The translations under genes and the position numbers were made by a program. A stretch of DNA of 64,000 nt. Source: a virus. Shown here in pieces: positions 1-64,000 of the stretch. The stretch covers positions 1 through 64,000 of IMG/VR virus record IMGVR_UViG_3300021963_007890. One strand, given 5' to 3'. Position 1 is the stretch's first letter, and the number at the start of each line of letters is the position of its first letter. The notes below the pieces were generated by a model that saw nothing but the letters and a program-made list of their open reading frames with translations, ran no database searches and was not told where the DNA came from.

Positions 1-779
1 GCGACGATGGTGGTGGGGGTGGCAGTGGGTTCCCTTGGTGGATTGTAGCTGTGGGCATTGTGAGTGTGGTCACTGGTGTATGCTTCACTGGGCCCACTCT
101 GGTGCGCATGGCTGATGGCTCTAGACGAGCCATAAGAGATATCAAAATAGGTGATAGGGTATGGAATCATGACATGACCCAGGTCAATACAGTCGTGTTC
201 ATAGAGCACAAGTTCAGACAGAATATGCCTATATTTTCTCCTACAGTTGACCACGCTCCCTTTGTCACAGATAATCATCCTCTCATTGAGCAGGGCAAAA
301 TCCTCAGCGCAGATCCAGACAGACATTGGATAAATTATCCTTGGCTGGGTAAAGCAGAACCGATTCTTAATCCTGTGGTATTTCATACACCAGGTGAAAC
401 TGTCTACAACCTATGGTTAGATGGCGATCATACCTATTGGGTCAACGATTGGGCCACGCACAGTATCATAGGCAGCGGTGATTTTCTAAGGATCTGTGTA
501 GAGCAGGGTCATATTACAGCAGCAGAGGCCATTGACATACTGGAAGGTCATACTTCAGGACATCGTGCTCTAATCATAGGTAGTTATTGGGTAAATCGAG
601 CCCTTGGCCGCCTGAATGTGTCTATGATCAACAAGTATGTCAGTAGAGAGTTGGCCAAGCCCAGAGGTCTGGCCAAATCCTGTCTACGATCAGTGATGAC
701 CCTAGTGGGTGTATTAGGCGGTGCCTACTATCATCTTAAATATCATGTCTTGGGTAAAAAATTAAGGATTAGTAGGTAA
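1..779 (+). CDS. 5'-truncated protein: Gly linker, hydrophobic segment, Hint (intein/Hedgehog-like) autoprocessing domain and ~100-aa C-terminal extension
   Basis: Frame is open back to base 3 (DDGGGGGSGFPWWIVAVGIVSVVTGV), so 51 is not the true start. Hint motifs: block A CFTGPTLV, block B TDNHP (TxxH), block F/G VYNLWLDGDHTYWVNDWATHS. Confidence 0.8.
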   Translation, partial: DDGGGGGSGFPWWIVAVGIVSVVTGVCFTGPTLVRMADGSRRAIRDIKIGDRVWNHDMTQVNTVVFIEHKFRQNMPIFSPTVDHAPFVTDNHPLIEQGKILSADPDRHWINYPWLGKAEPILNPVVFHTPGETVYNLWLDGDHTYWVNDWATHSIIGSGDFLRICVEQGHITAAEAIDILEGHTSGHRALIIGSYWVNRALGRLNVSMINKYVSRELAKPRGLAKSCLRSVMTLVGVLGGAYYHLKYHVLGKKLRISR

Positions 780-786
780 GATAACC

Positions 787-2526
787 ATGGCCTTGTTAAC
801 GTTTAAGAGTACCAATAGCGAACATTATGTAGTTGGGTTAACCCTAGGCTTAGGCATAGGTTATAGAATCAGTGGTGGAGCAATTCTAGCACCTAGACCT
901 ACTGTTCAAACACTTACAACCCTCAACGGTGCTACCAGCACTTGGGTCAGTAGTGCCACCAATGTAATCATTAGTGATATTGTCTGTCCCAGTGTATTTG
1001 CCACTACACCCGAAGGCCAAGGCACAATTTATACCGTAACCATTAATAATATTGGCCTTGCGCCTCTAGTGGTAGAAACACCTATCTTCAGTAATTTGGT
1101 CACAGAGGCTAGACCGATATTTTCAGGAGGTCTCTATTCTAGCCCGCCTTGGACTATTCAACCTGGAGATAATGCCAAATTTGGCTTGAGTTATTATACG
1201 GCAGACACTGGTGTGTTCAATGAAGCCATTGTGTTTAGGACCAATGAGGCTGGTGTTTTCAAGCGTAAGGATCTTTTGGTTACCAGCAGCCAGTTATATC
1301 AGTTAACATTGACTCCTAACAATTCTAGTTTTTCCACCAGTTTGCCCAATGAGAATCGCTTGGTCCCTTATACGCTGTCGGCCAGTCTAAATGGAAATAT
1401 GTTAACTGACGTTGAGTTACAATATACGCCAACTCTGTCAGGAAATCCAGCCTGGACCATTGATTCTGTTCAAGGAAATATTGTGACTTTGAGATTTGAC
1501 AGTGCTCGGTTTAATAATGCCACAGGCACCTATGTCAGTACATTGACCATAAATGGTTATGGTGTTCAAATTCAAGCGACTTCAACAGCTAGTCACAGTG
1601 TTGACCTAGTACAGAATCGTTCTAGTTCTAGTTGGATCAGCACATTGACACAGCCCGATGCCATAATAGGAGCAAGAATAGACCTAGTAAATGGTCAGCG
1701 TACTTTGACATTGGGAGTTGGTAGTGGTGCTGATGGTTCTGATTCCTTGTCTCAGAATAACATTTACTTTAGAGCTGAGTATCTTAATCCAATCTATGGT
1801 CGTGGCAGGATACCATTTCCTTATTGGCAGACAGTATACCAGATGCCATTGACCTCAAGCACTAGTTATCTCAGTGGCAATTATAGGGTAAAGACACAGA
1901 GCGCCAGCACTAGAGATTATGATTGGTATTTTGGTCATTATAACAGTACAGGAAGTTTATTCCTAGTTGATGTTGATCCTTTTGGTAATACCAGTATAAG
2001 ACTCAATGATCTAAGAGAAACCACTCAGGGTCTAGATCCTGTGTTAGACGCCACACTAGATCGATTAACTAGAAGTTTCTATTATTATAGCTTACAGGAT
2101 CAGATCAATGGAGGACGGGTCACCCAGTTAGGCAATCGACTAGACAATAATGGTAATGTTTATGAAACTATAACGCCACCTCTGTCATTTGTTGAAACCA
2201 CAGCAGGAACTAAGGATGTAAAAATTAGATTTAGTTCGACTCACGCTCTTTATGTTGGACAGCCTATTGACATATATGATATAGTTAGAGGTTTCCTTCA
2301 ACCGTTACCTGCTTGGTTGGGGAATTATGTTGTCAAAAGTGTGGACAGTAGCACTCAAGTCAGTTATGAAAGTTCAACTGTGACCAATTGGGTATCCAGC
2401 GATATTGTCAGTGTCAGCACCACTACCTTAGTTGTTGTTCCTTCGGGAGAGTTTTGTCTTTTCTTTGCAGGATTCGATCAGACCAATAACACAGTAACCA
2501 GTTTGGTCGCTATTCCTCCTTTATAA
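787..2526 (+). CDS. Putative virion structural protein with Ig-like beta-sandwich domains
   Basis: 579 aa, Ser/Thr/Val-rich; TVTINNIGLAPLVV...PWTIQPGDNAKFGLSY resembles Ig-like (ASH/choice-of-anchor) domains. Confidence 0.5.
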   Translation: MALLTFKSTNSEHYVVGLTLGLGIGYRISGGAILAPRPTVQTLTTLNGATSTWVSSATNVIISDIVCPSVFATTPEGQGTIYTVTINNIGLAPLVVETPIFSNLVTEARPIFSGGLYSSPPWTIQPGDNAKFGLSYYTADTGVFNEAIVFRTNEAGVFKRKDLLVTSSQLYQLTLTPNNSSFSTSLPNENRLVPYTLSASLNGNMLTDVELQYTPTLSGNPAWTIDSVQGNIVTLRFDSARFNNATGTYVSTLTINGYGVQIQATSTASHSVDLVQNRSSSSWISTLTQPDAIIGARIDLVNGQRTLTLGVGSGADGSDSLSQNNIYFRAEYLNPIYGRGRIPFPYWQTVYQMPLTSSTSYLSGNYRVKTQSASTRDYDWYFGHYNSTGSLFLVDVDPFGNTSIRLNDLRETTQGLDPVLDATLDRLTRSFYYYSLQDQINGGRVTQLGNRLDNNGNVYETITPPLSFVETTAGTKDVKIRFSSTHALYVGQPIDIYDIVRGFLQPLPAWLGNYVVKSVDSSTQVSYESSTVTNWVSSDIVSVSTTTLVVVPSGEFCLFFAGFDQTNNTVTSLVAIPPL

Positions 2527-2556
2527 TATATAATTAGTAGATAACACCTTGACTAT

Positions 2557-4392
2557 ATGTTTATAGACCAGTTCCCACAACTCTCTTTTGAAGAATTTAG
2601 ATCAATAGAATACGATCCCGCAAGAGATTATGATATGGATCTCAGCCTCGCCTGTTCAAAATATAAAGTCTGCGTGGTAAAAAATTATGACCTAGAGAAG
2701 AGCAGTCAGTTAGCATTGATAAGAGATCTGCCCCATAATCCAGAAGGTAAGACAGTGATCTGGACCTATAGAGGCATTTGGTTGGCCAAGCTATTCCACA
2801 AAGGGTGGAATCCTAGGCAAGGCTATATTGAAATTGACATTCCTCGTCCTAGTTTAAGCTGGAGGAAAAATCCAGATATTGATTTCAGTATGGATTTTTT
2901 TGATAGCCCATTAGGTCAATATGAACCAGAGCCGTGGGATCATGATTATACCATGGTATGGTATATGGACCCTGTGTTTAACCCCACATCAGATAAAATA
3001 TGGGTTATGACATGTAGCGTCCTTGGCAAATCAGATAAGGGCATAAAGGATATGGGTTATCTGACTCCACAGATCACTTTAGAATTTAATCCAGAACTAC
3101 CTGATCTCAGTCTGGATACAGCTAGCTTGATGCCGGCCTATTGGGATTTAGAATATGAATGTGCCTGGTATTTAGATAAAGAACTAGCAAAAACTCAAGA
3201 TCCTATATGGGTGGCCAAGGTAACACCTGTTTATAGAAAAACTAAGGATTGGAAGTGGCTGGGATATATAACACCTGAGTTTGAAACAATTTTGAATCCT
3301 GATTTTGTTAATCTTAAATTTGATATAGATATCAATAATCTTTCATTAGATGACCTACACTATGAATGTGTCTATCTATTAGATAGATGTCATTTAGATG
3401 ACCTTGATCAAGATGATATTTGGGCTGTAAAGATTAAAGTAACTGATAATATTTTAGGTAGTAAAATTAAGGGATATATTAGCCCTAGAGTAGAATTTGA
3501 AAAAAATTCTAGTCTGATGCACGTGACAGATTTTAGTTTTCTAGATTCAGTTATTTTTAAGATAAATCAATTTAATAAAGTATTAGTTTGGTATTCTGAT
3601 CCTAAGACAACAGAGAATGAAAAAATATGGTTGGCCAAGGCTAGACTAAACAATAATATCAAGCGTGAGGTCACTGCGGCTCTTGTTCATTTAGAAATTG
3701 AAACAGTATTTGATGTATTCTTTATCAGTTATGGAGAACCAAATTCAGATGAAAATTGGCAGCGTGTTAAGGAAAAAGCCCCCAATGCTCAACGTATAAA
3801 AAATGTCAAAGGTATATATCAAGCTCACGCCAAGGCAGCAGCACAGGCTAAGACAAGTATGTTTTGGGTGGTTGATGGTGACAGCTATCTAACAGATGAT
3901 TTTGATTTTAATTTCTGTCCCGGTATATATGATAGAGATTGTACATTTATTTGGTCTAGTCGCAACCCAGTAAACGGATTAGTCTATGGACACAGTGGAG
4001 TAAAGTTGTTTCCAAAAAATATTTTTGAAAAGGAAATTGAGTTTTTAGATCTAAGCACTTCTATCAATTCAAAAATAAAAATTCGTAGTCAAATATCCAA
4101 CGAAAATAGATTTAATGTTGATGAATTTAATACTTGGAAAACCGCCTTTAGAGAAGTTATTAAGATACAACATAATATTCAACAAAAGTTAGATTTAAGC
4201 ACAAACAAGCTCAGACTTAATCATTGGCTCTTAAAAGGAGAAGATAAGATTTTTGGCTCTTACTCAATTAAAGGAGCCAAGAGTGCGCTAGAATTCTACA
4301 AGTCTCATCCCGATCAAATTAGAAAAATTAATGATTGGAAATTTCTACGAGAAAAATTCAAAGATGAAGATAAACAGGAAAAAGGTCAGTAA
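2557..4392 (+). CDS. Repeat-containing protein with C-terminal GT-A glycosyltransferase-like domain
   Basis: About four ~70-aa repeats (NP.....W..Y..VWYLD...IW.K....GYI.P), then FDVFFISYGEP...KGIYQAHAKAA...MFWVVDGD (DxD after a hydrophobic strand). Confidence 0.65.
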   Translation: MFIDQFPQLSFEEFRSIEYDPARDYDMDLSLACSKYKVCVVKNYDLEKSSQLALIRDLPHNPEGKTVIWTYRGIWLAKLFHKGWNPRQGYIEIDIPRPSLSWRKNPDIDFSMDFFDSPLGQYEPEPWDHDYTMVWYMDPVFNPTSDKIWVMTCSVLGKSDKGIKDMGYLTPQITLEFNPELPDLSLDTASLMPAYWDLEYECAWYLDKELAKTQDPIWVAKVTPVYRKTKDWKWLGYITPEFETILNPDFVNLKFDIDINNLSLDDLHYECVYLLDRCHLDDLDQDDIWAVKIKVTDNILGSKIKGYISPRVEFEKNSSLMHVTDFSFLDSVIFKINQFNKVLVWYSDPKTTENEKIWLAKARLNNNIKREVTAALVHLEIETVFDVFFISYGEPNSDENWQRVKEKAPNAQRIKNVKGIYQAHAKAAAQAKTSMFWVVDGDSYLTDDFDFNFCPGIYDRDCTFIWSSRNPVNGLVYGHSGVKLFPKNIFEKEIEFLDLSTSINSKIKIRSQISNENRFNVDEFNTWKTAFREVIKIQHNIQQKLDLSTNKLRLNHWLLKGEDKIFGSYSIKGAKSALEFYKSHPDQIRKINDWKFLREKFKDEDKQEKGQ

Positions 4393-5345
4393 TGGAACAT
4401 TCTTATATTAAATTAGAACATAGTAAACCTGAACATTCAAATTGGTTTGTTGTCAATTGGTGTTTAGGTAATACCTGTAATTTCTCCTGTAATTATTGTC
4501 CAGAAAACCTACATGACGGCAGCGTAAAATGGCCAACAATTGAAACTATTAAAAGTTTTATCAGCAGGGTAGTTGATCAGGTATCCCCTAAAAAAGTTTA
4601 TTTTGAATTTACAGGTGGTGAAGTAACACTTTATAGAAACTTTGTACAAATTTGTCAACACGTAACCAGCCTAGGTGCTAAGGTAGGCCTCATTAGTAAT
4701 GGCAGTAGAACATTACGCTGGTGGGAAGAAAATAAGCAATACTTTGATCATGTATGTCTCAGTTTTCACCCAGAATTCTCAAAGATGGATCATTTTATTG
4801 ATGTGGTGAGGCTCTTAAACAATGACGTAAGAACACATGTTAATATAATGATGGATCCCAATCAATTTGACTATTGTTATTCAGTGGCTAACAAGGTAAA
4901 AGATCTAGGAAATATCAGCATGGCTCTTCAGCCTTTGATCCACGACTTTGGTGAAGTATTATTTGACTATAACGAATTTCAAAAAAAGATTTTTGAAAAA
5001 CAACATGATCTAATTTCCAAACATATAAAGTTTACTAGAACTTTTGAATATTATCGCGGTGCTATGAAAATGGTTTATTCGGATGGAAAAACCGAAGTCA
5101 GTAGTGCTCATAGATTTTTAAGTTTTAAGACCAACGATTGGAGCGGATGGAAGTGTTATGCCGGTGTTGAACAAATCATAATTGATATGAATGGGAACAT
5201 TTTCAGAGGTTGGTGTCTTGAAGGTGGTAAGATTGGCAATATTGATGATAAAAAATTGAAACTGGTAAAGAGTCCAATATTGTGTACTAAAAAAATGTGT
5301 CATTGTAATTTTGATATAATGAGCACTAAGGAATTAATCCAATGA
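4392..5345 (+). CDS. Radical SAM enzyme 1 (N-terminal rSAM core, C-terminal SPASM/twitch-like domain)
   Basis: CNFSCNYC; FTGGEVT; SNGSR; C-terminal KCYAG...IDMNG...WC...GNI...CTKKMCHC. TAATG coupling to the upstream gene. Confidence 0.9.
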   Translation: MEHSYIKLEHSKPEHSNWFVVNWCLGNTCNFSCNYCPENLHDGSVKWPTIETIKSFISRVVDQVSPKKVYFEFTGGEVTLYRNFVQICQHVTSLGAKVGLISNGSRTLRWWEENKQYFDHVCLSFHPEFSKMDHFIDVVRLLNNDVRTHVNIMMDPNQFDYCYSVANKVKDLGNISMALQPLIHDFGEVLFDYNEFQKKIFEKQHDLISKHIKFTRTFEYYRGAMKMVYSDGKTEVSSAHRFLSFKTNDWSGWKCYAGVEQIIIDMNGNIFRGWCLEGGKIGNIDDKKLKLVKSPILCTKKMCHCNFDIMSTKELIQ

Positions 5346-6730
5346 CCGAAAAATTAAACGTACCAATTCAAACAAATGCTTTCGATACCATTTGTGATTT
5401 GAAGTGGAATTATCCTATTTTTAATTTAGACAGAGGTGAATTTCGAAGTTGTTGTAGAACCCCTAGTAGAAGAGTCAGTGATCAAGATTTAGACAACTTT
5501 GGAACTGATGCGTTTTTAAACTCACATCAAATGCTTCAAAGTAGATTAGATTTAATTAAAGGCGTTCGTAATATAGATTGTCAAAGTTGTTGGAATCTAG
5601 AAGACAAGGGTATGAAGAGTCCCAGACACAAACCTGAACAGTTTTGGCATCATCTACAAGCAAGGCGTCATATTTCTCAAGATCTTTCATATAGCGAAGA
5701 AAATTTAAGGATAGAATTAGACAAGATAAATTCTCTAGATCATCTTGCGCTTCAATCTAAACATCCTTATATGTTAGAAATTAGTTTAGGAAATACTTGT
5801 GATATGAAATGTATGTATTGTAGTCATCATTATTCAACACAATGGGCTACAGAGCGTATCAAATATAAAGAAATAACACAAGAGCAGTATGATAGGGAAT
5901 TTCCAAAAGCTCCGGAAAAGTTTAATGAAAAATTTTGGGAATGGTTTGACAGTGTTAAAATATATCTTAGAAGACTAGGTATCATAGGTGGAGAGCCTCT
6001 TATCATGCCCGAGTTTTATTCCTTTGCTGATCAATGTATCGAAAGAATGGACCAGATCAAACATCTTAGAAAAGATAAGATGAGCTTTTGGATAGTTACA
6101 AATATGAATACTCCTTCAAACTATTTAGAAAAGTTCTTTCAAAATCTCCCTAAGTTGACAGAAGTCTTTAATGTAGAAATACTTGTAAGTATGGAAAGTG
6201 TAGGACCTAGAGCTGAATATATTAGGAATGGTGTTAATTGGAAAAGATTTACTGATAATTTAGATAGACTATTGTCTAAATCAGATTTAAAATTTGATTT
6301 TGGTTTTATTTTAAGTATGAATGCCCTCAACATTGCCGGTATTTCAGAATTTATAAAATTTACAGAAGATCTTTACCTACGTTATAACAGACCAGTAGCA
6401 CTGAAACATAATATAATAAGTTTCCCTGATTGGCAGACTCCTTTTATTCTAACTTCAGATTTTGCCAAGTATATAGATGATTGTGTTGAATATATGAAAA
6501 CAAAAGTCGATGTAATGCCTTTAGTGAATGATTATTACGGTAGGTGGGATCAATATATAATATTTTTAGAAAATTTATCACAGAGTATTAAAGATAACGG
6601 CGCAGATAATACCTTAATGAGGAAAAAATTTGCAGAGTGGTTTGATACCTATGATCAAAGAAGAAAACTTAACCTGCTTGAAGTTTTTCCTGAATATAAG
6701 GATTTTTATAATTTCTGTAAAGATTTGTAA
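5342..6730 (+). CDS. Radical SAM enzyme 2 (N-terminal twitch-like domain)
   Basis: N-terminal CDLKW...RSCC...CQSCW..E; CDMKCMYC; IIGGEPL. Confidence 0.9.
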   Translation: MTEKLNVPIQTNAFDTICDLKWNYPIFNLDRGEFRSCCRTPSRRVSDQDLDNFGTDAFLNSHQMLQSRLDLIKGVRNIDCQSCWNLEDKGMKSPRHKPEQFWHHLQARRHISQDLSYSEENLRIELDKINSLDHLALQSKHPYMLEISLGNTCDMKCMYCSHHYSTQWATERIKYKEITQEQYDREFPKAPEKFNEKFWEWFDSVKIYLRRLGIIGGEPLIMPEFYSFADQCIERMDQIKHLRKDKMSFWIVTNMNTPSNYLEKFFQNLPKLTEVFNVEILVSMESVGPRAEYIRNGVNWKRFTDNLDRLLSKSDLKFDFGFILSMNALNIAGISEFIKFTEDLYLRYNRPVALKHNIISFPDWQTPFILTSDFAKYIDDCVEYMKTKVDVMPLVNDYYGRWDQYIIFLENLSQSIKDNGADNTLMRKKFAEWFDTYDQRRKLNLLEVFPEYKDFYNFCKDL

Positions 6731-8097
6731 TGGATAAACAAATTTTCATACCAATCCTTGAAATTGGCGATAAAATGCCTAGACTACGAAAAATTGCCGA
6801 AGCAATAGACAGAGAAAGCGAAATTGGTATTGCACCAATTGTTTATGGTTCAGGTGATTGGACAGAAGAACTAAGAGAGAAAGTTCCTGAAAATTTTTGT
6901 TTATATCCTTTTACACATTTTCAATTAGACCCTGATGGCCGAGCTCGTCCTTGCTGTAAATATAAAGTAGGCGACGATACTTGGCAAGCAGACGTTCCTA
7001 AATTACCCCAAGTCAACATTGGCCAATTATGGGAGCAAGAAGAATTTCAAAACCTTAGACGACAATTTTTAAATAATGAACGTCCATCGGGATGTAAAGC
7101 CTGTTGGGACGAAGAAGCAGCGGGTATTAGAAGTATGCGACTAGTAAGAGAGCGAGGAGGTAAAGAACATCCTTTTGCTACATTCTTCATCCACATTCCC
7201 AGACCTTATCCAAAAAGTCTTGATTTAAAACTAAGTAACCTGTGTAACTTAAAATGTAGGATTTGTACTCCTTTTCTTAGCACTCAATGGATCAATGAAA
7301 TAAAAGCATTGAATATTCACGATATGGGAACTGTTGAAAGTTTCTCCCGTAATTCAAGAGAAAAGTTTTTGGCAGATCCTCAAAACGAAATTATCTTGAC
7401 AAAATGGGCGAAAACAATTGAATATGTTGAGTTCTATGGCGGAGAACCATTGTTACAGCAGGAGCATGATAAGATAATTAATATCATTTACCAGCGTGGT
7501 ATTCCATCAAACACAGGACTTTATTATAATACCAATACAACTATCTGCAAAGAAGAATTATTTAAACTCTGGAAACCTTTCAGAGAAGTCTGTATAAACT
7601 TTAGTATAGATGATATTAAGGAGAGATTTGAATACCAACGAGCCAATGCCAATTGGGAACAGTCCTTGGCCAATATTCGTATGTACCAAGAACTATCTCG
7701 TAAGTATAGTGTAAACATGAAAATTCGATTGTATGTTACTGTAGGTATTCTGAATGTATGGTATATTAAAGAGTTTATTGAATATGTTGAACATCTAAAT
7801 ATTCCTGTTACATTTAATATGGTTCATTACCCACATCATTATTCGATTACAAATTTGCCAGAAGAGGTCAAGGACATTGTCAAAAAGAAACTTTTATCAA
7901 TTAATTTTAAAAATGTTTTAGATCCTCATTCTCCGACGGCAACTAATATAATTAATTTTATGTATGGAACAAAGACTGATTCTAATCAATTAAAAACATT
8001 CTTTTTAAAGACTAGAATTCATGATGAATACCGAAAAGAATCGTTTAATAATACTTTTCCAGAATTGTTTGGCATATTAAAGAAATATGAAACCTGA
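6730..8097 (+). CDS. Radical SAM enzyme 3 (N-terminal twitch-like domain)
   Basis: CLYPF...DPDG..RPCC...CKACWDEE; CNLKCRIC; YGGEPL. Confidence 0.9.
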   Translation: MDKQIFIPILEIGDKMPRLRKIAEAIDRESEIGIAPIVYGSGDWTEELREKVPENFCLYPFTHFQLDPDGRARPCCKYKVGDDTWQADVPKLPQVNIGQLWEQEEFQNLRRQFLNNERPSGCKACWDEEAAGIRSMRLVRERGGKEHPFATFFIHIPRPYPKSLDLKLSNLCNLKCRICTPFLSTQWINEIKALNIHDMGTVESFSRNSREKFLADPQNEIILTKWAKTIEYVEFYGGEPLLQQEHDKIINIIYQRGIPSNTGLYYNTNTTICKEELFKLWKPFREVCINFSIDDIKERFEYQRANANWEQSLANIRMYQELSRKYSVNMKIRLYVTVGILNVWYIKEFIEYVEHLNIPVTFNMVHYPHHYSITNLPEEVKDIVKKKLLSINFKNVLDPHSPTATNIINFMYGTKTDSNQLKTFFLKTRIHDEYRKESFNNTFPELFGILKKYET

Positions 8098-9259
8098 AAC
8101 ATTTTGTTCTCTACCATGGATTAACTTATCAACCGATGTTAATGGATCATTGCGCCCTTGTTGTAAATTTGCTCAACCAGATCCTCTGAATGAATATCAG
8201 TTGCCTAATATGAAAGAAGGCAGTTTAGATATCCTATGGAATGATATTAGGTTTCAAAATTTAAGGCAAGCATTCTTAGAAGGAAAGAAACCAAGAGAAT
8301 GTCAATGCTGTTGGGATGAAGAAGCAGCAGGGATTTCATCATTTAGAAAAGAATTTGCCAAGCATAGAAATATTAATCTTAACACAATAAAATTCACACC
8401 AATCGCCACTAATGGACCTATGGCAATGGATTTGAAACTCAATAATGTCTGTAATCTTAAGTGCAGAATTTGTGGCCCACAGGCAAGCTCTACCTTTTTA
8501 AAAGAATACCAAGAAATATTTAATATTAAAGTTGAAGATGGAGAATACTGGTTATCTAACAAGATATTAGGAACTGCCAATGAAGAAGTAATTAGAAAAT
8601 GGGCTAAAGATATTGTACATTTAGAAATCACTGGTGGAGAGCCTATGGCTAGTCCAGAAAATATAAAGGTATTACAATTACTCATAGAGGAAGATAGATC
8701 TCAATATATTACACTTTTATTGAATACCAACGGAACTTTATATAATAAAAAGTTTATTGATGTTATTTTAAAATTTAAACAGGTAATTTTCAATATATCA
8801 ATTGATGATATAGATAATAGACTCGAGTATGAGAGATATCCAACAGATTGGAATTTAATAGAATCTAATATTATAAAATTCTTAAAAGTAAGAGAATCTA
8901 ATAAAAATTTTGTAATATACCTTTGCCCTACTGTAAGTATGTTTAATGTTTATTATTTGCCTGAATATTTAAATTGGGCAAAAAGTAAAAAATTACCTTG
9001 GTATTTTAATATATTACATTATCCGCCTAACCATAGTATTAAAAATTTGCCCAATGAGATAAAAGACATTGTGGCAGAAAGATTAACAACATCTGAGTTT
9101 ACTTCAGTAAAAAACTTTTTATTATTACCTAGCGAAAGTGATATCTTCATTGAAGAGTTTATCAGATTAAATGAAGAAAGAGATGTAATCAGAAGACAGG
9201 ACTTTCATGAAACATTTGGTGAATGGGCAGCACTTCTAAATAGATATAGATCAAAATGA
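8087..9259 (+). CDS. Radical SAM enzyme 4 (N-terminal twitch-like domain); close paralog of enzyme 3
   Basis: CSLPW...DVNG..RPCC...CQCCWDEEAAGI; CNLKCRIC; TGGEPM; NTNGT. Confidence 0.9.
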   Translation: MKPETFCSLPWINLSTDVNGSLRPCCKFAQPDPLNEYQLPNMKEGSLDILWNDIRFQNLRQAFLEGKKPRECQCCWDEEAAGISSFRKEFAKHRNINLNTIKFTPIATNGPMAMDLKLNNVCNLKCRICGPQASSTFLKEYQEIFNIKVEDGEYWLSNKILGTANEEVIRKWAKDIVHLEITGGEPMASPENIKVLQLLIEEDRSQYITLLLNTNGTLYNKKFIDVILKFKQVIFNISIDDIDNRLEYERYPTDWNLIESNIIKFLKVRESNKNFVIYLCPTVSMFNVYYLPEYLNWAKSKKLPWYFNILHYPPNHSIKNLPNEIKDIVAERLTTSEFTSVKNFLLLPSESDIFIEEFIRLNEERDVIRRQDFHETFGEWAALLNRYRSK

Positions 9260-10398
9260 ATAAACTGACTAAACAGCAAATAGAAGAATATAATCTTAAA
9301 CGTACAGAATTTGATATGAATAGGACTATAGATAAGGTTAGTCCTTGTTTAGCTCCTTTTAATAATATGTATTTTACTACAGAAGGCAATGTGGCACCTT
9401 GCTGGTTATTAGTAGGACATGTAGATAAGTGGACTCCTACACGAAGTATTAAAGATATATGGTTTGGAGAGAAGTTTACTGAATATAGAAACAATCTAAA
9501 AGAAGGTATATTCGAAAGCAAGTGTAGAATCTGTAAACAGAAGATTGAAGCAGATACTTGGCCTTTGGCCTTGGCCTATGACGGTTTCAGTATTAAAAAT
9601 TATCCCACTTTATTAGAATTAGAACTGAGCAATCAATGTAACCTAGAATGTATAATGTGTGAAGGCAGATTAAGTTCTGGTATTAGAAAGAACAGAGACA
9701 AGCTACCAGCATTGCCACAGGTATATGATGCTGTATTTGTTGAACAATTAAAAGAATTTATTCCACATCTAGAAGAGTTGCGTTTCAATGGTGGAGAACC
9801 GTTCGCACAAAGGATTGTATATGATATTTGTATGTTAGTGGCTGAATTACATCCTACATTAAGAATTAACATTGCTACTAACGGAACAGTTTATAATAAA
9901 CAAGTTAAGAATATATTAGATAAATGTAATGTTCATTTGAATATCAGTATTGATAGTTTAGATAAAGATAACTATGAATCAATACGTATCAATGGCAACT
10001 TTGAAGATCTAATGAACAATTTTAAGTTATTCAATGCCTATTGTAAAGAAAATGACCGCGGATTAAGTGTAATGGTAAATCCTATGCGTAATAACTGGTG
10101 GGAAATGCCAGAGTTTGTTAAGTTTACGACAGATAATGAAGTACACCTTTGGTATAATACAATTCATCATCCTGAACATTTGGGTATATGGAACTTATCT
10201 AGTGGCGAACTTGATATTATATTACAGACATTAAGACCTAGGGTAGAGGAATTAACCCCACTTAATCATGATAATTATACAGCATTTGGTAATTGGCAGA
10301 AATTAGATCATTTTGTAAACAAACAGGTTGCCAACTGGCATAATAAACAATTACAGCGAAGCAATAAAATAATACCAATTTCTAAGATAGTGGATTAA
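9256..10398 (+). CDS. Radical SAM enzyme 5 (N-terminal SPASM/twitch-like domain)
   Basis: CLAPF...EGNVAPCW...CRIC; CNLECIMC; NGGEPF; ATNGT. Confidence 0.9.
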   Translation: MNKLTKQQIEEYNLKRTEFDMNRTIDKVSPCLAPFNNMYFTTEGNVAPCWLLVGHVDKWTPTRSIKDIWFGEKFTEYRNNLKEGIFESKCRICKQKIEADTWPLALAYDGFSIKNYPTLLELELSNQCNLECIMCEGRLSSGIRKNRDKLPALPQVYDAVFVEQLKEFIPHLEELRFNGGEPFAQRIVYDICMLVAELHPTLRINIATNGTVYNKQVKNILDKCNVHLNISIDSLDKDNYESIRINGNFEDLMNNFKLFNAYCKENDRGLSVMVNPMRNNWWEMPEFVKFTTDNEVHLWYNTIHHPEHLGIWNLSSGELDIILQTLRPRVEELTPLNHDNYTAFGNWQKLDHFVNKQVANWHNKQLQRSNKIIPISKIVD

Positions 10399-12304
10399 TA
10401 GCAAAGACCTTTTTTGACTGTGTCTTTTTTGATTCTACCCAGACACCGTTAGATTCAAATACATATCTAAAGTTTTTTATACCATCTACTTTATTCCTAT
10501 AACGGTCAATGAAGTAATATGAATTTTTTACAGAATAATTACCGTTGTCGTCAATTTTGAACCAAATATCAGTTTGATATTCAAAGTTATTTGGATTTAA
10601 TAGTGCTGAAGAAAAGTCTCTACTATCTATTTCTTTATTGAATGGAATTTTTATTTCAAAAGAGCCCATTACTCGCCATAACATTCTTAAAAATCCAAAT
10701 ACTTCGTTCATTACTGAATCTGCAAAATCGCCCTGTCCTGAATTAATAATTGAGTAATCAAAATCTTCATACTCTACGTGTTCATTAGGTTCGTTATTAC
10801 AGATTAATGAATAATGCTCTTTTATATCTCCCTGTATTCTGTAGACATTTTCAAATGTTCCTCCTGTATCTTTACAAATCTGACACCATATGTACAAAAG
10901 TTTGACTCTTATAAATCTATGAAGTTGAGTATTTTTAAAATCTAATGTATACCAGTGATCTGCCCACGGTTTATCTCTATGATTTATATTAAATTTTTCA
11001 CGATCATCGTAAGCAGACCCATAATCGTCTCCAAGCCCTGCGCCTGGAGCTACAGCTACTATTCGTTTCTTATGGTTCCATAGCATATTAAGAGTGTGAT
11101 TATATGCTTCAATATCTTCTCCCGGCGCCCCTATAACCATACAGGCACTAACCAACATACCTACTTTGGCAGAATCAATAATATTTTGATTTATGTCTGC
11201 TACGGTATTCTTTTTATTAACTGCTTTTAATACTTTATCACTGCCACTTTCAAACCCATAATTAGCACCTTGTAACCCTGCGGCCTTCATCAATTTGTAG
11301 AATTCTAAATCCATACGGCCGTCTGCTCTCATATATCCCCACCAACCAATTTTTAAATCTCTTTTGATTAGTTCTTCACAAAAACGACGGAATTCTTTTA
11401 GATTACCATTCATCAGACTGTCAACAAATTGAACAAAAGTAACTCCATAATGATTGACCTGATATTCTAACTCATCTACTACTGTTGTGGCACCTCTATC
11501 CCTATACTTCCAATAATATACTTCAGTACAGTAAGTACATTTGGCAATACAGCCTCTACTAAGTTCGGAACAAATAGTATTCTTACCTATATACTTTGTT
11601 AGGTCAAAATCACTATAATCTGGATATGGAAGACTATCGATATCTATTCTAGTATCACTATAAAGGCTTCCAATTTTCTTTTCAGTTGGTTTTATTCCCT
11701 GTTCCCAATTATTTAAAAAATCTATTAGATTTTGTTCGCTCTCTCCTACAAAATAATAGTCTGATTGATTCGGCGGCAATAACCAATGACATTCAGGGCC
11801 TCCTAGGATAATAGTTATATCTGGCCTAATTTTTTTTATCTCACCAATCATCCATATGGTTGGCACTATATTATTCCGATAGCAGCTGAATCCAATAATG
11901 TCTGGCTCATCAGATAAGATTTGATTCATATATTTTATTAAGAATGGTTCGTGTGTTGGATGTATTTTTGTAAAATAATCTTTTTTATCCCACCACCAGA
12001 AGTTTGCTCCGTTCCAGGCATCTTCTAAATCACTGTTAGCTGCCCTTAGGTCATAATAGGCCTGAATATTGAAATCATAAACTTTAGTTGTATATCCAGC
12101 AGACCTCGTCAATGATGATAGCCTTGCTAAATTATATACAGGCATGAATACGGCCCAACTGGCTAAAAGACACAAAGTCAATTTAGTTTTTCTTGTGGCT
12201 TCAAAAACCATAACAGATTTTACCCCTGTTCTTAATTTTCGATCGCGTGTAGGATTAACTTTAGGAAATATTTTTTCTGCTAGGTAAGTATCTCTATCTG
12301 ACAT
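10382..12304 (-). CDS. Cobalamin-binding (class B) radical SAM enzyme, probable methyltransferase
   Basis: B12-binding domain (PDIIGFSCY...IILGGPECH...VGESE), LPYPDYSDF, SRGCIAKCTYC, FVDSLMNG, GFESGSDKVLKAVNK. Confidence 0.88.
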   Translation of the reverse strand: MSDRDTYLAEKIFPKVNPTRDRKLRTGVKSVMVFEATRKTKLTLCLLASWAVFMPVYNLARLSSLTRSAGYTTKVYDFNIQAYYDLRAANSDLEDAWNGANFWWWDKKDYFTKIHPTHEPFLIKYMNQILSDEPDIIGFSCYRNNIVPTIWMIGEIKKIRPDITIILGGPECHWLLPPNQSDYYFVGESEQNLIDFLNNWEQGIKPTEKKIGSLYSDTRIDIDSLPYPDYSDFDLTKYIGKNTICSELSRGCIAKCTYCTEVYYWKYRDRGATTVVDELEYQVNHYGVTFVQFVDSLMNGNLKEFRRFCEELIKRDLKIGWWGYMRADGRMDLEFYKLMKAAGLQGANYGFESGSDKVLKAVNKKNTVADINQNIIDSAKVGMLVSACMVIGAPGEDIEAYNHTLNMLWNHKKRIVAVAPGAGLGDDYGSAYDDREKFNINHRDKPWADHWYTLDFKNTQLHRFIRVKLLYIWCQICKDTGGTFENVYRIQGDIKEHYSLICNNEPNEHVEYEDFDYSIINSGQGDFADSVMNEVFGFLRMLWRVMGSFEIKIPFNKEIDSRDFSSALLNPNNFEYQTDIWFKIDDNGNYSVKNSYYFIDRYRNKVDGIKNFRYVFESNGVWVESKKTQSKKVFAINPLS

Positions 12305-12314
12305 AGTTTCTCTT

Positions 12315-13451
12315 TTATTTTAATATAGGCATAAAGATTTTAGGAAATTGAACAACTTCGGGCAATGACAAAATTTCCTTGGCCCTTTCATAGTACGGAT
12401 TGTCTGGAATCCATACAGCCATATCATCAAATTCTTTTTGAGATGCTACGCCCCATTTTAATATGTTTACAATCGAAATCTCTGGTAATTTATCCGGATA
12501 ATTATATGCTAGTTTTACCAATTCAGGAATTGATTCGAGGTTATCTCTCTGTAAAATTACATTCCAAGCCCAATTTTTTTCAGGGTCCTGCTTTATAGTA
12601 TTATGATATAGATAATCTAAATTTTTCCATAGCAAATCCCAGTCTCCTCCTCGCCGCACGATTTCATAACTTGATTTATTTCCTGCATCAACACTTATTC
12701 TAGTCCAGGATGCTCTATCAAACAATACCTTGTATTTGTTTTGAATTTTTTCCGTCATCATTGTACCGTTAGTACATAAACACAAACGAAAGTTTGGCCA
12801 TTTCTCGGGAGTTTTAAATACTTCTGCTGTGTCGAATAATTCTCTATAGACAGGACTAAAAAATATTTCTCCAGCACCATCGAATGTTATTGTGATATGT
12901 TGATCGTGTGGTTCGCTAAACACAGAATCAAAAACCTTTCTTAATATGGTGAGAGAACGATCGAAGTTATCTGGTGTTATGGACTTAACTGATCGGCAAC
13001 TAGGGCATACTAAATTACAAGAATAATCAATTGAAAACACCACGTTGCTAGGAAATTTACTATTCGGTGCTTTGAATGTATCTTTAGGAAGAAGTTTATG
13101 GCCCTCTCCTGCTAACATCATTGTACAAGTTTTTGAATTACAATATCTATATGATCCGTCTGTAATTGAATTCCGAACGGTTTGTGCTTTTATTCCGGTC
13201 CAAATAGAAGTTAGATCTTCTTCTAACAGATTACCTATACAAGCAGGGTTCCACGAGGTACAACATATATAAACATTTCCATTGGCATGAACATCTATGT
13301 CATAAAACGGCATTTGGCATATATTCTTATTCTTATCAAATTTACACGAATCAGTCTTATCTTCGTAGATCTCGTAATAAAGTTTTCCTAATATTGGATC
13401 ATCGATCACAGTTTTCGGATACGACACCCTGGTTTCTGTTATTATTGACAT
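12315..13451 (-). CDS. Radical SAM enzyme 7 (N-terminal SPASM-like domain)
   Basis: CQMPF...HANGNVYICC...IGNL...YCNSKTC; CNLVCPSC; GAGEIF; CTNGT. Confidence 0.88.
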   Translation of the reverse strand: MSIITETRVSYPKTVIDDPILGKLYYEIYEDKTDSCKFDKNKNICQMPFYDIDVHANGNVYICCTSWNPACIGNLLEEDLTSIWTGIKAQTVRNSITDGSYRYCNSKTCTMMLAGEGHKLLPKDTFKAPNSKFPSNVVFSIDYSCNLVCPSCRSVKSITPDNFDRSLTILRKVFDSVFSEPHDQHITITFDGAGEIFFSPVYRELFDTAEVFKTPEKWPNFRLCLCTNGTMMTEKIQNKYKVLFDRASWTRISVDAGNKSSYEIVRRGGDWDLLWKNLDYLYHNTIKQDPEKNWAWNVILQRDNLESIPELVKLAYNYPDKLPEISIVNILKWGVASQKEFDDMAVWIPDNPYYERAKEILSLPEVVQFPKIFMPILK

Positions 13452-13453
13452 AA

Positions 13454-14680
13454 TTATTTAAAGACTAATTCACTGGCCATTCTTGGAACTATATTTCTGA
13501 TATTATTTCCTCTCACCGTTTCCATCATTTCTGTATATTCTACCCAATTATTATGTATAGCATCTCCTGAATACTCCTGCTGCAAAGTATGTAACACACT
13601 TGAGAACTCATCTGCATAGGGTAATTGGTTATAGTAATTATACAATTCTTGACGAGTGTTATCCGATAGAGTTTGTAATCCTAGAAATCTTGGATACTGA
13701 ACACAGTTGGTAAATCCAAGATGCCTCTTAACTTTATTGTATTTCTTTGAAAGTTCAATCACCCATTGTCGCATTTCGAGTAAGTTAAAAATATTGTAAT
13801 TCATTACCGAACATTGAAGATCGATATTAATGTTAGGCAACTCATTTAATTTGGCAATAACAGGTTCTAAATCTTCAAATTTAGCATCTCCATATCTGAT
13901 GTAGTTAAATAGTTCTCCGATACCATCCATTGATAAATTAAATGTAACTGATTTACACTTTTTAAAGGCGTCAAGAATTTCTTGGTTGATAAATGTTCCA
14001 TTACTTGATAATACGATTCTAATATTTTGAAGGATATCTATTCCATCAAGATAATTTAAAATCGTTAGCGTTTCAGAATTAAGTAATGGCTCGCCGCCTT
14101 TGAGATTGATTGTTCTTAAATAGGTCAAGTTTAACTGTTTAAGATTTTCTAAAATTAGATCTGGATTAGGTAGATGCATTTCTAATGTTCGATATTTCGA
14201 ATTGTCATAAGGCCCTCTGCTTACAGGATCCATGAAAGACATCCTCTGTTGCTTATCTTTGTCGTAGGTTAAAAATACTTTTTTGGCTTTCTTATTATCT
14301 ATCACCCATCTGCTACTAAATCCTGCGCTACAATGAAGACAAGCTAAATTACAGATATTGCTACCGTTAAATTCTAAATAGGTTAATTTTTCTTCGTCCC
14401 AGCCTGTGACATCAAATGTCCCATCAGTGTATAACTTCCTAACGCTCCATCCTGTCTTAGCTTCTCTTTCTTTACAACTTAAACAGGGCTTGGGCCATTG
14501 GTGATTATACATTTGTTCTTTTAACTTTTTCCACTCTGAACTATTGATAATGTTAATTAGACTTTCGTTTTTTAGGTTTCCAATATATTTCCCTTCAAAA
14601 GTACAGCAAGGGCGCACTCCTTTATTAGTATCAACTAATGCTGAAGTTAATGGAGCAGTACATAACACTTTGGTTATCAT
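13454..14680 (-). CDS. Radical SAM enzyme 8 (N-terminal twitch-like domain)
   Basis: CTAPL...RPCC...IGNL...CLSC; CNLACLHC; KGGEPL; SSNGT. Confidence 0.9.
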   Translation of the reverse strand: MITKVLCTAPLTSALVDTNKGVRPCCTFEGKYIGNLKNESLINIINSSEWKKLKEQMYNHQWPKPCLSCKEREAKTGWSVRKLYTDGTFDVTGWDEEKLTYLEFNGSNICNLACLHCSAGFSSRWVIDNKKAKKVFLTYDKDKQQRMSFMDPVSRGPYDNSKYRTLEMHLPNPDLILENLKQLNLTYLRTINLKGGEPLLNSETLTILNYLDGIDILQNIRIVLSSNGTFINQEILDAFKKCKSVTFNLSMDGIGELFNYIRYGDAKFEDLEPVIAKLNELPNINIDLQCSVMNYNIFNLLEMRQWVIELSKKYNKVKRHLGFTNCVQYPRFLGLQTLSDNTRQELYNYYNQLPYADEFSSVLHTLQQEYSGDAIHNNWVEYTEMMETVRGNNIRNIVPRMASELVFK

Positions 14681-15738
14681 TTTCTATCCCCGAAAAGTAT
14701 GTAATCTTCTTTGGTATAGCCATCCATAATTTCACTACCTGATCCTTGATGAGGAGCACTATTCTTATTATCTAAACCGCCTCTTATAGGAACTATGGCC
14801 CACGTACAATATTCAGTAAAAGCTGGTATATTCTTTAATTCTTCTTCGAGGCTTAGTGTTTCTTCACGATTATGTGGTGCCATCATAAACTTAACTTCTA
14901 GGTGGCCGATATTATGATTATCATTTAAAACTTTTTCTTCGGTAACAGCTCGTATGACCTCAACAAACTTTTGTCTATTATAAAATTCAAAATGAGCGCT
15001 AAGATTTAAATCTCCGTAGTGAATAATTTCTCTATAATAATCCGGTTTTCTGCTTCCATTGCTATGTAAGCTCACATGATGATTACAAGCATTAAGATAT
15101 CTTAGCCAATCTAAGAAATCTTTATTGGCAGTAGGTTCCCCACCGCTTATTATAAAATTGACTCTTTGGCCTTTTATAAATTTCTGTTCTATTAAATTAG
15201 TAGCTCTCATTAGGTCAGTTAAAGGCTTGTGCGGATCTGTATTATTATGTATCCATGGCCAACAATATGAACAATCATAATTACAACGACGTCCGATTTC
15301 CCAGTAAATTTGTTTTTGAGCACTAGCGTGAGTTCGCTCTATAGCAACAAATTCTACTAGATCATTATTCCTTAGATCCTTTTCTGTAGGTAAAGATTGA
15401 CCTTTTCTTAGCAAAGGTTTAAATTCAATCTTTTTTGTTTTAGGTATAAAAAGATCTGCTCCACAACTGCATACATTTCTAGTACAGTCAATCCAGTCAT
15501 CGGGAACTGTAAAATCTTCCCATACATTTCCTAACTTACCACCTACTCTACAGCTAGCAGTCCATACAATACCGTCCATGTCTATATATAGGCTGTCAAC
15601 TCCTGCTCCGCATTTCCAATCTTTAAGATAATTTAATTTGACACCGACTAATTCATCAGTGCTCCAATCACGCCACTCGCCCTTGCTTGAATAGGTTCTA
15701 ATTGGTTTACCGGGGGTGAAATCTAATTCCATTGACAT
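14677..15738 (-). CDS. Radical SAM enzyme 9 (SPASM-like domain before the rSAM core; domain-swapped relative of enzyme 1)
   Basis: N-terminal WKCGAGVDSLYIDMDG...SCRVGGKLGNV...CTRNVCSCGAD; then CNYDCSYC, SGGEPT, SNGSR, LSAHFEF. Confidence 0.9.
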   Translation of the reverse strand: MSMELDFTPGKPIRTYSSKGEWRDWSTDELVGVKLNYLKDWKCGAGVDSLYIDMDGIVWTASCRVGGKLGNVWEDFTVPDDWIDCTRNVCSCGADLFIPKTKKIEFKPLLRKGQSLPTEKDLRNNDLVEFVAIERTHASAQKQIYWEIGRRCNYDCSYCWPWIHNNTDPHKPLTDLMRATNLIEQKFIKGQRVNFIISGGEPTANKDFLDWLRYLNACNHHVSLHSNGSRKPDYYREIIHYGDLNLSAHFEFYNRQKFVEVIRAVTEEKVLNDNHNIGHLEVKFMMAPHNREETLSLEEELKNIPAFTEYCTWAIVPIRGGLDNKNSAPHQGSGSEIMDGYTKEDYILFGDRK

Positions 15739-15821
15739 TATAGTTTTCCATACATTGAATTTAAATCGTGTAGTTGAGGAAATATTTCCTCAAAGGTTAT
15801 TAAAATATTTAAACCATTCAT
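15738..15821 (-). other. 27-codon upstream ORF (MNGLNILITFEEIFPQLHDLNSMYGKL), stop overlapping the start of rSAM 9; gene remnant or leader peptide
   Basis: Translated by hand; TAATG overlap at 15736-15740; FEEIFPQL resembles the C-terminal F..xFPEL tail of neighbouring rSAMs. No clear SD. Confidence 0.35.
15774..15793. promoter_or_regulatory. Perfect 20-bp palindrome TTGAGGAAATATTTCCTCAA in the divergent intergenic region
   Basis: Sequence equals its own reverse complement; function unknown. Confidence 0.45.
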
Positions 15822-15850
15822 AGAATCTTTATTGTAGTATATCTGGTCAA

Positions 15851-15869
15851 TAAATATTGCTTTATTTAG
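15851..15869. promoter_or_regulatory. TAAATA late-promoter motifs on both strands (+ 15851-15856 toward the methyltransferase; - 15863-15868 toward the rSAM operon)
   Basis: TAAATA on + and TATTTA on + (TAAATA on -); the same motif precedes many structural genes in this window. Confidence 0.5.
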
Positions 15870-15882
15870 CGACCTATAATTT

Positions 15883-16431
15883 ATGAAAATTGATATTCTT
15901 AAGGATGCTTTTAGTAGTGGACAGGTTTCTAGTAAAATCTGGCTCTGTGAAGAACTAGAGAGGACACGTTGGACCAGTAATGAAACAGCAATATATGGTG
16001 GTTGGTATGCGATAACAGCATTTTTACTATTGAGCAGAGGTAAGTTTAAAGTCGATCGAATACGCAGTTACGATATTGATCCTACTTGTGAAACTATGGC
16101 AGACTTAATAAATGAAAATTGGGTATGGCGTGATTGGCAATTTAAAGCCCTCACAGAAGATTGTAATCTAATAAAAACAAAAGCAGATTTGGTCATTAAC
16201 ACTAGTACAGAACATTTTGATTCCAAACAATGGTTTCATAATATTGCAGATGGAACTAGGGTAATACTACAGGGAAATAATATGAAACATAGTGATCACG
16301 TTGTTTTAGGTAAGAATCTACAACAATTTTTAAACCATTATCCTTTGTCTAAAATTAGATATAGTGGGCAGCTTGATTTTCAATATCCTTCCTGGTCATT
16401 CACTAGGTTTATGGTGGTTGGCATAAAATAA
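15883..16431 (+). CDS. Class I SAM-dependent methyltransferase-like protein
   Basis: Motif I-like AIYGGWYA, acidic motif II IRSYDIDP, DLVINTSTEH. Confidence 0.75.
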   Translation: MKIDILKDAFSSGQVSSKIWLCEELERTRWTSNETAIYGGWYAITAFLLLSRGKFKVDRIRSYDIDPTCETMADLINENWVWRDWQFKALTEDCNLIKTKADLVINTSTEHFDSKQWFHNIADGTRVILQGNNMKHSDHVVLGKNLQQFLNHYPLSKIRYSGQLDFQYPSWSFTRFMVVGIK

Positions 16432-16520
16432 TTCAAAAAACTTGATTTTGCCCTAGTTTATTTGCTAATATAATCCTTTTGATATAAATTATCTTACCCT
16501 TAGAAAGAAAGGAGGTCAAT

Positions 16521-17093
16521 ATGACTGAAATTGCGATTGATAGGGAGGTTAAGAAATCTAGGTTGCCGATGATATTTGGTATATTTTTTTTAATGTTATT
16601 AGGCTGCTATTTCACTGCCAAAATGTTATTGTGGGCAGTTGATCATAGAATAGCCTCAGTACAAATAATTGAAAATACAGAAATAACCGCAGAGGTTAGA
16701 GAACGACAACTATCTTGCCTTGCTCGAAACATATATCACGAAGCAGGCAGCGAACCATTTGAAGGTAAAGTTGCTGTGGCTCAGGTCACAATTAATAGAG
16801 CCAACAGTGATGGAAAGTTTCCTGGAGATATCTGCAAAGTAGTATTTCAGAAAAACATTTTTTATGATAAGGTTCTGTGTCAATTCAGTTGGGTCTGCGA
16901 CAGGAACACTAATTTTAAACCTAAATTTCCATCTGTATACGATGAAAGTTATGAAGTTGCCAAAAAGGTGCTGCTAGAGGGTTTTAGATTACCCAGTCTC
17001 GTAGAGGCCCTTTATTTTCACGCCGATTATATTAATCCGGGGTGGAAGAGAGAACGGGTTGCCAAAATTGGTCGTCATATATTTTATAAGTAA
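16521..17093 (+). CDS. SleB-like cell wall hydrolase (Hydrolase_2) with N-terminal membrane segment
   Basis: CLARNIYHEAGSEPFEGKVAVAQVTINR, ICKVVFQ, QFSW, ALYFHADYINPGW, IGRHIFY; SD GGAGG. Confidence 0.9.
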   Translation: MTEIAIDREVKKSRLPMIFGIFFLMLLGCYFTAKMLLWAVDHRIASVQIIENTEITAEVRERQLSCLARNIYHEAGSEPFEGKVAVAQVTINRANSDGKFPGDICKVVFQKNIFYDKVLCQFSWVCDRNTNFKPKFPSVYDESYEVAKKVLLEGFRLPSLVEALYFHADYINPGWKRERVAKIGRHIFYK

Positions 17094-17102
17094 GGAACTA
17101 TT

Positions 17103-17435
17103 ATGAATCATGTTGAAAAAATTGCTGAATTTATTAGAAACATACCCTTATCAGTTTGGATATGGTTAAAAGAACATCTAGGACATATCAGCGCTCACAC
17201 CCTGGGTTGGTTGACCATTATACTGCTTCATCTTGCTAGTATTCCTACCTTGTTGGCAGTCTTGATGGCTCAGAACGATAAATTACCACCTGTTGACTTA
17301 ATGATCTTTGTATGGAGTGGATTAATTACACTGTTCTTTAAGAGTCTCATTGAACGAAACTTCTTATATATCGCCACCATCTGCTTGGGATTTTGTGCTC
17401 AAACTGTTATAATGAGTTTGATATTCTTCAAATAA
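17103..17435 (+). CDS. Small multi-pass membrane protein (holin-like candidate)
   Basis: 110 aa with ~3 hydrophobic segments, directly after the hydrolase. Confidence 0.5.
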   Translation: MNHVEKIAEFIRNIPLSVWIWLKEHLGHISAHTLGWLTIILLHLASIPTLLAVLMAQNDKLPPVDLMIFVWSGLITLFFKSLIERNFLYIATICLGFCAQTVIMSLIFFK

Positions 17436-17443
17436 ATAATTTG

Positions 17444-17689
17444 ATGCGTATAGAAGAGTTATTAGAAAAAATAGCAGCACCTACAGCCAGCCAATGTTCC
17501 GTTGGCAAAAGCCGTCTCAGCAATGTTCGTTACAGTCAATGTGTCAGTAGGGGTTTATTGAAGCACGACAGTGATCATACTGCTGGTACAGGGACACAGG
17601 GTAAAAAGGGAAGTGGCGTAAGAGTTAAGGGCAAAAAAATGCGTAGTGAAATACATGGTGGTCCTGTAAAAGACTATGATGGAAAGTAA
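17444..17689 (+). CDS. Small basic protein, probable internal head protein (start revised to MRIEELLE)
   Basis: ATG at 17444, 5 nt after TAAATA; N-terminal motif shared with other late proteins. Confidence 0.6.
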   Translation: MRIEELLEKIAAPTASQCSVGKSRLSNVRYSQCVSRGLLKHDSDHTAGTGTQGKKGSGVRVKGKKMRSEIHGGPVKDYDGK

Positions 17690-18033
17690 CCGCTCCAACT
17701 ACTAGTTTTGTTAATTAGCATTTCAAGTATTTCCTCGTGTTCGAGATTACGAAATTCTTGGCACACATTATATATTTTATCTAGACTGCTGTCTTCAAAT
17801 TCTTCAAGACCTATAATTTCAACAATTTCTTGAAAACTAATCAGTTCTTCTCTCATACTGCTGACCCAAATACAACTTATTAAACAGCACATTAGAACTC
17901 GCTTGTTTTCAAAGACACCGTTGTTTTCACACCATTCAACTGTGCGTTTGAGATAGTAATCCATATCCTCAATTCTGCTTTCTACGCTATGTATAAAATC
18001 TTTGGTATCATTTCTGGTCCAAGGGCTATACAT
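17674..18033 (-). CDS. Hypothetical protein (start revised to MYSPWTR)
   Basis: ATG at 18033 overlaps the end of iscA, consistent with an operon. Confidence 0.6.
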   Translation of the reverse strand: MYSPWTRNDTKDFIHSVESRIEDMDYYLKRTVEWCENNGVFENKRVLMCCLISCIWVSSMREELISFQEIVEIIGLEEFEDSSLDKIYNVCQEFRNLEHEEILEMLINKTSSWSGYFPS

Positions 18034-18343
18034 TGAAGCTTTCTCCACAACCACAGCGGTTCTTTTCTTGGGGGTTAATAAATTCAAAACCTTCGTTTAA
18101 TCCCTTTTTTTGATAATCTATAATGAGTCCAGCAAGGTAAGGTTGGTGTTTGGGATCAATGAATATCATTACTCCATGACTTTGGTATAATGCTAATGTT
18201 TCATCTAGATTATCAATATATTCTAACACATAGGCAAGACCACTACAGCCTGTGGTCTTAACTCCGATTTTAATACCTAGCCCTTTTCCTCGTTTGGTAA
18301 GATAAGACTGTATCTTTTCAGCGGCTAATTCAGTTACTTCCAT
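18026..18343 (-). CDS. iscA: A-type Fe-S carrier IscA
   Basis: GVKTTGCSGLAYVLEY, GLNEGFEFINP, CGCGESF. Confidence 0.93.
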   Translation of the reverse strand: MEVTELAAEKIQSYLTKRGKGLGIKIGVKTTGCSGLAYVLEYIDNLDETLALYQSHGVMIFIDPKHQPYLAGLIIDYQKKGLNEGFEFINPQEKNRCGCGESFNV

Positions 18344-18713
18344 GCTTGGTCTGATAGTCCTTTATTGCAGCCTTAATTGCATCTTCTGCTAGAATCGAAC
18401 AATGGATCTTGACTGGAGGTAAAGCAAGTTCTTCCGCAATGTGGGTATTTTTGATTTGTCCTGCTTGGTCAAGAGTTTTTCCTTTGACCCATTCTGTAAC
18501 CAATGAACTACTCGCAATAGCACTCCCGCAACCATAAGTCTTAAACTTAGCATCTGTGATAACTCCATCCTCTACTTTGATTTGCAATTTCATTACATCA
18601 CCACAGGCGGGTGCTCCCACCATACCTGTGCCTACGCCTTGATCTTTTTTATCAAAACTACCTACATTACGTGGGTTTTCGTAATGATCAATTACCTGTG
18701 CTGAATAACTCAT
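18330..18713 (-). CDS. iscU: Fe-S cluster scaffold IscU
   Basis: YSAQVIDHYENPRNVG, GAPACGDVMKLQI, FKTYGCGSAIASSS, LPPVKIHCS. Confidence 0.96.
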   Translation of the reverse strand: MSYSAQVIDHYENPRNVGSFDKKDQGVGTGMVGAPACGDVMKLQIKVEDGVITDAKFKTYGCGSAIASSSLVTEWVKGKTLDQAGQIKNTHIAEELALPPVKIHCSILAEDAIKAAIKDYQTKHGSN

Positions 18714-18715
18714 TA

Positions 18716-19030
18716 TTACCTCACTAAAACTTCTTGTTGAATGCCGTTTATGATCATAATTTGTCTAGTATAGACAACACCATCAATGACAATCTGATTT
18801 GAATGTAAAGGTTGTTGAATTATCACAGGTTGTTGAACTACAACAGGATCAGGACGAGTAGCAGCATAGACCACAGCACCGCCGATTAGAGCAGGTATTA
18901 CCCAATGATGAGCAGGGGGACTGTGCCAATGCCTATGACCATGTCCATAATGTCTATGACCATGATGATATGGATTAGCTATAGCAATACTACTGGTTGC
19001 TAGAGTTAAGGCTACAATTAAAGTTTTCAT
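18716..19030 (-). CDS. Exported His-rich protein (start revised to MKTLIVAL)
   Basis: Signal-peptide-like N-terminus, HHGHRHYGHGHRHWH...HH tract, hydrophobic WVIPALIGGAVVYAA. Confidence 0.65.
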   Translation of the reverse strand: MKTLIVALTLATSSIAIANPYHHGHRHYGHGHRHWHSPPAHHWVIPALIGGAVVYAATRPDPVVVQQPVIIQQPLHSNQIVIDGVVYTRQIMIINGIQQEVLVR

Positions 19031-19061
19031 TTGTATTTCCTTTTTTATATATAACGCCTTA

Positions 19062-19196
19062 CTAAACAACTGGTTTACTATCTTGACGATCTAACCAATC
19101 TTTAATTTTCTTTTTTAACACCTTAGCCCAAAATGGTTCCGGAATGTGCCATCCTATGAATGCTCCGATCAATATTCCTACGGCGATATCAAACAT
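19062..19196 (-). CDS. 44-aa membrane protein missing from the ORF track (MFDIAVGILIGAFIGWHIPEPFWAKVLKKK...)
   Basis: Manual translation; GGAGG SD upstream; first gene after the minus-strand late promoter. Confidence 0.65.
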   Translation of the reverse strand: MFDIAVGILIGAFIGWHIPEPFWAKVLKKKIKDWLDRQDSKPVV

Positions 19197-19222
19197 CGCT
19201 GCCTCCGTTTGTCTATGTAAAG

Positions 19223-19241
19223 TATTTATAGGCTATAAATA
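19223..19241. promoter_or_regulatory. Back-to-back T4-type late promoters (TATTTATA-GGC-TATAAATA)
   Basis: Exact TATAAATA on both strands, facing the iscU-iscA operon and erpA. Confidence 0.7.
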
Positions 19242-19246
19242 ATTAT

Positions 19247-19570
19247 ATGATCAATATTACAGATTCAGCAAGAGTGAAAATCACCCAATTATTAGATGAA
19301 GAAGGCAATCCAAATCTTAAATTAAGAACCTTTGTTCAAGGCGGCGGTTGCTCTGGCTTTCAATATGGATTTACCTTTGATGAAGATCAAGCCGAAGATG
19401 ATTGGGCTTTTGATCTAGGCCCCTATAAGGTGCTGGTTGATTCAATGAGCATGACCTATTTAGAGAATGCTGAAATTGACTATAAAGATGATATTTCGGG
19501 CAGTCAGTTTACCATTAAGAATCCAAATGCTGAAACAACTTGTGGTTGCGGTAGTAGTTTTTCCGTTTAA
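19247..19570 (+). CDS. erpA: A-type Fe-S insertion protein ErpA
   Basis: [46 protein letters not shown]. Confidence 0.9.
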
Positions 19571-19573
19571 TGC

Positions 19574-19602
19574 TTGACAAACTCAACAATCTCCTATATA
19601 AT
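19574..19602 (+). promoter_or_regulatory. Consensus sigma70 (early) promoter for DNA ligase
   Basis: TTGACA 19574-19579, 17-bp spacer, TATAAT 19597-19602. Confidence 0.8.
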
Positions 19603-19635
19603 ACTGATATCATTAACAACTTGATATTGAATTAT

Positions 19636-20955
19636 ATGAAAGATCCTTGTGAAAGTGTAATTAGTGCTTTGGAAATTCATCCGAGTAGGTTAAACAAAGA
19701 AGCCATTTTAGAGCATCAAGCAGAACAAGATCATCAAGAACTATTTGCTGGTATCCGTTGGTGTCTCAGCCCTTATTCTACTTTTGGTGTTAAAAAAGTT
19801 CCTACACACAGCGGACCTGATGGACAGGGTCTTCCCTGGGAGGCCTTTGAAGAACTGCTTAACCTGCTTAGTTCACGCGAACTTACCGGTCACGATGCTC
19901 GTGATGCCATTGAGTTGGCTCTCAGTGCTAGTAAACAAAATCAATGGAACAACTGGTACCGTCGTATCCTTATCAAAGACCTACGTTGCGGTGTCAGTGA
20001 AAAGACTGTTAACAAGGTTCTCAAAGGTCGTTTTAACAATATCTTATCTGTGCCTGTATTTGAATGTATGCTGGCCCACGATGGTGCTAACCACGAAAAG
20101 AAGATTACGGGTAAGAAATTACTTGAACCAAAATTAGATGGCGTGCGTGTAATTACCATTGTAGATCCACCTAACCGAACCGTAACTCAATATAGCAGAA
20201 ATGGCAAAATTTTGGAAAACTTTAGTCATATCACTAACAGCATCTTGGCCAATATTGATCTCATCGAGCGACCTATGGTGCTTGATGGTGAAATAGTAAG
20301 TTCTAGTTTCCAAGCATTGATGAAACAGGTACATAGAAAAGACAATGTACAGGCAAATGATGCTAGACTAATGCTATTTGATATTTTACCATTGAGTGAG
20401 TTTAAGGCAGGCTCTAGCGTTTTAGGACAAAGACGCCGTAGTAATTTGCTTAGAACGATGAAAAAGATATTTGATAAGATTGGTAGCATTGACATTATTC
20501 CACAGGAAGAAATTGATTTAGATACCTACGTAGGTGAACTTCAATTTAAGGAATTCAACAAAAAAGCAATCGAACAGGGGTTCGAGGGCATTATGATCAA
20601 GGACCCGGATGCCAAATATGTATGTAAGAGATCAACTTCGTGGCTTAAACAAAAACCTTTCATCGAAGTTTCACTTCAAGTCGTTGAAGTTGAAGAGGGC
20701 ACGGGAAGGAACCTGGGCAAACTTGGTGCATTGGTCTTGGAAGGTGTGGATGATGACAAGGCAATCAGAGTCAACTGTGGTTCGGGTTTTAGTGACTCTG
20801 ACCGTGATACATTTTGGACAGGGCGTGATTCGCTACCTGGTCAAGTAGTAGAGGTTAGAGCAGATGCTATTACTCAAAATCAAGATGGTTCTTACTCGCT
20901 TAGGTTTCCACGGTTCCTACGGTTCCGCGGATTTACAGCAGGGGAAAAAATGTAA
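19636..20955 (+). CDS. ATP-dependent DNA ligase (start revised to MKDPCE, downstream of the promoter)
   Basis: Motif I EPKLDGVR, LDGEI, FDIL, EGIMIKD, KRSTSWLKQK, CGSGF, SLRFPRF. Confidence 0.93.
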   Translation: MKDPCESVISALEIHPSRLNKEAILEHQAEQDHQELFAGIRWCLSPYSTFGVKKVPTHSGPDGQGLPWEAFEELLNLLSSRELTGHDARDAIELALSASKQNQWNNWYRRILIKDLRCGVSEKTVNKVLKGRFNNILSVPVFECMLAHDGANHEKKITGKKLLEPKLDGVRVITIVDPPNRTVTQYSRNGKILENFSHITNSILANIDLIERPMVLDGEIVSSSFQALMKQVHRKDNVQANDARLMLFDILPLSEFKAGSSVLGQRRRSNLLRTMKKIFDKIGSIDIIPQEEIDLDTYVGELQFKEFNKKAIEQGFEGIMIKDPDAKYVCKRSTSWLKQKPFIEVSLQVVEVEEGTGRNLGKLGALVLEGVDDDKAIRVNCGSGFSDSDRDTFWTGRDSLPGQVVEVRADAITQNQDGSYSLRFPRFLRFRGFTAGEKM

Positions 20956-20956
20956 A

Positions 20957-21199
20957 TTGGACAAAGCAGCCTTAAAGAATATACTATATGGGAGCATAGC
21001 AGAACTGGCTAAGGATCGTAGGTTCTATAACTATAGCGAATTTGGTGAAAAATACTGCTATTTCACTGATGAAGGTAATCAAGCCGTTTTAGAAATTCTA
21101 CAGACCTGGACGGCTAAATTAATGGAAGAAGAAAAGAGATTATTAGATAAACGAGCTAAAGAACTTGTATTAAAAGGATTAAAAGGAGAAGAAACTTAA
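20957..21199 (+). CDS. Hypothetical protein (probable TTG start, MDKAALKN)
   Basis: Fills the gap between ligase and infA; the ORF-track start overlaps ligase by 92 nt. Confidence 0.6.
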   Translation: MDKAALKNILYGSIAELAKDRRFYNYSEFGEKYCYFTDEGNQAVLEILQTWTAKLMEEEKRLLDKRAKELVLKGLKGEET

Positions 21200-21418
21200 G
21201 TGCCAAAAGACGATGTAATCAGTATGGACGGACAGGTCCAGGAAGTATTGCCCAACGCAATGTTTAGGGTAAAATTAGAGCAAGGGCCAATCGTCCTTGG
21301 ACATATTAGCGGAAAGATGCGCCAAAACAAAATTCAAATATTAACAGGCGATAGAGTGAAGATAGAAATGAGTCCATACGATTTGACTCGTGGGCGTATA
21401 GTTTATAGAGACAAATAA
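21200..21418 (+). CDS. infA: Translation initiation factor IF-1
   Basis: [40 protein letters not shown]. Confidence 0.96.
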
Positions 21419-21438
21419 AAGGGCCATATGGCCCTTTT
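21417..21438. terminator. Bidirectional intrinsic terminator
   Basis: AAAAGGGCC-ATAT-GGCCCTTTT between convergent infA and HNH genes. Confidence 0.8.
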
Positions 21439-21946
21439 AACCTATGTAGTCCTTCCAACTGGGGTGTAGATAATCCCATTGCATTTTTCTACGCTTTTCC
21501 GCTAGTTCAAAATAACTGGGCTTGTAGGGTTTGATTTTAGGTTTGATTTTGTAATTATTGCCCTTTTTACTGTTACAGCCCATACAACTACAGCAGGTAT
21601 TTTCCCACTGTGTCTTACCACCGTGGCTTATGGGCAGGATATGATCTAGAGTGGCAGTTTTTTTGTTGACATCAACACCACAGTATTGGCAACGATAGTG
21701 ATCCCGTAAGAACACATTTTGCTTACTGTAACGAACACCGGTTTTTTTCTTTTGGTACTCCTTTAGGATCATAACCGCGGGAACCTGCGTAGACCAATTA
21801 GGACTACGAACAATCCAATGCTCATACCATTCTAACACGGTAGCCTTGTCAGAAACCATATATTTGATTGCTTCTTCCCAGCTGATAGTGCTTAGAGGAA
21901 CAAGACTTACAGGCGCAGCATCTGCGTTTAATATTAGGCAAGTCAT
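21437..21946 (-). CDS. HNH endonuclease (McrA-like)
   Basis: LILNAD...RDHYRCQYCG...TLDHILPISHGG...WEN...CMGCNSKKG. Confidence 0.9.
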   Translation of the reverse strand: MTCLILNADAAPVSLVPLSTISWEEAIKYMVSDKATVLEWYEHWIVRSPNWSTQVPAVMILKEYQKKKTGVRYSKQNVFLRDHYRCQYCGVDVNKKTATLDHILPISHGGKTQWENTCCSCMGCNSKKGNNYKIKPKIKPYKPSYFELAEKRRKMQWDYLHPSWKDYIG

Positions 21947-22043
21947 AAAAAGTATTTATATAGGGGTTTAACAAGTTAGAGTGTAACATCAATATAGTCA
22001 AAGAGCAACTAAATAAGCAAACTACCCGAAATTTGGAACACAT

Positions 22044-24248
22044 ATGGCGATAACTTACATCAATACAGGTTCAGGTGCTAATGCAGGCGACGGAGACTCG
22101 ATTCGTGCTGCCTTTATTAAAGTCAACAATAATTTTAGTTATTTGTCTGCCTACCCTGTAACAAGTTCTACACAGTATTATCACGTTATTCCGGCATTAG
22201 ACAATACCTATAATCTGGGCAGCACTTTAAAATCCTGGTCTAATCTATATATAGATAACACCATAATATTGAACAGCAGCACATTGGCTGTAAACACAGT
22301 AGGAAACCTCATATTCAACAATGTTCCAATCAGTATAACCAGTGTGGGTGAAAACCCTCCTGCTGCTCCTAGTACTGGTACTACTTGGTACGATACTGTA
22401 TCCGGCGAATTGTTTATCTATTATGACGGAAGCTGGGTCGATACTAATCCAAGCGGAGGCATGGGTGGTGGTGGTTCAACAAACCTTACCAGCGTAAATT
22501 CTAATATCTATCCCAGGGTTAGTTCTATCTATAATATAGGCACCCCTACAGCGGTATGGAATAATCTTCATATCAATAGAGCTTTTTTTGGTACAAATAC
22601 CTTAACAGTTAATACTGCTAATATTTTAACATTTAATGGAACAGCAGTTCAAGGACAATCAGGACCAACAGGGCCAGTAGGACCGACAGGATTGGTAGGT
22701 GGCACTCGAATAGTTGTCACAGCTACAAATGACAACCTTAACTTTGTATTAGATGATGAAACCGATCCTACCATACAATTGATCAGAGGATTTACCTACT
22801 ACTTTGATGTGAATACTCCAGGTTATAATTTCTGGATTAAGACATCTCCTGTAACTGGTTTTGGATCAGGTTATCCCGGTGTTATCAACAATGGCACAAG
22901 TACAGGTATAGTTCAATTTACAGTACCAAGAAATGCCGCAGGTGTGATATATTACATTGATCAAAACTACGGGGCCATGGCGGGGACCTTCAATACTATA
23001 GATTATCAAGCACCTGGACCAACCGGAGCAGCTGGACCAACCGGACCTAGCGGCCCTGGAGCTAATCAGGCTTTGAACACTACAAGTTCAGTAAGGTTTA
23101 GGAATTTAACTGTAGATGGGACTGCTATTTTCAATAGCACAGTTACCTATGTGGCTAACCAAAATACAATATACACTGATTCAATGATAGAACTTCATAG
23201 TGCCCCTTCTGGAGATCAGCTATACAACGTTATTAATAATGGAGCATCTGAATGGTTACTTGATGGAGTAAGTAATCCTACTATTACGCTGGTAAGAAAT
23301 CGTACCTACAGGTTCGCTGTTGTAGCCATTAATCATCCTTTTTATATTAAAACAGCACCTGTGACCGGATTAGGAAATACCTATGATGAGGGGGTAACCA
23401 ATAATGGCACAGAGGCAGGTAACTTAGATTTTACAGTACCAAGTGACGCTCCTGCTACATTATATTATATCTGCGGCGTACATAGCTCTATGTTTGGTAT
23501 TATTAATGTAGTAGATGAAGGCGACCCTTCAGTACAATGGACCGTTAACGATGGCAATGATATAGGATTTAGGTTTCATTATTTTGATACACAAGATAGA
23601 AATGCCGGATTGCTGCTGTCAAATCAAGACAGAACCTTAGATTGGTATAGCAGCGGATTAAGCAATGTTTTTACCGCTACATTTACAGGAACCTTTGGTA
23701 AATTTAGAACAGGAAGTATTGAACTTAAGACAACTGCCAGTGTAATTACCTTTGCTGACGGTAGGACACAGAACGTGCCATTCCAGGGCACAGCCAGTTT
23801 TGCTACCAGTGCTACTTTTGCTTCTACCTCTACAACGGCCACAGACGCATTTAATGTTCTAGGTGGATCAATACAAGGATCTGTTGTAAATGGAACCACT
23901 AGCACGACACAGGTAGGTTATCTTGTTGTACCTCAAGTAAGTCTGTTTAATACGTCAACTTATACATTGTCTATAAACGACCAAGGCAAACATTTGTATA
24001 GCATAACAACTACCAGTCAGACAGTGACAATTCCTCCATATATATTTGCTCCATTTCCAACAGGCACAGCAGTTACAGTGGTTCTTAGAGGTATAGGAAC
24101 AGTGGCAATAAACACAGGGGTAGGGGTAACTTTAATTTTAGCTGGCACTGAAGAAGTTGGTAATAGAACTCTGTTAGCAAATGGTATGGCTACTCTATTA
24201 AAAGTAGAGCAAGATATTTGGTTTATCAATGGAACAGGACTTAACTAA
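22044..24248 (+). CDS. Baseplate/tail-fibre-like protein with T4 gp9/gp10-like N-terminus, short collagen segments and two cupredoxin-like repeats
   Basis: INTGSGANAGDGDSIRAAFIKVNNNF; GPTGP tracts; repeated PTI.L.R..TY.F....F.IKT.PVTG.G..Y.GV.NNGT..G...FTVP..A...YY. Confidence 0.7.
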   Translation: MAITYINTGSGANAGDGDSIRAAFIKVNNNFSYLSAYPVTSSTQYYHVIPALDNTYNLGSTLKSWSNLYIDNTIILNSSTLAVNTVGNLIFNNVPISITSVGENPPAAPSTGTTWYDTVSGELFIYYDGSWVDTNPSGGMGGGGSTNLTSVNSNIYPRVSSIYNIGTPTAVWNNLHINRAFFGTNTLTVNTANILTFNGTAVQGQSGPTGPVGPTGLVGGTRIVVTATNDNLNFVLDDETDPTIQLIRGFTYYFDVNTPGYNFWIKTSPVTGFGSGYPGVINNGTSTGIVQFTVPRNAAGVIYYIDQNYGAMAGTFNTIDYQAPGPTGAAGPTGPSGPGANQALNTTSSVRFRNLTVDGTAIFNSTVTYVANQNTIYTDSMIELHSAPSGDQLYNVINNGASEWLLDGVSNPTITLVRNRTYRFAVVAINHPFYIKTAPVTGLGNTYDEGVTNNGTEAGNLDFTVPSDAPATLYYICGVHSSMFGIINVVDEGDPSVQWTVNDGNDIGFRFHYFDTQDRNAGLLLSNQDRTLDWYSSGLSNVFTATFTGTFGKFRTGSIELKTTASVITFADGRTQNVPFQGTASFATSATFASTSTTATDAFNVLGGSIQGSVVNGTTSTTQVGYLVVPQVSLFNTSTYTLSINDQGKHLYSITTTSQTVTIPPYIFAPFPTGTAVTVVLRGIGTVAINTGVGVTLILAGTEEVGNRTLLANGMATLLKVEQDIWFINGTGLN

Positions 24249-25723
24249 TGACAGGGATTACTCAAATGGTTCTGACACAGTCAGAAACCATCGCAGGATA
24301 TAGAGGAAATCTGGCAAATAGCAATAGTTTAGTTTTTGGACAGAATGCTCCTGCTGCTTTGACAGCCACAGATGTAGCAACAATGTCATCTTTAAATCTA
24401 TCTGGTATCAATGCTATTAACACCAGTGCGTGGACTCTTCAATACTGGGTTAATCACAGCAATATTCAATTCAATGAAGGTATAGTCCATAACAATGGAC
24501 AAGCCATAGTAGGAAGCACAACAGTTATTGGCGGTCTAGCTATACTTCATGTAGAAAATGCTGTCTATGTCAATAACTATCTAATAACTAATGCTGAATG
24601 TATTTTACCTACTCAGGCTAGTGCTACACAGACTTGGCAAAGGGATGTGTGGTATAATGTAGTGGTGAGTAAAAATACAGCCGGACAGATAACATCTTGG
24701 ATAAATGGATATAGAACTGCTGCTGGCATAATAGAACCTGTACCAGGTAGCAATGTATCATACAACTTTCCTCCTATATTCATAGGTACCTGGAGAAATA
24801 CTTACGGAGTAGGAACAACAAACAACCTTATTGGAAAATTATATAATTTACAGTTAGTTGTTGGTAGAGCACTCTATGATTTTACTTCTACTCAAATAAC
24901 TGTAGCAGATAGATCTTATTCAGCATCTACTACAGGTACTTCAATGTTATTACTATCCAGAAGAGGACAGACCTTTATTGATTCAGCTGGTAACGCCACA
25001 TTATCACCTAGAGCAGGAACAGTAAATTTCAGTGCTTCTACGCCCTTTCACGATGAACCGCAAAAGTTTAGCATTAGGACTAGCTATAGTAGTCCCTTTC
25101 AAGACAGCAGAAGTGGTAGTTATTATTTCTTCGGTAGAAATTCTAGTTATGCTAGTTACATTATAGCAAATAATAAATTGTCTTTAGGTACAGGAGATTT
25201 TTGTATAGAATGGTTTGGTAATCTACAAAATATCGGTAGAACTCTAAGTACACCATGGTGGTTTGAAACCGGGGCAACGCCTATCATTGGGGTTAGGTTT
25301 GAAACAGCAGGATCTAATTCAGACGTGAAAGTTACTACTGCGGTAGGTACTTCTACATTGGCTACAATAGCTATCACCGGTTATGAAAAACAATGGACAC
25401 ACTGGGCCTTGGTTAGAATCAGTGGCTTACTTTATTTTTATAAGAATGGTGTTTTACAAAATGTAGGAGGTACAAGTTTTACAGATGATCTATCCAATAG
25501 TTCAGGTATATTTTATATAGGTAAAAAAGGATCAACAGCAGTTGACCAAGAAACATTTTATGGTTATATTACTAATTTAAGAATAGCAACTACCGGTACC
25601 TATACGGGAAACTTCACAACTCCTACCAACAGCCTATTACGACTACAGACTGCTAATTATTATAGTGGAACTAACACACAGGCGTTAGCTTCATATCAGG
25701 TACCACTTTTGATGGTGCCGTAA
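24248..25723 (+). CDS. Tandem LamG/concanavalin A-like lectin-fold virion protein
   Basis: WTLQYWV...WYNVVVS...WING and GTGDFCIEWF...WTHWALVR...YFYKNG...FYGYITNLRI. Confidence 0.7.
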   Translation: MTGITQMVLTQSETIAGYRGNLANSNSLVFGQNAPAALTATDVATMSSLNLSGINAINTSAWTLQYWVNHSNIQFNEGIVHNNGQAIVGSTTVIGGLAILHVENAVYVNNYLITNAECILPTQASATQTWQRDVWYNVVVSKNTAGQITSWINGYRTAAGIIEPVPGSNVSYNFPPIFIGTWRNTYGVGTTNNLIGKLYNLQLVVGRALYDFTSTQITVADRSYSASTTGTSMLLLSRRGQTFIDSAGNATLSPRAGTVNFSASTPFHDEPQKFSIRTSYSSPFQDSRSGSYYFFGRNSSYASYIIANNKLSLGTGDFCIEWFGNLQNIGRTLSTPWWFETGATPIIGVRFETAGSNSDVKVTTAVGTSTLATIAITGYEKQWTHWALVRISGLLYFYKNGVLQNVGGTSFTDDLSNSSGIFYIGKKGSTAVDQETFYGYITNLRIATTGTYTGNFTTPTNSLLRLQTANYYSGTNTQALASYQVPLLMVP

Positions 25724-25752
25724 CGGTAAATATTAGAAATTAGGACACTAAA

Positions 25753-26451
25753 ATGGCATTAGACTTCCCCTCAAATCCAACTCCGGGTACTGTATATCAA
25801 GCACCTAATGATGTTCTTTATGTATTTGACGGAACAAAGTGGGTAGGCAGTGTTCAAGTTACTGAAATATCCTCAAATTTAATTCCAGCTGATGATTTAG
25901 CCTATGACCTAGGGGAAAATGTCTCAAGATGGCGAACTGTGTTCGCATCAACAATGACTCTATATGGCACACAGACCTCAACCTCAACCACCACAGGTGC
26001 TTTGGTTATTGCAGGAGGAGTAGGAGTAGGTGGTAGCTTATATGTAGGTGGGCCTGTTTACAGTCAAGGAATACGATTAACTGTTTTAGAAGAAACATTT
26101 GAAACAAAAAACACTGTCACAGGTGTCACCGTTCATGATTGTACAACAAATAGATTATTTTATCTAACCAATGTAAGTGGTAACTTTACCCCAAACCTAA
26201 CAAATTTAAATTTAGCCAGCGGAGAAGCAACTTCTATTTCTATTGTAGTCGTTCAAACATCTACAGCTAGATCAATAAGTGAAATTCAAATAGCAGGAAC
26301 TACCACAGGTGTAGTTCTATCGTGGCAAGGATCAATATCTGCACCTTCAGGTAATGCTTCAAGAACGGAAGTATTTACATTTAGAGTTCTTTGTACAGGT
26401 AGCAATGCCTATACAGTATTAGGAATGATGACCTCATTTGGAGGAGTGTAG
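25753..26451 (+). CDS. Fibre-like virion protein
   Basis: MALDFPSNP...YVFDGTKW; STSTTTGALVIAGGVGVGGSLYVGG repeat typical of phage fibres. Confidence 0.65.
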   Translation: MALDFPSNPTPGTVYQAPNDVLYVFDGTKWVGSVQVTEISSNLIPADDLAYDLGENVSRWRTVFASTMTLYGTQTSTSTTTGALVIAGGVGVGGSLYVGGPVYSQGIRLTVLEETFETKNTVTGVTVHDCTTNRLFYLTNVSGNFTPNLTNLNLASGEATSISIVVVQTSTARSISEIQIAGTTTGVVLSWQGSISAPSGNASRTEVFTFRVLCTGSNAYTVLGMMTSFGGV

Positions 26452-26558
26452 TGTTTGGAAATTTCAGCAAATCCTTCAGTTATGGTAAAAGAGGGCCCAC
26501 TAGTCCATATGGCATTGTTTTAACGGTAAATAGTAAATTATGCGAGCAACTGATATAA
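26451..26558 (+). pseudogene. Probable remnant of an internally deleted gene (MFGNFSKSFSYGKRGP...)
   Basis: GTG overlaps upstream TAG behind a strong GGAGGAG SD; only 35 codons; contains the same TAACGGTAAATA gene-end/promoter 12-mer as at 25721. Confidence 0.35.
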
Positions 26559-26839
26559 TTAGAGGTGTATTAGATCTTATTGATAAGATCGATTGCGGTA
26601 ATCAACCTACAGATTCCGATGCAATTGTTACAGGTGTTGACAATAATCGTTTTAAACAGATATTTGATTTACTCAGCCAAGAACACGAACAAATGTATAA
26701 CAATAGTCCTGCTGAACGTGTAGCTGGAATTGATTCTGTAACTGTAGATGCAGGCGGAGGCTGGAATGGTCCTAAAAATCCTGCTGATCACAGGGCTGAT
26801 AGTGTTAGCATGTATCCTAACTACCAAGCAAAGGAATAG
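26540..26839 (+). CDS. Hypothetical late protein
   Basis: 99 aa, TAAATA 7 nt upstream, MRATDII start. Confidence 0.65.
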   Translation: MRATDIIRGVLDLIDKIDCGNQPTDSDAIVTGVDNNRFKQIFDLLSQEHEQMYNNSPAERVAGIDSVTVDAGGGWNGPKNPADHRADSVSMYPNYQAKE

Positions 26840-26841
26840 CT

Positions 26842-27114
26842 ATGTCTGCGAATGGTATTTCTACTTTAACATATAAGGCTGATAGACAAACTACTAAATT
26901 AGCCAAGGCAAAAGCCAAACGTGAAGGCCGTACAGTGGCAGACGATGGTACAATAACAGGTGCTATAGATTCTACTAAACCTTATTATAGATCAAGAAAT
27001 ACACTTAACATAGGACAACTTCCTACAGTTTACACTGCTGGAGACAATGATACCAAAGATGTAACGAACAATCCAAATGTAGGTGGATTAGTTTATGGAA
27101 GGCCTTGGACCTAG
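26842..27114 (+). CDS. Hypothetical protein
   Basis: 90 aa, AAGGA SD, ends NPNVGGLVYGRPWT. Confidence 0.65.
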   Translation: MSANGISTLTYKADRQTTKLAKAKAKREGRTVADDGTITGAIDSTKPYYRSRNTLNIGQLPTVYTAGDNDTKDVTNNPNVGGLVYGRPWT

Positions 27115-27116
27115 TA

Positions 27117-28475
27117 ATGCCTGTTGATAGGTATCTAAACACAGGGTCTAACTACGTTCATCCCAACGAAAGTAATCTCCTTAATATCCATAAGGCGATG
27201 GAGTATAATGCCGTTGGAGAACCTGTTCTTCGTGCCAATGTTAACTTAGTAGGGTCAGGTGAAGGATCAGGTGTTATTTCCAGCATAGACACTAAAGGTC
27301 GTCTCAAAGTTCAAACACAGGAAACAATATTTTTCAATACATTTCAATTTGGTAAAGAAACAGATGTTTGGGATGAATCAGCAGTTAATGGTGCTTCTGC
27401 TACATTTGATACCAGTGTAAGCCAGATTCGTATGGCCGTGACTAATCAGGTAGGATCTAAGGTAATACGTCAGACTCGTAATGTTCAACGCTATACACCA
27501 GGACGACAACAAACTATAGCATTTGCTGTTAGGCTACAAACTCCAGTAACTGGCATACGCCGTAGATTTGGAATGTTCGATGGCACTGACGGATTTTTCT
27601 TTGAAGACTGCGGAACTGTAGATGCTACCACAGGACTTCCACAATATGCCTGTGTGGTCATAAACAGTGACGGAGTCACTCCCACTGTGGAGCGTATATA
27701 TAGAGATCAATGGAACGGTGACAAATTAGATGGCACTGGACCTAGCGGTATTGTTGCTAATCCTACAGCGCAACAGTTGGTCATGATGGACTATGAATGG
27801 TATGGTGCAGGACATATAGTTTTTATGTTTGTGATTAACGGTTTGCCAAGGGTGATACATACTGTTCAAAACGGCAATAGGCTACAGGCTCCTTGGGCTA
27901 AAACACCTTTCTTACCTATTAGATTAGAAATAGAAAATCTTACAGGGGTAGCCGGAACTCACTACCTTTGGCAAGGTAGTAACAGTTTATTATCAGAGGG
28001 ATCTGTTCAAAAATTAGGTATCGCTGAAAGCATACTGACGCCTTTAGCGGGTATTAACATGCCTTTGTCCAACACCTTTTATCCTATAGTTAGCATTAGA
28101 TTAAAAAGCACGGCGCTGACAGGAATTATTCTACCTACTTTTTTCCAAGCAGGCACGGTGGATAACACAGATATCTATTATAAACTTGTTCGTAATGCCA
28201 CAGTAAATGGCACCTGGGTAGACCACCCTGACCCCAATTCTTTTTCGCAATATAACTATACCAGCACAGGCGCAATCACTGACGGCATTGATTTATCATC
28301 CGGTCTAATAACAGCAGGTGGCGGAGGAACTGGAATTAGGGTAGATGCAGACACGGTTTATCAAATAGGTAGAAGCAGTTTAGGAACTGTTAGCGACACT
28401 TTGACCTTGGCCATTGCTGCCAAGAACGCCAATAAAAATGCTGTTGCGTCAATGACTTGGATTGAACAGAGATAA
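27117..28475 (+). CDS. Virion structural protein, paralog of 49785..52925 (start revised to MPVDRY)
   Basis: Shared blocks IRQTR, GMFD..GF.FE, WN.DK.DGTG.SG, DY.WYGAG, SIR, terminal W.E. Confidence 0.65.
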   Translation: MPVDRYLNTGSNYVHPNESNLLNIHKAMEYNAVGEPVLRANVNLVGSGEGSGVISSIDTKGRLKVQTQETIFFNTFQFGKETDVWDESAVNGASATFDTSVSQIRMAVTNQVGSKVIRQTRNVQRYTPGRQQTIAFAVRLQTPVTGIRRRFGMFDGTDGFFFEDCGTVDATTGLPQYACVVINSDGVTPTVERIYRDQWNGDKLDGTGPSGIVANPTAQQLVMMDYEWYGAGHIVFMFVINGLPRVIHTVQNGNRLQAPWAKTPFLPIRLEIENLTGVAGTHYLWQGSNSLLSEGSVQKLGIAESILTPLAGINMPLSNTFYPIVSIRLKSTALTGIILPTFFQAGTVDNTDIYYKLVRNATVNGTWVDHPDPNSFSQYNYTSTGAITDGIDLSSGLITAGGGGTGIRVDADTVYQIGRSSLGTVSDTLTLAIAAKNANKNAVASMTWIEQR

Positions 28476-28487
28476 AAAAGGAAACAT

Positions 28488-28949
28488 ATGAATAAAATTT
28501 TTGAAACTACGATAAAATTTACTTTGGTATTTGTTTTAGGTATTTCTTCTGGATTGGCCATAGCACAAAAAACACCTCAAGGTGTGACCTATGATGCTAA
28601 AATTGTTAGAGTAAATGATGGAGACACTGTGGTAATCGCAGCACCATTCTTGCCAGCACCGCTCAAACCAGAACTGGCAGTTAGAGTATTTGGTGTAGAC
28701 ACTCCTGAAAAAGGATTTAGAGCACAGTGTCCTCAAGAAGATCAGCGTGGACAGGCTGCTACAGCATTTACAAAGAAAGCAGTTGAATCCACGCAAAAGC
28801 ATCAGGTAGTGCTTTATGGATGGGACAAGTTTGGTGGTCGTGTCTTAGGTGATCTAATTCTTAACGGTGTAAGTCTAAGAGCAGAATTGATCAAGAATGG
28901 TTATGCCCGTGAATATTTCGGTGAAGCCAAGCAGAGTTGGTGTAACTAG
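28488..28949 (+). CDS. Thermonuclease (SNase-like) with signal peptide
   Basis: VRVNDGDTV, VRVFGVDTPE, DKFGGRVLG, LIKNGYA; N-terminal hydrophobic segment ending LAIA. Confidence 0.85.
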   Translation: MNKIFETTIKFTLVFVLGISSGLAIAQKTPQGVTYDAKIVRVNDGDTVVIAAPFLPAPLKPELAVRVFGVDTPEKGFRAQCPQEDQRGQAATAFTKKAVESTQKHQVVLYGWDKFGGRVLGDLILNGVSLRAELIKNGYAREYFGEAKQSWCN

Positions 28950-29077
28950 TGCCTTGGTATATACATCTATATCATTTTATATGGTTAATAATTTGTCTTG
29001 CTTTGGGCCTATACATAAGTTATTGGATACCATTTCTGATTGTGGTAGCAATAGTGTTCTACGGAATGAAGTATTAA
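28949..29077 (+). CDS. 42-aa hydrophobic membrane peptide missing from the ORF track (MPWYIHLYHFIWLIICLALGLYISYWIPFLIVVAIVFYGMKY)
   Basis: GTG overlaps the nuclease stop (TAGTG) and the ORF fills the gap up to the next late promoter. Confidence 0.5.
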   Translation: MPWYIHLYHFIWLIICLALGLYISYWIPFLIVVAIVFYGMKY

Positions 29078-29092
29078 TATAAATACCTTATT

Positions 29093-29344
29093 ATGAGAGC
29101 AAGAGAATTTGTAATAAATGTTCCTATAACCATAAAAATTAATGGTGACGGAGATCCAGAATTAGATATGGGTCAAAACAAGGACAAGCCCGCAGATCCA
29201 ACACAATTAAAACAAGATCCTGTAATGGTTCCACCACTACAGCAGCAGATTGAACTACAAAAAGCCGAAGCAGGTAAATTAAGTCCTGTTATAGCAGATC
29301 TAACACAAGACGAAGTAGATCCAGAAACAAAACAACTGCCTTAA
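29093..29344 (+). CDS. Hypothetical late protein
   Basis: TATAAATA 7 nt upstream; MRAREF start; MVPPLQQQIELQK. Confidence 0.65.
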   Translation: MRAREFVINVPITIKINGDGDPELDMGQNKDKPADPTQLKQDPVMVPPLQQQIELQKAEAGKLSPVIADLTQDEVDPETKQLP

Positions 29345-29366
29345 AGGGCCCTAAAGGACACGCCCT

Positions 29367-32300
29367 ATGCCTATACGTAAGATAGAATCAGGCAGGATAA
29401 TAACAGTACAATCAAGCCAATGGGTAGGCCCATACGGAACTATTTGGTATGACGAAACACTAGGCGATCTACGCATAGGTGACGATGTAACACCTGGTGG
29501 TAGGCTTATCAGTTTTGGAGGTGGTGGCGCCGCAACTGATCTTACAGCAGTTACCACAAATATATTACCAGCTAATACACTTACTGGTATATTAAACATA
29601 GGAAGTCCGACTAATCCGTGGAATACTCTTTATCTAAGCTCTAGCAGTTTTGTACTAGGTGGCAATACAGTAGCGGTAATTGGCGGAGGAATTTACGTTA
29701 ACGGGAGCCTTGTTACAGGCAGTGTAGGCCCCCAAGGACCTCAAGGCGTAGCAGGACCTACAGGACCATCTGGTCCAAGTGGCGCAGCTTCTACAATACC
29801 AGGCCCTAGAGGTCCGCAGGGGCCACAGGGCATCCAAGGACTACAAGGAGTACAAGGACCTACTGGTCCACAAGGAGATATAGGACCGCAAGGACCGCAA
29901 GGAGTTACGGGACCACAAGGACCTCAAGGAGTTACGGGACCACAAGGACCCCAAGGAGTACAAGGACCTACTGGTCCACAAGGAGATATAGGGCCGCAAG
30001 GACCGCAAGGCATAACAGGACCAATTGGAGTACAAGGACCACAAGGACCACAAGGAGTACAAGGACCACAGGGTATTACCGGACCAATTGGACCTCAAGG
30101 ACCCCAAGGACCACAGGGCGTTACTGGCCCGCAAGGACCACAGGGCGTTACTGGCCCGCAAGGACCACAAGGCGTAACCGGACCTCAGGGACCACAAGGC
30201 GTAACCGGACCTCAGGGACCTTCAGGACCACAGGGAGATACAGGACCACAAGGACCACAGGGTGTCATAGGTCCACAAGGACCGAGTGGTCCTAAAGGAA
30301 ATGATGGCTCTAGTGTAACTATTGTAGGAACTACTTCTACGCAAGGTGGGTTGCCATATCCGTACGGGGGGAACACTGGCGATGGTTATATCACATCGTC
30401 TGATGGACATTTATGGATATATGGATCGGGAACTTGGACTGATGTAGGGACTATTGTAGGTCCTGTCGGTGCCCAAGGACCCCAAGGAGTTCAAGGACCC
30501 CAAGGAGTTCAAGGGCCCCAAGGACCCCAAGGAGTTCAGGGACCACAAGGTGTACAAGGACCCCAGGGACCCCAAGGCGTACAAGGGCCCCAAGGACCAC
30601 AAGGACCTCAGGGCGTCACAGGGCCACAAGGACCTCAGGGCGTCACAGGGCCACAAGGACCTCAGGGAGTCCCTGGGCAAAGTTCTAGTATTTTCAATTA
30701 TAAGGCTAATACAAACGCAACTACCAATGATCCAGGTAGTGGATACATTTTATGGAATAATACTACTCAGCAATCTGCCAGTAGAATACATATTAATCAT
30801 ATTACTAACGATAATATCGATGTAGAATATCTTTTAGGATTTTTACAGCCTAATGATACGATCAGAGTACAAGATGACAATGTAAGTGAAAATTATCAAA
30901 ATTGGACGGTAACTGGTACTGTAACGATTAATACAGGCAGTTATATATCTATTCCTGTCAGTTTAACCACTAGTAGTTATTCTTTTTCAAATAATCAAAC
31001 ATTAGTCTTAATTGTAACTTATCCTGGTCCAATTGGACCTCAGGGACCACAAGGAGTAACTGGACCACAAGGACCCCAAGGCGTCACAGGACCGCAAGGA
31101 CCCCAAGGCGTCACAGGACCGCAAGGACCGCAGGGACCACAAGGAGTAACTGGACCCCAAGGACCCCAAGGAGTAACTGGACCCCAAGGACCCCAAGGAG
31201 TAACTGGACCACAAGGACCCCAAGGAGTAACTGGACCCCAAGGACCTAAAGGAGATACAGGACCCACAGGTCCATCTGGACAATTTGGTGGTGCTGCTTT
31301 TGATTATACTTTTGATTCAGGAACTTCAAATTCAGATCCAGGATCAGGACGCATACGATTTAATAATATTAATTTAGGTCTCGCTGACCATTTGTATATT
31401 GATGATGAGCAAGATGGTCCAATAGATATTCAAATATATCTTAGGTCAATTGACGATAGTACCAGTGCTATTAAAGGTCATTTTAAAGTAAGTTTAAAAT
31501 CTGATGCTAATAGTTTTGTCTACTATGCTATTAATTCTCTTGTAGAAAATACTGGATATTTTGATGTATCTTGTTCTTTCCTAAGTGGTAGTGTTCCAGA
31601 TTTTACCAATAATGATGATATAGTTATAACATTTGCTAGAACGGGTGACAAGGGTGATACTGGATCTATAGGACCCCAGGGACCCCAGGGACCCCAGGGA
31701 GTACAAGGACCACAAGGTGTTCAGGGACCTCAGGGACCGCAAGGTATAACTGGACCCCAAGGACCTCAGGGCGTACAAGGACCCCAAGGACCTCAGGGTG
31801 TTCAAGGACCGACTGGACCCCAAGGACCTCAGGGTGTTCAAGGAACCCAGGGGGTTCAAGGACCTCAGGGACCACAAGGTATAACTGGACCAATTGGTCC
31901 ACAAGGTCCCCAAGGCGTAACTGGACCACAGGGACCGCAAGGTGTACAAGGACCACAGGGCGTACAGGGACCTACTGGACCTGAAGGACCACAGGGTGTT
32001 ACTGGCCCACAGGGCGTTACTGGCCCGCAAGGACCGCAGGGCGTTACTGGCCCGCAAGGACCACAAGGAGTAACTGGCCCGCAAGGACCAGAAGGAGTTC
32101 AGGGACCGCAAGGCGTAACTGGACCACAAGGCCCACAAGGCGTAACTGGACCAGAAGGACCTACCGGACCACAAGGTATAAAAGGCGATACTGGTACATT
32201 AGAGGTAAGCCTAATTACCATAGGCAATACTATAACGAATACTGTAACAAATGTTACAGCACTAAGGTTTGATAGTGACAGTGGTTTTGACCTTATTAAT

Positions 32301-32906
32301 CTAGGTGGCGGTGCTGCTAAAGTACAACTAAATTCTACATTTAAGTATTGGAATGTTGATGGTAATCCAGGACTTACAGCAGAAGGATTAGATACTGTTA
32401 ATTTTATTGCCAGCACAGGCACTAGAATAATTGCTATAACTAGCGGAACTAATAAATCTATTACTTTTGCCGTCAAACCTGCAACTACATCTACCTTAGG
32501 AGGTATCAAGGTTGGATCTGGTTTAGCTATCACTACAGATGGTACCCTGAGTGCTACTGGCGGTGGTGGCGGTGGTGTAGCTTCAGGCGTTATAAGAACC
32601 TTTAATATTTTAGGAGAATTTTGGAGTCCAGTGGCGGGCACCGCTGCTTATTTTGTAACTAGCGAAACTACATTAAGAAGTGTAAATCTAACTAATGGCA
32701 CGGGCACAGTTGAACAAGATTTAATGGCAGGATTATATAGAAATGGTGCATTGATTGGTTTTTATATTCTACCAGCAGGCTACCAAAATTATTGGATAAA
32801 TACCCCATCAACTACACTTTATGTAAATGATAGACTGACTGTGAGTATGGTTGCTGGAAAAGGTAATAACTTTACAATGGCTCTATTAAACATAGAGAAA
32901 ATATAA
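29367..32906 (+). CDS. Collagen-like fibre protein
   Basis: Four Gly-X-Y blocks (GPQ/GVT/GVQ) separated by globular domains; [21 protein letters not shown] motif near the C-terminus. Confidence 0.85.
29728..32195 (+). repeat. Coding 9/27-bp degenerate tandem repeats (GGACCNCAA etc.) in four blocks: ~29728-30300, 30459-30680, 31025-31280, 31645-32195
   Basis: Directly visible periodicity encoding collagen triplets; block boundaries approximate. Confidence 0.9.
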
Positions 32907-32968
32907 GAAAGTTTATAAATAAGATGAATAAAATAGGTTTCCAGATCGGAAAATTAGGAGAAATTTAA

Positions 32969-35900
32969 ATGGCAACACTGAATGAACTTGGTAGAAATAG
33001 TGCTAGTATTACATATGGACCATTTACAACGGGACAAGACTACTGGCCTACATTAGCATTATTTGATCAATGGATTAAAAATGATGCGATGCAGGGTATT
33101 GTTACTGCCTCAAGTACAACAATTACAGGCGTAGGAACAATTTTCCTAACCCAACTAAGAGCCGGTGATGTAATTATGGTAGCAGGGCAGCTTAGAACTA
33201 TTGCTGCTGTTGCCTCTGATACATCTGCTACAGTTACAGCAGCATTTAATCCTGCGATTACAGTTGCAGCTACGATGTATCATATTAATAACACATTCGG
33301 TGGAAGTAATGGTGCTCTAGCAGGTACAGTGGCTATCAGTGTTAAGAACAGTACTAGCGGTGTTGTCAGTGTTACAGCAGGTTCAGCAACGGTTACGGGT
33401 GTAGGAACTTATTTCTTATCAGATTGTACTAATAGCGTAACTACAGCCGCAGTATCAGGAACAGTTGCAGTAGATACTAGTGGTAACGTCACTGGAACTG
33501 GAACTACCTTTGCTACAGGTGCTGATGGAGCAGCAAATAGATTACAACCAGGTGATAGTGTAATTATAGGTACATCATACCACGTAGTTGTTAGTGTAGC
33601 AAATGATACAACAGCAGTAGTTACTCCAGCACCGGCAGTTGCTATAGGTGCAGGAGCAAGTATAGCAAAAGCTCTCAATGGAGCATCTGGTAGACAAGTT
33701 ATCATTAATGGTAGAGTACGTAGTATTATTTCTATCACTAATAACAATCAACTGATATTAAATGCAGCACTAGACTTTACAGATAGTAATATTAAAATGA
33801 GAACCTTGCCTAGAGGCACAGTGAGCGTAGCAGCTGGGTCACAAGCAGTCACTGGTTCCGGCACAAACTTTAGCTGGGATTGTGTCTCCGGTGATCAAAT
33901 TTGGTTCGGCGATGAATTGAGAACTATGACATTTAGCTCAGGTGCTACTACATCAGCAACAATAACAGATTATACTGGATTCTCAGGAACTGCTATTAAC
34001 CAATTAAGACAGGCAGTGACAGGAATTCCTTTCTATCGTGACGATACATATTTTACCGGTTCGGGTTCTAATTATCTCAATGAACTACGTGTAAATGATG
34101 AATTAATGATTGACGGAACCAAAGTACAGGTTACAGCTATTATCAGTTCAACCAGTTTTAGAGTAGCTATGCCATTTACTCATACCTGTACAACTAGCAA
34201 TGTTTGGAAGTTGAAAAAATTACACGGCTATGTTATGGAAGGTACTAGGGAAGGTGCTGCGGCAGGTGGTAAATTAAGTATAGGTACAACTCTAGCAACA
34301 ACAGCTGGCTCAATTGCACTGGCAGGACAAACCACTATTGCTGTAGCCAGCACAGCCAGTATGACAGCTTTTGGTATAGTCAAGGTTGTAGGAGGAGGTG
34401 GCCCACCAGTAGCTCTAAACGGACAGGTTACTGCCTCTGGTAGTACTGTTAGCGGTGTTAATACATTGTTTACTACTCAGCTTCATATTGGTGCTGAAAT
34501 TGTAATTTCTGGACAATATGCTGTTGTCACAGCTATTACCAATGATGTTACACTTACAGTTGCCCAAACATTAACTGTAGGAGCACTTACACCCATTTAT
34601 AGACCACAACCTCTATATACTTACATTTTATCAATTGGAACTGGAGCTATTACAATAGGTACACCACTTAAAAATACTTTATATAGCACTGGTGTAGGAA
34701 CAGCAGCTCCTTTGATTTACACCCATGCTGCTAATACAGACTTTATTGAGTTTATATATAGTGCCCCTAATTATGCTGCTGATAATTTAACAGGTGGCGG
34801 TACAGCTACATTAAGTAATACCAGTTTAGATAGAAAATATTTTGGTATTAGATATTACCCACAACAACAAGGTGGTGGTTCGGGAACTGCTTTTGCAACA
34901 GCAGGTAGTGCTTATAATATAACAGTTTATGAACGTTGGGCAGCAGGTTATGCAAGTTCAAATGGGGTTGGTATTAACCAAGCAGATTTAAGTGGTGGTA
35001 CTCATGCATTGACTAACACAGCACCGAACTTTTACGGTCCAGATCTAACAAGTATGACACAGGTATCAGGTGGATTTTTATACTTGTTCGCTCATCCTCG
35101 CTATTTTGCCATTCAAGGTAAGACCTTTAGTAACGCACAACAGCGCTGGCTAGGCTGTATTGAATTTGAGCGTGCTCAACCAGAAGATACTGGAACTGGT
35201 CTTGGTTCAACAGCAGGTGTTACATTTAATGCTGGTGCTCCATTACAGTCCGCTGGTGGTACTGGTCAAAATATTCCTGCTCTTAATATTGCTCCATGGC
35301 CCTGTTTTGCCTATTTTAACGGTGAAAGATTCCCAATAGGTGGATCACAACAACCAACACTACCTGTGAGTCAGACACACGGTGTACACGGTATGTTATT
35401 TGCTGTACCTAGGGTTCGTTGCTCAACAGGTGATTTAACTGGACTAAATGCTCATATATATACCGCTTGTACCATTACTACGGGTGCATGGGGTCATATG
35501 ATCGAGTTTATAGGATCTGGTGCTTATCAGTCAGCAGGTACACCTGCACTAGGTGCTCTAGGTGCGCAGGCAGCAGGTGCTGTTCCTCAATTACACATGG
35601 GTCAGATTGTCCCTGTATATACAAACGTCTATAATAGTAAGAGATTTATGTTTAGTCCGGTAGTAGTATTAGGACCAAAATATGATCCAGATATCCGTGG
35701 TAGAATTTATGGTTTGAAGGTTATTCCAAGTGCTTTAGGTACATTAATGGATACTGTTAGCGTTACGATTGACAGCAACTTCTTCTATAATGCCGCAGGT
35801 ACGGCCACTGACCATTGGGTATTAACAGCATCAGTTAACACTGTTCAATTCTCACTGGCTGGAACTTCAGTATCGCAGCAATTTAGGTCATTAGAAGTTA

Positions 35901-35971
35901 ACACCACACCTGGTGCTAACCAAAATAATACTTCAGCTGCTAACAACTTTAGATTCGCTTTACCGGCCTAA
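32969..35971 (+). CDS. Large virion structural protein with repeated beta modules
   Basis: Repeated (T/V)VTG.GT.F...L..GD.I unit (~6 copies); TATAAATA and AGGAG upstream. Confidence 0.7.
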   Translation: MATLNELGRNSASITYGPFTTGQDYWPTLALFDQWIKNDAMQGIVTASSTTITGVGTIFLTQLRAGDVIMVAGQLRTIAAVASDTSATVTAAFNPAITVAATMYHINNTFGGSNGALAGTVAISVKNSTSGVVSVTAGSATVTGVGTYFLSDCTNSVTTAAVSGTVAVDTSGNVTGTGTTFATGADGAANRLQPGDSVIIGTSYHVVVSVANDTTAVVTPAPAVAIGAGASIAKALNGASGRQVIINGRVRSIISITNNNQLILNAALDFTDSNIKMRTLPRGTVSVAAGSQAVTGSGTNFSWDCVSGDQIWFGDELRTMTFSSGATTSATITDYTGFSGTAINQLRQAVTGIPFYRDDTYFTGSGSNYLNELRVNDELMIDGTKVQVTAIISSTSFRVAMPFTHTCTTSNVWKLKKLHGYVMEGTREGAAAGGKLSIGTTLATTAGSIALAGQTTIAVASTASMTAFGIVKVVGGGGPPVALNGQVTASGSTVSGVNTLFTTQLHIGAEIVISGQYAVVTAITNDVTLTVAQTLTVGALTPIYRPQPLYTYILSIGTGAITIGTPLKNTLYSTGVGTAAPLIYTHAANTDFIEFIYSAPNYAADNLTGGGTATLSNTSLDRKYFGIRYYPQQQGGGSGTAFATAGSAYNITVYERWAAGYASSNGVGINQADLSGGTHALTNTAPNFYGPDLTSMTQVSGGFLYLFAHPRYFAIQGKTFSNAQQRWLGCIEFERAQPEDTGTGLGSTAGVTFNAGAPLQSAGGTGQNIPALNIAPWPCFAYFNGERFPIGGSQQPTLPVSQTHGVHGMLFAVPRVRCSTGDLTGLNAHIYTACTITTGAWGHMIEFIGSGAYQSAGTPALGALGAQAAGAVPQLHMGQIVPVYTNVYNSKRFMFSPVVVLGPKYDPDIRGRIYGLKVIPSALGTLMDTVSVTIDSNFFYNAAGTATDHWVLTASVNTVQFSLAGTSVSQQFRSLEVNTTPGANQNNTSAANNFRFALPA

Positions 35972-35987
35972 AGTTTATAGACCTATT

Positions 35988-36020
35988 AAAAATACCCGTT
36001 CAAGTAACGGGTATTTTTTT
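35988..36020 (+). terminator. Intrinsic terminator
   Basis: AAAAATACCCGTT-CAAGT-AACGGGTATTTTTTT. Confidence 0.85.
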
Positions 36021-36037
36021 GACTAAATATTGAAATT

Positions 36038-39000
36038 ATGCCTGCGACTGTATTCCCTGCTACTGGTTATTCTGTAAGAATAAGTGCTACTGATGATATA
36101 ACCAGTAACGCAGCGGCTTGGTATCTCAATGATTTAAATCAACTGACAACTACAGTCAACACTGCCACAAATAAAACTTTTTATTTTGAAAATGATGTTG
36201 CTACAATTGGCACATTTACTGAAGTTAGGATTTATACATCAAGTACTGTACAGGTCAATTACGATTTAACAACGTACAATATTATATCTAACGATGAAAG
36301 CACAAGTAATTTCATACCTTATTATACTAATGAGCTTAATTTACTTACTTCTATAAGAAATTCACCGCAGATTAGAACTTTTTTTATTAATAATTATAAT
36401 AACATAAATTTAGGTAATTTTGTAAGAGTTAGAATTACAGGCCCATTATATTCAGAAGAAATCGATGTAATAAGAAAAACTAATACCAGTTTTACCATAG
36501 CACTACCCTCTAATTGGCCAGCAAACAGTACAGGATTTACAGTTAGTTTAGGGAGATATGATTTTGTCCCTACCAACCCTTACAGTCAGGTTATATCTGT
36601 AACTAGTAGTACTAGTAGATCATTTAATTTAACAAAGCCTGTAGGTTTTCCAGAAGTTGGTGCTGCAATATATGCGATCATTCCTAGCGGAGCTTATTCT
36701 ATAAGTGATCCAGTTGGTGTTAATGCTAGACTAGATTCTGCATCTTTGAATAAAAATATAGGGAAAATAAATCAACCAGTCGGTATCAATCCTACTTTGT
36801 CGATATTTAAAGGTATAAAAGTAGAACTAAAAAATGATCAAACTAAAAACACTTTTGCATCAACAAAAGTGCCTTTGATTGTAAAAGATCCTACTATTAT
36901 TCCCAGCAGACAGATCACAGTTTCAACCTCAAGTATAATACAATATATAGATTATCCTATAAGAATAACAGGCAGTGACCTTGCTAGAAACTTTGATCTG
37001 TCATGGTACATAAAAGACGAAAATACATTATCTTTAATTTTATCAACATCAAATAGTGTTACCTATAGCTTTGTTAACCCAAATGACCCTTTTAGGTTAG
37101 GAACCTATACTAAGGCTAAATTAATTGGACAATCTTATGAAAAGGTAATAGATGTTGTAACAAATACTAATAATTCTATTACTGTTTTAAAGCTACCTGA
37201 ATTTCCTTTATTGAGTCAACTCAGTGTGTATCTAGGTAATCCAATTGTGGTTACAAATACAACTTTAACTGACTCAAATCAGGTTCCTGTAATTCGGCAA
37301 TTTAAGTCACCTGCGGTTGAATCAAAATCAAATTTACCTTCTGCTCTCATCAATAAATCTGGCATAAAAATTGCAGGTGAAAATACAAGATTTAGATCAG
37401 AACAGATTAGACAACAAAGTCTTCTTCGTGAACCCATTACTGTTCCCGCAAGAACTGTAACCTATACAAATTTTACCAATACTGTTTATTCTGATCTAAT
37501 AAGAGTAACTGGTCGTTCTGGTATAACCAGCAATGCTTCGACTTATTATGTTTTTGAATCTAATCAATTAATAGTAACAAGAACTACTAGCAATTTCGTC
37601 ACACTATTTTTTGTTAATCCCAATAACAACCAGTCAATTGGTCCTGTTTCAACCGTGAGATTGTTAGGCCCAAGATTTGAAGCAACGGTCAGTGTTCAAA
37701 GTTATACTAATGATAGCGTAACTATAGCAGACATTTTTAAATTTTATGATATACAAAGTCAAAATCCTTTTGGGGATTTGTTTATACGATTAGGCGTAAA
37801 TTTTGTAGACAGAACTGTCGGTTACACAAATACAAACCAAATAGGTCAGATAAATTTATTTAAAACTAATGCTATAACAGGCGTTTCTCACTCATTGAGT
37901 GTACCTAAACTTACATCAAGTATAGTTTTGCGTGATACTAGAATAAGATTTACTCATACTGATTTTAGAACAGTTTCTAAAGTAATAGGTGAATCAAGAA
38001 TATTTAGAATTGAGCAAACTCAAAAAACTCAAATACAAATCAAAGAGCCAATCGTTCTACCGTCGAGAACAATTACTTCATCAACCTTTACAACTACGAT
38101 ATTTTCTGATTTAATACGTATAACTGGAAATACAGGTATTAGTAATAATTTTAATAATTATTATATCTACGAAAATAACCAAATAACATTTACAAGATCG
38201 ACATCTAGTTCTGTAACATTATTTTTTAATAATAACAACCAAAACTTTGGTAATATATTAATTGCTAGATTAATCAGTCCTGCGTTTGATATTACAATAA
38301 ATGTTCAGTCATATACTAATAATAGTATCACAGTTGCTAACATATTTGGATTTGGTGATTCTCAGTCTCAAAATACAATTAACGATTTATATGTAAGATT
38401 AGGTATAAATTTCCTAGATAAAACATCAACACTTTCAGATGCAGGACGAGTGGCTCTGATAAATCCGTTAAAGATTCCCGTTGCTTTAAGCTCTAGAGTT
38501 GATCAGGTTGGAAAAACAAAATTAAAAGATAGTAATTTTTCTACAATAGAGATACCTAGAGTCAGTACATATAAAAATGTAACAAGTCTCAGAGATACTA
38601 TATCATATACTCCACAGCCTATAAGTATACCGGCATCAACGGCAACTATATATAGTCCATTAATAGATATTACTGGTAAAGTTGAATCAACTAGTTCTTT
38701 TATTTCATACTATATAAATGAAGAAAATAGTTTCAGGACTTTTACAACTACAACAAGTACAATAACTTTATTATATTCAGGTTTTAATGTATGGACACCC
38801 AATCCTACAGTAATAAAATTATTTGCTTATCAAACGATTGATAATATAGAAAGCCTACGTTACGAAACTACACTACCAATTTTGGCTATCACTAGTCAAA
38901 GCGTTACAATAAATTGGGTTAGAGACAATTACAAATTAAGGGCACAGTTAGGTCGTACAATAAGTTTTTCAAGCGGAACTTATGCCAACTATTATACAAG

Positions 39001-42000
39001 TGGATTGGCAGTGGCCAACATTACAACACCTAATTACAGAGCCACTAGTCAACAGGTTTTTTCTATAGGAACTTCAGGAAAGTTACAAACGCAGTCTCCT
39101 AAATTGTCAACTAGTATTACACCATTGGCAGTAAGCAGATTTAAACAAGAGATAGTTATAAAAGGTGAAGGGAGAACTTTTGCTCAACGTAGCACCATTG
39201 TTACAACATCGACTAATTTAATATTAGATCCGTTTCCAATATATATCTATGGAAATTCTCTAACTACAAGCACGGCTGTAAAATGGTATTATAATGAAGA
39301 AAATATTTTAGGAACATTTAATTCTACTTCAACATTAATTACCTTGTATTTTGGTGTGTTACCAATTTATCAACAATCCACTGCACCTTTTATAAAATTG
39401 TTTGCTCCTAATGGTGGATTTGAAAATATATACCCTGTAGTAACATCTACTATAGATAGTGTAACCATACAAAGTATAGGAATATTTCCTAGCATAAGCG
39501 GCATGTACTTTAATTGGGCAAGAACAAGACAGACAGAAACCTACAGATATAGTGATGTTGGACATACTCCGCAACTGAACTCTCAAACTTTTAGACAATT
39601 CCAAGATCCTAACACAAATAAAATATATTCAAGTTTTACCAGCACCGAACAAGGCTGGGTAGTATACGACAGACGTGTAACTGATATTGCCTATGTAGGT
39701 ACATCCACTGAGCTTATATTAAATGCTCCTATTATTATACCAGAACAAGGTACATTTGCCAAAATTCAGTATGTTAACAGTAATTACTATGAAAGTGTAG
39801 TTAATAGGCGGGCGATAAGATTTAATGGTTCAGATACATCAATACAATTTTCTGCTAGCACAGTAATAGGAATACCACAAACTACAAGAACTCCTATAAT
39901 GGCTGAGGCCTGGATAAACTTAGATGCAGCAGAAGGCTGTATTATAATGAGTGAGGAATATTCAGGAGGTGCTGATCCAATAAATCTTACACTGGCAGTA
40001 GGAGGTAGTGCCCCTACATCTCCAGGTACACAGGTTTGGTTTGGATTTTATGATGGTGTTAGTTGGACCTACGCTCTAACGAATAAATCATTGCTCGCAG
40101 GACAATGGTATCATGTTGCTGGACAATTTGATGGAACTCAAATAAAGATATACATTAATGGGTATCAAGATGGTACTGTAGTTACACCAGCAGGTGGTTG
40201 GCATCAGCCTGGGGCAATAACTAGTTTTTTCATTGGACGCAGATGGGACACATTTCCAGGAGATGGACAAAGACCTTTCTTTAAAGGATTGATATATCAA
40301 GCTAGAATAGTTATGGGACAACTTGTTTATACAAAGGATTTTGTTCCACCTTTGAATACTCGTGTTGGAGAAAACTCAGGAGGCACAAGATTTTTAGCCT
40401 GTTCTGTGCCTATAAGTCAACCTCAGTTATATGTTGAATTTCCTAGAACAGGAAACTATACAGTCAACGGCGCTATCCGTGCAGATGCGGCAACTATTCC
40501 TCCTCGTTATGTATATGATGCATACCCTGAGGAAATATATGAGATAAACAGCGCAACTTCTACAAGGATATACCTTAAAGGAAATATAGCATATAGACCT
40601 ATTGTTAACACAGAATATCTAAGAGATAATTTATTTGATAGACCAATTAATAGGTTTGATATATATTTTCTAGGAATAAGTAAAAATTATCCTGTAATAA
40701 AATCTAGTTCTACTAATGTAACCACATCTATTACTATAGGATCTTTGAGACAATCTATTCCAAAACTAGCTTATGGGATAGAAATACCGCAGGTCGGTAA
40801 GGCAGCAAGTATACCTAAATTACGTGAAACTCTAGGATTTTTTAGCAAATCAATTAGCAGTATCACGTCTTCAACTCAATTAGTTTTTAATCCTACACCA
40901 TTGCCAGTTTATGGAATTACAAGATCAACATCAACATTTGTTTCATATTACATCAATGAAACTAATACTATTCAGGTTTTACCGGTAGGATCAGCATTTA
41001 CAACTTTATACTTGGGCAACAATCCAGAATACTTTAGAGTGTTGGGAACTGTTATTAGAATTGTCAATCCTAACGTAGGTTATGATCGTCAATTCAACAT
41101 TGTAAGCTCTACATTAGAAACAGTTACAATAGCTTTTGCCAACGACCTTCCTAGTGTTAGCGGAATGTTACTGTATTACGGTAGTGTACAAACCAGTTAT
41201 CCTAGTGTAAATTACACAGACAGTAATATGGTTGGGAAGATTAGCAAAAATACTGTAGGTGCTTCCTTTATTGAAATTAGACCTGATCAAGCAGGAGCTG
41301 TTAAGCAAAGTATTTTGGTTAAATCAGATAATATTAGGTTTACTCAAAGTCAACTTGAAAAGAAATTTACGCAACTAAGGGGCGGTATTGAAGTTCCAAA
41401 AACCCAGAGATTATCTACAGTAACTAAAGTAGGTGATCCGGGTATATATCAAAATCCAACCTATACGGTTTCAACTAGTTCTGAGTTATTATTTTATAAC
41501 ACAGTTAATATAACAGGAAGACTAGCATCAACATCTAGTTTTATTACCTATTATACATATGAAAATAACACGATTAGAACATTCACTACTTCTAGTGTCC
41601 AAAAAGTTTTTTATTTAAGTGAATATGTAAGAACTGATTTAGGGTTAAGTCATATAAGATTACAAAATTATAGATTTGACAGCGGTGTAGATAATCTTAT
41701 ATTTGATAGAATTTTTCCAATAACATCTCTTTCTTCAAGCAGTGTAACCTTTAACTTTGTAGGAGATTTACCTGAAGGTAGTTATCGTGGATCTCTAGGT
41801 AGATATATCACTTCATACAACCAGATATTTTCAGGAACCAATAGTGTTTCATTACTAGGTATATATAGAACACCTGTTGTAGGATCTTATCAGACTCCTG
41901 GAATCAGTCAAATTGAAAAGAGGCTGATTGTGCTTAGAGATTTTGTGCCAAGTATTTCTACAGGGATGATGGGACAAAGCACTAAAATAAAGCTAGCAGG

Positions 42001-45000
42001 TGATAGATCTTATAGTAATCCAATTGTTATATCAACATCTAATAGCAGTTTACTTTTCTTAGATCCTGTTAACATATCTGGTAGATCAGGTACTACTAGT
42101 AATTTTGTCACAGTCTACATTAGAGAAGAAGAAATAGTTCGCACGTTTGCCAGCACCAGTGCAAATATTACCTTATATTTTGATAGGCCTATTCAGGTAA
42201 CCGGCGATTATACAGTTGCTAGGTTAACTAATTTTGTTGATTATAATTATACCGCCACCATTGTCAGTGTTACTAACCAAAGCGTTACTATTGTCAATCC
42301 TAATGCGCCTATTATTCCTAACAGCGGTATAACAGTATATCTTGGTAAAATATGGCCAGGAGAACAATTCCGTAGGATCACCTATGATAGTGCTCTACAA
42401 ATACCAGGCATTAATAGATTCAGAATGCCTAATACCTTGCCATCTGTTGGTATGAGCACTATAGAAATTCCATCAGGCATTGGCAAATTAACTACTGCTA
42501 CTCCTTTAAGATATATTTCTAACATTAATAGATTTACAATAAATCAAATTCGTGTTGTAACTAGCTTAAGATCTGAAAAAAATGCCGAACCACAAAGAAC
42601 TAGAACAGTAACAACAGCATCAAGCATATCATACGATCCTTATGCTTACAGAATTTATGGAACAAACCTTAGTACCAGCACAGCAGTTAAATGGTATTAC
42701 AATGAAGAAAATATTTTAACTACATTCTTTACCACATCAACTACATTAATTTTAAATTTAGGTATTTTGCCATTGAGCTTACAGGCGCAATCAAGAAATA
42801 CACACATAAAATTAACAAATGGTATAGGATATGATGAACAATTTACAATTACAAATTATACGGCAGAAACAGTGTCAATTAATATGCCTATTAATTTGCC
42901 AAGTATATCTTCTTTAACCTTATATTTCGGTTCATTAAGATCGTTTGAAACGGTGGTATGGTCTGATAATAGCCAAATAGCAAAGTTTAATTATAAATGG
43001 ACAAATTGGTTCTCACAAAACCAACAAGATAGAGGAGTCCTAAGTAGACAAGTTGTTTCTTTAAAATCGGTTATTGATCAAACCAAACTTAGTCTCATAC
43101 AAAAGCCTGTAAATTATTTAAAGAGCAGTATAGAAGTTCCTAATACAGCTAAAGTCACTGCTCCCATAATCATTAAGGAAGTAGGTAGGTATACCCCACG
43201 CACAATTAGCATAACAACTGCACAAAATATCTTGTATGTTGGACCCTTTGATGCTACGGGTAGAATAGGTAGTACTAGTAGTTTTGTAACAAACTATATA
43301 TTCGATACCGAATTATTAACAACTTCCATTTATACTGGATCTATTGTTACTCTGTTCTTCAGTAATTATTATGCTCAACCAAGTGAAGGTTTTAATACAG
43401 TTAGAGTACAAGGTATAAACGGTCTACAGGAAGCTGTTGATTTTGACTTGACATTGCCTATCACAACTTTAACTAATTATTCTGTAAGTTTTAATATAAA
43501 AGGTCTACCTTTCTCTAGCAGATATAAAATATTCCTTGGTAGGCCTATAGTAACAACTTCTGTATCAGTCAGCGACAGTAACCGAGTAGAATCAATTAAT
43601 AGAGTTAAAAATTATCAAGGATTTAGTGCGGTAGAAACACCAAGAATAAGTCAACTCAACAAGAGCTCAATAGTAGTTAAAGATTTTACTAATAATATAC
43701 GTTTAGGACAGGCTAAGTCCTTGACTAAAATAGCAGGTGATAGGTCTTATAGTGTATCTACATCAACTATTGTATTTTCGACACAGACTATATATCAAGA
43801 TCCGGTACCAATTACAGGAATTAATAGGTCACAGACTAACTTTGTCCAAACCTACATTAATGATCAAGATTTAGTTAATATCAGTTATAATACCAGTTCT
43901 ATTATTACACTATTCTTGGCACAAGGTATTCAATATACTGGTCAGGCAACAACAGTTAAGATAGTAAGGTATAGTTCCGGATCTTATGTAAACAATAGAT
44001 TTACAATAACCAATACTGAGTTCGAATCTGATTATCCTATTATTAGCTATTCTACAAACACAATAACCATTAATGCAGGTTTGAATAGCTTCATTGATTA
44101 TCTTAGACCTCTTGCAGCCTATGTAGGTCAACCCTTTACGACTTCCAGTGCTATAAGATATACTAACACTAGCACATTGGCTGTGGCAGTGGCTGGATAT
44201 AAGCCAACTATAGGAATCACCGGATTCGCTATAAGCACTATAACAGCAAAAGTATCTAGTGGTCTAGTTATTAAAGGATTGCCTAGCTCTCTTAAAGTTG
44301 AAAACTTTAAACCTAAATCTACTGCGGTTGTAAAGTCATTTGCTGATAATATTAAAACAGGGCGTGCTGTAACTATTCCTACAGTAAGAGATGGATATTA
44401 TCCTAATTTAACATCTAGAACAAGAACAGTAACTACGAACACAACCATAGTCTACGATGCTCAGATTTTTAGAATTTATGGTACCAATTTATCTACTAGC
44501 ACCTTTGTAAACAATTATATATTTGAAAATGATATCGTTACAACCTACACACAGAGTACATCTACTATTACATTATTTGTCGGTAGTCTTCCTATAATAG
44601 CACCGGCTCAAGGACTATATGTAAGAATAACAGATTTAGGCAGTTTCAATACTGTTACACAGGTATTAAGCAGAGGATCGGGGCATGTAGTAATCAATAC
44701 TCCAGACAATTTGCCTAGCATCAGTAATTTATATCTATACCTAGGCGCGATGACCAATGTAGAGACTATTGCCTATTCAGATACAAATTATACAGAATTA
44801 AATTTATTCAACGATATTACCGCAGGTATTGCCTATAGAAAAGATCAAATAACTTATCCTACATTTGTCCCTAGAGCCTATTCGTTTACAGGCACTACTA
44901 CAGCATTGACCCTGGGATTCAGTTATCTACAAGGGCAACAATCATTTACAACACCTGGTACTTATTATTGGACAGCACCTCCTGGTGTTACACAAGTCAG

Positions 45001-48000
45001 CGTAGTGGCTGTAGGTGCTGGTGGCCGAGGCGGATTTGGTGGTCAAGCTGGTACTTATAAAGCATCGGGAGGTGGAGGTGGCGGCTTAGGATGGAAGAAC
45101 AATATAACGGTAGTTCCTGGTCAGACCTATCTTGTAGTAGTAGGCGCAGGCGGAAGTATCAGCGCATTATCTGCTGCTGATACAACCAGTCTCGGAGCCA
45201 GTGGAGGTAATAGCTTCTTTATTAGTTCCAGTACTGTTGCTGGTCTCGGTGGTGTTGGAGGTGGATCACCTACTATTACACCTGTAGGTGGGGGTTTTAT
45301 AGGTGATGGTGGTGGAACTGGTGGAACTGGTGGTAGTGGTGGTCAAAATGCTGAAGCAGGTGGAGGTGGTGGTGCTGCCGGTTATACAGGCAACGGGGGA
45401 GATGCTGGAGGATTTGCCTATAGTTCTCCCGGTTCTACGACAGCCACAGCAGGAAGTGGTGGAGGTGGCGGCGGTGGCGATAAAGGAAGCGGTCGTGCTA
45501 ATGGTAGCCCAGGATACGCAGGTGGTGGTGTAGGATTGTTAGGCCTAGGTTCGAACGGCGCAGCAGGATCTAGCGGTGTTGGTGGAGGTGGTAGCGGCGG
45601 CGCTAACGGTGTCTTAGCAACTGATATCGGAGGTACTTATGGTGGGGGTGGCCCAGCAAACAACGGTGCAGGCGGCGGAGGAGCTGTAAGAATTATTTGG
45701 GGAACCAATAGAGGATTTCCATCAACAAGCACAGCCGATGTAAACGCTATAGAATTAGCAACTCCAAAGGCAGGAGATTATATAAAAGTTACCGATGCCG
45801 CAGGAGTTAGTGTTCTAAGTAGAATAAGTTCAGTGGGATTAACTGGTATTAATATCCCTACAGCAGATACAGCTAATTTATCTGGATTACCAACTACTTG
45901 GTCTATGGTATTATGGGATCCAAGTGTTATTCCTCAGTTGCAGGTAAGAACTACTACAGCACCTATAACACCTAGAGAAAGGTTATACTATTCTTTAATA
46001 AGTTCAGGCAAATATGGGAGAAGTTTATCTCTACGTCCTATAGATAGCGTGGTAAGTCCTATTAATCTTATTCCTGCTAAAACAAGAACTGTCACAACCA
46101 GTAGTGGATTAGTTTGGAAATACCAATCATTTAATATCTATGGCACTGATTTAATAAGACAAACAGATTTATCTTGGTATACCACTGAAGGCAATTTATA
46201 CAATTATCAATTTAATACAGGAAGTAATCTTGTTCTATACTTTGGTTCACTGCCTGCGCCTTATAGTGCTATATACTTGACAAATACACATATAAGATTG
46301 AATAACAATCAAGGATATGACCAGGTATTTCCTATATTAACTTCTACGATTGAAACCGTAACCATAAGCAATCCTATAACATTACCGTCAATCAGTTCTT
46401 TGAGAGCTTTCTTCGGTTCGACCGGTACTGTTGAAACATTAGTATGGAATGATCAAGGCATTGTACCAACATTTACTACAATACTGACTAGCTCAATTTA
46501 TCAATCTAAAATCATACTGGCAGAAGGTGGCATAATCAGTTTGCCATCGACATTTAAAACTTCACACAAAGTAATTGACAGTAGCATAATTGTTAATAGA
46601 ACTCAATCTCCTCTAGCTATATTCACTGATACAAGAGCTGGCATCAGCTACAACAGATATTCTGCGGGATATTATAGTGCTCCTGTTGCTCTAAGTTCGT
46701 CAACTTCAGTTACAGGAACTACAACAATATTAAACTTCTTAACGCAGGCTGTAGGGCAGCAAGTTTATACCACACCAGGAACTTATAGTTGGACTGCTCC
46801 TGCTAATGTGTTTTATGTTTCTGCGGTGGCAGTCGGTGCTGGTGGCGCAGGAGGTGTAGGTCGTGCATTTGGAGATAGACAAAGAGGTGGCGGTGGTGGC
46901 GGTGGATTAGGATGGAAGAATATGATTCCAGTTGTTCCTGGACAAAGTTATACCGTGCAGGTTGGTGCTGCTGGAACAGGAACAAGTTCAGCCACTGGAG
47001 CAGGTCCGTTTGGCAATGGAAATCCTGGAGAGGCAAGTTACTTTATAAGCTCTGCTACAGTTGCTGGCTTCGGGGGTACGGGGGCAACCAATGTTAATTT
47101 CGCAGGAGTAGCTGGTGTAGGGGGTGGTTATATAGGAGATGGTGGTGGATTCGGTGGTAACGGTGGAGTTGATGTCACAACTATTTCTGAAGGTAGAGGG
47201 GGTGGAGGTGGTGGTGCTGGAGGTTATGTAGGTAATGGTGGTAGAGGTGGAGATGGTACAAACAGTGCTACACCAGCCACTCAACCGACTAACGGATCAG
47301 GGGGCGGTGGAGCAGGTGGATCTTCTGTTTATGGAACCTTTAATGATAACGGTAACGCACAGGCATCATCAGGTGCAGGCGGCGGTGTGGGTTTACTGGG
47401 GTTAGGCGCAAACGGTATAGCGACACCAAACCAAATTTGGGTTGGAAATCCTGGTAGTTCAGTAGTATTAGGTGGAGGTGGTGGATCTGGAGGAGCACAA
47501 GGTGGTAGTGGACAGACAGCATTTGCCACAGGACTACCTATGCCGGGTGCCGTAGGAGGCGCATATGGTGCTGGAGGTGGTGGAACTGGTGCAGGTGGTA
47601 CACTTTCACCTATCTATACAGGTGGTACAGGTGGAGGTGGTGCTGTTCGATTAATTTGGGGAACTGGTAGAGGATTCCCAAGCTCATATACGGCAGATCA
47701 AACCAGTATAGATTTGACTACATCAATTCAAATCGGTGATTATATAAGAGTGTTAGACAGTGTAGGCAATAGTAGAGTTATAGAAATTAAGGCAATAAGC
47801 ACTACTACAATGAGCGTTGATACTGTAGGTTTAAATGGATTGGTAGGATTACCTGATTCTTGGACTGTTACACCGTGGGATCCAAGCGTTTATCCTCAAT
47901 CCAGTGTTATAATAACAACTAGACCTACCACTCCTAGAGAAAATCTAGCATTACCATTGTTAGCCCCTGGTTTACGATATAATAGAACAATTACCCAGGG

Positions 48001-49453
48001 AATTCAATTCTCTACATCACCGAATGATCCCCCAGTAGGACCTTTAAAATCTAGCATTATTCTAAAATCTCCTACCAACTTGGTAGCAAATACACTGACC
48101 AACTATGTTTTTAAGATTGACAGTGAAAATACAGCTTCAACTATAACCACAGGTTTAGATAATCCCAAAGCCATACTTTACTACACCAATATTGCACCTG
48201 GCATTAGGGGTGGAACCTATTACAACAGCTCTCAGCGAGAAATTTTTGTCACTAGAAGAGATGTAGGTGTTCCTCATTCTTTACCACTGACACCACCTCA
48301 AATCAACACTGATTTGAGAATGAAACTGGTAACTACTACGATTTCGCCTAGTGGCGCTGTTAATAAACAGGTCATCGGAATAAAGCATGTACCTACTCAG
48401 TTTGATAGAGTTGGTAATTTGAAAATGGTTCAGTCTATTAGTGGCGATACTCTACGTTCTACTATAAGTTTTGTCAATCGTCCTAAATTAGCGCCTACAG
48501 GATGGAACAATGTAGAAGTGGTAAGTCGAGGTGTGATTGATAGAAAGTTAACTGTATTAAAGAGCGGAGGAGCTGAAAACTTTGTTTCAGGTAATGTCAA
48601 AGCAGGCATAGAAGTTGTCCCAGATCCTAATAGATACTTTGGCAATCAAAGGATTAGAATAGTACAGTATCTAGCTACACCTTCAACTATAATCCGTCCT
48701 GACATAATTAACATTGCTAAGACTCCTGTTTCAAAGAGCCAGGTATTTGAAGCGCCAATAGCAGCGTCTTTATCTAGACAAATAAGTCAATTAAAAACCG
48801 TTGAGTCAAGCATAAGAATTGTTAGTGATTTAAATTTTGTATCAAAATATATAGCACCTAGTCATTATGCTCCTGTAACACCTATTAATCGAGCAAAACT
48901 ACTAGATCTTGTACAGGTTAGATTTAATGAACAGCGTGGAAAATTAGACGAAATTATAATTTTAAGAACTTTTGATTTAGGTACCCGTGTTGCTCAAATA
49001 CAAAAACCTGTTACCAAATTAATATTCGAGGACAATGATTATTTTAATACTACAGCTAGACTTGCTCCTATACAAAAAGATAAATTTAAATTATTTGATC
49101 TTGATAGAAATCAAGGTCTAATACAAAATCCAGCTGAGTTCATTGATTTAGAAACTATACAATTTGAATATAAAACAGGCAAGATTTTTCAACCGTTTTT
49201 ATCAATTAGAACACCTGTTGATTTAGACGATAAACCTTTTGGTTCGGTGAGTAGAATAGACAAACTAGCTTTACCGGTTAATAATTTTGCTGCAATCGCG
49301 CAGGTTAAGATTGGACAGGAGATAGGTGAAGCTAGTAATGTTAGATTATCAGTTGATGTAAGAGGGCTTATAACCAAGTTTATTGCTAGTAAATCAGGCA
49401 TTTTACATGATCCATCTACTCGCAGAGCACCACCTATTCAATTTTGGAATTGA
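36038..49453 (+). CDS. Giant 4471-aa virion/adhesin-like protein with ~200-aa repeats, one LamG domain and two glycine-rich domains
   Basis: Uninterrupted ORF; recurring I.G...T...YY..E.N......S..ITL.F unit; LamG-like AEAWI...GQWYHVA...IYING (~39810-40400); two TTPGTY.WTAP...VAVGAGG.GG domains (~44930-45740, ~46750-47700). Confidence 0.8.
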   Translation: MPATVFPATGYSVRISATDDITSNAAAWYLNDLNQLTTTVNTATNKTFYFENDVATIGTFTEVRIYTSSTVQVNYDLTTYNIISNDESTSNFIPYYTNELNLLTSIRNSPQIRTFFINNYNNINLGNFVRVRITGPLYSEEIDVIRKTNTSFTIALPSNWPANSTGFTVSLGRYDFVPTNPYSQVISVTSSTSRSFNLTKPVGFPEVGAAIYAIIPSGAYSISDPVGVNARLDSASLNKNIGKINQPVGINPTLSIFKGIKVELKNDQTKNTFASTKVPLIVKDPTIIPSRQITVSTSSIIQYIDYPIRITGSDLARNFDLSWYIKDENTLSLILSTSNSVTYSFVNPNDPFRLGTYTKAKLIGQSYEKVIDVVTNTNNSITVLKLPEFPLLSQLSVYLGNPIVVTNTTLTDSNQVPVIRQFKSPAVESKSNLPSALINKSGIKIAGENTRFRSEQIRQQSLLREPITVPARTVTYTNFTNTVYSDLIRVTGRSGITSNASTYYVFESNQLIVTRTTSNFVTLFFVNPNNNQSIGPVSTVRLLGPRFEATVSVQSYTNDSVTIADIFKFYDIQSQNPFGDLFIRLGVNFVDRTVGYTNTNQIGQINLFKTNAITGVSHSLSVPKLTSSIVLRDTRIRFTHTDFRTVSKVIGESRIFRIEQTQKTQIQIKEPIVLPSRTITSSTFTTTIFSDLIRITGNTGISNNFNNYYIYENNQITFTRSTSSSVTLFFNNNNQNFGNILIARLISPAFDITINVQSYTNNSITVANIFGFGDSQSQNTINDLYVRLGINFLDKTSTLSDAGRVALINPLKIPVALSSRVDQVGKTKLKDSNFSTIEIPRVSTYKNVTSLRDTISYTPQPISIPASTATIYSPLIDITGKVESTSSFISYYINEENSFRTFTTTTSTITLLYSGFNVWTPNPTVIKLFAYQTIDNIESLRYETTLPILAITSQSVTINWVRDNYKLRAQLGRTISFSSGTYANYYTSGLAVANITTPNYRATSQQVFSIGTSGKLQTQSPKLSTSITPLAVSRFKQEIVIKGEGRTFAQRSTIVTTSTNLILDPFPIYIYGNSLTTSTAVKWYYNEENILGTFNSTSTLITLYFGVLPIYQQSTAPFIKLFAPNGGFENIYPVVTSTIDSVTIQSIGIFPSISGMYFNWARTRQTETYRYSDVGHTPQLNSQTFRQFQDPNTNKIYSSFTSTEQGWVVYDRRVTDIAYVGTSTELILNAPIIIPEQGTFAKIQYVNSNYYESVVNRRAIRFNGSDTSIQFSASTVIGIPQTTRTPIMAEAWINLDAAEGCIIMSEEYSGGADPINLTLAVGGSAPTSPGTQVWFGFYDGVSWTYALTNKSLLAGQWYHVAGQFDGTQIKIYINGYQDGTVVTPAGGWHQPGAITSFFIGRRWDTFPGDGQRPFFKGLIYQARIVMGQLVYTKDFVPPLNTRVGENSGGTRFLACSVPISQPQLYVEFPRTGNYTVNGAIRADAATIPPRYVYDAYPEEIYEINSATSTRIYLKGNIAYRPIVNTEYLRDNLFDRPINRFDIYFLGISKNYPVIKSSSTNVTTSITIGSLRQSIPKLAYGIEIPQVGKAASIPKLRETLGFFSKSISSITSSTQLVFNPTPLPVYGITRSTSTFVSYYINETNTIQVLPVGSAFTTLYLGNNPEYFRVLGTVIRIVNPNVGYDRQFNIVSSTLETVTIAFANDLPSVSGMLLYYGSVQTSYPSVNYTDSNMVGKISKNTVGASFIEIRPDQAGAVKQSILVKSDNIRFTQSQLEKKFTQLRGGIEVPKTQRLSTVTKVGDPGIYQNPTYTVSTSSELLFYNTVNITGRLASTSSFITYYTYENNTIRTFTTSSVQKVFYLSEYVRTDLGLSHIRLQNYRFDSGVDNLIFDRIFPITSLSSSSVTFNFVGDLPEGSYRGSLGRYITSYNQIFSGTNSVSLLGIYRTPVVGSYQTPGISQIEKRLIVLRDFVPSISTGMMGQSTKIKLAGDRSYSNPIVISTSNSSLLFLDPVNISGRSGTTSNFVTVYIREEEIVRTFASTSANITLYFDRPIQVTGDYTVARLTNFVDYNYTATIVSVTNQSVTIVNPNAPIIPNSGITVYLGKIWPGEQFRRITYDSALQIPGINRFRMPNTLPSVGMSTIEIPSGIGKLTTATPLRYISNINRFTINQIRVVTSLRSEKNAEPQRTRTVTTASSISYDPYAYRIYGTNLSTSTAVKWYYNEENILTTFFTTSTTLILNLGILPLSLQAQSRNTHIKLTNGIGYDEQFTITNYTAETVSINMPINLPSISSLTLYFGSLRSFETVVWSDNSQIAKFNYKWTNWFSQNQQDRGVLSRQVVSLKSVIDQTKLSLIQKPVNYLKSSIEVPNTAKVTAPIIIKEVGRYTPRTISITTAQNILYVGPFDATGRIGSTSSFVTNYIFDTELLTTSIYTGSIVTLFFSNYYAQPSEGFNTVRVQGINGLQEAVDFDLTLPITTLTNYSVSFNIKGLPFSSRYKIFLGRPIVTTSVSVSDSNRVESINRVKNYQGFSAVETPRISQLNKSSIVVKDFTNNIRLGQAKSLTKIAGDRSYSVSTSTIVFSTQTIYQDPVPITGINRSQTNFVQTYINDQDLVNISYNTSSIITLFLAQGIQYTGQATTVKIVRYSSGSYVNNRFTITNTEFESDYPIISYSTNTITINAGLNSFIDYLRPLAAYVGQPFTTSSAIRYTNTSTLAVAVAGYKPTIGITGFAISTITAKVSSGLVIKGLPSSLKVENFKPKSTAVVKSFADNIKTGRAVTIPTVRDGYYPNLTSRTRTVTTNTTIVYDAQIFRIYGTNLSTSTFVNNYIFENDIVTTYTQSTSTITLFVGSLPIIAPAQGLYVRITDLGSFNTVTQVLSRGSGHVVINTPDNLPSISNLYLYLGAMTNVETIAYSDTNYTELNLFNDITAGIAYRKDQITYPTFVPRAYSFTGTTTALTLGFSYLQGQQSFTTPGTYYWTAPPGVTQVSVVAVGAGGRGGFGGQAGTYKASGGGGGGLGWKNNITVVPGQTYLVVVGAGGSISALSAADTTSLGASGGNSFFISSSTVAGLGGVGGGSPTITPVGGGFIGDGGGTGGTGGSGGQNAEAGGGGGAAGYTGNGGDAGGFAYSSPGSTTATAGSGGGGGGGDKGSGRANGSPGYAGGGVGLLGLGSNGAAGSSGVGGGGSGGANGVLATDIGGTYGGGGPANNGAGGGGAVRIIWGTNRGFPSTSTADVNAIELATPKAGDYIKVTDAAGVSVLSRISSVGLTGINIPTADTANLSGLPTTWSMVLWDPSVIPQLQVRTTTAPITPRERLYYSLISSGKYGRSLSLRPIDSVVSPINLIPAKTRTVTTSSGLVWKYQSFNIYGTDLIRQTDLSWYTTEGNLYNYQFNTGSNLVLYFGSLPAPYSAIYLTNTHIRLNNNQGYDQVFPILTSTIETVTISNPITLPSISSLRAFFGSTGTVETLVWNDQGIVPTFTTILTSSIYQSKIILAEGGIISLPSTFKTSHKVIDSSIIVNRTQSPLAIFTDTRAGISYNRYSAGYYSAPVALSSSTSVTGTTTILNFLTQAVGQQVYTTPGTYSWTAPANVFYVSAVAVGAGGAGGVGRAFGDRQRGGGGGGGLGWKNMIPVVPGQSYTVQVGAAGTGTSSATGAGPFGNGNPGEASYFISSATVAGFGGTGATNVNFAGVAGVGGGYIGDGGGFGGNGGVDVTTISEGRGGGGGGAGGYVGNGGRGGDGTNSATPATQPTNGSGGGGAGGSSVYGTFNDNGNAQASSGAGGGVGLLGLGANGIATPNQIWVGNPGSSVVLGGGGGSGGAQGGSGQTAFATGLPMPGAVGGAYGAGGGGTGAGGTLSPIYTGGTGGGGAVRLIWGTGRGFPSSYTADQTSIDLTTSIQIGDYIRVLDSVGNSRVIEIKAISTTTMSVDTVGLNGLVGLPDSWTVTPWDPSVYPQSSVIITTRPTTPRENLALPLLAPGLRYNRTITQGIQFSTSPNDPPVGPLKSSIILKSPTNLVANTLTNYVFKIDSENTASTITTGLDNPKAILYYTNIAPGIRGGTYYNSSQREIFVTRRDVGVPHSLPLTPPQINTDLRMKLVTTTISPSGAVNKQVIGIKHVPTQFDRVGNLKMVQSISGDTLRSTISFVNRPKLAPTGWNNVEVVSRGVIDRKLTVLKSGGAENFVSGNVKAGIEVVPDPNRYFGNQRIRIVQYLATPSTIIRPDIINIAKTPVSKSQVFEAPIAASLSRQISQLKTVESSIRIVSDLNFVSKYIAPSHYAPVTPINRAKLLDLVQVRFNEQRGKLDEIIILRTFDLGTRVAQIQKPVTKLIFEDNDYFNTTARLAPIQKDKFKLFDLDRNQGLIQNPAEFIDLETIQFEYKTGKIFQPFLSIRTPVDLDDKPFGSVSRIDKLALPVNNFAAIAQVKIGQEIGEASNVRLSVDVRGLITKFIASKSGILHDPSTRRAPPIQFWN

Positions 49454-49510
49454 TTACTCTCTTTAGAATTTTTGCTAAATAAAAGCATCTATATTTGAGA
49501 GGATTACAAA

Positions 49511-49765
49511 ATGTTTGAAACTCTAAATGCTGCATTTCCTAATCATACACATTTTTATGTGGTAAACGGATTGAGCATGGCAGATGCATTGGATAGGTGC
49601 GCTAGAATGACAGGTGATGATGGTCAGGTTTTTAATTATCAAAATCAAATTATTTTTGCTGTAAAACACGCTTTAGATACTGCTTTGATCCCTTGGCTAG
49701 ATCCGGTTCAAGGTTCGCCCGTTGATGTAACACCCAATGATCCAGCTCAAGATCAACCAGAATAA
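49511..49765 (+). CDS. Hypothetical protein
   Basis: 84 aa; TAAATA and GAGG upstream. Confidence 0.65.
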   Translation: MFETLNAAFPNHTHFYVVNGLSMADALDRCARMTGDDGQVFNYQNQIIFAVKHALDTALIPWLDPVQGSPVDVTPNDPAQDQPE

Positions 49766-49784
49766 AGAATCTTAGGAGTCTCTA

Positions 49785-52700
49785 ATGGCTAAACGAATTA
49801 TTCAAGAAAATTATACCTTTACACCCGGTTCAAGAACCTTTGTCATAAGCAATAGGTTTTTGCGTAGGGAACAATTGTTATTAATTACCAATGTCACAAC
49901 TGGTGTTGTAATTTATAACTTTTCAGATACAGTTCTTACTCTGTCTAGTTTCAGTTCTACCGTTGTTAACAATGTAGAAACTACAACCATTCAGGTAACT
50001 GCACCTGCTGCTTCTTCAATGAACGCTAATGATAAGTTTGCGATCTTAATTGAAGAAACCAATGAAACTTTGCAGCCAGCAGAGGTTTATATTGACCCTG
50101 TCCAGAAAATGCGTGTATCTACACCACAGAGTTTGATTGATACAGACTTTGAATATGGAATTCAGCCAACAAAGTGGGAAACTCTAAATTTGATGAATAA
50201 TAGGCCTAGTGGGTTTTATGATCCAACAAGTCCGTTACCTTTAACTGCCATCGCAGGTGCAGGAACTAGGTTAGTCACTGTTACAATGACCAACACCAAT
50301 GGTGTGCTCACAGGGAACCCAATTTATATTCAGGATACCACTGATCCAGCTGCTAACGGTTATTTTATTATTAACAGCACTAGCACAACACAGTTTACCT
50401 ATTATGCAAGTAGTACAGTAACTAATGCTAGTATTTTCGATGCTACAAAAACCTATATATTCCATGCTATCCCTTATACTGGTGCAAGTATTGCTCTTGC
50501 GGTAGGCGCTAATAACGCTTTTGTTAGAACAGCGCTTAACGAAGTAACCTGTTTTACCAAAGATAATCATGGATTATCAGTCGGTGATGCTATCTTTGTT
50601 ACTGGAACAACAGCGGCAACTTCTAATCCACCAAATGGTTCTTGGTTTGTTCGTAGAACCCCTGATAGCAATCGTTTTGTATTTGATACTGTTTTAGATC
50701 CAAGTGGCGCCATATCAGCCCAGGGCGGAGGTACAGGTTTAACATTGAATACCACAGTTGATGCAGCAGGTAGAATTGTAGGCTTAGTAGTTAACGCGGC
50801 AGGTTCAAATTATGCTGTTGGTGACATCGTCAGTATCTCAGGCGGAGATGGTAATGGTAGAGCCAAGGTTACTGCTATTATTCCTGTAGATTCTACAACT
50901 AACGGTAGAAGTCTAATAGGTGCTGTAAATGGCATACAGGTAAACAGAGCAGGACTTACATATACATCTGCTTCAGGAGTTGCTACAACTATTCAATTCA
51001 GCGGTGGTAGCCTTTATGTTCGCCCATGGGGCAGTGCTATACATAGACCATTCGATGGTGGTGTTTACTTTACAGCTGGTGTACCTTATCATGGTAATCA
51101 ATTGATTAGACAGACTCGTAGATATTTCCGCTATCAATCTGGTAAGGGCATACAGTTTTCGACTGGTTCTAATATGTGCTCACCATTTATTGTTGACAGT
51201 TTAACAGCAGTTGGATCAACAATTACAGTGACTACAAAATTCCCTCATAATTTATTCACTGGCGCTAATATACGTGTAAGTAACGCAGACCAAAGCACCT
51301 ATAATGGTGTGTTTAATGTTACATCTGTTCCTAGTCCTCTAACATTTACCTATACAGCAAGTGGAACCCCTGCTGTGAGTCCTGCCACAGGTTTAGGTAT
51401 CACGGTTCAACCAAACACATGGTTTGGAGCAACAATACGCTTAGGTATGTTTGACAGTCAGAATGGTTTTTACTTTGAATATGATGGTCAGGGCTTATTT
51501 GCTTGCAGAAGATCAAGCACTAGTCAATTGGCTGGATATATCAGCTCTTTAGGAACAGGAGAACAGGCTGTAACTGGAATTAATACTAGATGGTCTACTC
51601 AATTAAGTCCTGGAGATTTTGTTGTAATTAGAGGGATGAGTTATACTGTGGTAAGTATAGAAAGTGATCTTGCTATGACTATCTATCCAGATTATCGTGG
51701 AACGGCCATTGTACCACCTACCCAGTTAATCATATCCAGAACTGATACACTACGTATTCCTCAGAGCTCTTGGAATATTGATAAGATGGATGGAACAGGC
51801 GATAGCGGGTTCACCCTTGATATCAATAAGATGCAGATGTGGTATATTGACTATACCTGGTATGGAGCTGGTTCGATTCGTTGGGGTTTTAGAACACAGC
51901 GTGGAACAGTAGTTTATGCTCATAGATTAGCTCACGGAAATGCTCAAACTGAAGCTTATATGCGTTCAGGTAATTTACCAGCTCGTTATGAAGTTAGTAC
52001 TATTGCTCCGTTTACAAAACTCACAGCTACTCTAACTAATCTAACTACAGCTTCAATGGATGTAGCCAGCACTGTTGGATTTCCTACTACAGGAACAGTG
52101 GTAATTTCAGCACCAGGAAATACTGGTGCTGTGATTGAATACATTAGTTATAGTGGTAAAACAGCAACGCAACTTCAAAACCTAGTAAGAGCTGTAACGA
52201 CCTTAACTGGACCTGCTGGATTAACGTTAGGTGGTGGAACAAGCACTACGGCTACATTTGTTGTAACTGCTACATCTTTCCCATCGGTGAGCTACTTTAG
52301 TCCACAATGTAGTAATACAATTAGCCATTGGGGATCATCTGTAATGATGGACGGTAGGTTTGATGATGATAAATCTCTTGTGTTTATTGCTGGAATGAGC
52401 ACAGCCTACTCAAATATTGGTAACGGTGTCACTGTACCTCTATTAAGTATTCGTGTATCGCCAAGTGTAGATAGTGGTTTAACAGGGGTCATTGGCGCCA
52501 GAGAACTTATCAATAGAATGCAATTAATTCTTCGTTCAACAGGAATTCAGACATCAGGAACAAACTTCTTTATCACAGGGCGCCTAAATGCTAGGGTGGC
52601 AGGCGGCACAGCAACTTTCTTCGGTGCTGCTGGTGGATCGAGCCTAGCTCAGGTAAATTATCACGCAAGTAATAATAGTATATTTGGTGGTGAAGTTTGT

Positions 52701-52925
52701 TTCGGAGCATTTACTACTCCTGGTGTTAACGTTCTTGATCTTTCAGTTGTACGTGATCTGGGAAATAGTATACTAGGTGGCGGTGCTACATTAGCTATGC
52801 CAGCTAGTGATAACAATAAATATCCAGATGGTCCTGATATTCTAACTTTGGCAGCTACTCAAACTGGTGGTGTTACAACTAATACTATTATTGCACGTAT
52901 TGGTTGGACAGAAGCACAGGCCTAA
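49785..52925 (+). CDS. Large virion structural protein
   Basis: MAKRII...LLLITNVT...IYNFSD; KMRVSTPQSLIDTDFEYG; shares core blocks with 27117..28475; AGGAG SD. Confidence 0.7.
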   Translation: MAKRIIQENYTFTPGSRTFVISNRFLRREQLLLITNVTTGVVIYNFSDTVLTLSSFSSTVVNNVETTTIQVTAPAASSMNANDKFAILIEETNETLQPAEVYIDPVQKMRVSTPQSLIDTDFEYGIQPTKWETLNLMNNRPSGFYDPTSPLPLTAIAGAGTRLVTVTMTNTNGVLTGNPIYIQDTTDPAANGYFIINSTSTTQFTYYASSTVTNASIFDATKTYIFHAIPYTGASIALAVGANNAFVRTALNEVTCFTKDNHGLSVGDAIFVTGTTAATSNPPNGSWFVRRTPDSNRFVFDTVLDPSGAISAQGGGTGLTLNTTVDAAGRIVGLVVNAAGSNYAVGDIVSISGGDGNGRAKVTAIIPVDSTTNGRSLIGAVNGIQVNRAGLTYTSASGVATTIQFSGGSLYVRPWGSAIHRPFDGGVYFTAGVPYHGNQLIRQTRRYFRYQSGKGIQFSTGSNMCSPFIVDSLTAVGSTITVTTKFPHNLFTGANIRVSNADQSTYNGVFNVTSVPSPLTFTYTASGTPAVSPATGLGITVQPNTWFGATIRLGMFDSQNGFYFEYDGQGLFACRRSSTSQLAGYISSLGTGEQAVTGINTRWSTQLSPGDFVVIRGMSYTVVSIESDLAMTIYPDYRGTAIVPPTQLIISRTDTLRIPQSSWNIDKMDGTGDSGFTLDINKMQMWYIDYTWYGAGSIRWGFRTQRGTVVYAHRLAHGNAQTEAYMRSGNLPARYEVSTIAPFTKLTATLTNLTTASMDVASTVGFPTTGTVVISAPGNTGAVIEYISYSGKTATQLQNLVRAVTTLTGPAGLTLGGGTSTTATFVVTATSFPSVSYFSPQCSNTISHWGSSVMMDGRFDDDKSLVFIAGMSTAYSNIGNGVTVPLLSIRVSPSVDSGLTGVIGARELINRMQLILRSTGIQTSGTNFFITGRLNARVAGGTATFFGAAGGSSLAQVNYHASNNSIFGGEVCFGAFTTPGVNVLDLSVVRDLGNSILGGGATLAMPASDNNKYPDGPDILTLAATQTGGVTTNTIIARIGWTEAQA

Positions 52926-52931
52926 AACAAA

Positions 52932-52954
52932 GTGGGGGATAAATTCCCCCACTA
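52932..52954. terminator. GC-rich stem-loop after the structural gene (terminator or stabiliser)
   Basis: AGTGGGGGA-TAAAT-TCCCCCACT; no U-tract on the + strand. Confidence 0.55.
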
Positions 52955-53028
52955 TCCTCAAAATATCATACACTTTACAACAAGTTCTTAAATACTTTAC
53001 TTCACGTAGGGTATAGTTTAATTTGGAC

Positions 53029-53718
53029 ATGATAGTTGAAAACTCAGTTTGGGATAGTCTAATAGATATTCAGCGTTACCTTGAAAATGCATTTTCAAGA
53101 TCTGGTCATGAAATAGAAGAGCCTGGAATGTCTCAGTTTAATCAGCCAGGATGGGTGAATAGAGTGTGGACAAGCGACATTTATCGAAGAGCTCATGTTG
53201 ATGTAGTTGATGCTAGACAGAAAAAAGGTCTATGGATGATGCATTGCTGTATATTTCCACATATTCACAATCCTGCTCCTATCTATGGGTTTGACGTTGT
53301 GGCAGGTAAAAATAAAATTACAGGCTGTTTCCATGACTTTTCATCGGCAGGAGATACCAATCATACTATGATAAAATGGTTTGCCGAACAGACAAAAGGA
53401 TTAGAGTGGAAAAAAGAAAGAGCATTACCTGAATGGGCACAAAATATTTTTAGCAATAATATGATAGCCGCAGGTAATGTACATAATGACATTGAACTTG
53501 AAACTATTGTTCAATTAACAAAAATTACACTAGATTATTATCTAAAACATGTAGGAAATAGTAATAATACACATGAAAATACTTCAAAATTTCAAAATTT
53601 TTACTGTTTTAATCAAAAGAGAAATCCACACACTTCTAAAGTAATGACCAGTCTAGGACTAGAGGAAGAGGACGTCCGTATTTTTATCCAAGATTGTTTG
53701 TTTCCTGAAATTCAATAA
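53029..53718 (+). CDS. Ferredoxin-dependent bilin reductase (PcyA/PcyX-like)
   Basis: YRRAHV, LWMMHCCIFP, PIYGFDVVAG, HDFS, RALPEWAQNIFS, QNFYCFNQKRNPHT; His and Asp at the positions expected for FDBR catalytic residues. Start 53023 (TTG) or 53029 (ATG). Confidence 0.85.
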   Translation: MIVENSVWDSLIDIQRYLENAFSRSGHEIEEPGMSQFNQPGWVNRVWTSDIYRRAHVDVVDARQKKGLWMMHCCIFPHIHNPAPIYGFDVVAGKNKITGCFHDFSSAGDTNHTMIKWFAEQTKGLEWKKERALPEWAQNIFSNNMIAAGNVHNDIELETIVQLTKITLDYYLKHVGNSNNTHENTSKFQNFYCFNQKRNPHTSKVMTSLGLEEEDVRIFIQDCLFPEIQ

Positions 53719-53728
53719 ATATTTCATC

Positions 53729-56647
53729 ATGCGTGCCAGTGAATTAGATCCTAAACAACAAGAATTTCAAGAAATGTTCGGTAAATTTCTTGAGGTAGCT
53801 ATAGATGTTCTAAAACTAGATAGTCTTCCTGAATTTCACTTTGAAGCGTTCTTAGATCATCCCGAACAACCTACCTTTGGAATGTATGTCAATGGTGAAA
53901 ATAAATTGTATGTAGGTCTTAGTGGACGCCATCCTAATGATATCTTTAGAACCATAGCACATGAACTAACTCACTACAAGCAAGACACTGAACACATGCT
54001 AGATGCACACAGTGGAGAAACAGGTAGTCCTATTGAAAATCAAGCACACGCTATGGCAGGCATCATCATGCGTCATTTTAATAAACGATATCCTGACTAT
54101 CTTCGCAGTAAGCCTGTGATGGAAGATTTTGATCTAACTGATGAAAGTCTCAAAGGTTTAGCCGCAGCGGGTCTAATAGGTCTAGGCATGTTAGGTGGAC
54201 CCAAAGATGTGGCCAGTGGTAATCTACCGCAGGACCTACAAAAGGCACAACAGCAACATCGTGTTCAAATGGCTAAGAAACCATTAGTTAAAACACAGAC
54301 ATCAAAACCAGCAGCGGCCAAACCTTTGCCCGCCAAAGCAACACCTTTATTAAAGGTAGCCAAGGCCAATGGTATTAAAGGAATAGAACTGGCACAGTTT
54401 CTAGCACAAATGGAACATGAAAGTCTTGACTTTAAGAAGATGAAGGAGTTAGGTAAATCTACCTACTTCAACAAATATGACCCTAAGCATAACCCAAAGT
54501 TAGCAACTAAATTAGGAAACAAATATAAAGGAGACGGCGCACATTTTAGAGGTCGTGGCTTTATACAATTAACAGGTAGAGAAAACTACACACAAGCCAG
54601 TCGTGATATATTCGGTGACGATCGTCTAGTGAAGAAACCTGACCTAGCAGCACAGCCAGATATAGCCGCACGTATCGCGGTTTGGTATTGGACTGATCGT
54701 GTGAAACCTTTGGTCAAAGATTTTTCAGATACTACTCGTGTTACCAAGATTATCAACGGTGGACTAAACGGTCTTGAAGATAGAGAAAATAATTTTAGAG
54801 ACTACATGGCCAGTCTTGGTCTAATGGAAAAGTGGTCAATGAAATATAAAAAGAGCATCAACTGTGCTAATCCCAAAGGATTCAGTCAGCGTGCTCATTG
54901 TCAAGGTCGTAAGAAAACAGAAGATGTAGAACAAGATCCAGGAGATCCTATACCTTTTCCAGCAGGCACTACTTCAGTAGATGTTAGTGATCCCTATGAT
55001 TGGTATAAACTAGGCATGGTAATCAGTGATCTAGATGATGCTAATCCTCAAGCATTTGGACGAGGAGGTCCTAGCACTGTGATTGCCTTTGGCAGTGAAG
55101 ATGAAGAACATAGACTATTACCTCATCTTAAACGACTTGGACTTAAATTACAAGACATAGATAAACCCAGTGACACTAGAAAAATTGTGCCCGCGAAGGC
55201 TGTTTTAGATAAACTGGAAGAAGATTTTAGACTAGATATTATCAAAAATAATCTTCAAGAACTAGGAACTACACAATATAAAGTAACAGAACCTAGAGAT
55301 ATGGTAAATGTTGATTTTAGAACCAAGCAAATCACCTACAAAGTTTTCAAGTTCAAAGTAGATAAGCAGGTATTTCTAATTGTGCTCACTGTAAAAGATC
55401 AGGCAATGCCAGGCGCTAAGAAAAAGGTTCCAACACTAAATGTGGCTTTTGGTAGGCAAGATAAAAACGGGTGGGATGTTGACGATATTGACACTAACCT
55501 AACTGGTGACAATCAAAATCAATTTCAAATCTATTCTACTGTGATCAAGGCCATACAAAAGTTTATTACTCAACTGAACCCTAATGTAGCACAAATTATA
55601 ATAAAAGGAGACAATGAGAGACAACAGGTGATGTATGATAGATTTTTTAACTCACGCTATTTAGAGAAATTCTTTCCAGGTTGGCAATTAAACCCAACAA
55701 CTAAAACTCTAATAAAAAATCAAAGTCAGAATCTGAAAGAACTTTTGGACCCTAAACTAGCCGTAGATCTTGAATGGGCAGAGGGTAGTGACTATATTGC
55801 GGCTAGAGGTTATGTCACAGTGACAGATCAATATGGCAACAAAGAAGATGAAGAATTAGAAGTAGAATTCGGGGAATTTCCACACAGAAATCGCAAAGAA
55901 TACGAAGTTCAATTTAAAGTAGGCGATAGTTATGATATAACAGGTGGTGGCAACGCTAATGTGATTTTTGCCACGGTTAGACAGGCTTGTAAAGATTTCG
56001 TGGAAATGTATAACCCAGATCGATTATTCTTCACAGCAAAAGAGCAGTCCAGAGCAAGAATGTATGACACCATAACTAAACGTGTGGCCAAGGAAGTAGG
56101 CTGGCACGTTATACCATTTGATGAAATACAAAAGGATCCATTGTATAGGAATAGGAGTGATAACGGGTTTGTGTTTGTCATACAAAAAGGTCAAGCACCT
56201 GAAAAATGGTCCAGTAGTCAAAAGCCACAACACGGTAGTTTTATGCCTATCTGGTTTGTGTATAATGTAGATAAAGATACACCTACTGTGGCAGTTAAGG
56301 TTAGGGCTCCAAATAGAGAGACTGCTGTTCAGCACGCTATGAAAATAGAACCCAGTTTTAAAGATTTGGATTTGATGCAGATACATGCCTTGAACAGCCT
56401 ACCCAAGCGTGAAGTCACTGCGGTAAAGGATGGCGGCACAGCAGAAGATCCTAGTAAGGTAGGAGAAAACTTTGCTGATGGTCGTAACCCACAGGACAAA
56501 GGCGATAGTGGTAGACACGGCATTAAAAAAGGTATTACAATAGCACAACTAAAAAAGATTAGATCCAGTGACTCAGCCAGTCCGAGAAAGAAACAACTGG
56601 CGCATTGGCAGATCAATATGAGACAGGGGCGTAGTAAAAAAGGATAA
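53729..56647 (+). CDS. Modular probable head polyprotein: HExxH peptidase-like domain, GH19 chitinase/lysozyme domain, duplicated alpha/beta domain and basic micro-modules
   Basis: RTIAHELTH; AQFLAQMEHES...GDGAHFRGRGFIQLTGRENY...TKIINGGLNGLEDR; modules bounded by hydrophobic-x-E. Confidence 0.8.
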   Translation: MRASELDPKQQEFQEMFGKFLEVAIDVLKLDSLPEFHFEAFLDHPEQPTFGMYVNGENKLYVGLSGRHPNDIFRTIAHELTHYKQDTEHMLDAHSGETGSPIENQAHAMAGIIMRHFNKRYPDYLRSKPVMEDFDLTDESLKGLAAAGLIGLGMLGGPKDVASGNLPQDLQKAQQQHRVQMAKKPLVKTQTSKPAAAKPLPAKATPLLKVAKANGIKGIELAQFLAQMEHESLDFKKMKELGKSTYFNKYDPKHNPKLATKLGNKYKGDGAHFRGRGFIQLTGRENYTQASRDIFGDDRLVKKPDLAAQPDIAARIAVWYWTDRVKPLVKDFSDTTRVTKIINGGLNGLEDRENNFRDYMASLGLMEKWSMKYKKSINCANPKGFSQRAHCQGRKKTEDVEQDPGDPIPFPAGTTSVDVSDPYDWYKLGMVISDLDDANPQAFGRGGPSTVIAFGSEDEEHRLLPHLKRLGLKLQDIDKPSDTRKIVPAKAVLDKLEEDFRLDIIKNNLQELGTTQYKVTEPRDMVNVDFRTKQITYKVFKFKVDKQVFLIVLTVKDQAMPGAKKKVPTLNVAFGRQDKNGWDVDDIDTNLTGDNQNQFQIYSTVIKAIQKFITQLNPNVAQIIIKGDNERQQVMYDRFFNSRYLEKFFPGWQLNPTTKTLIKNQSQNLKELLDPKLAVDLEWAEGSDYIAARGYVTVTDQYGNKEDEELEVEFGEFPHRNRKEYEVQFKVGDSYDITGGGNANVIFATVRQACKDFVEMYNPDRLFFTAKEQSRARMYDTITKRVAKEVGWHVIPFDEIQKDPLYRNRSDNGFVFVIQKGQAPEKWSSSQKPQHGSFMPIWFVYNVDKDTPTVAVKVRAPNRETAVQHAMKIEPSFKDLDLMQIHALNSLPKREVTAVKDGGTAEDPSKVGENFADGRNPQDKGDSGRHGIKKGITIAQLKKIRSSDSASPRKKQLAHWQINMRQGRSKKG

Positions 56648-56649
56648 CG

Positions 56650-56862
56650 ATGTTTCTAAATACAATCGCAGCAATTTTTATTATATACGCAATTTTAATT
56701 TTATTTTCAACCAAAGACGGAATTAGCAAACAAGTAAGACAAGCCCTAGGCCCCGAAGATTTAGAAAGACTTCAAACTGAACTAGACTATCGTGAATATT
56801 GGGCGGTATTATTACTCTTATTCGGTTTATTAATATTATTACCTAAATTAATAATGTGGTAA
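56650..56862 (+). CDS. Small two-TM membrane protein
   Basis: 70 aa, hydrophobic N- and C-termini; AAGGA SD. Confidence 0.6.
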   Translation: MFLNTIAAIFIIYAILILFSTKDGISKQVRQALGPEDLERLQTELDYREYWAVLLLLFGLLILLPKLIMW

Positions 56863-56885
56863 AAAAAAGGACCCTAAGGTCCTTT
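56861..56885 (-). terminator. Intrinsic terminator between convergent genes
   Basis: A-run + GGACC-CTAA-GGTCC-TTT. Confidence 0.75.
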
Positions 56886-56905
56886 AAATCTCTATGAGAT
56901 AGATT

Positions 56906-57190
56906 TTATTTCCTACCACCTGCTGCATTAACAAATTGATACATCTTTTCAGCAGTCTCTAGAACTTTATCAAGTCCTGGAAATTCAGGCATAGAAACTG
57001 TGCTGACAATTTGTCCAGTTTTTTCATCACGCTTGGCTGACAATTCCCAACCTTGGAATTTAGTATGAAATTCTGTTTGAACTAGGTCCTTGGCCATACC
57101 TAAGATTTCTGTGCGGATTTCATATCCGTTCTTATTAAATTTTACTTCAGGTAATTTTATTTCTGGTAAAATTGGTTGACTGTTTGACAT
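56906..57190 (-). CDS. Hypothetical protein
   Basis: 94 aa, AAGGAG SD; NKNGYEIRTEILGMAKD...VLETAEKMYQFVN. Confidence 0.75.
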   Translation of the reverse strand: MSNSQPILPEIKLPEVKFNKNGYEIRTEILGMAKDLVQTEFHTKFQGWELSAKRDEKTGQIVSTVSMPEFPGLDKVLETAEKMYQFVNAAGGRK

Positions 57191-57223
57191 ATTTTTCTCC
57201 TTTGTGTATGTGTATGTCTTATA

Positions 57224-57514
57224 TTAGGATTTTTGTGCTGCACGACTCTGCGAAGACCAGGCATCCCAACCTGCCTTGAACCAGTCAATACTAAAAGGAT
57301 TGACTAATTTTTCTACTTTGGTATGTAATATTTCTCTGCCACATGTTGAAATAATATTGCTTGTGGCTTCTACGGCACTGTGCAAAAATTTAGTTTGAGC
57401 ATCAATATAGATAATCATATCTGCTTTGATATCTTGATGACGTACATATTTTTCTACAAATTGCCTCTTAGCATTTTGCACGCTGTCGATGAACAGTAAA
57501 GGTTGATTAAACAT
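57224..57514 (-). CDS. Hypothetical amphipathic helical protein (phasin-like, tentative)
   Basis: 96 aa, GGGAG SD; FIDSVQNAKRQFV...YIDAQTKF helical pattern. Confidence 0.55.
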   Translation of the reverse strand: MFNQPLLFIDSVQNAKRQFVEKYVRHQDIKADMIIYIDAQTKFLHSAVEATSNIISTCGREILHTKVEKLVNPFSIDWFKAGWDAWSSQSRAAQKS

Positions 57515-57543
57515 AATTGTCTCCCTGTCTGTATTATAAAACG

Positions 57544-57699
57544 TTATTTATTAATGTCAATAGGTCTGGGAATAAAATTTATTCTTGTAAAATCCCATTC
57601 CTCACCAAGTACAGTCTTTCTTTCTAACATTTCATCAATTGCTACAATGCCTAATAAAAACACTAGAAATCCTAGTGCTGCGATTAATTCGAATTCCAT
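57544..57699 (-). CDS. 51-aa membrane peptide (start revised to MEFELIAALG)
   Basis: AGGAG SD and TAAATA upstream; one hydrophobic segment. Confidence 0.6.
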   Translation of the reverse strand: MEFELIAALGFLVFLLGIVAIDEMLERKTVLGEEWDFTRINFIPRPIDINK

Positions 57700-57707
57700 A
57701 AATTCTC

Positions 57708-57839
57708 CTAAGTATTTACTAACCAGTTTATAACATTTAGAAAACAGAATAATGGGCCTAACATTAGAAATATAATGATAGCCCACATCTTCTTATCGAA
57801 GTTTTTATAGTCCTTTTCACCTTCCATCCATTCTGTCAT
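57708..57839 (-). CDS. 43-aa membrane peptide (MTEWMEGEKDYKNFDKKMWAIIIFLMLGPLFCFLNVINWLVNT)
   Basis: Manual translation; starts 1 nt after the previous stop. Confidence 0.5.
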   Translation of the reverse strand: MTEWMEGEKDYKNFDKKMWAIIIFLMLGPLFCFLNVINWLVNT

Positions 57840-57840
57840 A

Positions 57841-57948
57841 TCAGCGGCCCATTAATTTTACCGCACTTTGCCATTTACCTCTACGTGTCAAATGGCTAGC
57901 TACTAGACCTGTACACCAAACTTCATATAATATTTTTATTAAATTCAT
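57841..57948 (-). CDS. 35-aa peptide (MNLIKILYEVWCTGLVASHLTRRGKWQSAVKLMGR)
   Basis: ATGA coupling, AGGAG SD in the upstream ORF. Confidence 0.6.
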   Translation of the reverse strand: MNLIKILYEVWCTGLVASHLTRRGKWQSAVKLMGR

Positions 57949-58058
57949 TGCCATGCTCCTGGGTTGCGAGTGCTTAGGTATCTACGGGCACGAGCCTGGC
58001 CGCTGCGCTCTAGGGCGAGAAAAATTTTATGAAATACAGCTAAGATATAACTTATCAT
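57945..58058 (-). CDS. 37-aa peptide (MISYILAVFHKIFLALERSGQARARRYLSTRNPGAWQ)
   Basis: AAGGA SD; starts 1 nt after the upstream stop. Confidence 0.6.
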   Translation of the reverse strand: MISYILAVFHKIFLALERSGQARARRYLSTRNPGAWQ

Positions 58059-58059
58059 A

Positions 58060-58232
58060 TTAAAAGTCCTTATGGGATTTGTATTCAAACTCTTTGATAT
58101 GATTATCAAGAGTCGCAGCATCGGTAATGCTTTTTGTGCTTAGGTATGTTTCTAAACGGCTTTGGTATCCATCTTTTGGAAACATCTCTGCCAGTCGCTC
58201 AAGGTATTGAGCATAATAGTTGATATAGACAT
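58060..58232 (-). pseudogene. Small gene with an apparent 1-nt frameshift (MSISTIMLN/LERLAEMFPKDGYQSRLETYLSTK...)
   Basis: The SD-led ATG at 58232 reads 26 codons then stops; the helical-looking body lies in another frame with no ATG near the SD. Confidence 0.4.
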
Positions 58233-58355
58233 TGCTTATATTTCTCCTATATGTATATGTGTATATGATTATATTTAGTATTATATTGTGCGACGCCGCA
58301 ATAACAAATGATTTTGAAAAGTTTTTTTCAAATAAATAGTTCATAGGAAACTTAG

Positions 58356-58604
58356 ATGAAAAAGACCACGAAAAGTTTAATGGAAGAGCTCAACAGCATT
58401 GCTGCCAAAAAAGACAATAATGCTGTGATAGAATCTAGAGCTACTCATGTTATTAACAGTGCTATAAACTTACTTTCTTCACTGAAAGAAAACTTTCCAA
58501 TTGAACAAGCGCAAGAGCTTGAAAGACGTTTTTTGAATAGTATAAAATCTTCTGATCCGGCTAAATTTACAAGAGGTATAAGAAAATACAGAGATAGTAA
58601 ATGA
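58356..58604 (+). CDS. Hypothetical late protein
   Basis: 82 aa; TAAATA and AGGA upstream. Confidence 0.75.
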   Translation: MKKTTKSLMEELNSIAAKKDNNAVIESRATHVINSAINLLSSLKENFPIEQAQELERRFLNSIKSSDPAKFTRGIRKYRDSK

Positions 58605-58689
58605 TCCTGTAAACCATAAATTTATTTTTTTATAATAAATAAAAACATATTAGTGTGCATTTACACTTATAGATTTAGGAGAAATTAAA

Positions 58690-59100
58690 ATGCCAAGTAT
58701 TGTTAAAAAGAATGAAGCTGTAGTTTTACCTGCATTTAAGAATGGTGTCAGTCTACAGTTTTTTAAAGTTACATTCCCAAGTGACGTTAGTGCTAAACTA
58801 ACAGCCGTTTCAACATCTGGTGTAAGAAGCCCTGTAGCACAAGCTATTGAGGCTATCCAGGCTCGTGTTAGTGTTGAAGTAATGGCTCCGTTACAGACAG
58901 GCGGTACTGTTCTTCCAATCGCTGTAGCAGCCATCGGTGGTGATTATCCTACAGATAATTATGATGGTACAGCAGGAACAGAATCAATGGCTGCTTATCT
59001 ACAGAGCGTTGTTCAGGCAGCAGGTACAGTAACTGGTGCATTACAGGGTGTAGCGAACACAGCTACAACTGTTACAGGTGGTTGGCCCACAATTGCCTAA
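58690..59100 (+). CDS. Probable abundant small virion protein
   Basis: Own TAAATA, strong AGGAG SD and own terminator; Ala/Thr/Val-rich. Confidence 0.6.
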   Translation: MPSIVKKNEAVVLPAFKNGVSLQFFKVTFPSDVSAKLTAVSTSGVRSPVAQAIEAIQARVSVEVMAPLQTGGTVLPIAVAAIGGDYPTDNYDGTAGTESMAAYLQSVVQAAGTVTGALQGVANTATTVTGGWPTIA

Positions 59101-59117
59101 TTAGTTATTAGGAAATC

Positions 59118-59143
59118 AAAAGCGGCTTCGGCCGCTTTTTTTT
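59118..59143 (+). terminator. Intrinsic terminator with UUCG tetraloop
   Basis: AAAAGCGGC-TTCG-GCCGCTTTTTTTT. Confidence 0.92.
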
Positions 59144-59173
59144 GCTATAAATATCTTTAAATAGGTAGTTAAT

Positions 59174-59599
59174 ATGAAGATAATTGAAATCCAAACTCTA
59201 ATTGACATCACAAATACTAAAGTTAATAGACCAAGAAAAGATTTTTTAAAGGAATATGATCAATTTAAAAATTTTGTCACTTTGAAACAATGTTTAGAAC
59301 TTCGTTCAATTATAAATTATCAAACTGATCCAGTAGTAGAAACTAAAGATGTTAAAAATTTAGATTTTGGTTCTAAATTTAAAGGAAAACATAATGTATG
59401 GACATTTAGATTTAGTCCTGATAGATCGGGTGTATACTCCGATGGTATTTCCGAAATTGGATTATTAGTGGAAGATATTCATGAAGTACCATTCATTCAA
59501 AATCTTACAGAAACGATAAATATTGCTAGGCCGGTCTTTGATTTAAAAGATACCGAGTCTAAAAATACAATCATCAAGGCATACGAAGGCTCAATTTAG
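59174..59599 (+). CDS. Hypothetical late protein
   Basis: 141 aa; TATAAATA upstream; TLIDITNT...FGSKFKGKHNVWTFRF. Confidence 0.7.
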   Translation: MKIIEIQTLIDITNTKVNRPRKDFLKEYDQFKNFVTLKQCLELRSIINYQTDPVVETKDVKNLDFGSKFKGKHNVWTFRFSPDRSGVYSDGISEIGLLVEDIHEVPFIQNLTETINIARPVFDLKDTESKNTIIKAYEGSI

Positions 59600-59644
59600 G
59601 CACATAAATTCTTGTTTGACAATTTATTAGGAGATCTTCGGAGT

Positions 59645-59872
59645 ATGGCCAGCGATATAGAAAAAGCCAATCTAGAGGCACATGTTGAATTATGTGCAGA
59701 AAGATATAAATCATTAGAATCTAGATTAGATGCTATAGAATTAAAGGTAGGCGACCTATCAAAAACTATAAAAGATAGTCATCTCAGTACCATTAAGGTT
59801 TTAATTGGCACGGCAGGAACAGTTGTAGCTAGTGTGTTAGGTTTAGTTGTAGTGATGATTCAAAAATTATGA
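59645..59872 (+). CDS. Coiled-coil protein with C-terminal TM helix (start revised to MASDIEK)
   Basis: GGAG SD; LEAHVELCAERYKSLESRLDAIE heptads; hydrophobic C-terminus. Confidence 0.7.
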   Translation: MASDIEKANLEAHVELCAERYKSLESRLDAIELKVGDLSKTIKDSHLSTIKVLIGTAGTVVASVLGLVVVMIQKL

Positions 59873-60267
59873 GAATTTTTGAACTTTTGGAACAAACCAT
59901 AGGAACAACTGGATCATCTACAGGCCAGATGAGCACTGTTCAACCTGTTAGTAATAAACCAAGTGATCAGCCAGCCACTGCTACAAGTCCAAAAGACAAA
60001 TCTCCAACAATAGATCCTAAACAACAGCAGCAACTTGATAATTTATTAAAACAAAATCAAATTAATGTTAAAAGCTCAGATGATTTTCTTAGAGCGTTTG
60101 ATGCCATCCAACAAAAAACAGATATCAATAAGCTGCCTCCAGAACAACAAAAGGCTATAAGTGATTATACAAAAGCAACTATTACTAAGCCAGGATTACC
60201 TACTCAGATGAACATGTTGATGAAATCAGCTATTACTTCTAAACCCGCAGTAAATCCTAAAGTATAA
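59869..60267 (+). CDS. Hypothetical probable head protein
   Basis: MRIFELLE start; ATGA coupling. Confidence 0.65.
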   Translation: MRIFELLEQTIGTTGSSTGQMSTVQPVSNKPSDQPATATSPKDKSPTIDPKQQQQLDNLLKQNQINVKSSDDFLRAFDAIQQKTDINKLPPEQQKAISDYTKATITKPGLPTQMNMLMKSAITSKPAVNPKV

Positions 60268-60268
60268 T

Positions 60269-60730
60269 ATGGTTATATCTGATTCGCTGTTACAAAAATT
60301 ATTTTTGCTGAATAATGAGGTACAGAAATCCTTAAAAAAGAAAGGATTTAATTCGGCAAAAAAGTTAGAAGATGGCTCTATACAGGTAGGGAAATTTACT
60401 ATTAAGAAATGTAATAATGGGTTTTTTTCTGTGCTAGATCAAAATCATTATATAATACTTGATAAGATTAATTTACCTCATACAGCAGCAATTCTTGCGA
60501 ATAAACTAGCATGTGGAAAATGGACTGATAGAGAAATTTTAGATCTAGATAGAAAATATGGACACTATAGTTTTGTAGAAGAACTTTACACAGAACAAAT
60601 GAAAAAATCTAAAAAAGACTATGACAAACTGGACATCCTTAGTGAAAAACAAAAAATAGCTAGAATTAAAAAAGCCATGTATAAAAAACAGATCCAAATT
60701 GGATTTGATAAACTTTTAAAAATAGCATAA
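60269..60730 (+). CDS. Hypothetical protein
   Basis: 153 aa, in operon. Confidence 0.65.
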   Translation: MVISDSLLQKLFLLNNEVQKSLKKKGFNSAKKLEDGSIQVGKFTIKKCNNGFFSVLDQNHYIILDKINLPHTAAILANKLACGKWTDREILDLDRKYGHYSFVEELYTEQMKKSKKDYDKLDILSEKQKIARIKKAMYKKQIQIGFDKLLKIA

Positions 60731-60757
60731 ATAAAACTATAAAATTTGGATGTTTCT

Positions 60758-62323
60758 ATGAAAACAAGTGATTTTAAAAAAAAATTAACCAGTAAGGCTC
60801 TTTTAGAAAACATCTCTCGCCAATTTAATATCAAGTTAAATCTTGATGGTTATAACAGAGAGCAATTAGAAGATTATAGAAATAAGTTGAGAACTAGAGT
60901 ATTTCAACAAGAAAACAATTCAGCTATAAATTCATTACTTACAGATGAAACATACCAGAAAGATAAAGCAATGCTGGAATTGCTAAACACAAGGATTAAA
61001 GAAATGCTAGGCGAAGATCTTAAAAAACTTAGAGATAAAATTGATGCTTTGGAAGAAGCGAAAAAAGGTGTTAGAGCACCAAAATATACCAAGAAAGCAA
61101 AAGGTGCTGATGATGGTAACCTAGCCAATAACTATCCTCCGTTTGATAAAGTTACCAGAGGCGATGTAATTGCCGGTGCTACTGGTAAAGATCAAAAAGG
61201 TGGAAAGAAGAAAGATGTAAAAGCAGACGAAGGTCGTCGCATTGCAGGCAAAGGTTACGATAATCCTGAACACGATAGTAAACCGCCAGAGGGTAAAGTT
61301 CCCTTTACCAGTTTTCATCAAGGCAAGCAAGGTGATCAGGCCGCAAGACTACATGCTACACAGGTTAAAGGTAAGTTGGTCAAGGGCAAGGCACAGAGCG
61401 CAAAACAAGATGAGCCAGGTGTAAAAGAAGAAAAGTTCGATCCGTTAAAGCATGTTAAAAATCCTACACCAGGTGAAAAGAAGGCTGCTAAGGATGTTAA
61501 GCGTAGTAGCTATGCTGATCGTGCCGCAATGTTAAGATCAGCCGAAAAAGATGGACGCTTAAAAGAAGCAGATGACAAGTGTAATCATACACCAAAAGGT
61601 AAGAAATGTCCAGTACATGGTCTAAAAGAGTGTGGCACAATGGAAGGCAAGGACGAAGGTAAGCCAGGTAAGAACTTTGCTAAGATTGCTAAGAAAGCAG
61701 GCGAAAAGTATGGCAGCAAGGCAGCAGGTGAGCGTGTAGCAGGTGCTGTTCGTCAAAAATTAAAGAAGGCTGGTAAATTAGAAGAAGCTAATCTAGTCTT
61801 CAAACGTAATGTTCGTACAGTAAATGAAAGTCTTGCTTATCTATTAAGCGAGGATGAGGAAGGTAAGGCCAAAGCTATCACAGCCGCAGGTGATATGGTA
61901 AATGATTATACAAGCTGGATGCAGCGTGTTGGCCAATACCAAACTAAGAGTATGATTGAACTTGCTGATGCTATCCGTGCTGACTTTGGACCTGCCGAAG
62001 CAGAGGCATTTAAGCAGGCTGTAGGCCCAGCGTTAAGTGCTACATTAGAAGTTCTTACTCAACAACGTGAAGCAATTTCAAATGCTGTAGCAGCACTGGC
62101 AGGAGAACAAATGCCTACAGAGCCGATGGGCATGGACACAGGTATGGAACCAGATATGGATGCTGCGGCTCCAGATATGATGAATGAACCTGCTGCCGAT
62201 GAGTTTGGTGCTGCTGATGCTGCTGCGGGTGGTCCTGAGGCTGCTGGTCGTGAAATGCGTGAAAGTAAGTTTGCTCGCAAAATAGCAGAATCTCATAGCA
62301 TAATTACCAAACTAGCAAAATGA
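60758..62323 (+). CDS. Prohead core/scaffold-like protein (start revised to MKTSDF)
   Basis: Charged helical termini, low-complexity middle broken by xxE sites (LEE, VKE, LKE, TME, VNE, LSE, MRE, IAE), acidic Ala/Pro tail. Confidence 0.55.
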   Translation: MKTSDFKKKLTSKALLENISRQFNIKLNLDGYNREQLEDYRNKLRTRVFQQENNSAINSLLTDETYQKDKAMLELLNTRIKEMLGEDLKKLRDKIDALEEAKKGVRAPKYTKKAKGADDGNLANNYPPFDKVTRGDVIAGATGKDQKGGKKKDVKADEGRRIAGKGYDNPEHDSKPPEGKVPFTSFHQGKQGDQAARLHATQVKGKLVKGKAQSAKQDEPGVKEEKFDPLKHVKNPTPGEKKAAKDVKRSSYADRAAMLRSAEKDGRLKEADDKCNHTPKGKKCPVHGLKECGTMEGKDEGKPGKNFAKIAKKAGEKYGSKAAGERVAGAVRQKLKKAGKLEEANLVFKRNVRTVNESLAYLLSEDEEGKAKAITAAGDMVNDYTSWMQRVGQYQTKSMIELADAIRADFGPAEAEAFKQAVGPALSATLEVLTQQREAISNAVAALAGEQMPTEPMGMDTGMEPDMDAAAPDMMNEPAADEFGAADAAAGGPEAAGREMRESKFARKIAESHSIITKLAK

Positions 62324-62667
62324 AAATAAAGGAACTTTTTGAAGACCCGAGTTATGATATCGGGTCTCTTAGAAGTGCCTTGGCTGTCAGGCAGGGACAG
62401 GTTAAAAAAAGTGGTGCCTCTAAAGAACTTCCCCTTGCTGTGATAAAAGATATAGCAAGAGATCTTGGATTTTCTATCACAGATCTTGATACATTAAAAG
62501 CATTCAAAGATAAAATTGATCCCACAGGTGATGTTTTTGATATCACGGACAAAGGCACAATTATTCTAAATAAACCAGAATCAGCTATGATGCCTGGTAA
62601 AGGTGCAGGCCCTAGTGTAGATGCAATGGCCGCAAGCAACAGCAAAACACTATCTCCAAAAATTTGA
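62320..62667 (+). CDS. Hypothetical probable head protein
   Basis: MKIKELFE start; ends VDAMAASN. Confidence 0.65.
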   Translation: MKIKELFEDPSYDIGSLRSALAVRQGQVKKSGASKELPLAVIKDIARDLGFSITDLDTLKAFKDKIDPTGDVFDITDKGTIILNKPESAMMPGKGAGPSVDAMAASNSKTLSPKI

Positions 62668-62692
62668 CTTAGGTAATTAGGACTAGTATAAT
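62664..62692 (+). promoter_or_regulatory. Sigma70-type early promoter for the exonuclease
   Basis: TTGACT 62664-62669, 17-bp spacer, TATAAT 62687-62692. Confidence 0.75.
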
Positions 62693-62699
62693 TAGCAGT

Positions 62700-63389
62700 A
62701 TGAATTATACTCCACCTCCTTTTGTTGATAAATTTCAATATAAAAATTGTAAGCAGATTAACGATCCAATTACTCGTAAGCGTGTATATCTTACACCTGA
62801 CGGCGAACGCTTACCCAGTGTTACTACCATCCTCAGTGCTACCAAAGATATGACAGCATTAAATGAATGGCGTGATAGAATTGGGCACGAAAAGGCTCAA
62901 CAGATTACTACAGAAGCGGCAGGCATAGGAACAGCCATGCACGGTAACCTAGAACGTTTTATCGCAGGTCTACAAAGACAACCGGGTAATAATCCTGTTC
63001 ATGTACAAGCTAATAAAATGGCAGATATTATAATTGAAAACGGACTAAAAGATGTGGATGAAGTTTGGGCTATGGAACAAAGTCTTTATTATCCTGGCTT
63101 ATATTCAGGGACCACCGACCTTGTTGGTGTTTATAAAGGTAATCCTAGTGTAATGGACTATAAACAGACTAATAAGCCCAAAAAAGAAGCCTGGATAGAT
63201 GATTATAAAATTCAGCTAGTTGCCTATATTATGGCACATAACCAAGTCTACGGTACTGATATAAAAGAAGGTCATGTCTTCATGTGCTCTAGAGATCTTC
63301 AATATCAACAGTTTGACCTAAGGCCTGACGAATTTGAACATTGGCAAAATCAATGGTTAGATAAAGTAGAAGAATACTATACCAAGTGA
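62700..63389 (+). CDS. PD-(D/E)XK exonuclease (phage Cas4-like/MGME1-like family)
   Basis: LPSVTTIL, GTAMHGNLE, YSGTTDLV, MDYKQT, QLVAY. Confidence 0.85.
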   Translation: MNYTPPPFVDKFQYKNCKQINDPITRKRVYLTPDGERLPSVTTILSATKDMTALNEWRDRIGHEKAQQITTEAAGIGTAMHGNLERFIAGLQRQPGNNPVHVQANKMADIIIENGLKDVDEVWAMEQSLYYPGLYSGTTDLVGVYKGNPSVMDYKQTNKPKKEAWIDDYKIQLVAYIMAHNQVYGTDIKEGHVFMCSRDLQYQQFDLRPDEFEHWQNQWLDKVEEYYTK

Positions 63390-63417
63390 ATGCAAGGACT
63401 TAAACAACTTCTAACCT

Positions 63418-63445
63418 GATAAATATCCTATAAGGGGATATTATC
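63418..63445 (+). promoter_or_regulatory. Late promoter embedded in an SD-sequestering hairpin
   Basis: GATAAATATCC...GGATATTATC inverted repeat; TAAATA 63420-63425 in the 5' arm, AAGGGG SD in the loop/3' arm. Confidence 0.6.
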
Positions 63446-63446
63446 T

Positions 63447-64000
63447 ATGCCAGTTGTTGAAATAGCGAAAATTCAGGTTCGCAGAGGACAAGAAAACCAA
63501 TCTGGGACTCCTGTTTTGGATAGTGGGGAATTTGGATGGGCTTCAGATACTGAAAAACTTTATATCGGGCTCCGTAGGGTAGATGGTGGATCGAGAGACG
63601 CCAATGTAAGAATTCTGACAGAAAATGATCTAAGAAACTTTTTTCAATCATCAGTAATCGCTAATCTTAATACAACTACTTTATATACATTTAAAGTTGG
63701 CACTTTTATTGCAACCAGTAATACTACACATATTCCTCCCACTGGCCCACAGGTTGTTAGAAGTATTCAAGGTAAATTAGATGATATTGTTAGTATCAAA
63801 GATTTTGGGGCTATCGGTGATGGTATAAATGATGACCATATGGCTTTTCAAACTGCCATAGATAATCTCTACCTTTATGATAGATGGAAAAACACTTTAA
63901 GCCTTGCTACAGGCACAGAGAAAACACTATTTTTACCAAAAGGTTCTTATTTAATCAGTCAAACTTTGTATATACCTTCTAAAGTTAGAATTCAAGGTGA
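63447..64000 (+). CDS. 3'-truncated tailspike/baseplate protein with pectate-lyase-like beta-helix start
   Basis: Manual translation: MPVVEIAKIQVRRG...GEFGWASDTEKLYIG...SIQGKLDDIVSIKDFGAIGDGINDD; runs off the window. Confidence 0.8.
   Translation, partial: MPVVEIAKIQVRRGQENQSGTPVLDSGEFGWASDTEKLYIGLRRVDGGSRDANVRILTENDLRNFFQSSVIANLNTTTLYTFKVGTFIATSNTTHIPPTGPQVVRSIQGKLDDIVSIKDFGAIGDGINDDHMAFQTAIDNLYLYDRWKNTLSLATGTEKTLFLPKGSYLISQTLYIPSKVRIQG

Follow-up and report, generated by a model that had tools for sequence, protein, structure and literature searches.

In the genome of an uncultured, aquatic T4-like phage, nine radical-SAM (rSAM) genes occur together with a GT-A-like gene, a methyltransferase gene and the phage's own Fe-S assembly genes. 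The source record (IMGVR_UViG_3300021963_007890) is 118,417 bp long and 28% complete by CheckV estimate; the window analysed here is its first 64,000 nucleotides. With about even confidence, we read this island as a phage-borne module for tailoring and transferring a sugar or glycan, one that would most likely build an unusual modified sugar. By analogy, the best explanation of its make-up would be that it is a viral counterpart of the N-terminal-twitch rSAM arrays of bacterial polysaccharide-type loci.

The rSAM block comprises nine consecutive genes (4392-15738), five on the plus and four on the minus strand, in a setting of virion and tail-fibre genes (Table 1). The initial annotation had placed these open reading frames and this setting correctly. 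Each of the nine carries one CxxxCxxC motif and matches Pfam Radical_SAM; eight exceed the gathering score, with R7 at 26.5 against 29.5, and the Pfam search found no tenth match elsewhere in the 118,417-bp record. Re-reading the junctions bore out the tight coupling described earlier: B/R1 and R2/R3 join as TAATG and R1/R2, R4/R5 and R8/R9 as ATGA, R3 and R4 overlap by 11 nt, and gaps of 10 and 2 nt separate R6/R7 and R7/R8. The 17-bp tail-to-tail overlap of R5 and R6 (10382-10398) is spanned with 0 differences by contigs assembled from two further runs, each from a different study, so this junction is not misassembled.

Table 1. Features of the island and its surroundings (window coordinates).
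Feature	Coordinates	Strand	Description
A	787..2526	+	579-aa Ser/Thr-rich protein
B	2557..4392	+	611 aa; N-terminal ~70-aa repeats and C-terminal GT-A-like domain, residues 384-611
R1	4392..5345	+	rSAM, C-terminal Cys-rich (twitch-like) domain; CNFSCNYC at residue 29; Radical_SAM 41.2 bits
R2	5342..6730	+	N-terminal-twitch rSAM; N_Twi_rSAM 255.9 bits (cut-off 170); CDMKCMYC at residue 153
R3	6730..8097	+	N-terminal-twitch rSAM; N_Twi_rSAM 326.7 bits; SPASM residues 57-126
R4	8087..9259	+	N-terminal-twitch rSAM; N_Twi_rSAM 304.6 bits; SPASM residues 7-76
R5	9256..10398	+	N-terminal SPASM/twitch rSAM; SPASM 29.8 bits; Radical_SAM 49.8 bits
R6	10382..12304	-	short-form rSAM of class B type with B12-binding domain; Radical_SAM 47.3 bits
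R7	12315..13451	-	divergent rSAM, N-terminal SPASM/twitch; SPASM 39.3 bits; Radical_SAM 26.5 (cut-off 29.5); CNLVCPSC at residue 145
R8	13454..14680	-	N-terminal-twitch rSAM; N_Twi_rSAM 229 bits
R9	14677..15738	-	rSAM, N-terminal Cys-rich domain; Radical_SAM 58.4 bits
Divergent intergenic region	15739..15882		144 bp, between R9-R6 operon and M
M	15883..16431	+	182 aa, class I SAM-methyltransferase fold
A-type Fe-S carrier (IscA/ErpA type)	18026..18343	-	Fe-S_biosyn 56.9 bits (cut-off 26.3)
IscU-type Fe-S scaffold	18330..18713	-	NifU_N 177.7 bits, E 8.3e-54
Second A-type Fe-S carrier	19247..19570	+	Fe-S_biosyn 67.5 bits

Six of the nine enzymes are members of, or resemble, N_Twi_rSAM (NF033640, twitch domain-containing radical SAM protein), an uncharacterised NCBIfam subfamily model with no assigned reaction; our literature search returned general SPASM/twitch papers and none characterising this family. 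R2, R3, R4, R5, R7 and R8 have in common an N-terminal twitch/SPASM-type Cys pattern, and Pfam SPASM (PF13186) is above cut-off in five of them. R2, R3, R4 and R8 pass the N_Twi_rSAM cut-off of 170 with 229-327 bits over the full model length, whereas R5 has diverged from the model (147.8 bits) and R7 also stays below the cut-off (46.8); R4 has 404 database relatives at E<=1e-5. A Cys-rich domain without a Pfam match is common to the C-terminus of R1 and the N-terminus of R9. BLASTP aligns both the cores (E 6e-15) and the Cys domains (E 2e-12) of these two enzymes in swapped order; they are circularly permuted paralogs. Together with the N-terminal pattern in six enzymes, this domain accounts for the extra Cys motifs that had been assigned to eight of the nine.

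The single B12-dependent enzyme of the initial annotation is R6, whose B12-binding match (30.3 bits) lies slightly below the cut-off of 32.1; a 68%-identical relative scores 42.4, above it. Like its best matches, the class B rSAM methyltransferases (PhpK family, RiPP C-methyltransferases), R6 places the B12-binding domain before the rSAM domain, but it scores far below their cut-offs (105 vs 600, 102 vs 282). A further difference of the R6 group from these enzymes is an added class I methyltransferase domain: of 30 copies, counting the one in the window, 27 are 840-912 aa long with a Methyltransf_24-like C-terminus, which the window R6 lacks.

B and M were assigned through predicted structure. 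B, with three full and two partial repeats, has no match in Pfam or PHROG. The AF2 model of its C-terminal 228 residues (pLDDT 91.7) finds as best Foldseek PDB matches the GT-A transferases SunS, WrtF, RmlT and PBCV-1 A64R (E 1.6e-4 to 1.7e-3, TM 0.34-0.46). We predict a GT-A fold, on Foldseek scores that are modest (E about 1e-4, TM below 0.5). In two relatives (L015 and L016), B and R1 form a single continuous ORF with no internal start. M has no methyltransferase match in Pfam, no PHROG support and a weak MMACHC match only (E 2e-3); its AF2 model (pLDDT 83.6) retrieves NodS N-methyltransferase as top Foldseek match (E 1.5e-8, TM 0.65), and SAM-dependent methyltransferases make up nearly all the top matches listed. 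The earlier view of a GT-A-like gene and a class I methyltransferase flanking the block therefore holds at the level of fold, Pfam and PHROG giving it no support. Upstream, A has no Pfam or PHROG match, and its low-confidence Atlas model weakly resembles ASH/HYDIN Ig-like repeats (TM 0.35), a resemblance that serves as a lead only. In L008 and L009 B is immediately preceded by an A-like gene, and L015 and L037 contain a weak partial match (29% identity over 30% of A); A is possibly associated with the cassette as a candidate acceptor or virion protein.

The initial annotation closed the island at 16431. The Fe-S assembly genes at 18026-19570, 2-3 kb from the cassette, are functionally part of it, and five relatives (L015, L016, L025, L031 and L037) show synteny between the cassette and the IscU-type scaffold (cluster c16). 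The argument from late motifs fared less well: TATAAATA is rarer in the window than expected (6 observed vs 10.7), and ATAAATA is absent from the 60 bp upstream of both B and R9. The only genes near the island that have ATAAATA at a promoter position are M (33 bp upstream) and the second A-type carrier, where TATAAATA lies 12 bp upstream. Late-promoter support for the cassette is weak.

We traced the cassette through other viruses with two anchors. R6 led to 28 IMG/VR contigs in which the cassette is conserved, and its genes are under purifying selection (median dN/dS 0.05-0.12). The genes are thus co-conserved and show no relaxed selection; a lack of co-conservation and relaxed selection had been named among the findings capable of overturning the proposal. 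R7 and R8 are variable members (7 of 31 and 9 of 31 sources, respectively, R8 often as two copies). Tailoring genes of sugar type are inserted into the cassette of phage relatives: a carbamoyltransferase in 13 of the 31 sources, methyltransferases (Methyltransf_24 and class I) and a protein that combines cytidylyltransferase and cupin. Relative to most of these loci, the present copy is a reduced form, without the R6-fused methyltransferase domain and without a DUF6071 gene. The B domain had at least 590 viral matches, and among the best 80 loci 67 have rSAM genes within 10 kb, 39 an M-like gene, nine an epimerase/dehydratase, eight a UDP-sugar dehydrogenase and six a carbamoyltransferase. The expectation that similar arrays exist in other uncultured phages is borne out by both surveys. 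GenBank phages gave no match to R1, three to R6 and only 38 distant matches to R3, which lie in phages of Vibrio and Ralstonia and not of Campylobacter.

The same family forms arrays in chromosomal loci of cellular genomes. N_Twi homologs occur in 80 bacterial or archaeal MAG loci, up to eight per 20 kb, assigned to Bacteroidota, Bdellovibrionota, Acidimicrobiia, Planctomycetota, Legionellales and others, with the caveat of possible mis-binning of some contigs. Annotation covered the 20 most recurrent neighbour clusters, which include, among the 80 loci, GDSL (15), PhyH (14), carbamoyltransferase (13), ABC ATPase (12), NAD epimerase/dehydratase (11), UbiA prenyltransferase (9), GT1 (8), GT2 (8 plus 6), DegT (7), UDP-sugar dehydrogenase (6) and ABC-2 permease (6). 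The carbamoyltransferase family is present in only 4 of 14 control genomes, and its recurrence beside N_Twi genes is therefore not background. In four loci (L067, L072, L074 and L080) B-like genes accompany an N_Twi array, with carbamoyltransferase in L072, L074 and L080, DegT in L072 and L080, DUF6071 in L072, its cluster-mates in L074 and a B12-rSAM in L080. Bacterial loci thus resemble the phage cassettes in their N_Twi arrays, R1/R9-type enzymes (up to 56% identity), B12-rSAM, B-like domains, DUF6071, carbamoyltransferase and methyltransferases. They differ in adding genes for polymer assembly and export (GT1, GT2, UbiA, ABC/ABC-2) and for PhyH/WelO5 dioxygenases, all of which the phage cassette lacks; Fe-S assembly genes are an addition on the phage side. 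For every phage paralog clade there is a bacterial sister, indicating that the enzymes are distinct, old specialists and not recent duplicates.

The idea of a multi-step rSAM pathway without a mapped product stands, and all nine rSAM genes are intact. From these observations we infer the following chemistry. The phage IscU and two A-type carriers would load [4Fe-4S] clusters onto the nine enzymes, one radical-SAM cluster each and a further Cys-rich site in eight. The enzymes would cleave SAM to a 5'-deoxyadenosyl radical that abstracts hydrogen from a sugar C-H bond, the electron being handled by the twitch-type cluster. Oxidation, epimerisation, dehydration or decarboxylation could follow, as in characterised sugar-acting twitch enzymes. 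R6 may place a methyl group on an unactivated carbon, M may add O- or N-methylation, and the GT-A-like domain of B, jointly with R1, may transfer the sugar to an acceptor, for which a virion surface protein or a host envelope glycan seems to us likelier than DNA. Among the three targets first proposed (virion proteins, glycans and DNA), glycan tailoring gains most support, on the evidence of gene neighbourhoods in bacteria and phages and of the B-R1 fusion; the late-motif basis of that proposal was weak. The record also encodes, outside the window, a DegT-like protein, three epimerase/dehydratases and a GT1-like protein.

Several observations count against a sugar substrate. No nucleotide-sugar synthase lies beside the cassette in the window, and the DxD motif of B is not conserved in one subfamily. 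A glycan-type label applies to only 41 of the 80 bacterial loci, with the 20 most recurrent clusters annotated, and label density, compared by distance alone, is flat within 10 kb (0.16-0.22). None of the nine enzymes reaches the cut-off of a characterised NCBIfam equivalog, and there is no close solved structure, the N_Twi profile finding only marginal PDB matches (SuiB, E 0.0028; MoaA, 0.028). SPASM/twitch enzymes are, moreover, best known as peptide maturases.

This last point bears on the leading alternative, that the rSAM enzymes put cross-links, epimerisations or methylations on virion proteins or a RiPP-like phage peptide, with B glycosylating the same protein. SPASM/twitch domains in five to eight enzymes fit such a role, as do the location among virion genes, the Ser/Thr-rich A next to B in a few loci and many weak NCBIfam matches to the maturases PapB, WgkB and StsB, all far below cut-offs. 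Foldseek places the peptide S-glycosyltransferase SunS first among the matches of B, with the protein glycosyltransferases PBCV-1 A64R and pp-GalNAc-T also listed. Yet gaps of -17 to +10 nt leave the cassette no room for a conserved small ORF, the small ORFs of relatives (56-116 aa) are not common across loci, and RRE-type and peptidase/exporter families are absent from the Pfam results. The Ser/Thr-rich A adjoins B in only 3 of the 80 B-domain-anchored loci, and the bacterial homologs sit beside sugar enzymes and glycan exporters, not precursor peptides. We consider this reading unlikely.

DNA hypermodification, in which a modified sugar or side chain would be built and attached to phage bases to evade host restriction, seems to us improbable. 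In T-even phages DNA is a substrate of glycosyltransferases and methyltransferases, and conserved multi-enzyme phage modules are often DNA-modification pathways. With at least 590 B-like matches, this module is very common among viral contigs. Radical SAM is reportedly mentioned in a paper on thymidine hypermodification pathways (PMC5889632). However, the cassette lies in the tail-fibre region and not with replication genes, Pfam finds no DNA-binding or base-flipping family in B or M, and bacterial N_Twi and B relatives occupy polysaccharide-type loci with exporters. As first noted within the window for QueC and GTP cyclohydrolase I (folE), and here also for thymidylate-synthase-like (hydroxymethylase) genes, these families are absent from the 118-kb record, weak evidence in a record 28% complete. 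Least probable is a diffusible metabolite (aminoglycoside- or antibiotic-like) or a host lipid or cofactor change made by an auxiliary metabolic module lacking a glycoconjugate acceptor. It draws on a lipid-biosynthesis B12/rSAM protein as the top R6 match in NCBIfam (115 bits against 360; R6 reaches no equivalog cut-off), on the apramycin enzyme AprD4 as one of only two R6 PDB sequence matches (E 1.3e-4), on UbiA in nine bacterial loci, and on a cyanophage paper whose accessible part names a single rSAM gene and its neighbours 'antibiotic synthesis genes' (PMC12801897). Against it, all such matches are far below family cut-offs, the phage cassette has no carrier, ligase or export gene, and transferase-fold B is the most constant rSAM partner and is fused to R1 in some phages, which points to transfer onto an acceptor.

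The rSAM-rich cassette has published company, and the earlier claim of no precedent was too strong. An rSAM-rich cassette is described in the T4-like Campylobacter phages CP220/CPt10 (PMC2853527), 12 rSAM genes with an A-type carrier in a marine T4-like environmental genome (PMC5332604), and rSAM cassettes in the hypervariable tail-fibre region of pelagimyophage host-recognition clusters (PMC7029224); the accessible parts of these papers assign them no function. By description they are alike in clustered rSAM genes and an exchangeable non-core region, with Fe-S assembly genes in one. The same parts do not describe the N-terminal twitch family, GT-A/methyltransferase partners or a bacterial polysaccharide link, although Table S1E of PMC5332604 may list the same families. 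New here are the N_Twi membership, the permuted pair, the B12-binding domain, the Fe-S genes, the conservation, the B-anchored survey, the B-R1 fusion and the bacterial arrays.

More distant comparisons place the enzymes among known chemistries. BtrN, anSME and PqqE, whose substrates are sugars or peptides, likewise combine an rSAM core with a SPASM/twitch-type Cys-rich auxiliary-cluster domain; theirs is C-terminal, whereas here it is N-terminal in seven of the eight enzymes having one, and the corresponding models score far under their cut-offs (anSME 24-26 bits vs 349, PqqE 29.5 vs 381). Chlorovirus PBCV-1 encodes its own virion glycosylation, in which we know of no radical-SAM enzymes. The GT-A domain of its A64R matches B (E 1.4e-3, TM 0.36-0.43) at 11% identity, no better than many bacterial GT-A enzymes do.

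The cassette formed by the transferase-like gene B, nine radical-SAM (rSAM) genes (R1-R9) and the methyltransferase-like gene M is real and conserved. Twelve ORFs fill positions 787-16431, and each of the nine proteins encoded between 4392 and 15738 contains exactly one CxxxCxxC motif. Eight of them exceed the gathering score of Pfam Radical_SAM (PF04055; 29.5 bits) with 33.8-58.4 bits, R7 lies slightly below it at 26.5 bits, and a six-frame search agrees with the ORF-based result, which bears out the nine consecutive rSAM ORFs proposed in the initial annotation. The ORF overlaps described there are likewise present, among them the one of 17 bp (10382-10398) at which the two gene blocks meet tail to tail. 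Contigs of two further sequencing runs, each belonging to another study, cross this junction with zero differences, indicating that the arrangement is a circulating genotype.

From their family membership, all nine enzymes are predicted to cleave SAM to the 5'-deoxyadenosyl radical. Four match the N-terminal-twitch family N_Twi_rSAM (NCBIfam NF033640, cut-off 170 bits) over the length of the model (R2 255.9, R3 326.7, R4 304.6 and R8 229.0 bits); R5 (147.8 bits) and R7 (46.8 bits) fall below this cut-off, and we therefore treat them as divergent relatives, not as members. These six N_Twi-type paralogues share 19-34% mutual identity, and their alignment shows three invariant cysteines, C57, C75 and C125 (R3 numbering), upstream of C172/C176/C179, with the CxxxCxxC and GGE motifs likewise invariant. 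The SPASM model PF13186 (cut-off 21.5 bits) matches the N-terminal part of five of the six (R3 31.5, R4 32.0, R5 29.8, R7 39.3 and R8 34.4 bits); R2, R1 and R9 have no Pfam match to it, and the extra Cys motifs in these three were recognized by eye and alignment only. The twitch/SPASM-type domains are putative binding sites for auxiliary [4Fe-4S] clusters, one in a twitch domain or two in a SPASM domain.

Comparison of R1 with R9 by BLASTP relates both the core (E 6e-15) and the Cys domain (E 2e-12), and the common Cys-rich domain (CxAG...IDxxG...C...GN...C..CxC) sits at the C-terminus of R1 but at the N-terminus of R9; judged by their sequences, the two are circularly permuted paralogues. R6 appears to have a B12-binding domain followed by the radical-SAM domain, with PF02310 (cut-off 32.1 bits) scoring 30.3 bits in the window's R6 and 42.4 bits in a 68% identical relative from locus L032. 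Against characterized equivalogs, among them PhpK, BchE, HpnR and tryptophan 2-C-methyltransferase, R6 scored below the cut-off in 22 of 22 cases (best 115 bits versus a cut-off of 360), and none of the nine enzymes reaches any characterized NCBIfam equivalog cut-off. PDB searches returned no close solved structure for any of the nine; in the sequence searches R3 had no match and R9 matched viperin (E 0.042).

The genes at either end of the array were analysed through predicted structures. The N-terminal 380 residues of B comprise about five repeats of approximately 70 aa, and its last 228 residues were modelled by AF2 with a pLDDT of 91.7. The top 20 or so Foldseek matches of this domain in the PDB are GT-A enzymes, at modest values (E 1.6e-4 to 1e-3, TM 0.34-0.46), and 13 of 16 aligned B-domain sequences have 'DGD' or 'DAD' after strand 4, with 'FAK' in three c22-type sequences. 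B has no match to the Pfam, NCBIfam or PHROG glycosyltransferase models; the Atlas lead for this protein (0.86) comprises clusters with Glycos_transf_2 in 32% of members. A relationship of B to LynF/TruF/PatF prenyltransferases was discarded as noise (16.5 bits versus a cut-off of 140), and the retinoblastoma matches in the PDB sequence search are spurious. The AF2 model of M (pLDDT 83.6) gave at least 500 Foldseek matches at E<=1e-3, and nearly all of those listed at the top are SAM-dependent methyltransferases; as modelled, M is a class I SAM-methyltransferase fold with NodS as its closest match (E 1.5e-8, TM 0.65). No Pfam methyltransferase family matches M at E<=0.01 and no PHROG does, and a Gly-rich 'GGWYG' and an acidic 'DIDP' motif are kept across eight M homologues. 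The idea that M is related to the cobalamin-processing protein MMACHC, prompted by a weak PDB match (E 0.15), was rejected in view of the clear class I methyltransferase fold.

The initial annotation ended the island with M at 16431, which is too small an extent: an IscU scaffold and two A-type Fe-S carriers are encoded 2-3 kb past M, and five related contigs likewise have these genes together with the cassette.

Positions of the island genes and of the other features discussed
Feature	Position	Strand	Matches
ORF with open 5' end	3-779	+	Hint (27.5 bits), Vint, Hom_end_hint, all weak and below cut-off
Ser/Thr-rich protein	787-2526	+	
B, 611 aa, C-terminal GT-A-like domain	2557-4392	+	
R1-R5, rSAM genes	4392-10398	+	
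R6-R9, rSAM genes	10382-15738	-	
M, 182 aa, class I methyltransferase fold	15883-16431	+	
Second cell-wall hydrolase	16521-17093		Hydrolase_2
Small genes adjoining the island	17103-17435, 17393-17689, 17674-18087, 18716-19069		no Pfam match
A-type Fe-S carriers	18026-18343 and 19247-19570		Fe-S_biosyn, 56.4-67.5 bits, above cut-off
IscU scaffold	18330-18713		NifU_N, 177.7 bits, above cut-off
HNH endonuclease	21437-21946	-	
Endonuclease	28488-28949	+	PHROG 'endonuclease'
Collagen-like tail-fibre protein, 1,179 aa	29367-32906	+	
4,471-aa ORF	36038-49453	+	PHROG family of unknown function (324 bits) and 'tail fiber assembly' family
Ferredoxin-dependent bilin reductase	53023-53718	+	Fe_bilin_red, 54 bits
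972-aa protein	53729-56647	+	GH19 chitinase/lysozyme-like domain, DUF6934
GT1-like gene, DegT-like aminotransferase, three NAD-dependent epimerase/dehydratase genes (same record, beyond the window)	98510-99031 and 110034-116786		

Similar rSAM arrays had been anticipated in other uncultured phages, and these were found: a scan with R6 identified 28 IMG/VR contigs (49-68% identity), and one with B added two more. Clustering the ORFs of the window and these 30 loci gave 31 sources, many of them truncated by contig ends, among which R6 occurs in 30, R5 in 28, R4 and R3 in 26 each, R9 in 22, R2 in 20 and R1 in 14; R8 (9 of 31) and R7 (7 of 31) are variable members. The reading of the block as one pathway presupposed co-conservation and selective constraint, and the cassette proves to be conserved across relatives and under purifying selection, with median pairwise dN/dS values of 0.045-0.124 for R1-R9 and M (dS was high, and each gene had just 1 to 13 usable pairs).

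The relatives also differ from the window in content. R6 is 840-912 aa long in 27 of its 30 copies, the window's shorter one being counted among the 30, and the long copies have a C-terminal extension whose homologue in the same cassettes is a separate Methyltransf_24 gene. Most R6 orthologues in loci L010-L037 are predicted to join a B12-rSAM enzyme to a C-terminal class I methyltransferase domain, placing two methylation chemistries in one protein. R6 and R5 are separated by a DUF6071 gene in 23 loci. The window has neither the R6 methyltransferase extension nor DUF6071, and no remnant of either, and therefore represents a reduced form of the cassette. Further insertions in the relatives include a carbamoyltransferase (13 sources), extra methyltransferases and a cytidylyltransferase-plus-cupin gene; a Pfam search of the accessory ORF clusters c10, c15, c23, c31 and c41 found nothing besides DUF6071. 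L015 and L016, to which L037 and L025 respectively are identical, have B and R1 fused into a single ORF that lacks a start codon where the two meet.

When the B-domain alignment was used to scan viral contigs, at least 590 matches were confirmed. Among the best 80 of these loci, an rSAM homologue lies within 10 kb of the B domain in 67, and in 31 of the 36 that are at least 15 kb long; a second B-like paralogue is present in 51 of the 80, an M-like gene in 39, an epimerase/dehydratase in 9, a UDP-sugar dehydrogenase in 8 and a carbamoyltransferase in 6. Since this B-anchored scan reproduces the association, the link between B, M and N_Twi enzymes is independent of how the first loci were gathered. 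The 50,697 GenBank phage records contain no match to R1, a single one to the B domain and only distant relatives of R3 and R6. Distant N_Twi homologues occur, for example, in a KVP40-type vibriophage; in Ralstonia phage RsoM2USA all genes around the B-like gene are annotated as hypothetical.

Bacterial relatives were sought in species-representative genomes with an alignment of R3 and R4, because the six-paralogue alignment was too divergent for a genome scan. This yielded 80 loci (23-41% identity), all but two from MAGs by title, in Bacteroidota, Bdellovibrionota, Acidimicrobiia, Planctomycetota, Legionellales and others, and many of the contigs concerned are 0.1-4 Mb long. One array adjoins an isoleucyl-tRNA synthetase gene and is therefore chromosomal. 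Up to eight N_Twi paralogues occur per array, and R1/R9-type enzymes, with up to 56% identity, are found in five loci. In a FastTree phylogeny of 199 N_Twi proteins, each phage paralogue group forms one clade (support 77-100) with a bacterial sister, which indicates that the paralogues diverged before the phage and bacterial copies parted.

We labelled the 20 most recurrent gene clusters around the 80 bacterial loci. The labels comprise GDSL hydrolase (15 loci), PhyH dioxygenase (14), carbamoyltransferase (13), ABC ATPase (12), NAD epimerase/dehydratase (11), UbiA (9), GT1 (8), GT2 (8 plus 6), WelO5-type oxygenase (8), B12-rSAM (8), DegT (7), methyltransferase (7), ABC-2 permease (6), UDP-sugar dehydrogenase (6) and the B-like domain (5). 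With these 20 annotated clusters, 41 of the 80 loci have at least one glycan-type label; the density of such labels shows no fall-off with distance within 10 kb (0.16-0.22) and is uninformative as a control. Four loci (L067, L072, L074 and L080) repeat the phage design of B-like genes with an N_Twi array, to which L072, L074 and L080 add a carbamoyltransferase, L072 and L080 DegT, and L080 a B12-rSAM enzyme. DUF6071 itself is present in L072 and its cluster-mates in L074; Pfam searches of genes that are conserved in the Haliscomenobacter and Legionellales loci but carry no label found nothing besides this domain. A recurrent locus type in Bacteroidota MAGs (L087-L109) has up to nine PhyH dioxygenase paralogues and a WelO5-type oxygenase, along with a methyltransferase, an ABC/ABC-2 exporter, N_Twi rSAMs, GDSL, UbiA, GT1, epimerase, UDP-sugar dehydrogenase and GT2 genes. 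This locus type, of which we know no description, resembles an oxygenase-rich version of the rSAM arrays.

Given these partners, we put at about even chances that the cassette carries out sugar chemistry ending in a transfer step, a reading by analogy to which several observations point: the constant company of a transferase fold and methyltransferases, the fusion of B to R1, the insertion of sugar-type tailoring genes in relatives, the polysaccharide-type surroundings of the bacterial homologues (MAG-based), and the DegT-like, GT1-like and three epimerase/dehydratase genes elsewhere on the phage record. The individual reactions proposed for the enzymes would follow by analogy only. Modification of a protein or peptide seems unlikely to us; a RiPP cluster is opposed by the lack of a conserved small ORF in the cassette (ORFs of at least 50 aa were clustered) and of any RRE, protease or export Pfam family among the proteins scanned. 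DNA hypermodification is more improbable still: QueC, GTP cyclohydrolase I and a thymidylate-synthase-like hydroxymethylase, the three families searched as markers of the known 7-deazaguanine and hydroxymethyl-pyrimidine pathways, each gave zero matches in the 118,417-bp record (CheckV completeness 28%, the window being its first 64 kb), with controls positive in 10-13 of 14 genomes. That the product is a free small molecule or lipid we consider least probable.

A bolder and rather doubtful proposal is that N-terminal-twitch rSAM enzymes would be a new class of glycan editors, performing site-specific C-H chemistry on sugars within an already assembled glycoconjugate. By analogy with proteusin-type rSAM enzymes, which edit peptides, such chemistry might include epimerization, oxidation and C-methylation. 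Aquatic T4-like phages would then carry a self-sufficient editor set with its own Fe-S assembly, and the hypermodified sugar could coat virion or host-surface structures, altering host recognition or blocking competing phages.

rSAM-assisted sugar tailoring and the rSAM-rich accessory cassettes of T4-like phages are already known, and the enzymes fall within curated superfamilies. Campylobacter phages CP220 and CPt10 encode 11-12 rSAM proteins, for which en-bloc acquisition was proposed (Timms et al. 2010, PMC2853527); a T4-like marine genome has 12 rSAM genes with an A-type carrier, cas4, grx and paaD (Nishimura et al. 2017, PMC5332604); and the host-recognition cluster of pelagimyophages holds rSAM cassettes (Zaragoza-Solas et al. 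2020, PMC7029224). None of the three papers assigns the cassettes a function, and the literature searched, whose coverage leaves out most subscription journals, contained no characterized N-terminal-twitch enzyme or comparable phage rSAM pathway. What is new here is that N_Twi_rSAM is linked to bacterial loci in which polysaccharide-type genes abound, and the cassette stands out as large, broadly distributed and equipped with its own Fe-S supply. Radical-SAM enzymes are costly and oxygen-sensitive. Despite this cost, phages of one lineage from oxic waters retain between seven and a dozen such enzymes, on which purifying selection is strong, and carry Fe-S assembly genes of their own. The occurrence of the GT-A-like partner domain in at least 590 viral contigs suggests that the product is probably common in nature. 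For enzymologists, these data offer a sugar-substrate hypothesis and compact gene sets to express; for phage ecologists, a candidate mechanism of variation in host-recognition regions. Should the product sit on virions or host envelopes, it would bear on phage-host specificity in abundant aquatic bacteria.

The genes around the island are those of a T4-like aquatic myovirus and encode a baseplate-wedge/tail-fibre connector, virion structural proteins, collagen-like tail fibres and an ATP-dependent DNA ligase; a Cas4-like exonuclease is also encoded nearby. The closest GenBank relatives of one structural protein are from Synechococcus myophages (47-50% identity). The G+C content of the rSAM island (0.31-0.35) is lower than that of its flanks (0.37-0.44), the window has no tRNA genes, and megablast of the island against GenBank phages gave no match. 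The bilin reductase gene is an auxiliary metabolic gene of cyanophage type and hints that the host is a cyanobacterium. NCBI assigns a 13.6-kb contig with a 68% identical R4 homologue (P0080) to a Candidatus Fonsibacter MAG; this contig reflects either a phage binned with its host or mis-binning, and is a weak host lead at odds with the cyanophage-type genes.

Several further features of the record deserve mention. The ORF at the start of the record, truncated there, may encode the last part of a protein that bears an intein or processes itself. The second cell-wall hydrolase accompanies M in six sources, the window counted, and the 972-aa protein is probably a virion-associated cell-wall hydrolase. 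Both endonuclease genes are solitary among structural genes and probably encode homing endonucleases. The 4,471-aa ORF probably encodes a giant structural protein of the kind usual in this hypervariable region, and the 1,179-aa collagen-like gene lies where the G+C content of the window is highest (0.48). Finally, the GT1-like, DegT-like and epimerase/dehydratase genes together resemble a nucleotide-sugar module, at a distance of approximately 95 kb from the rSAM genes.
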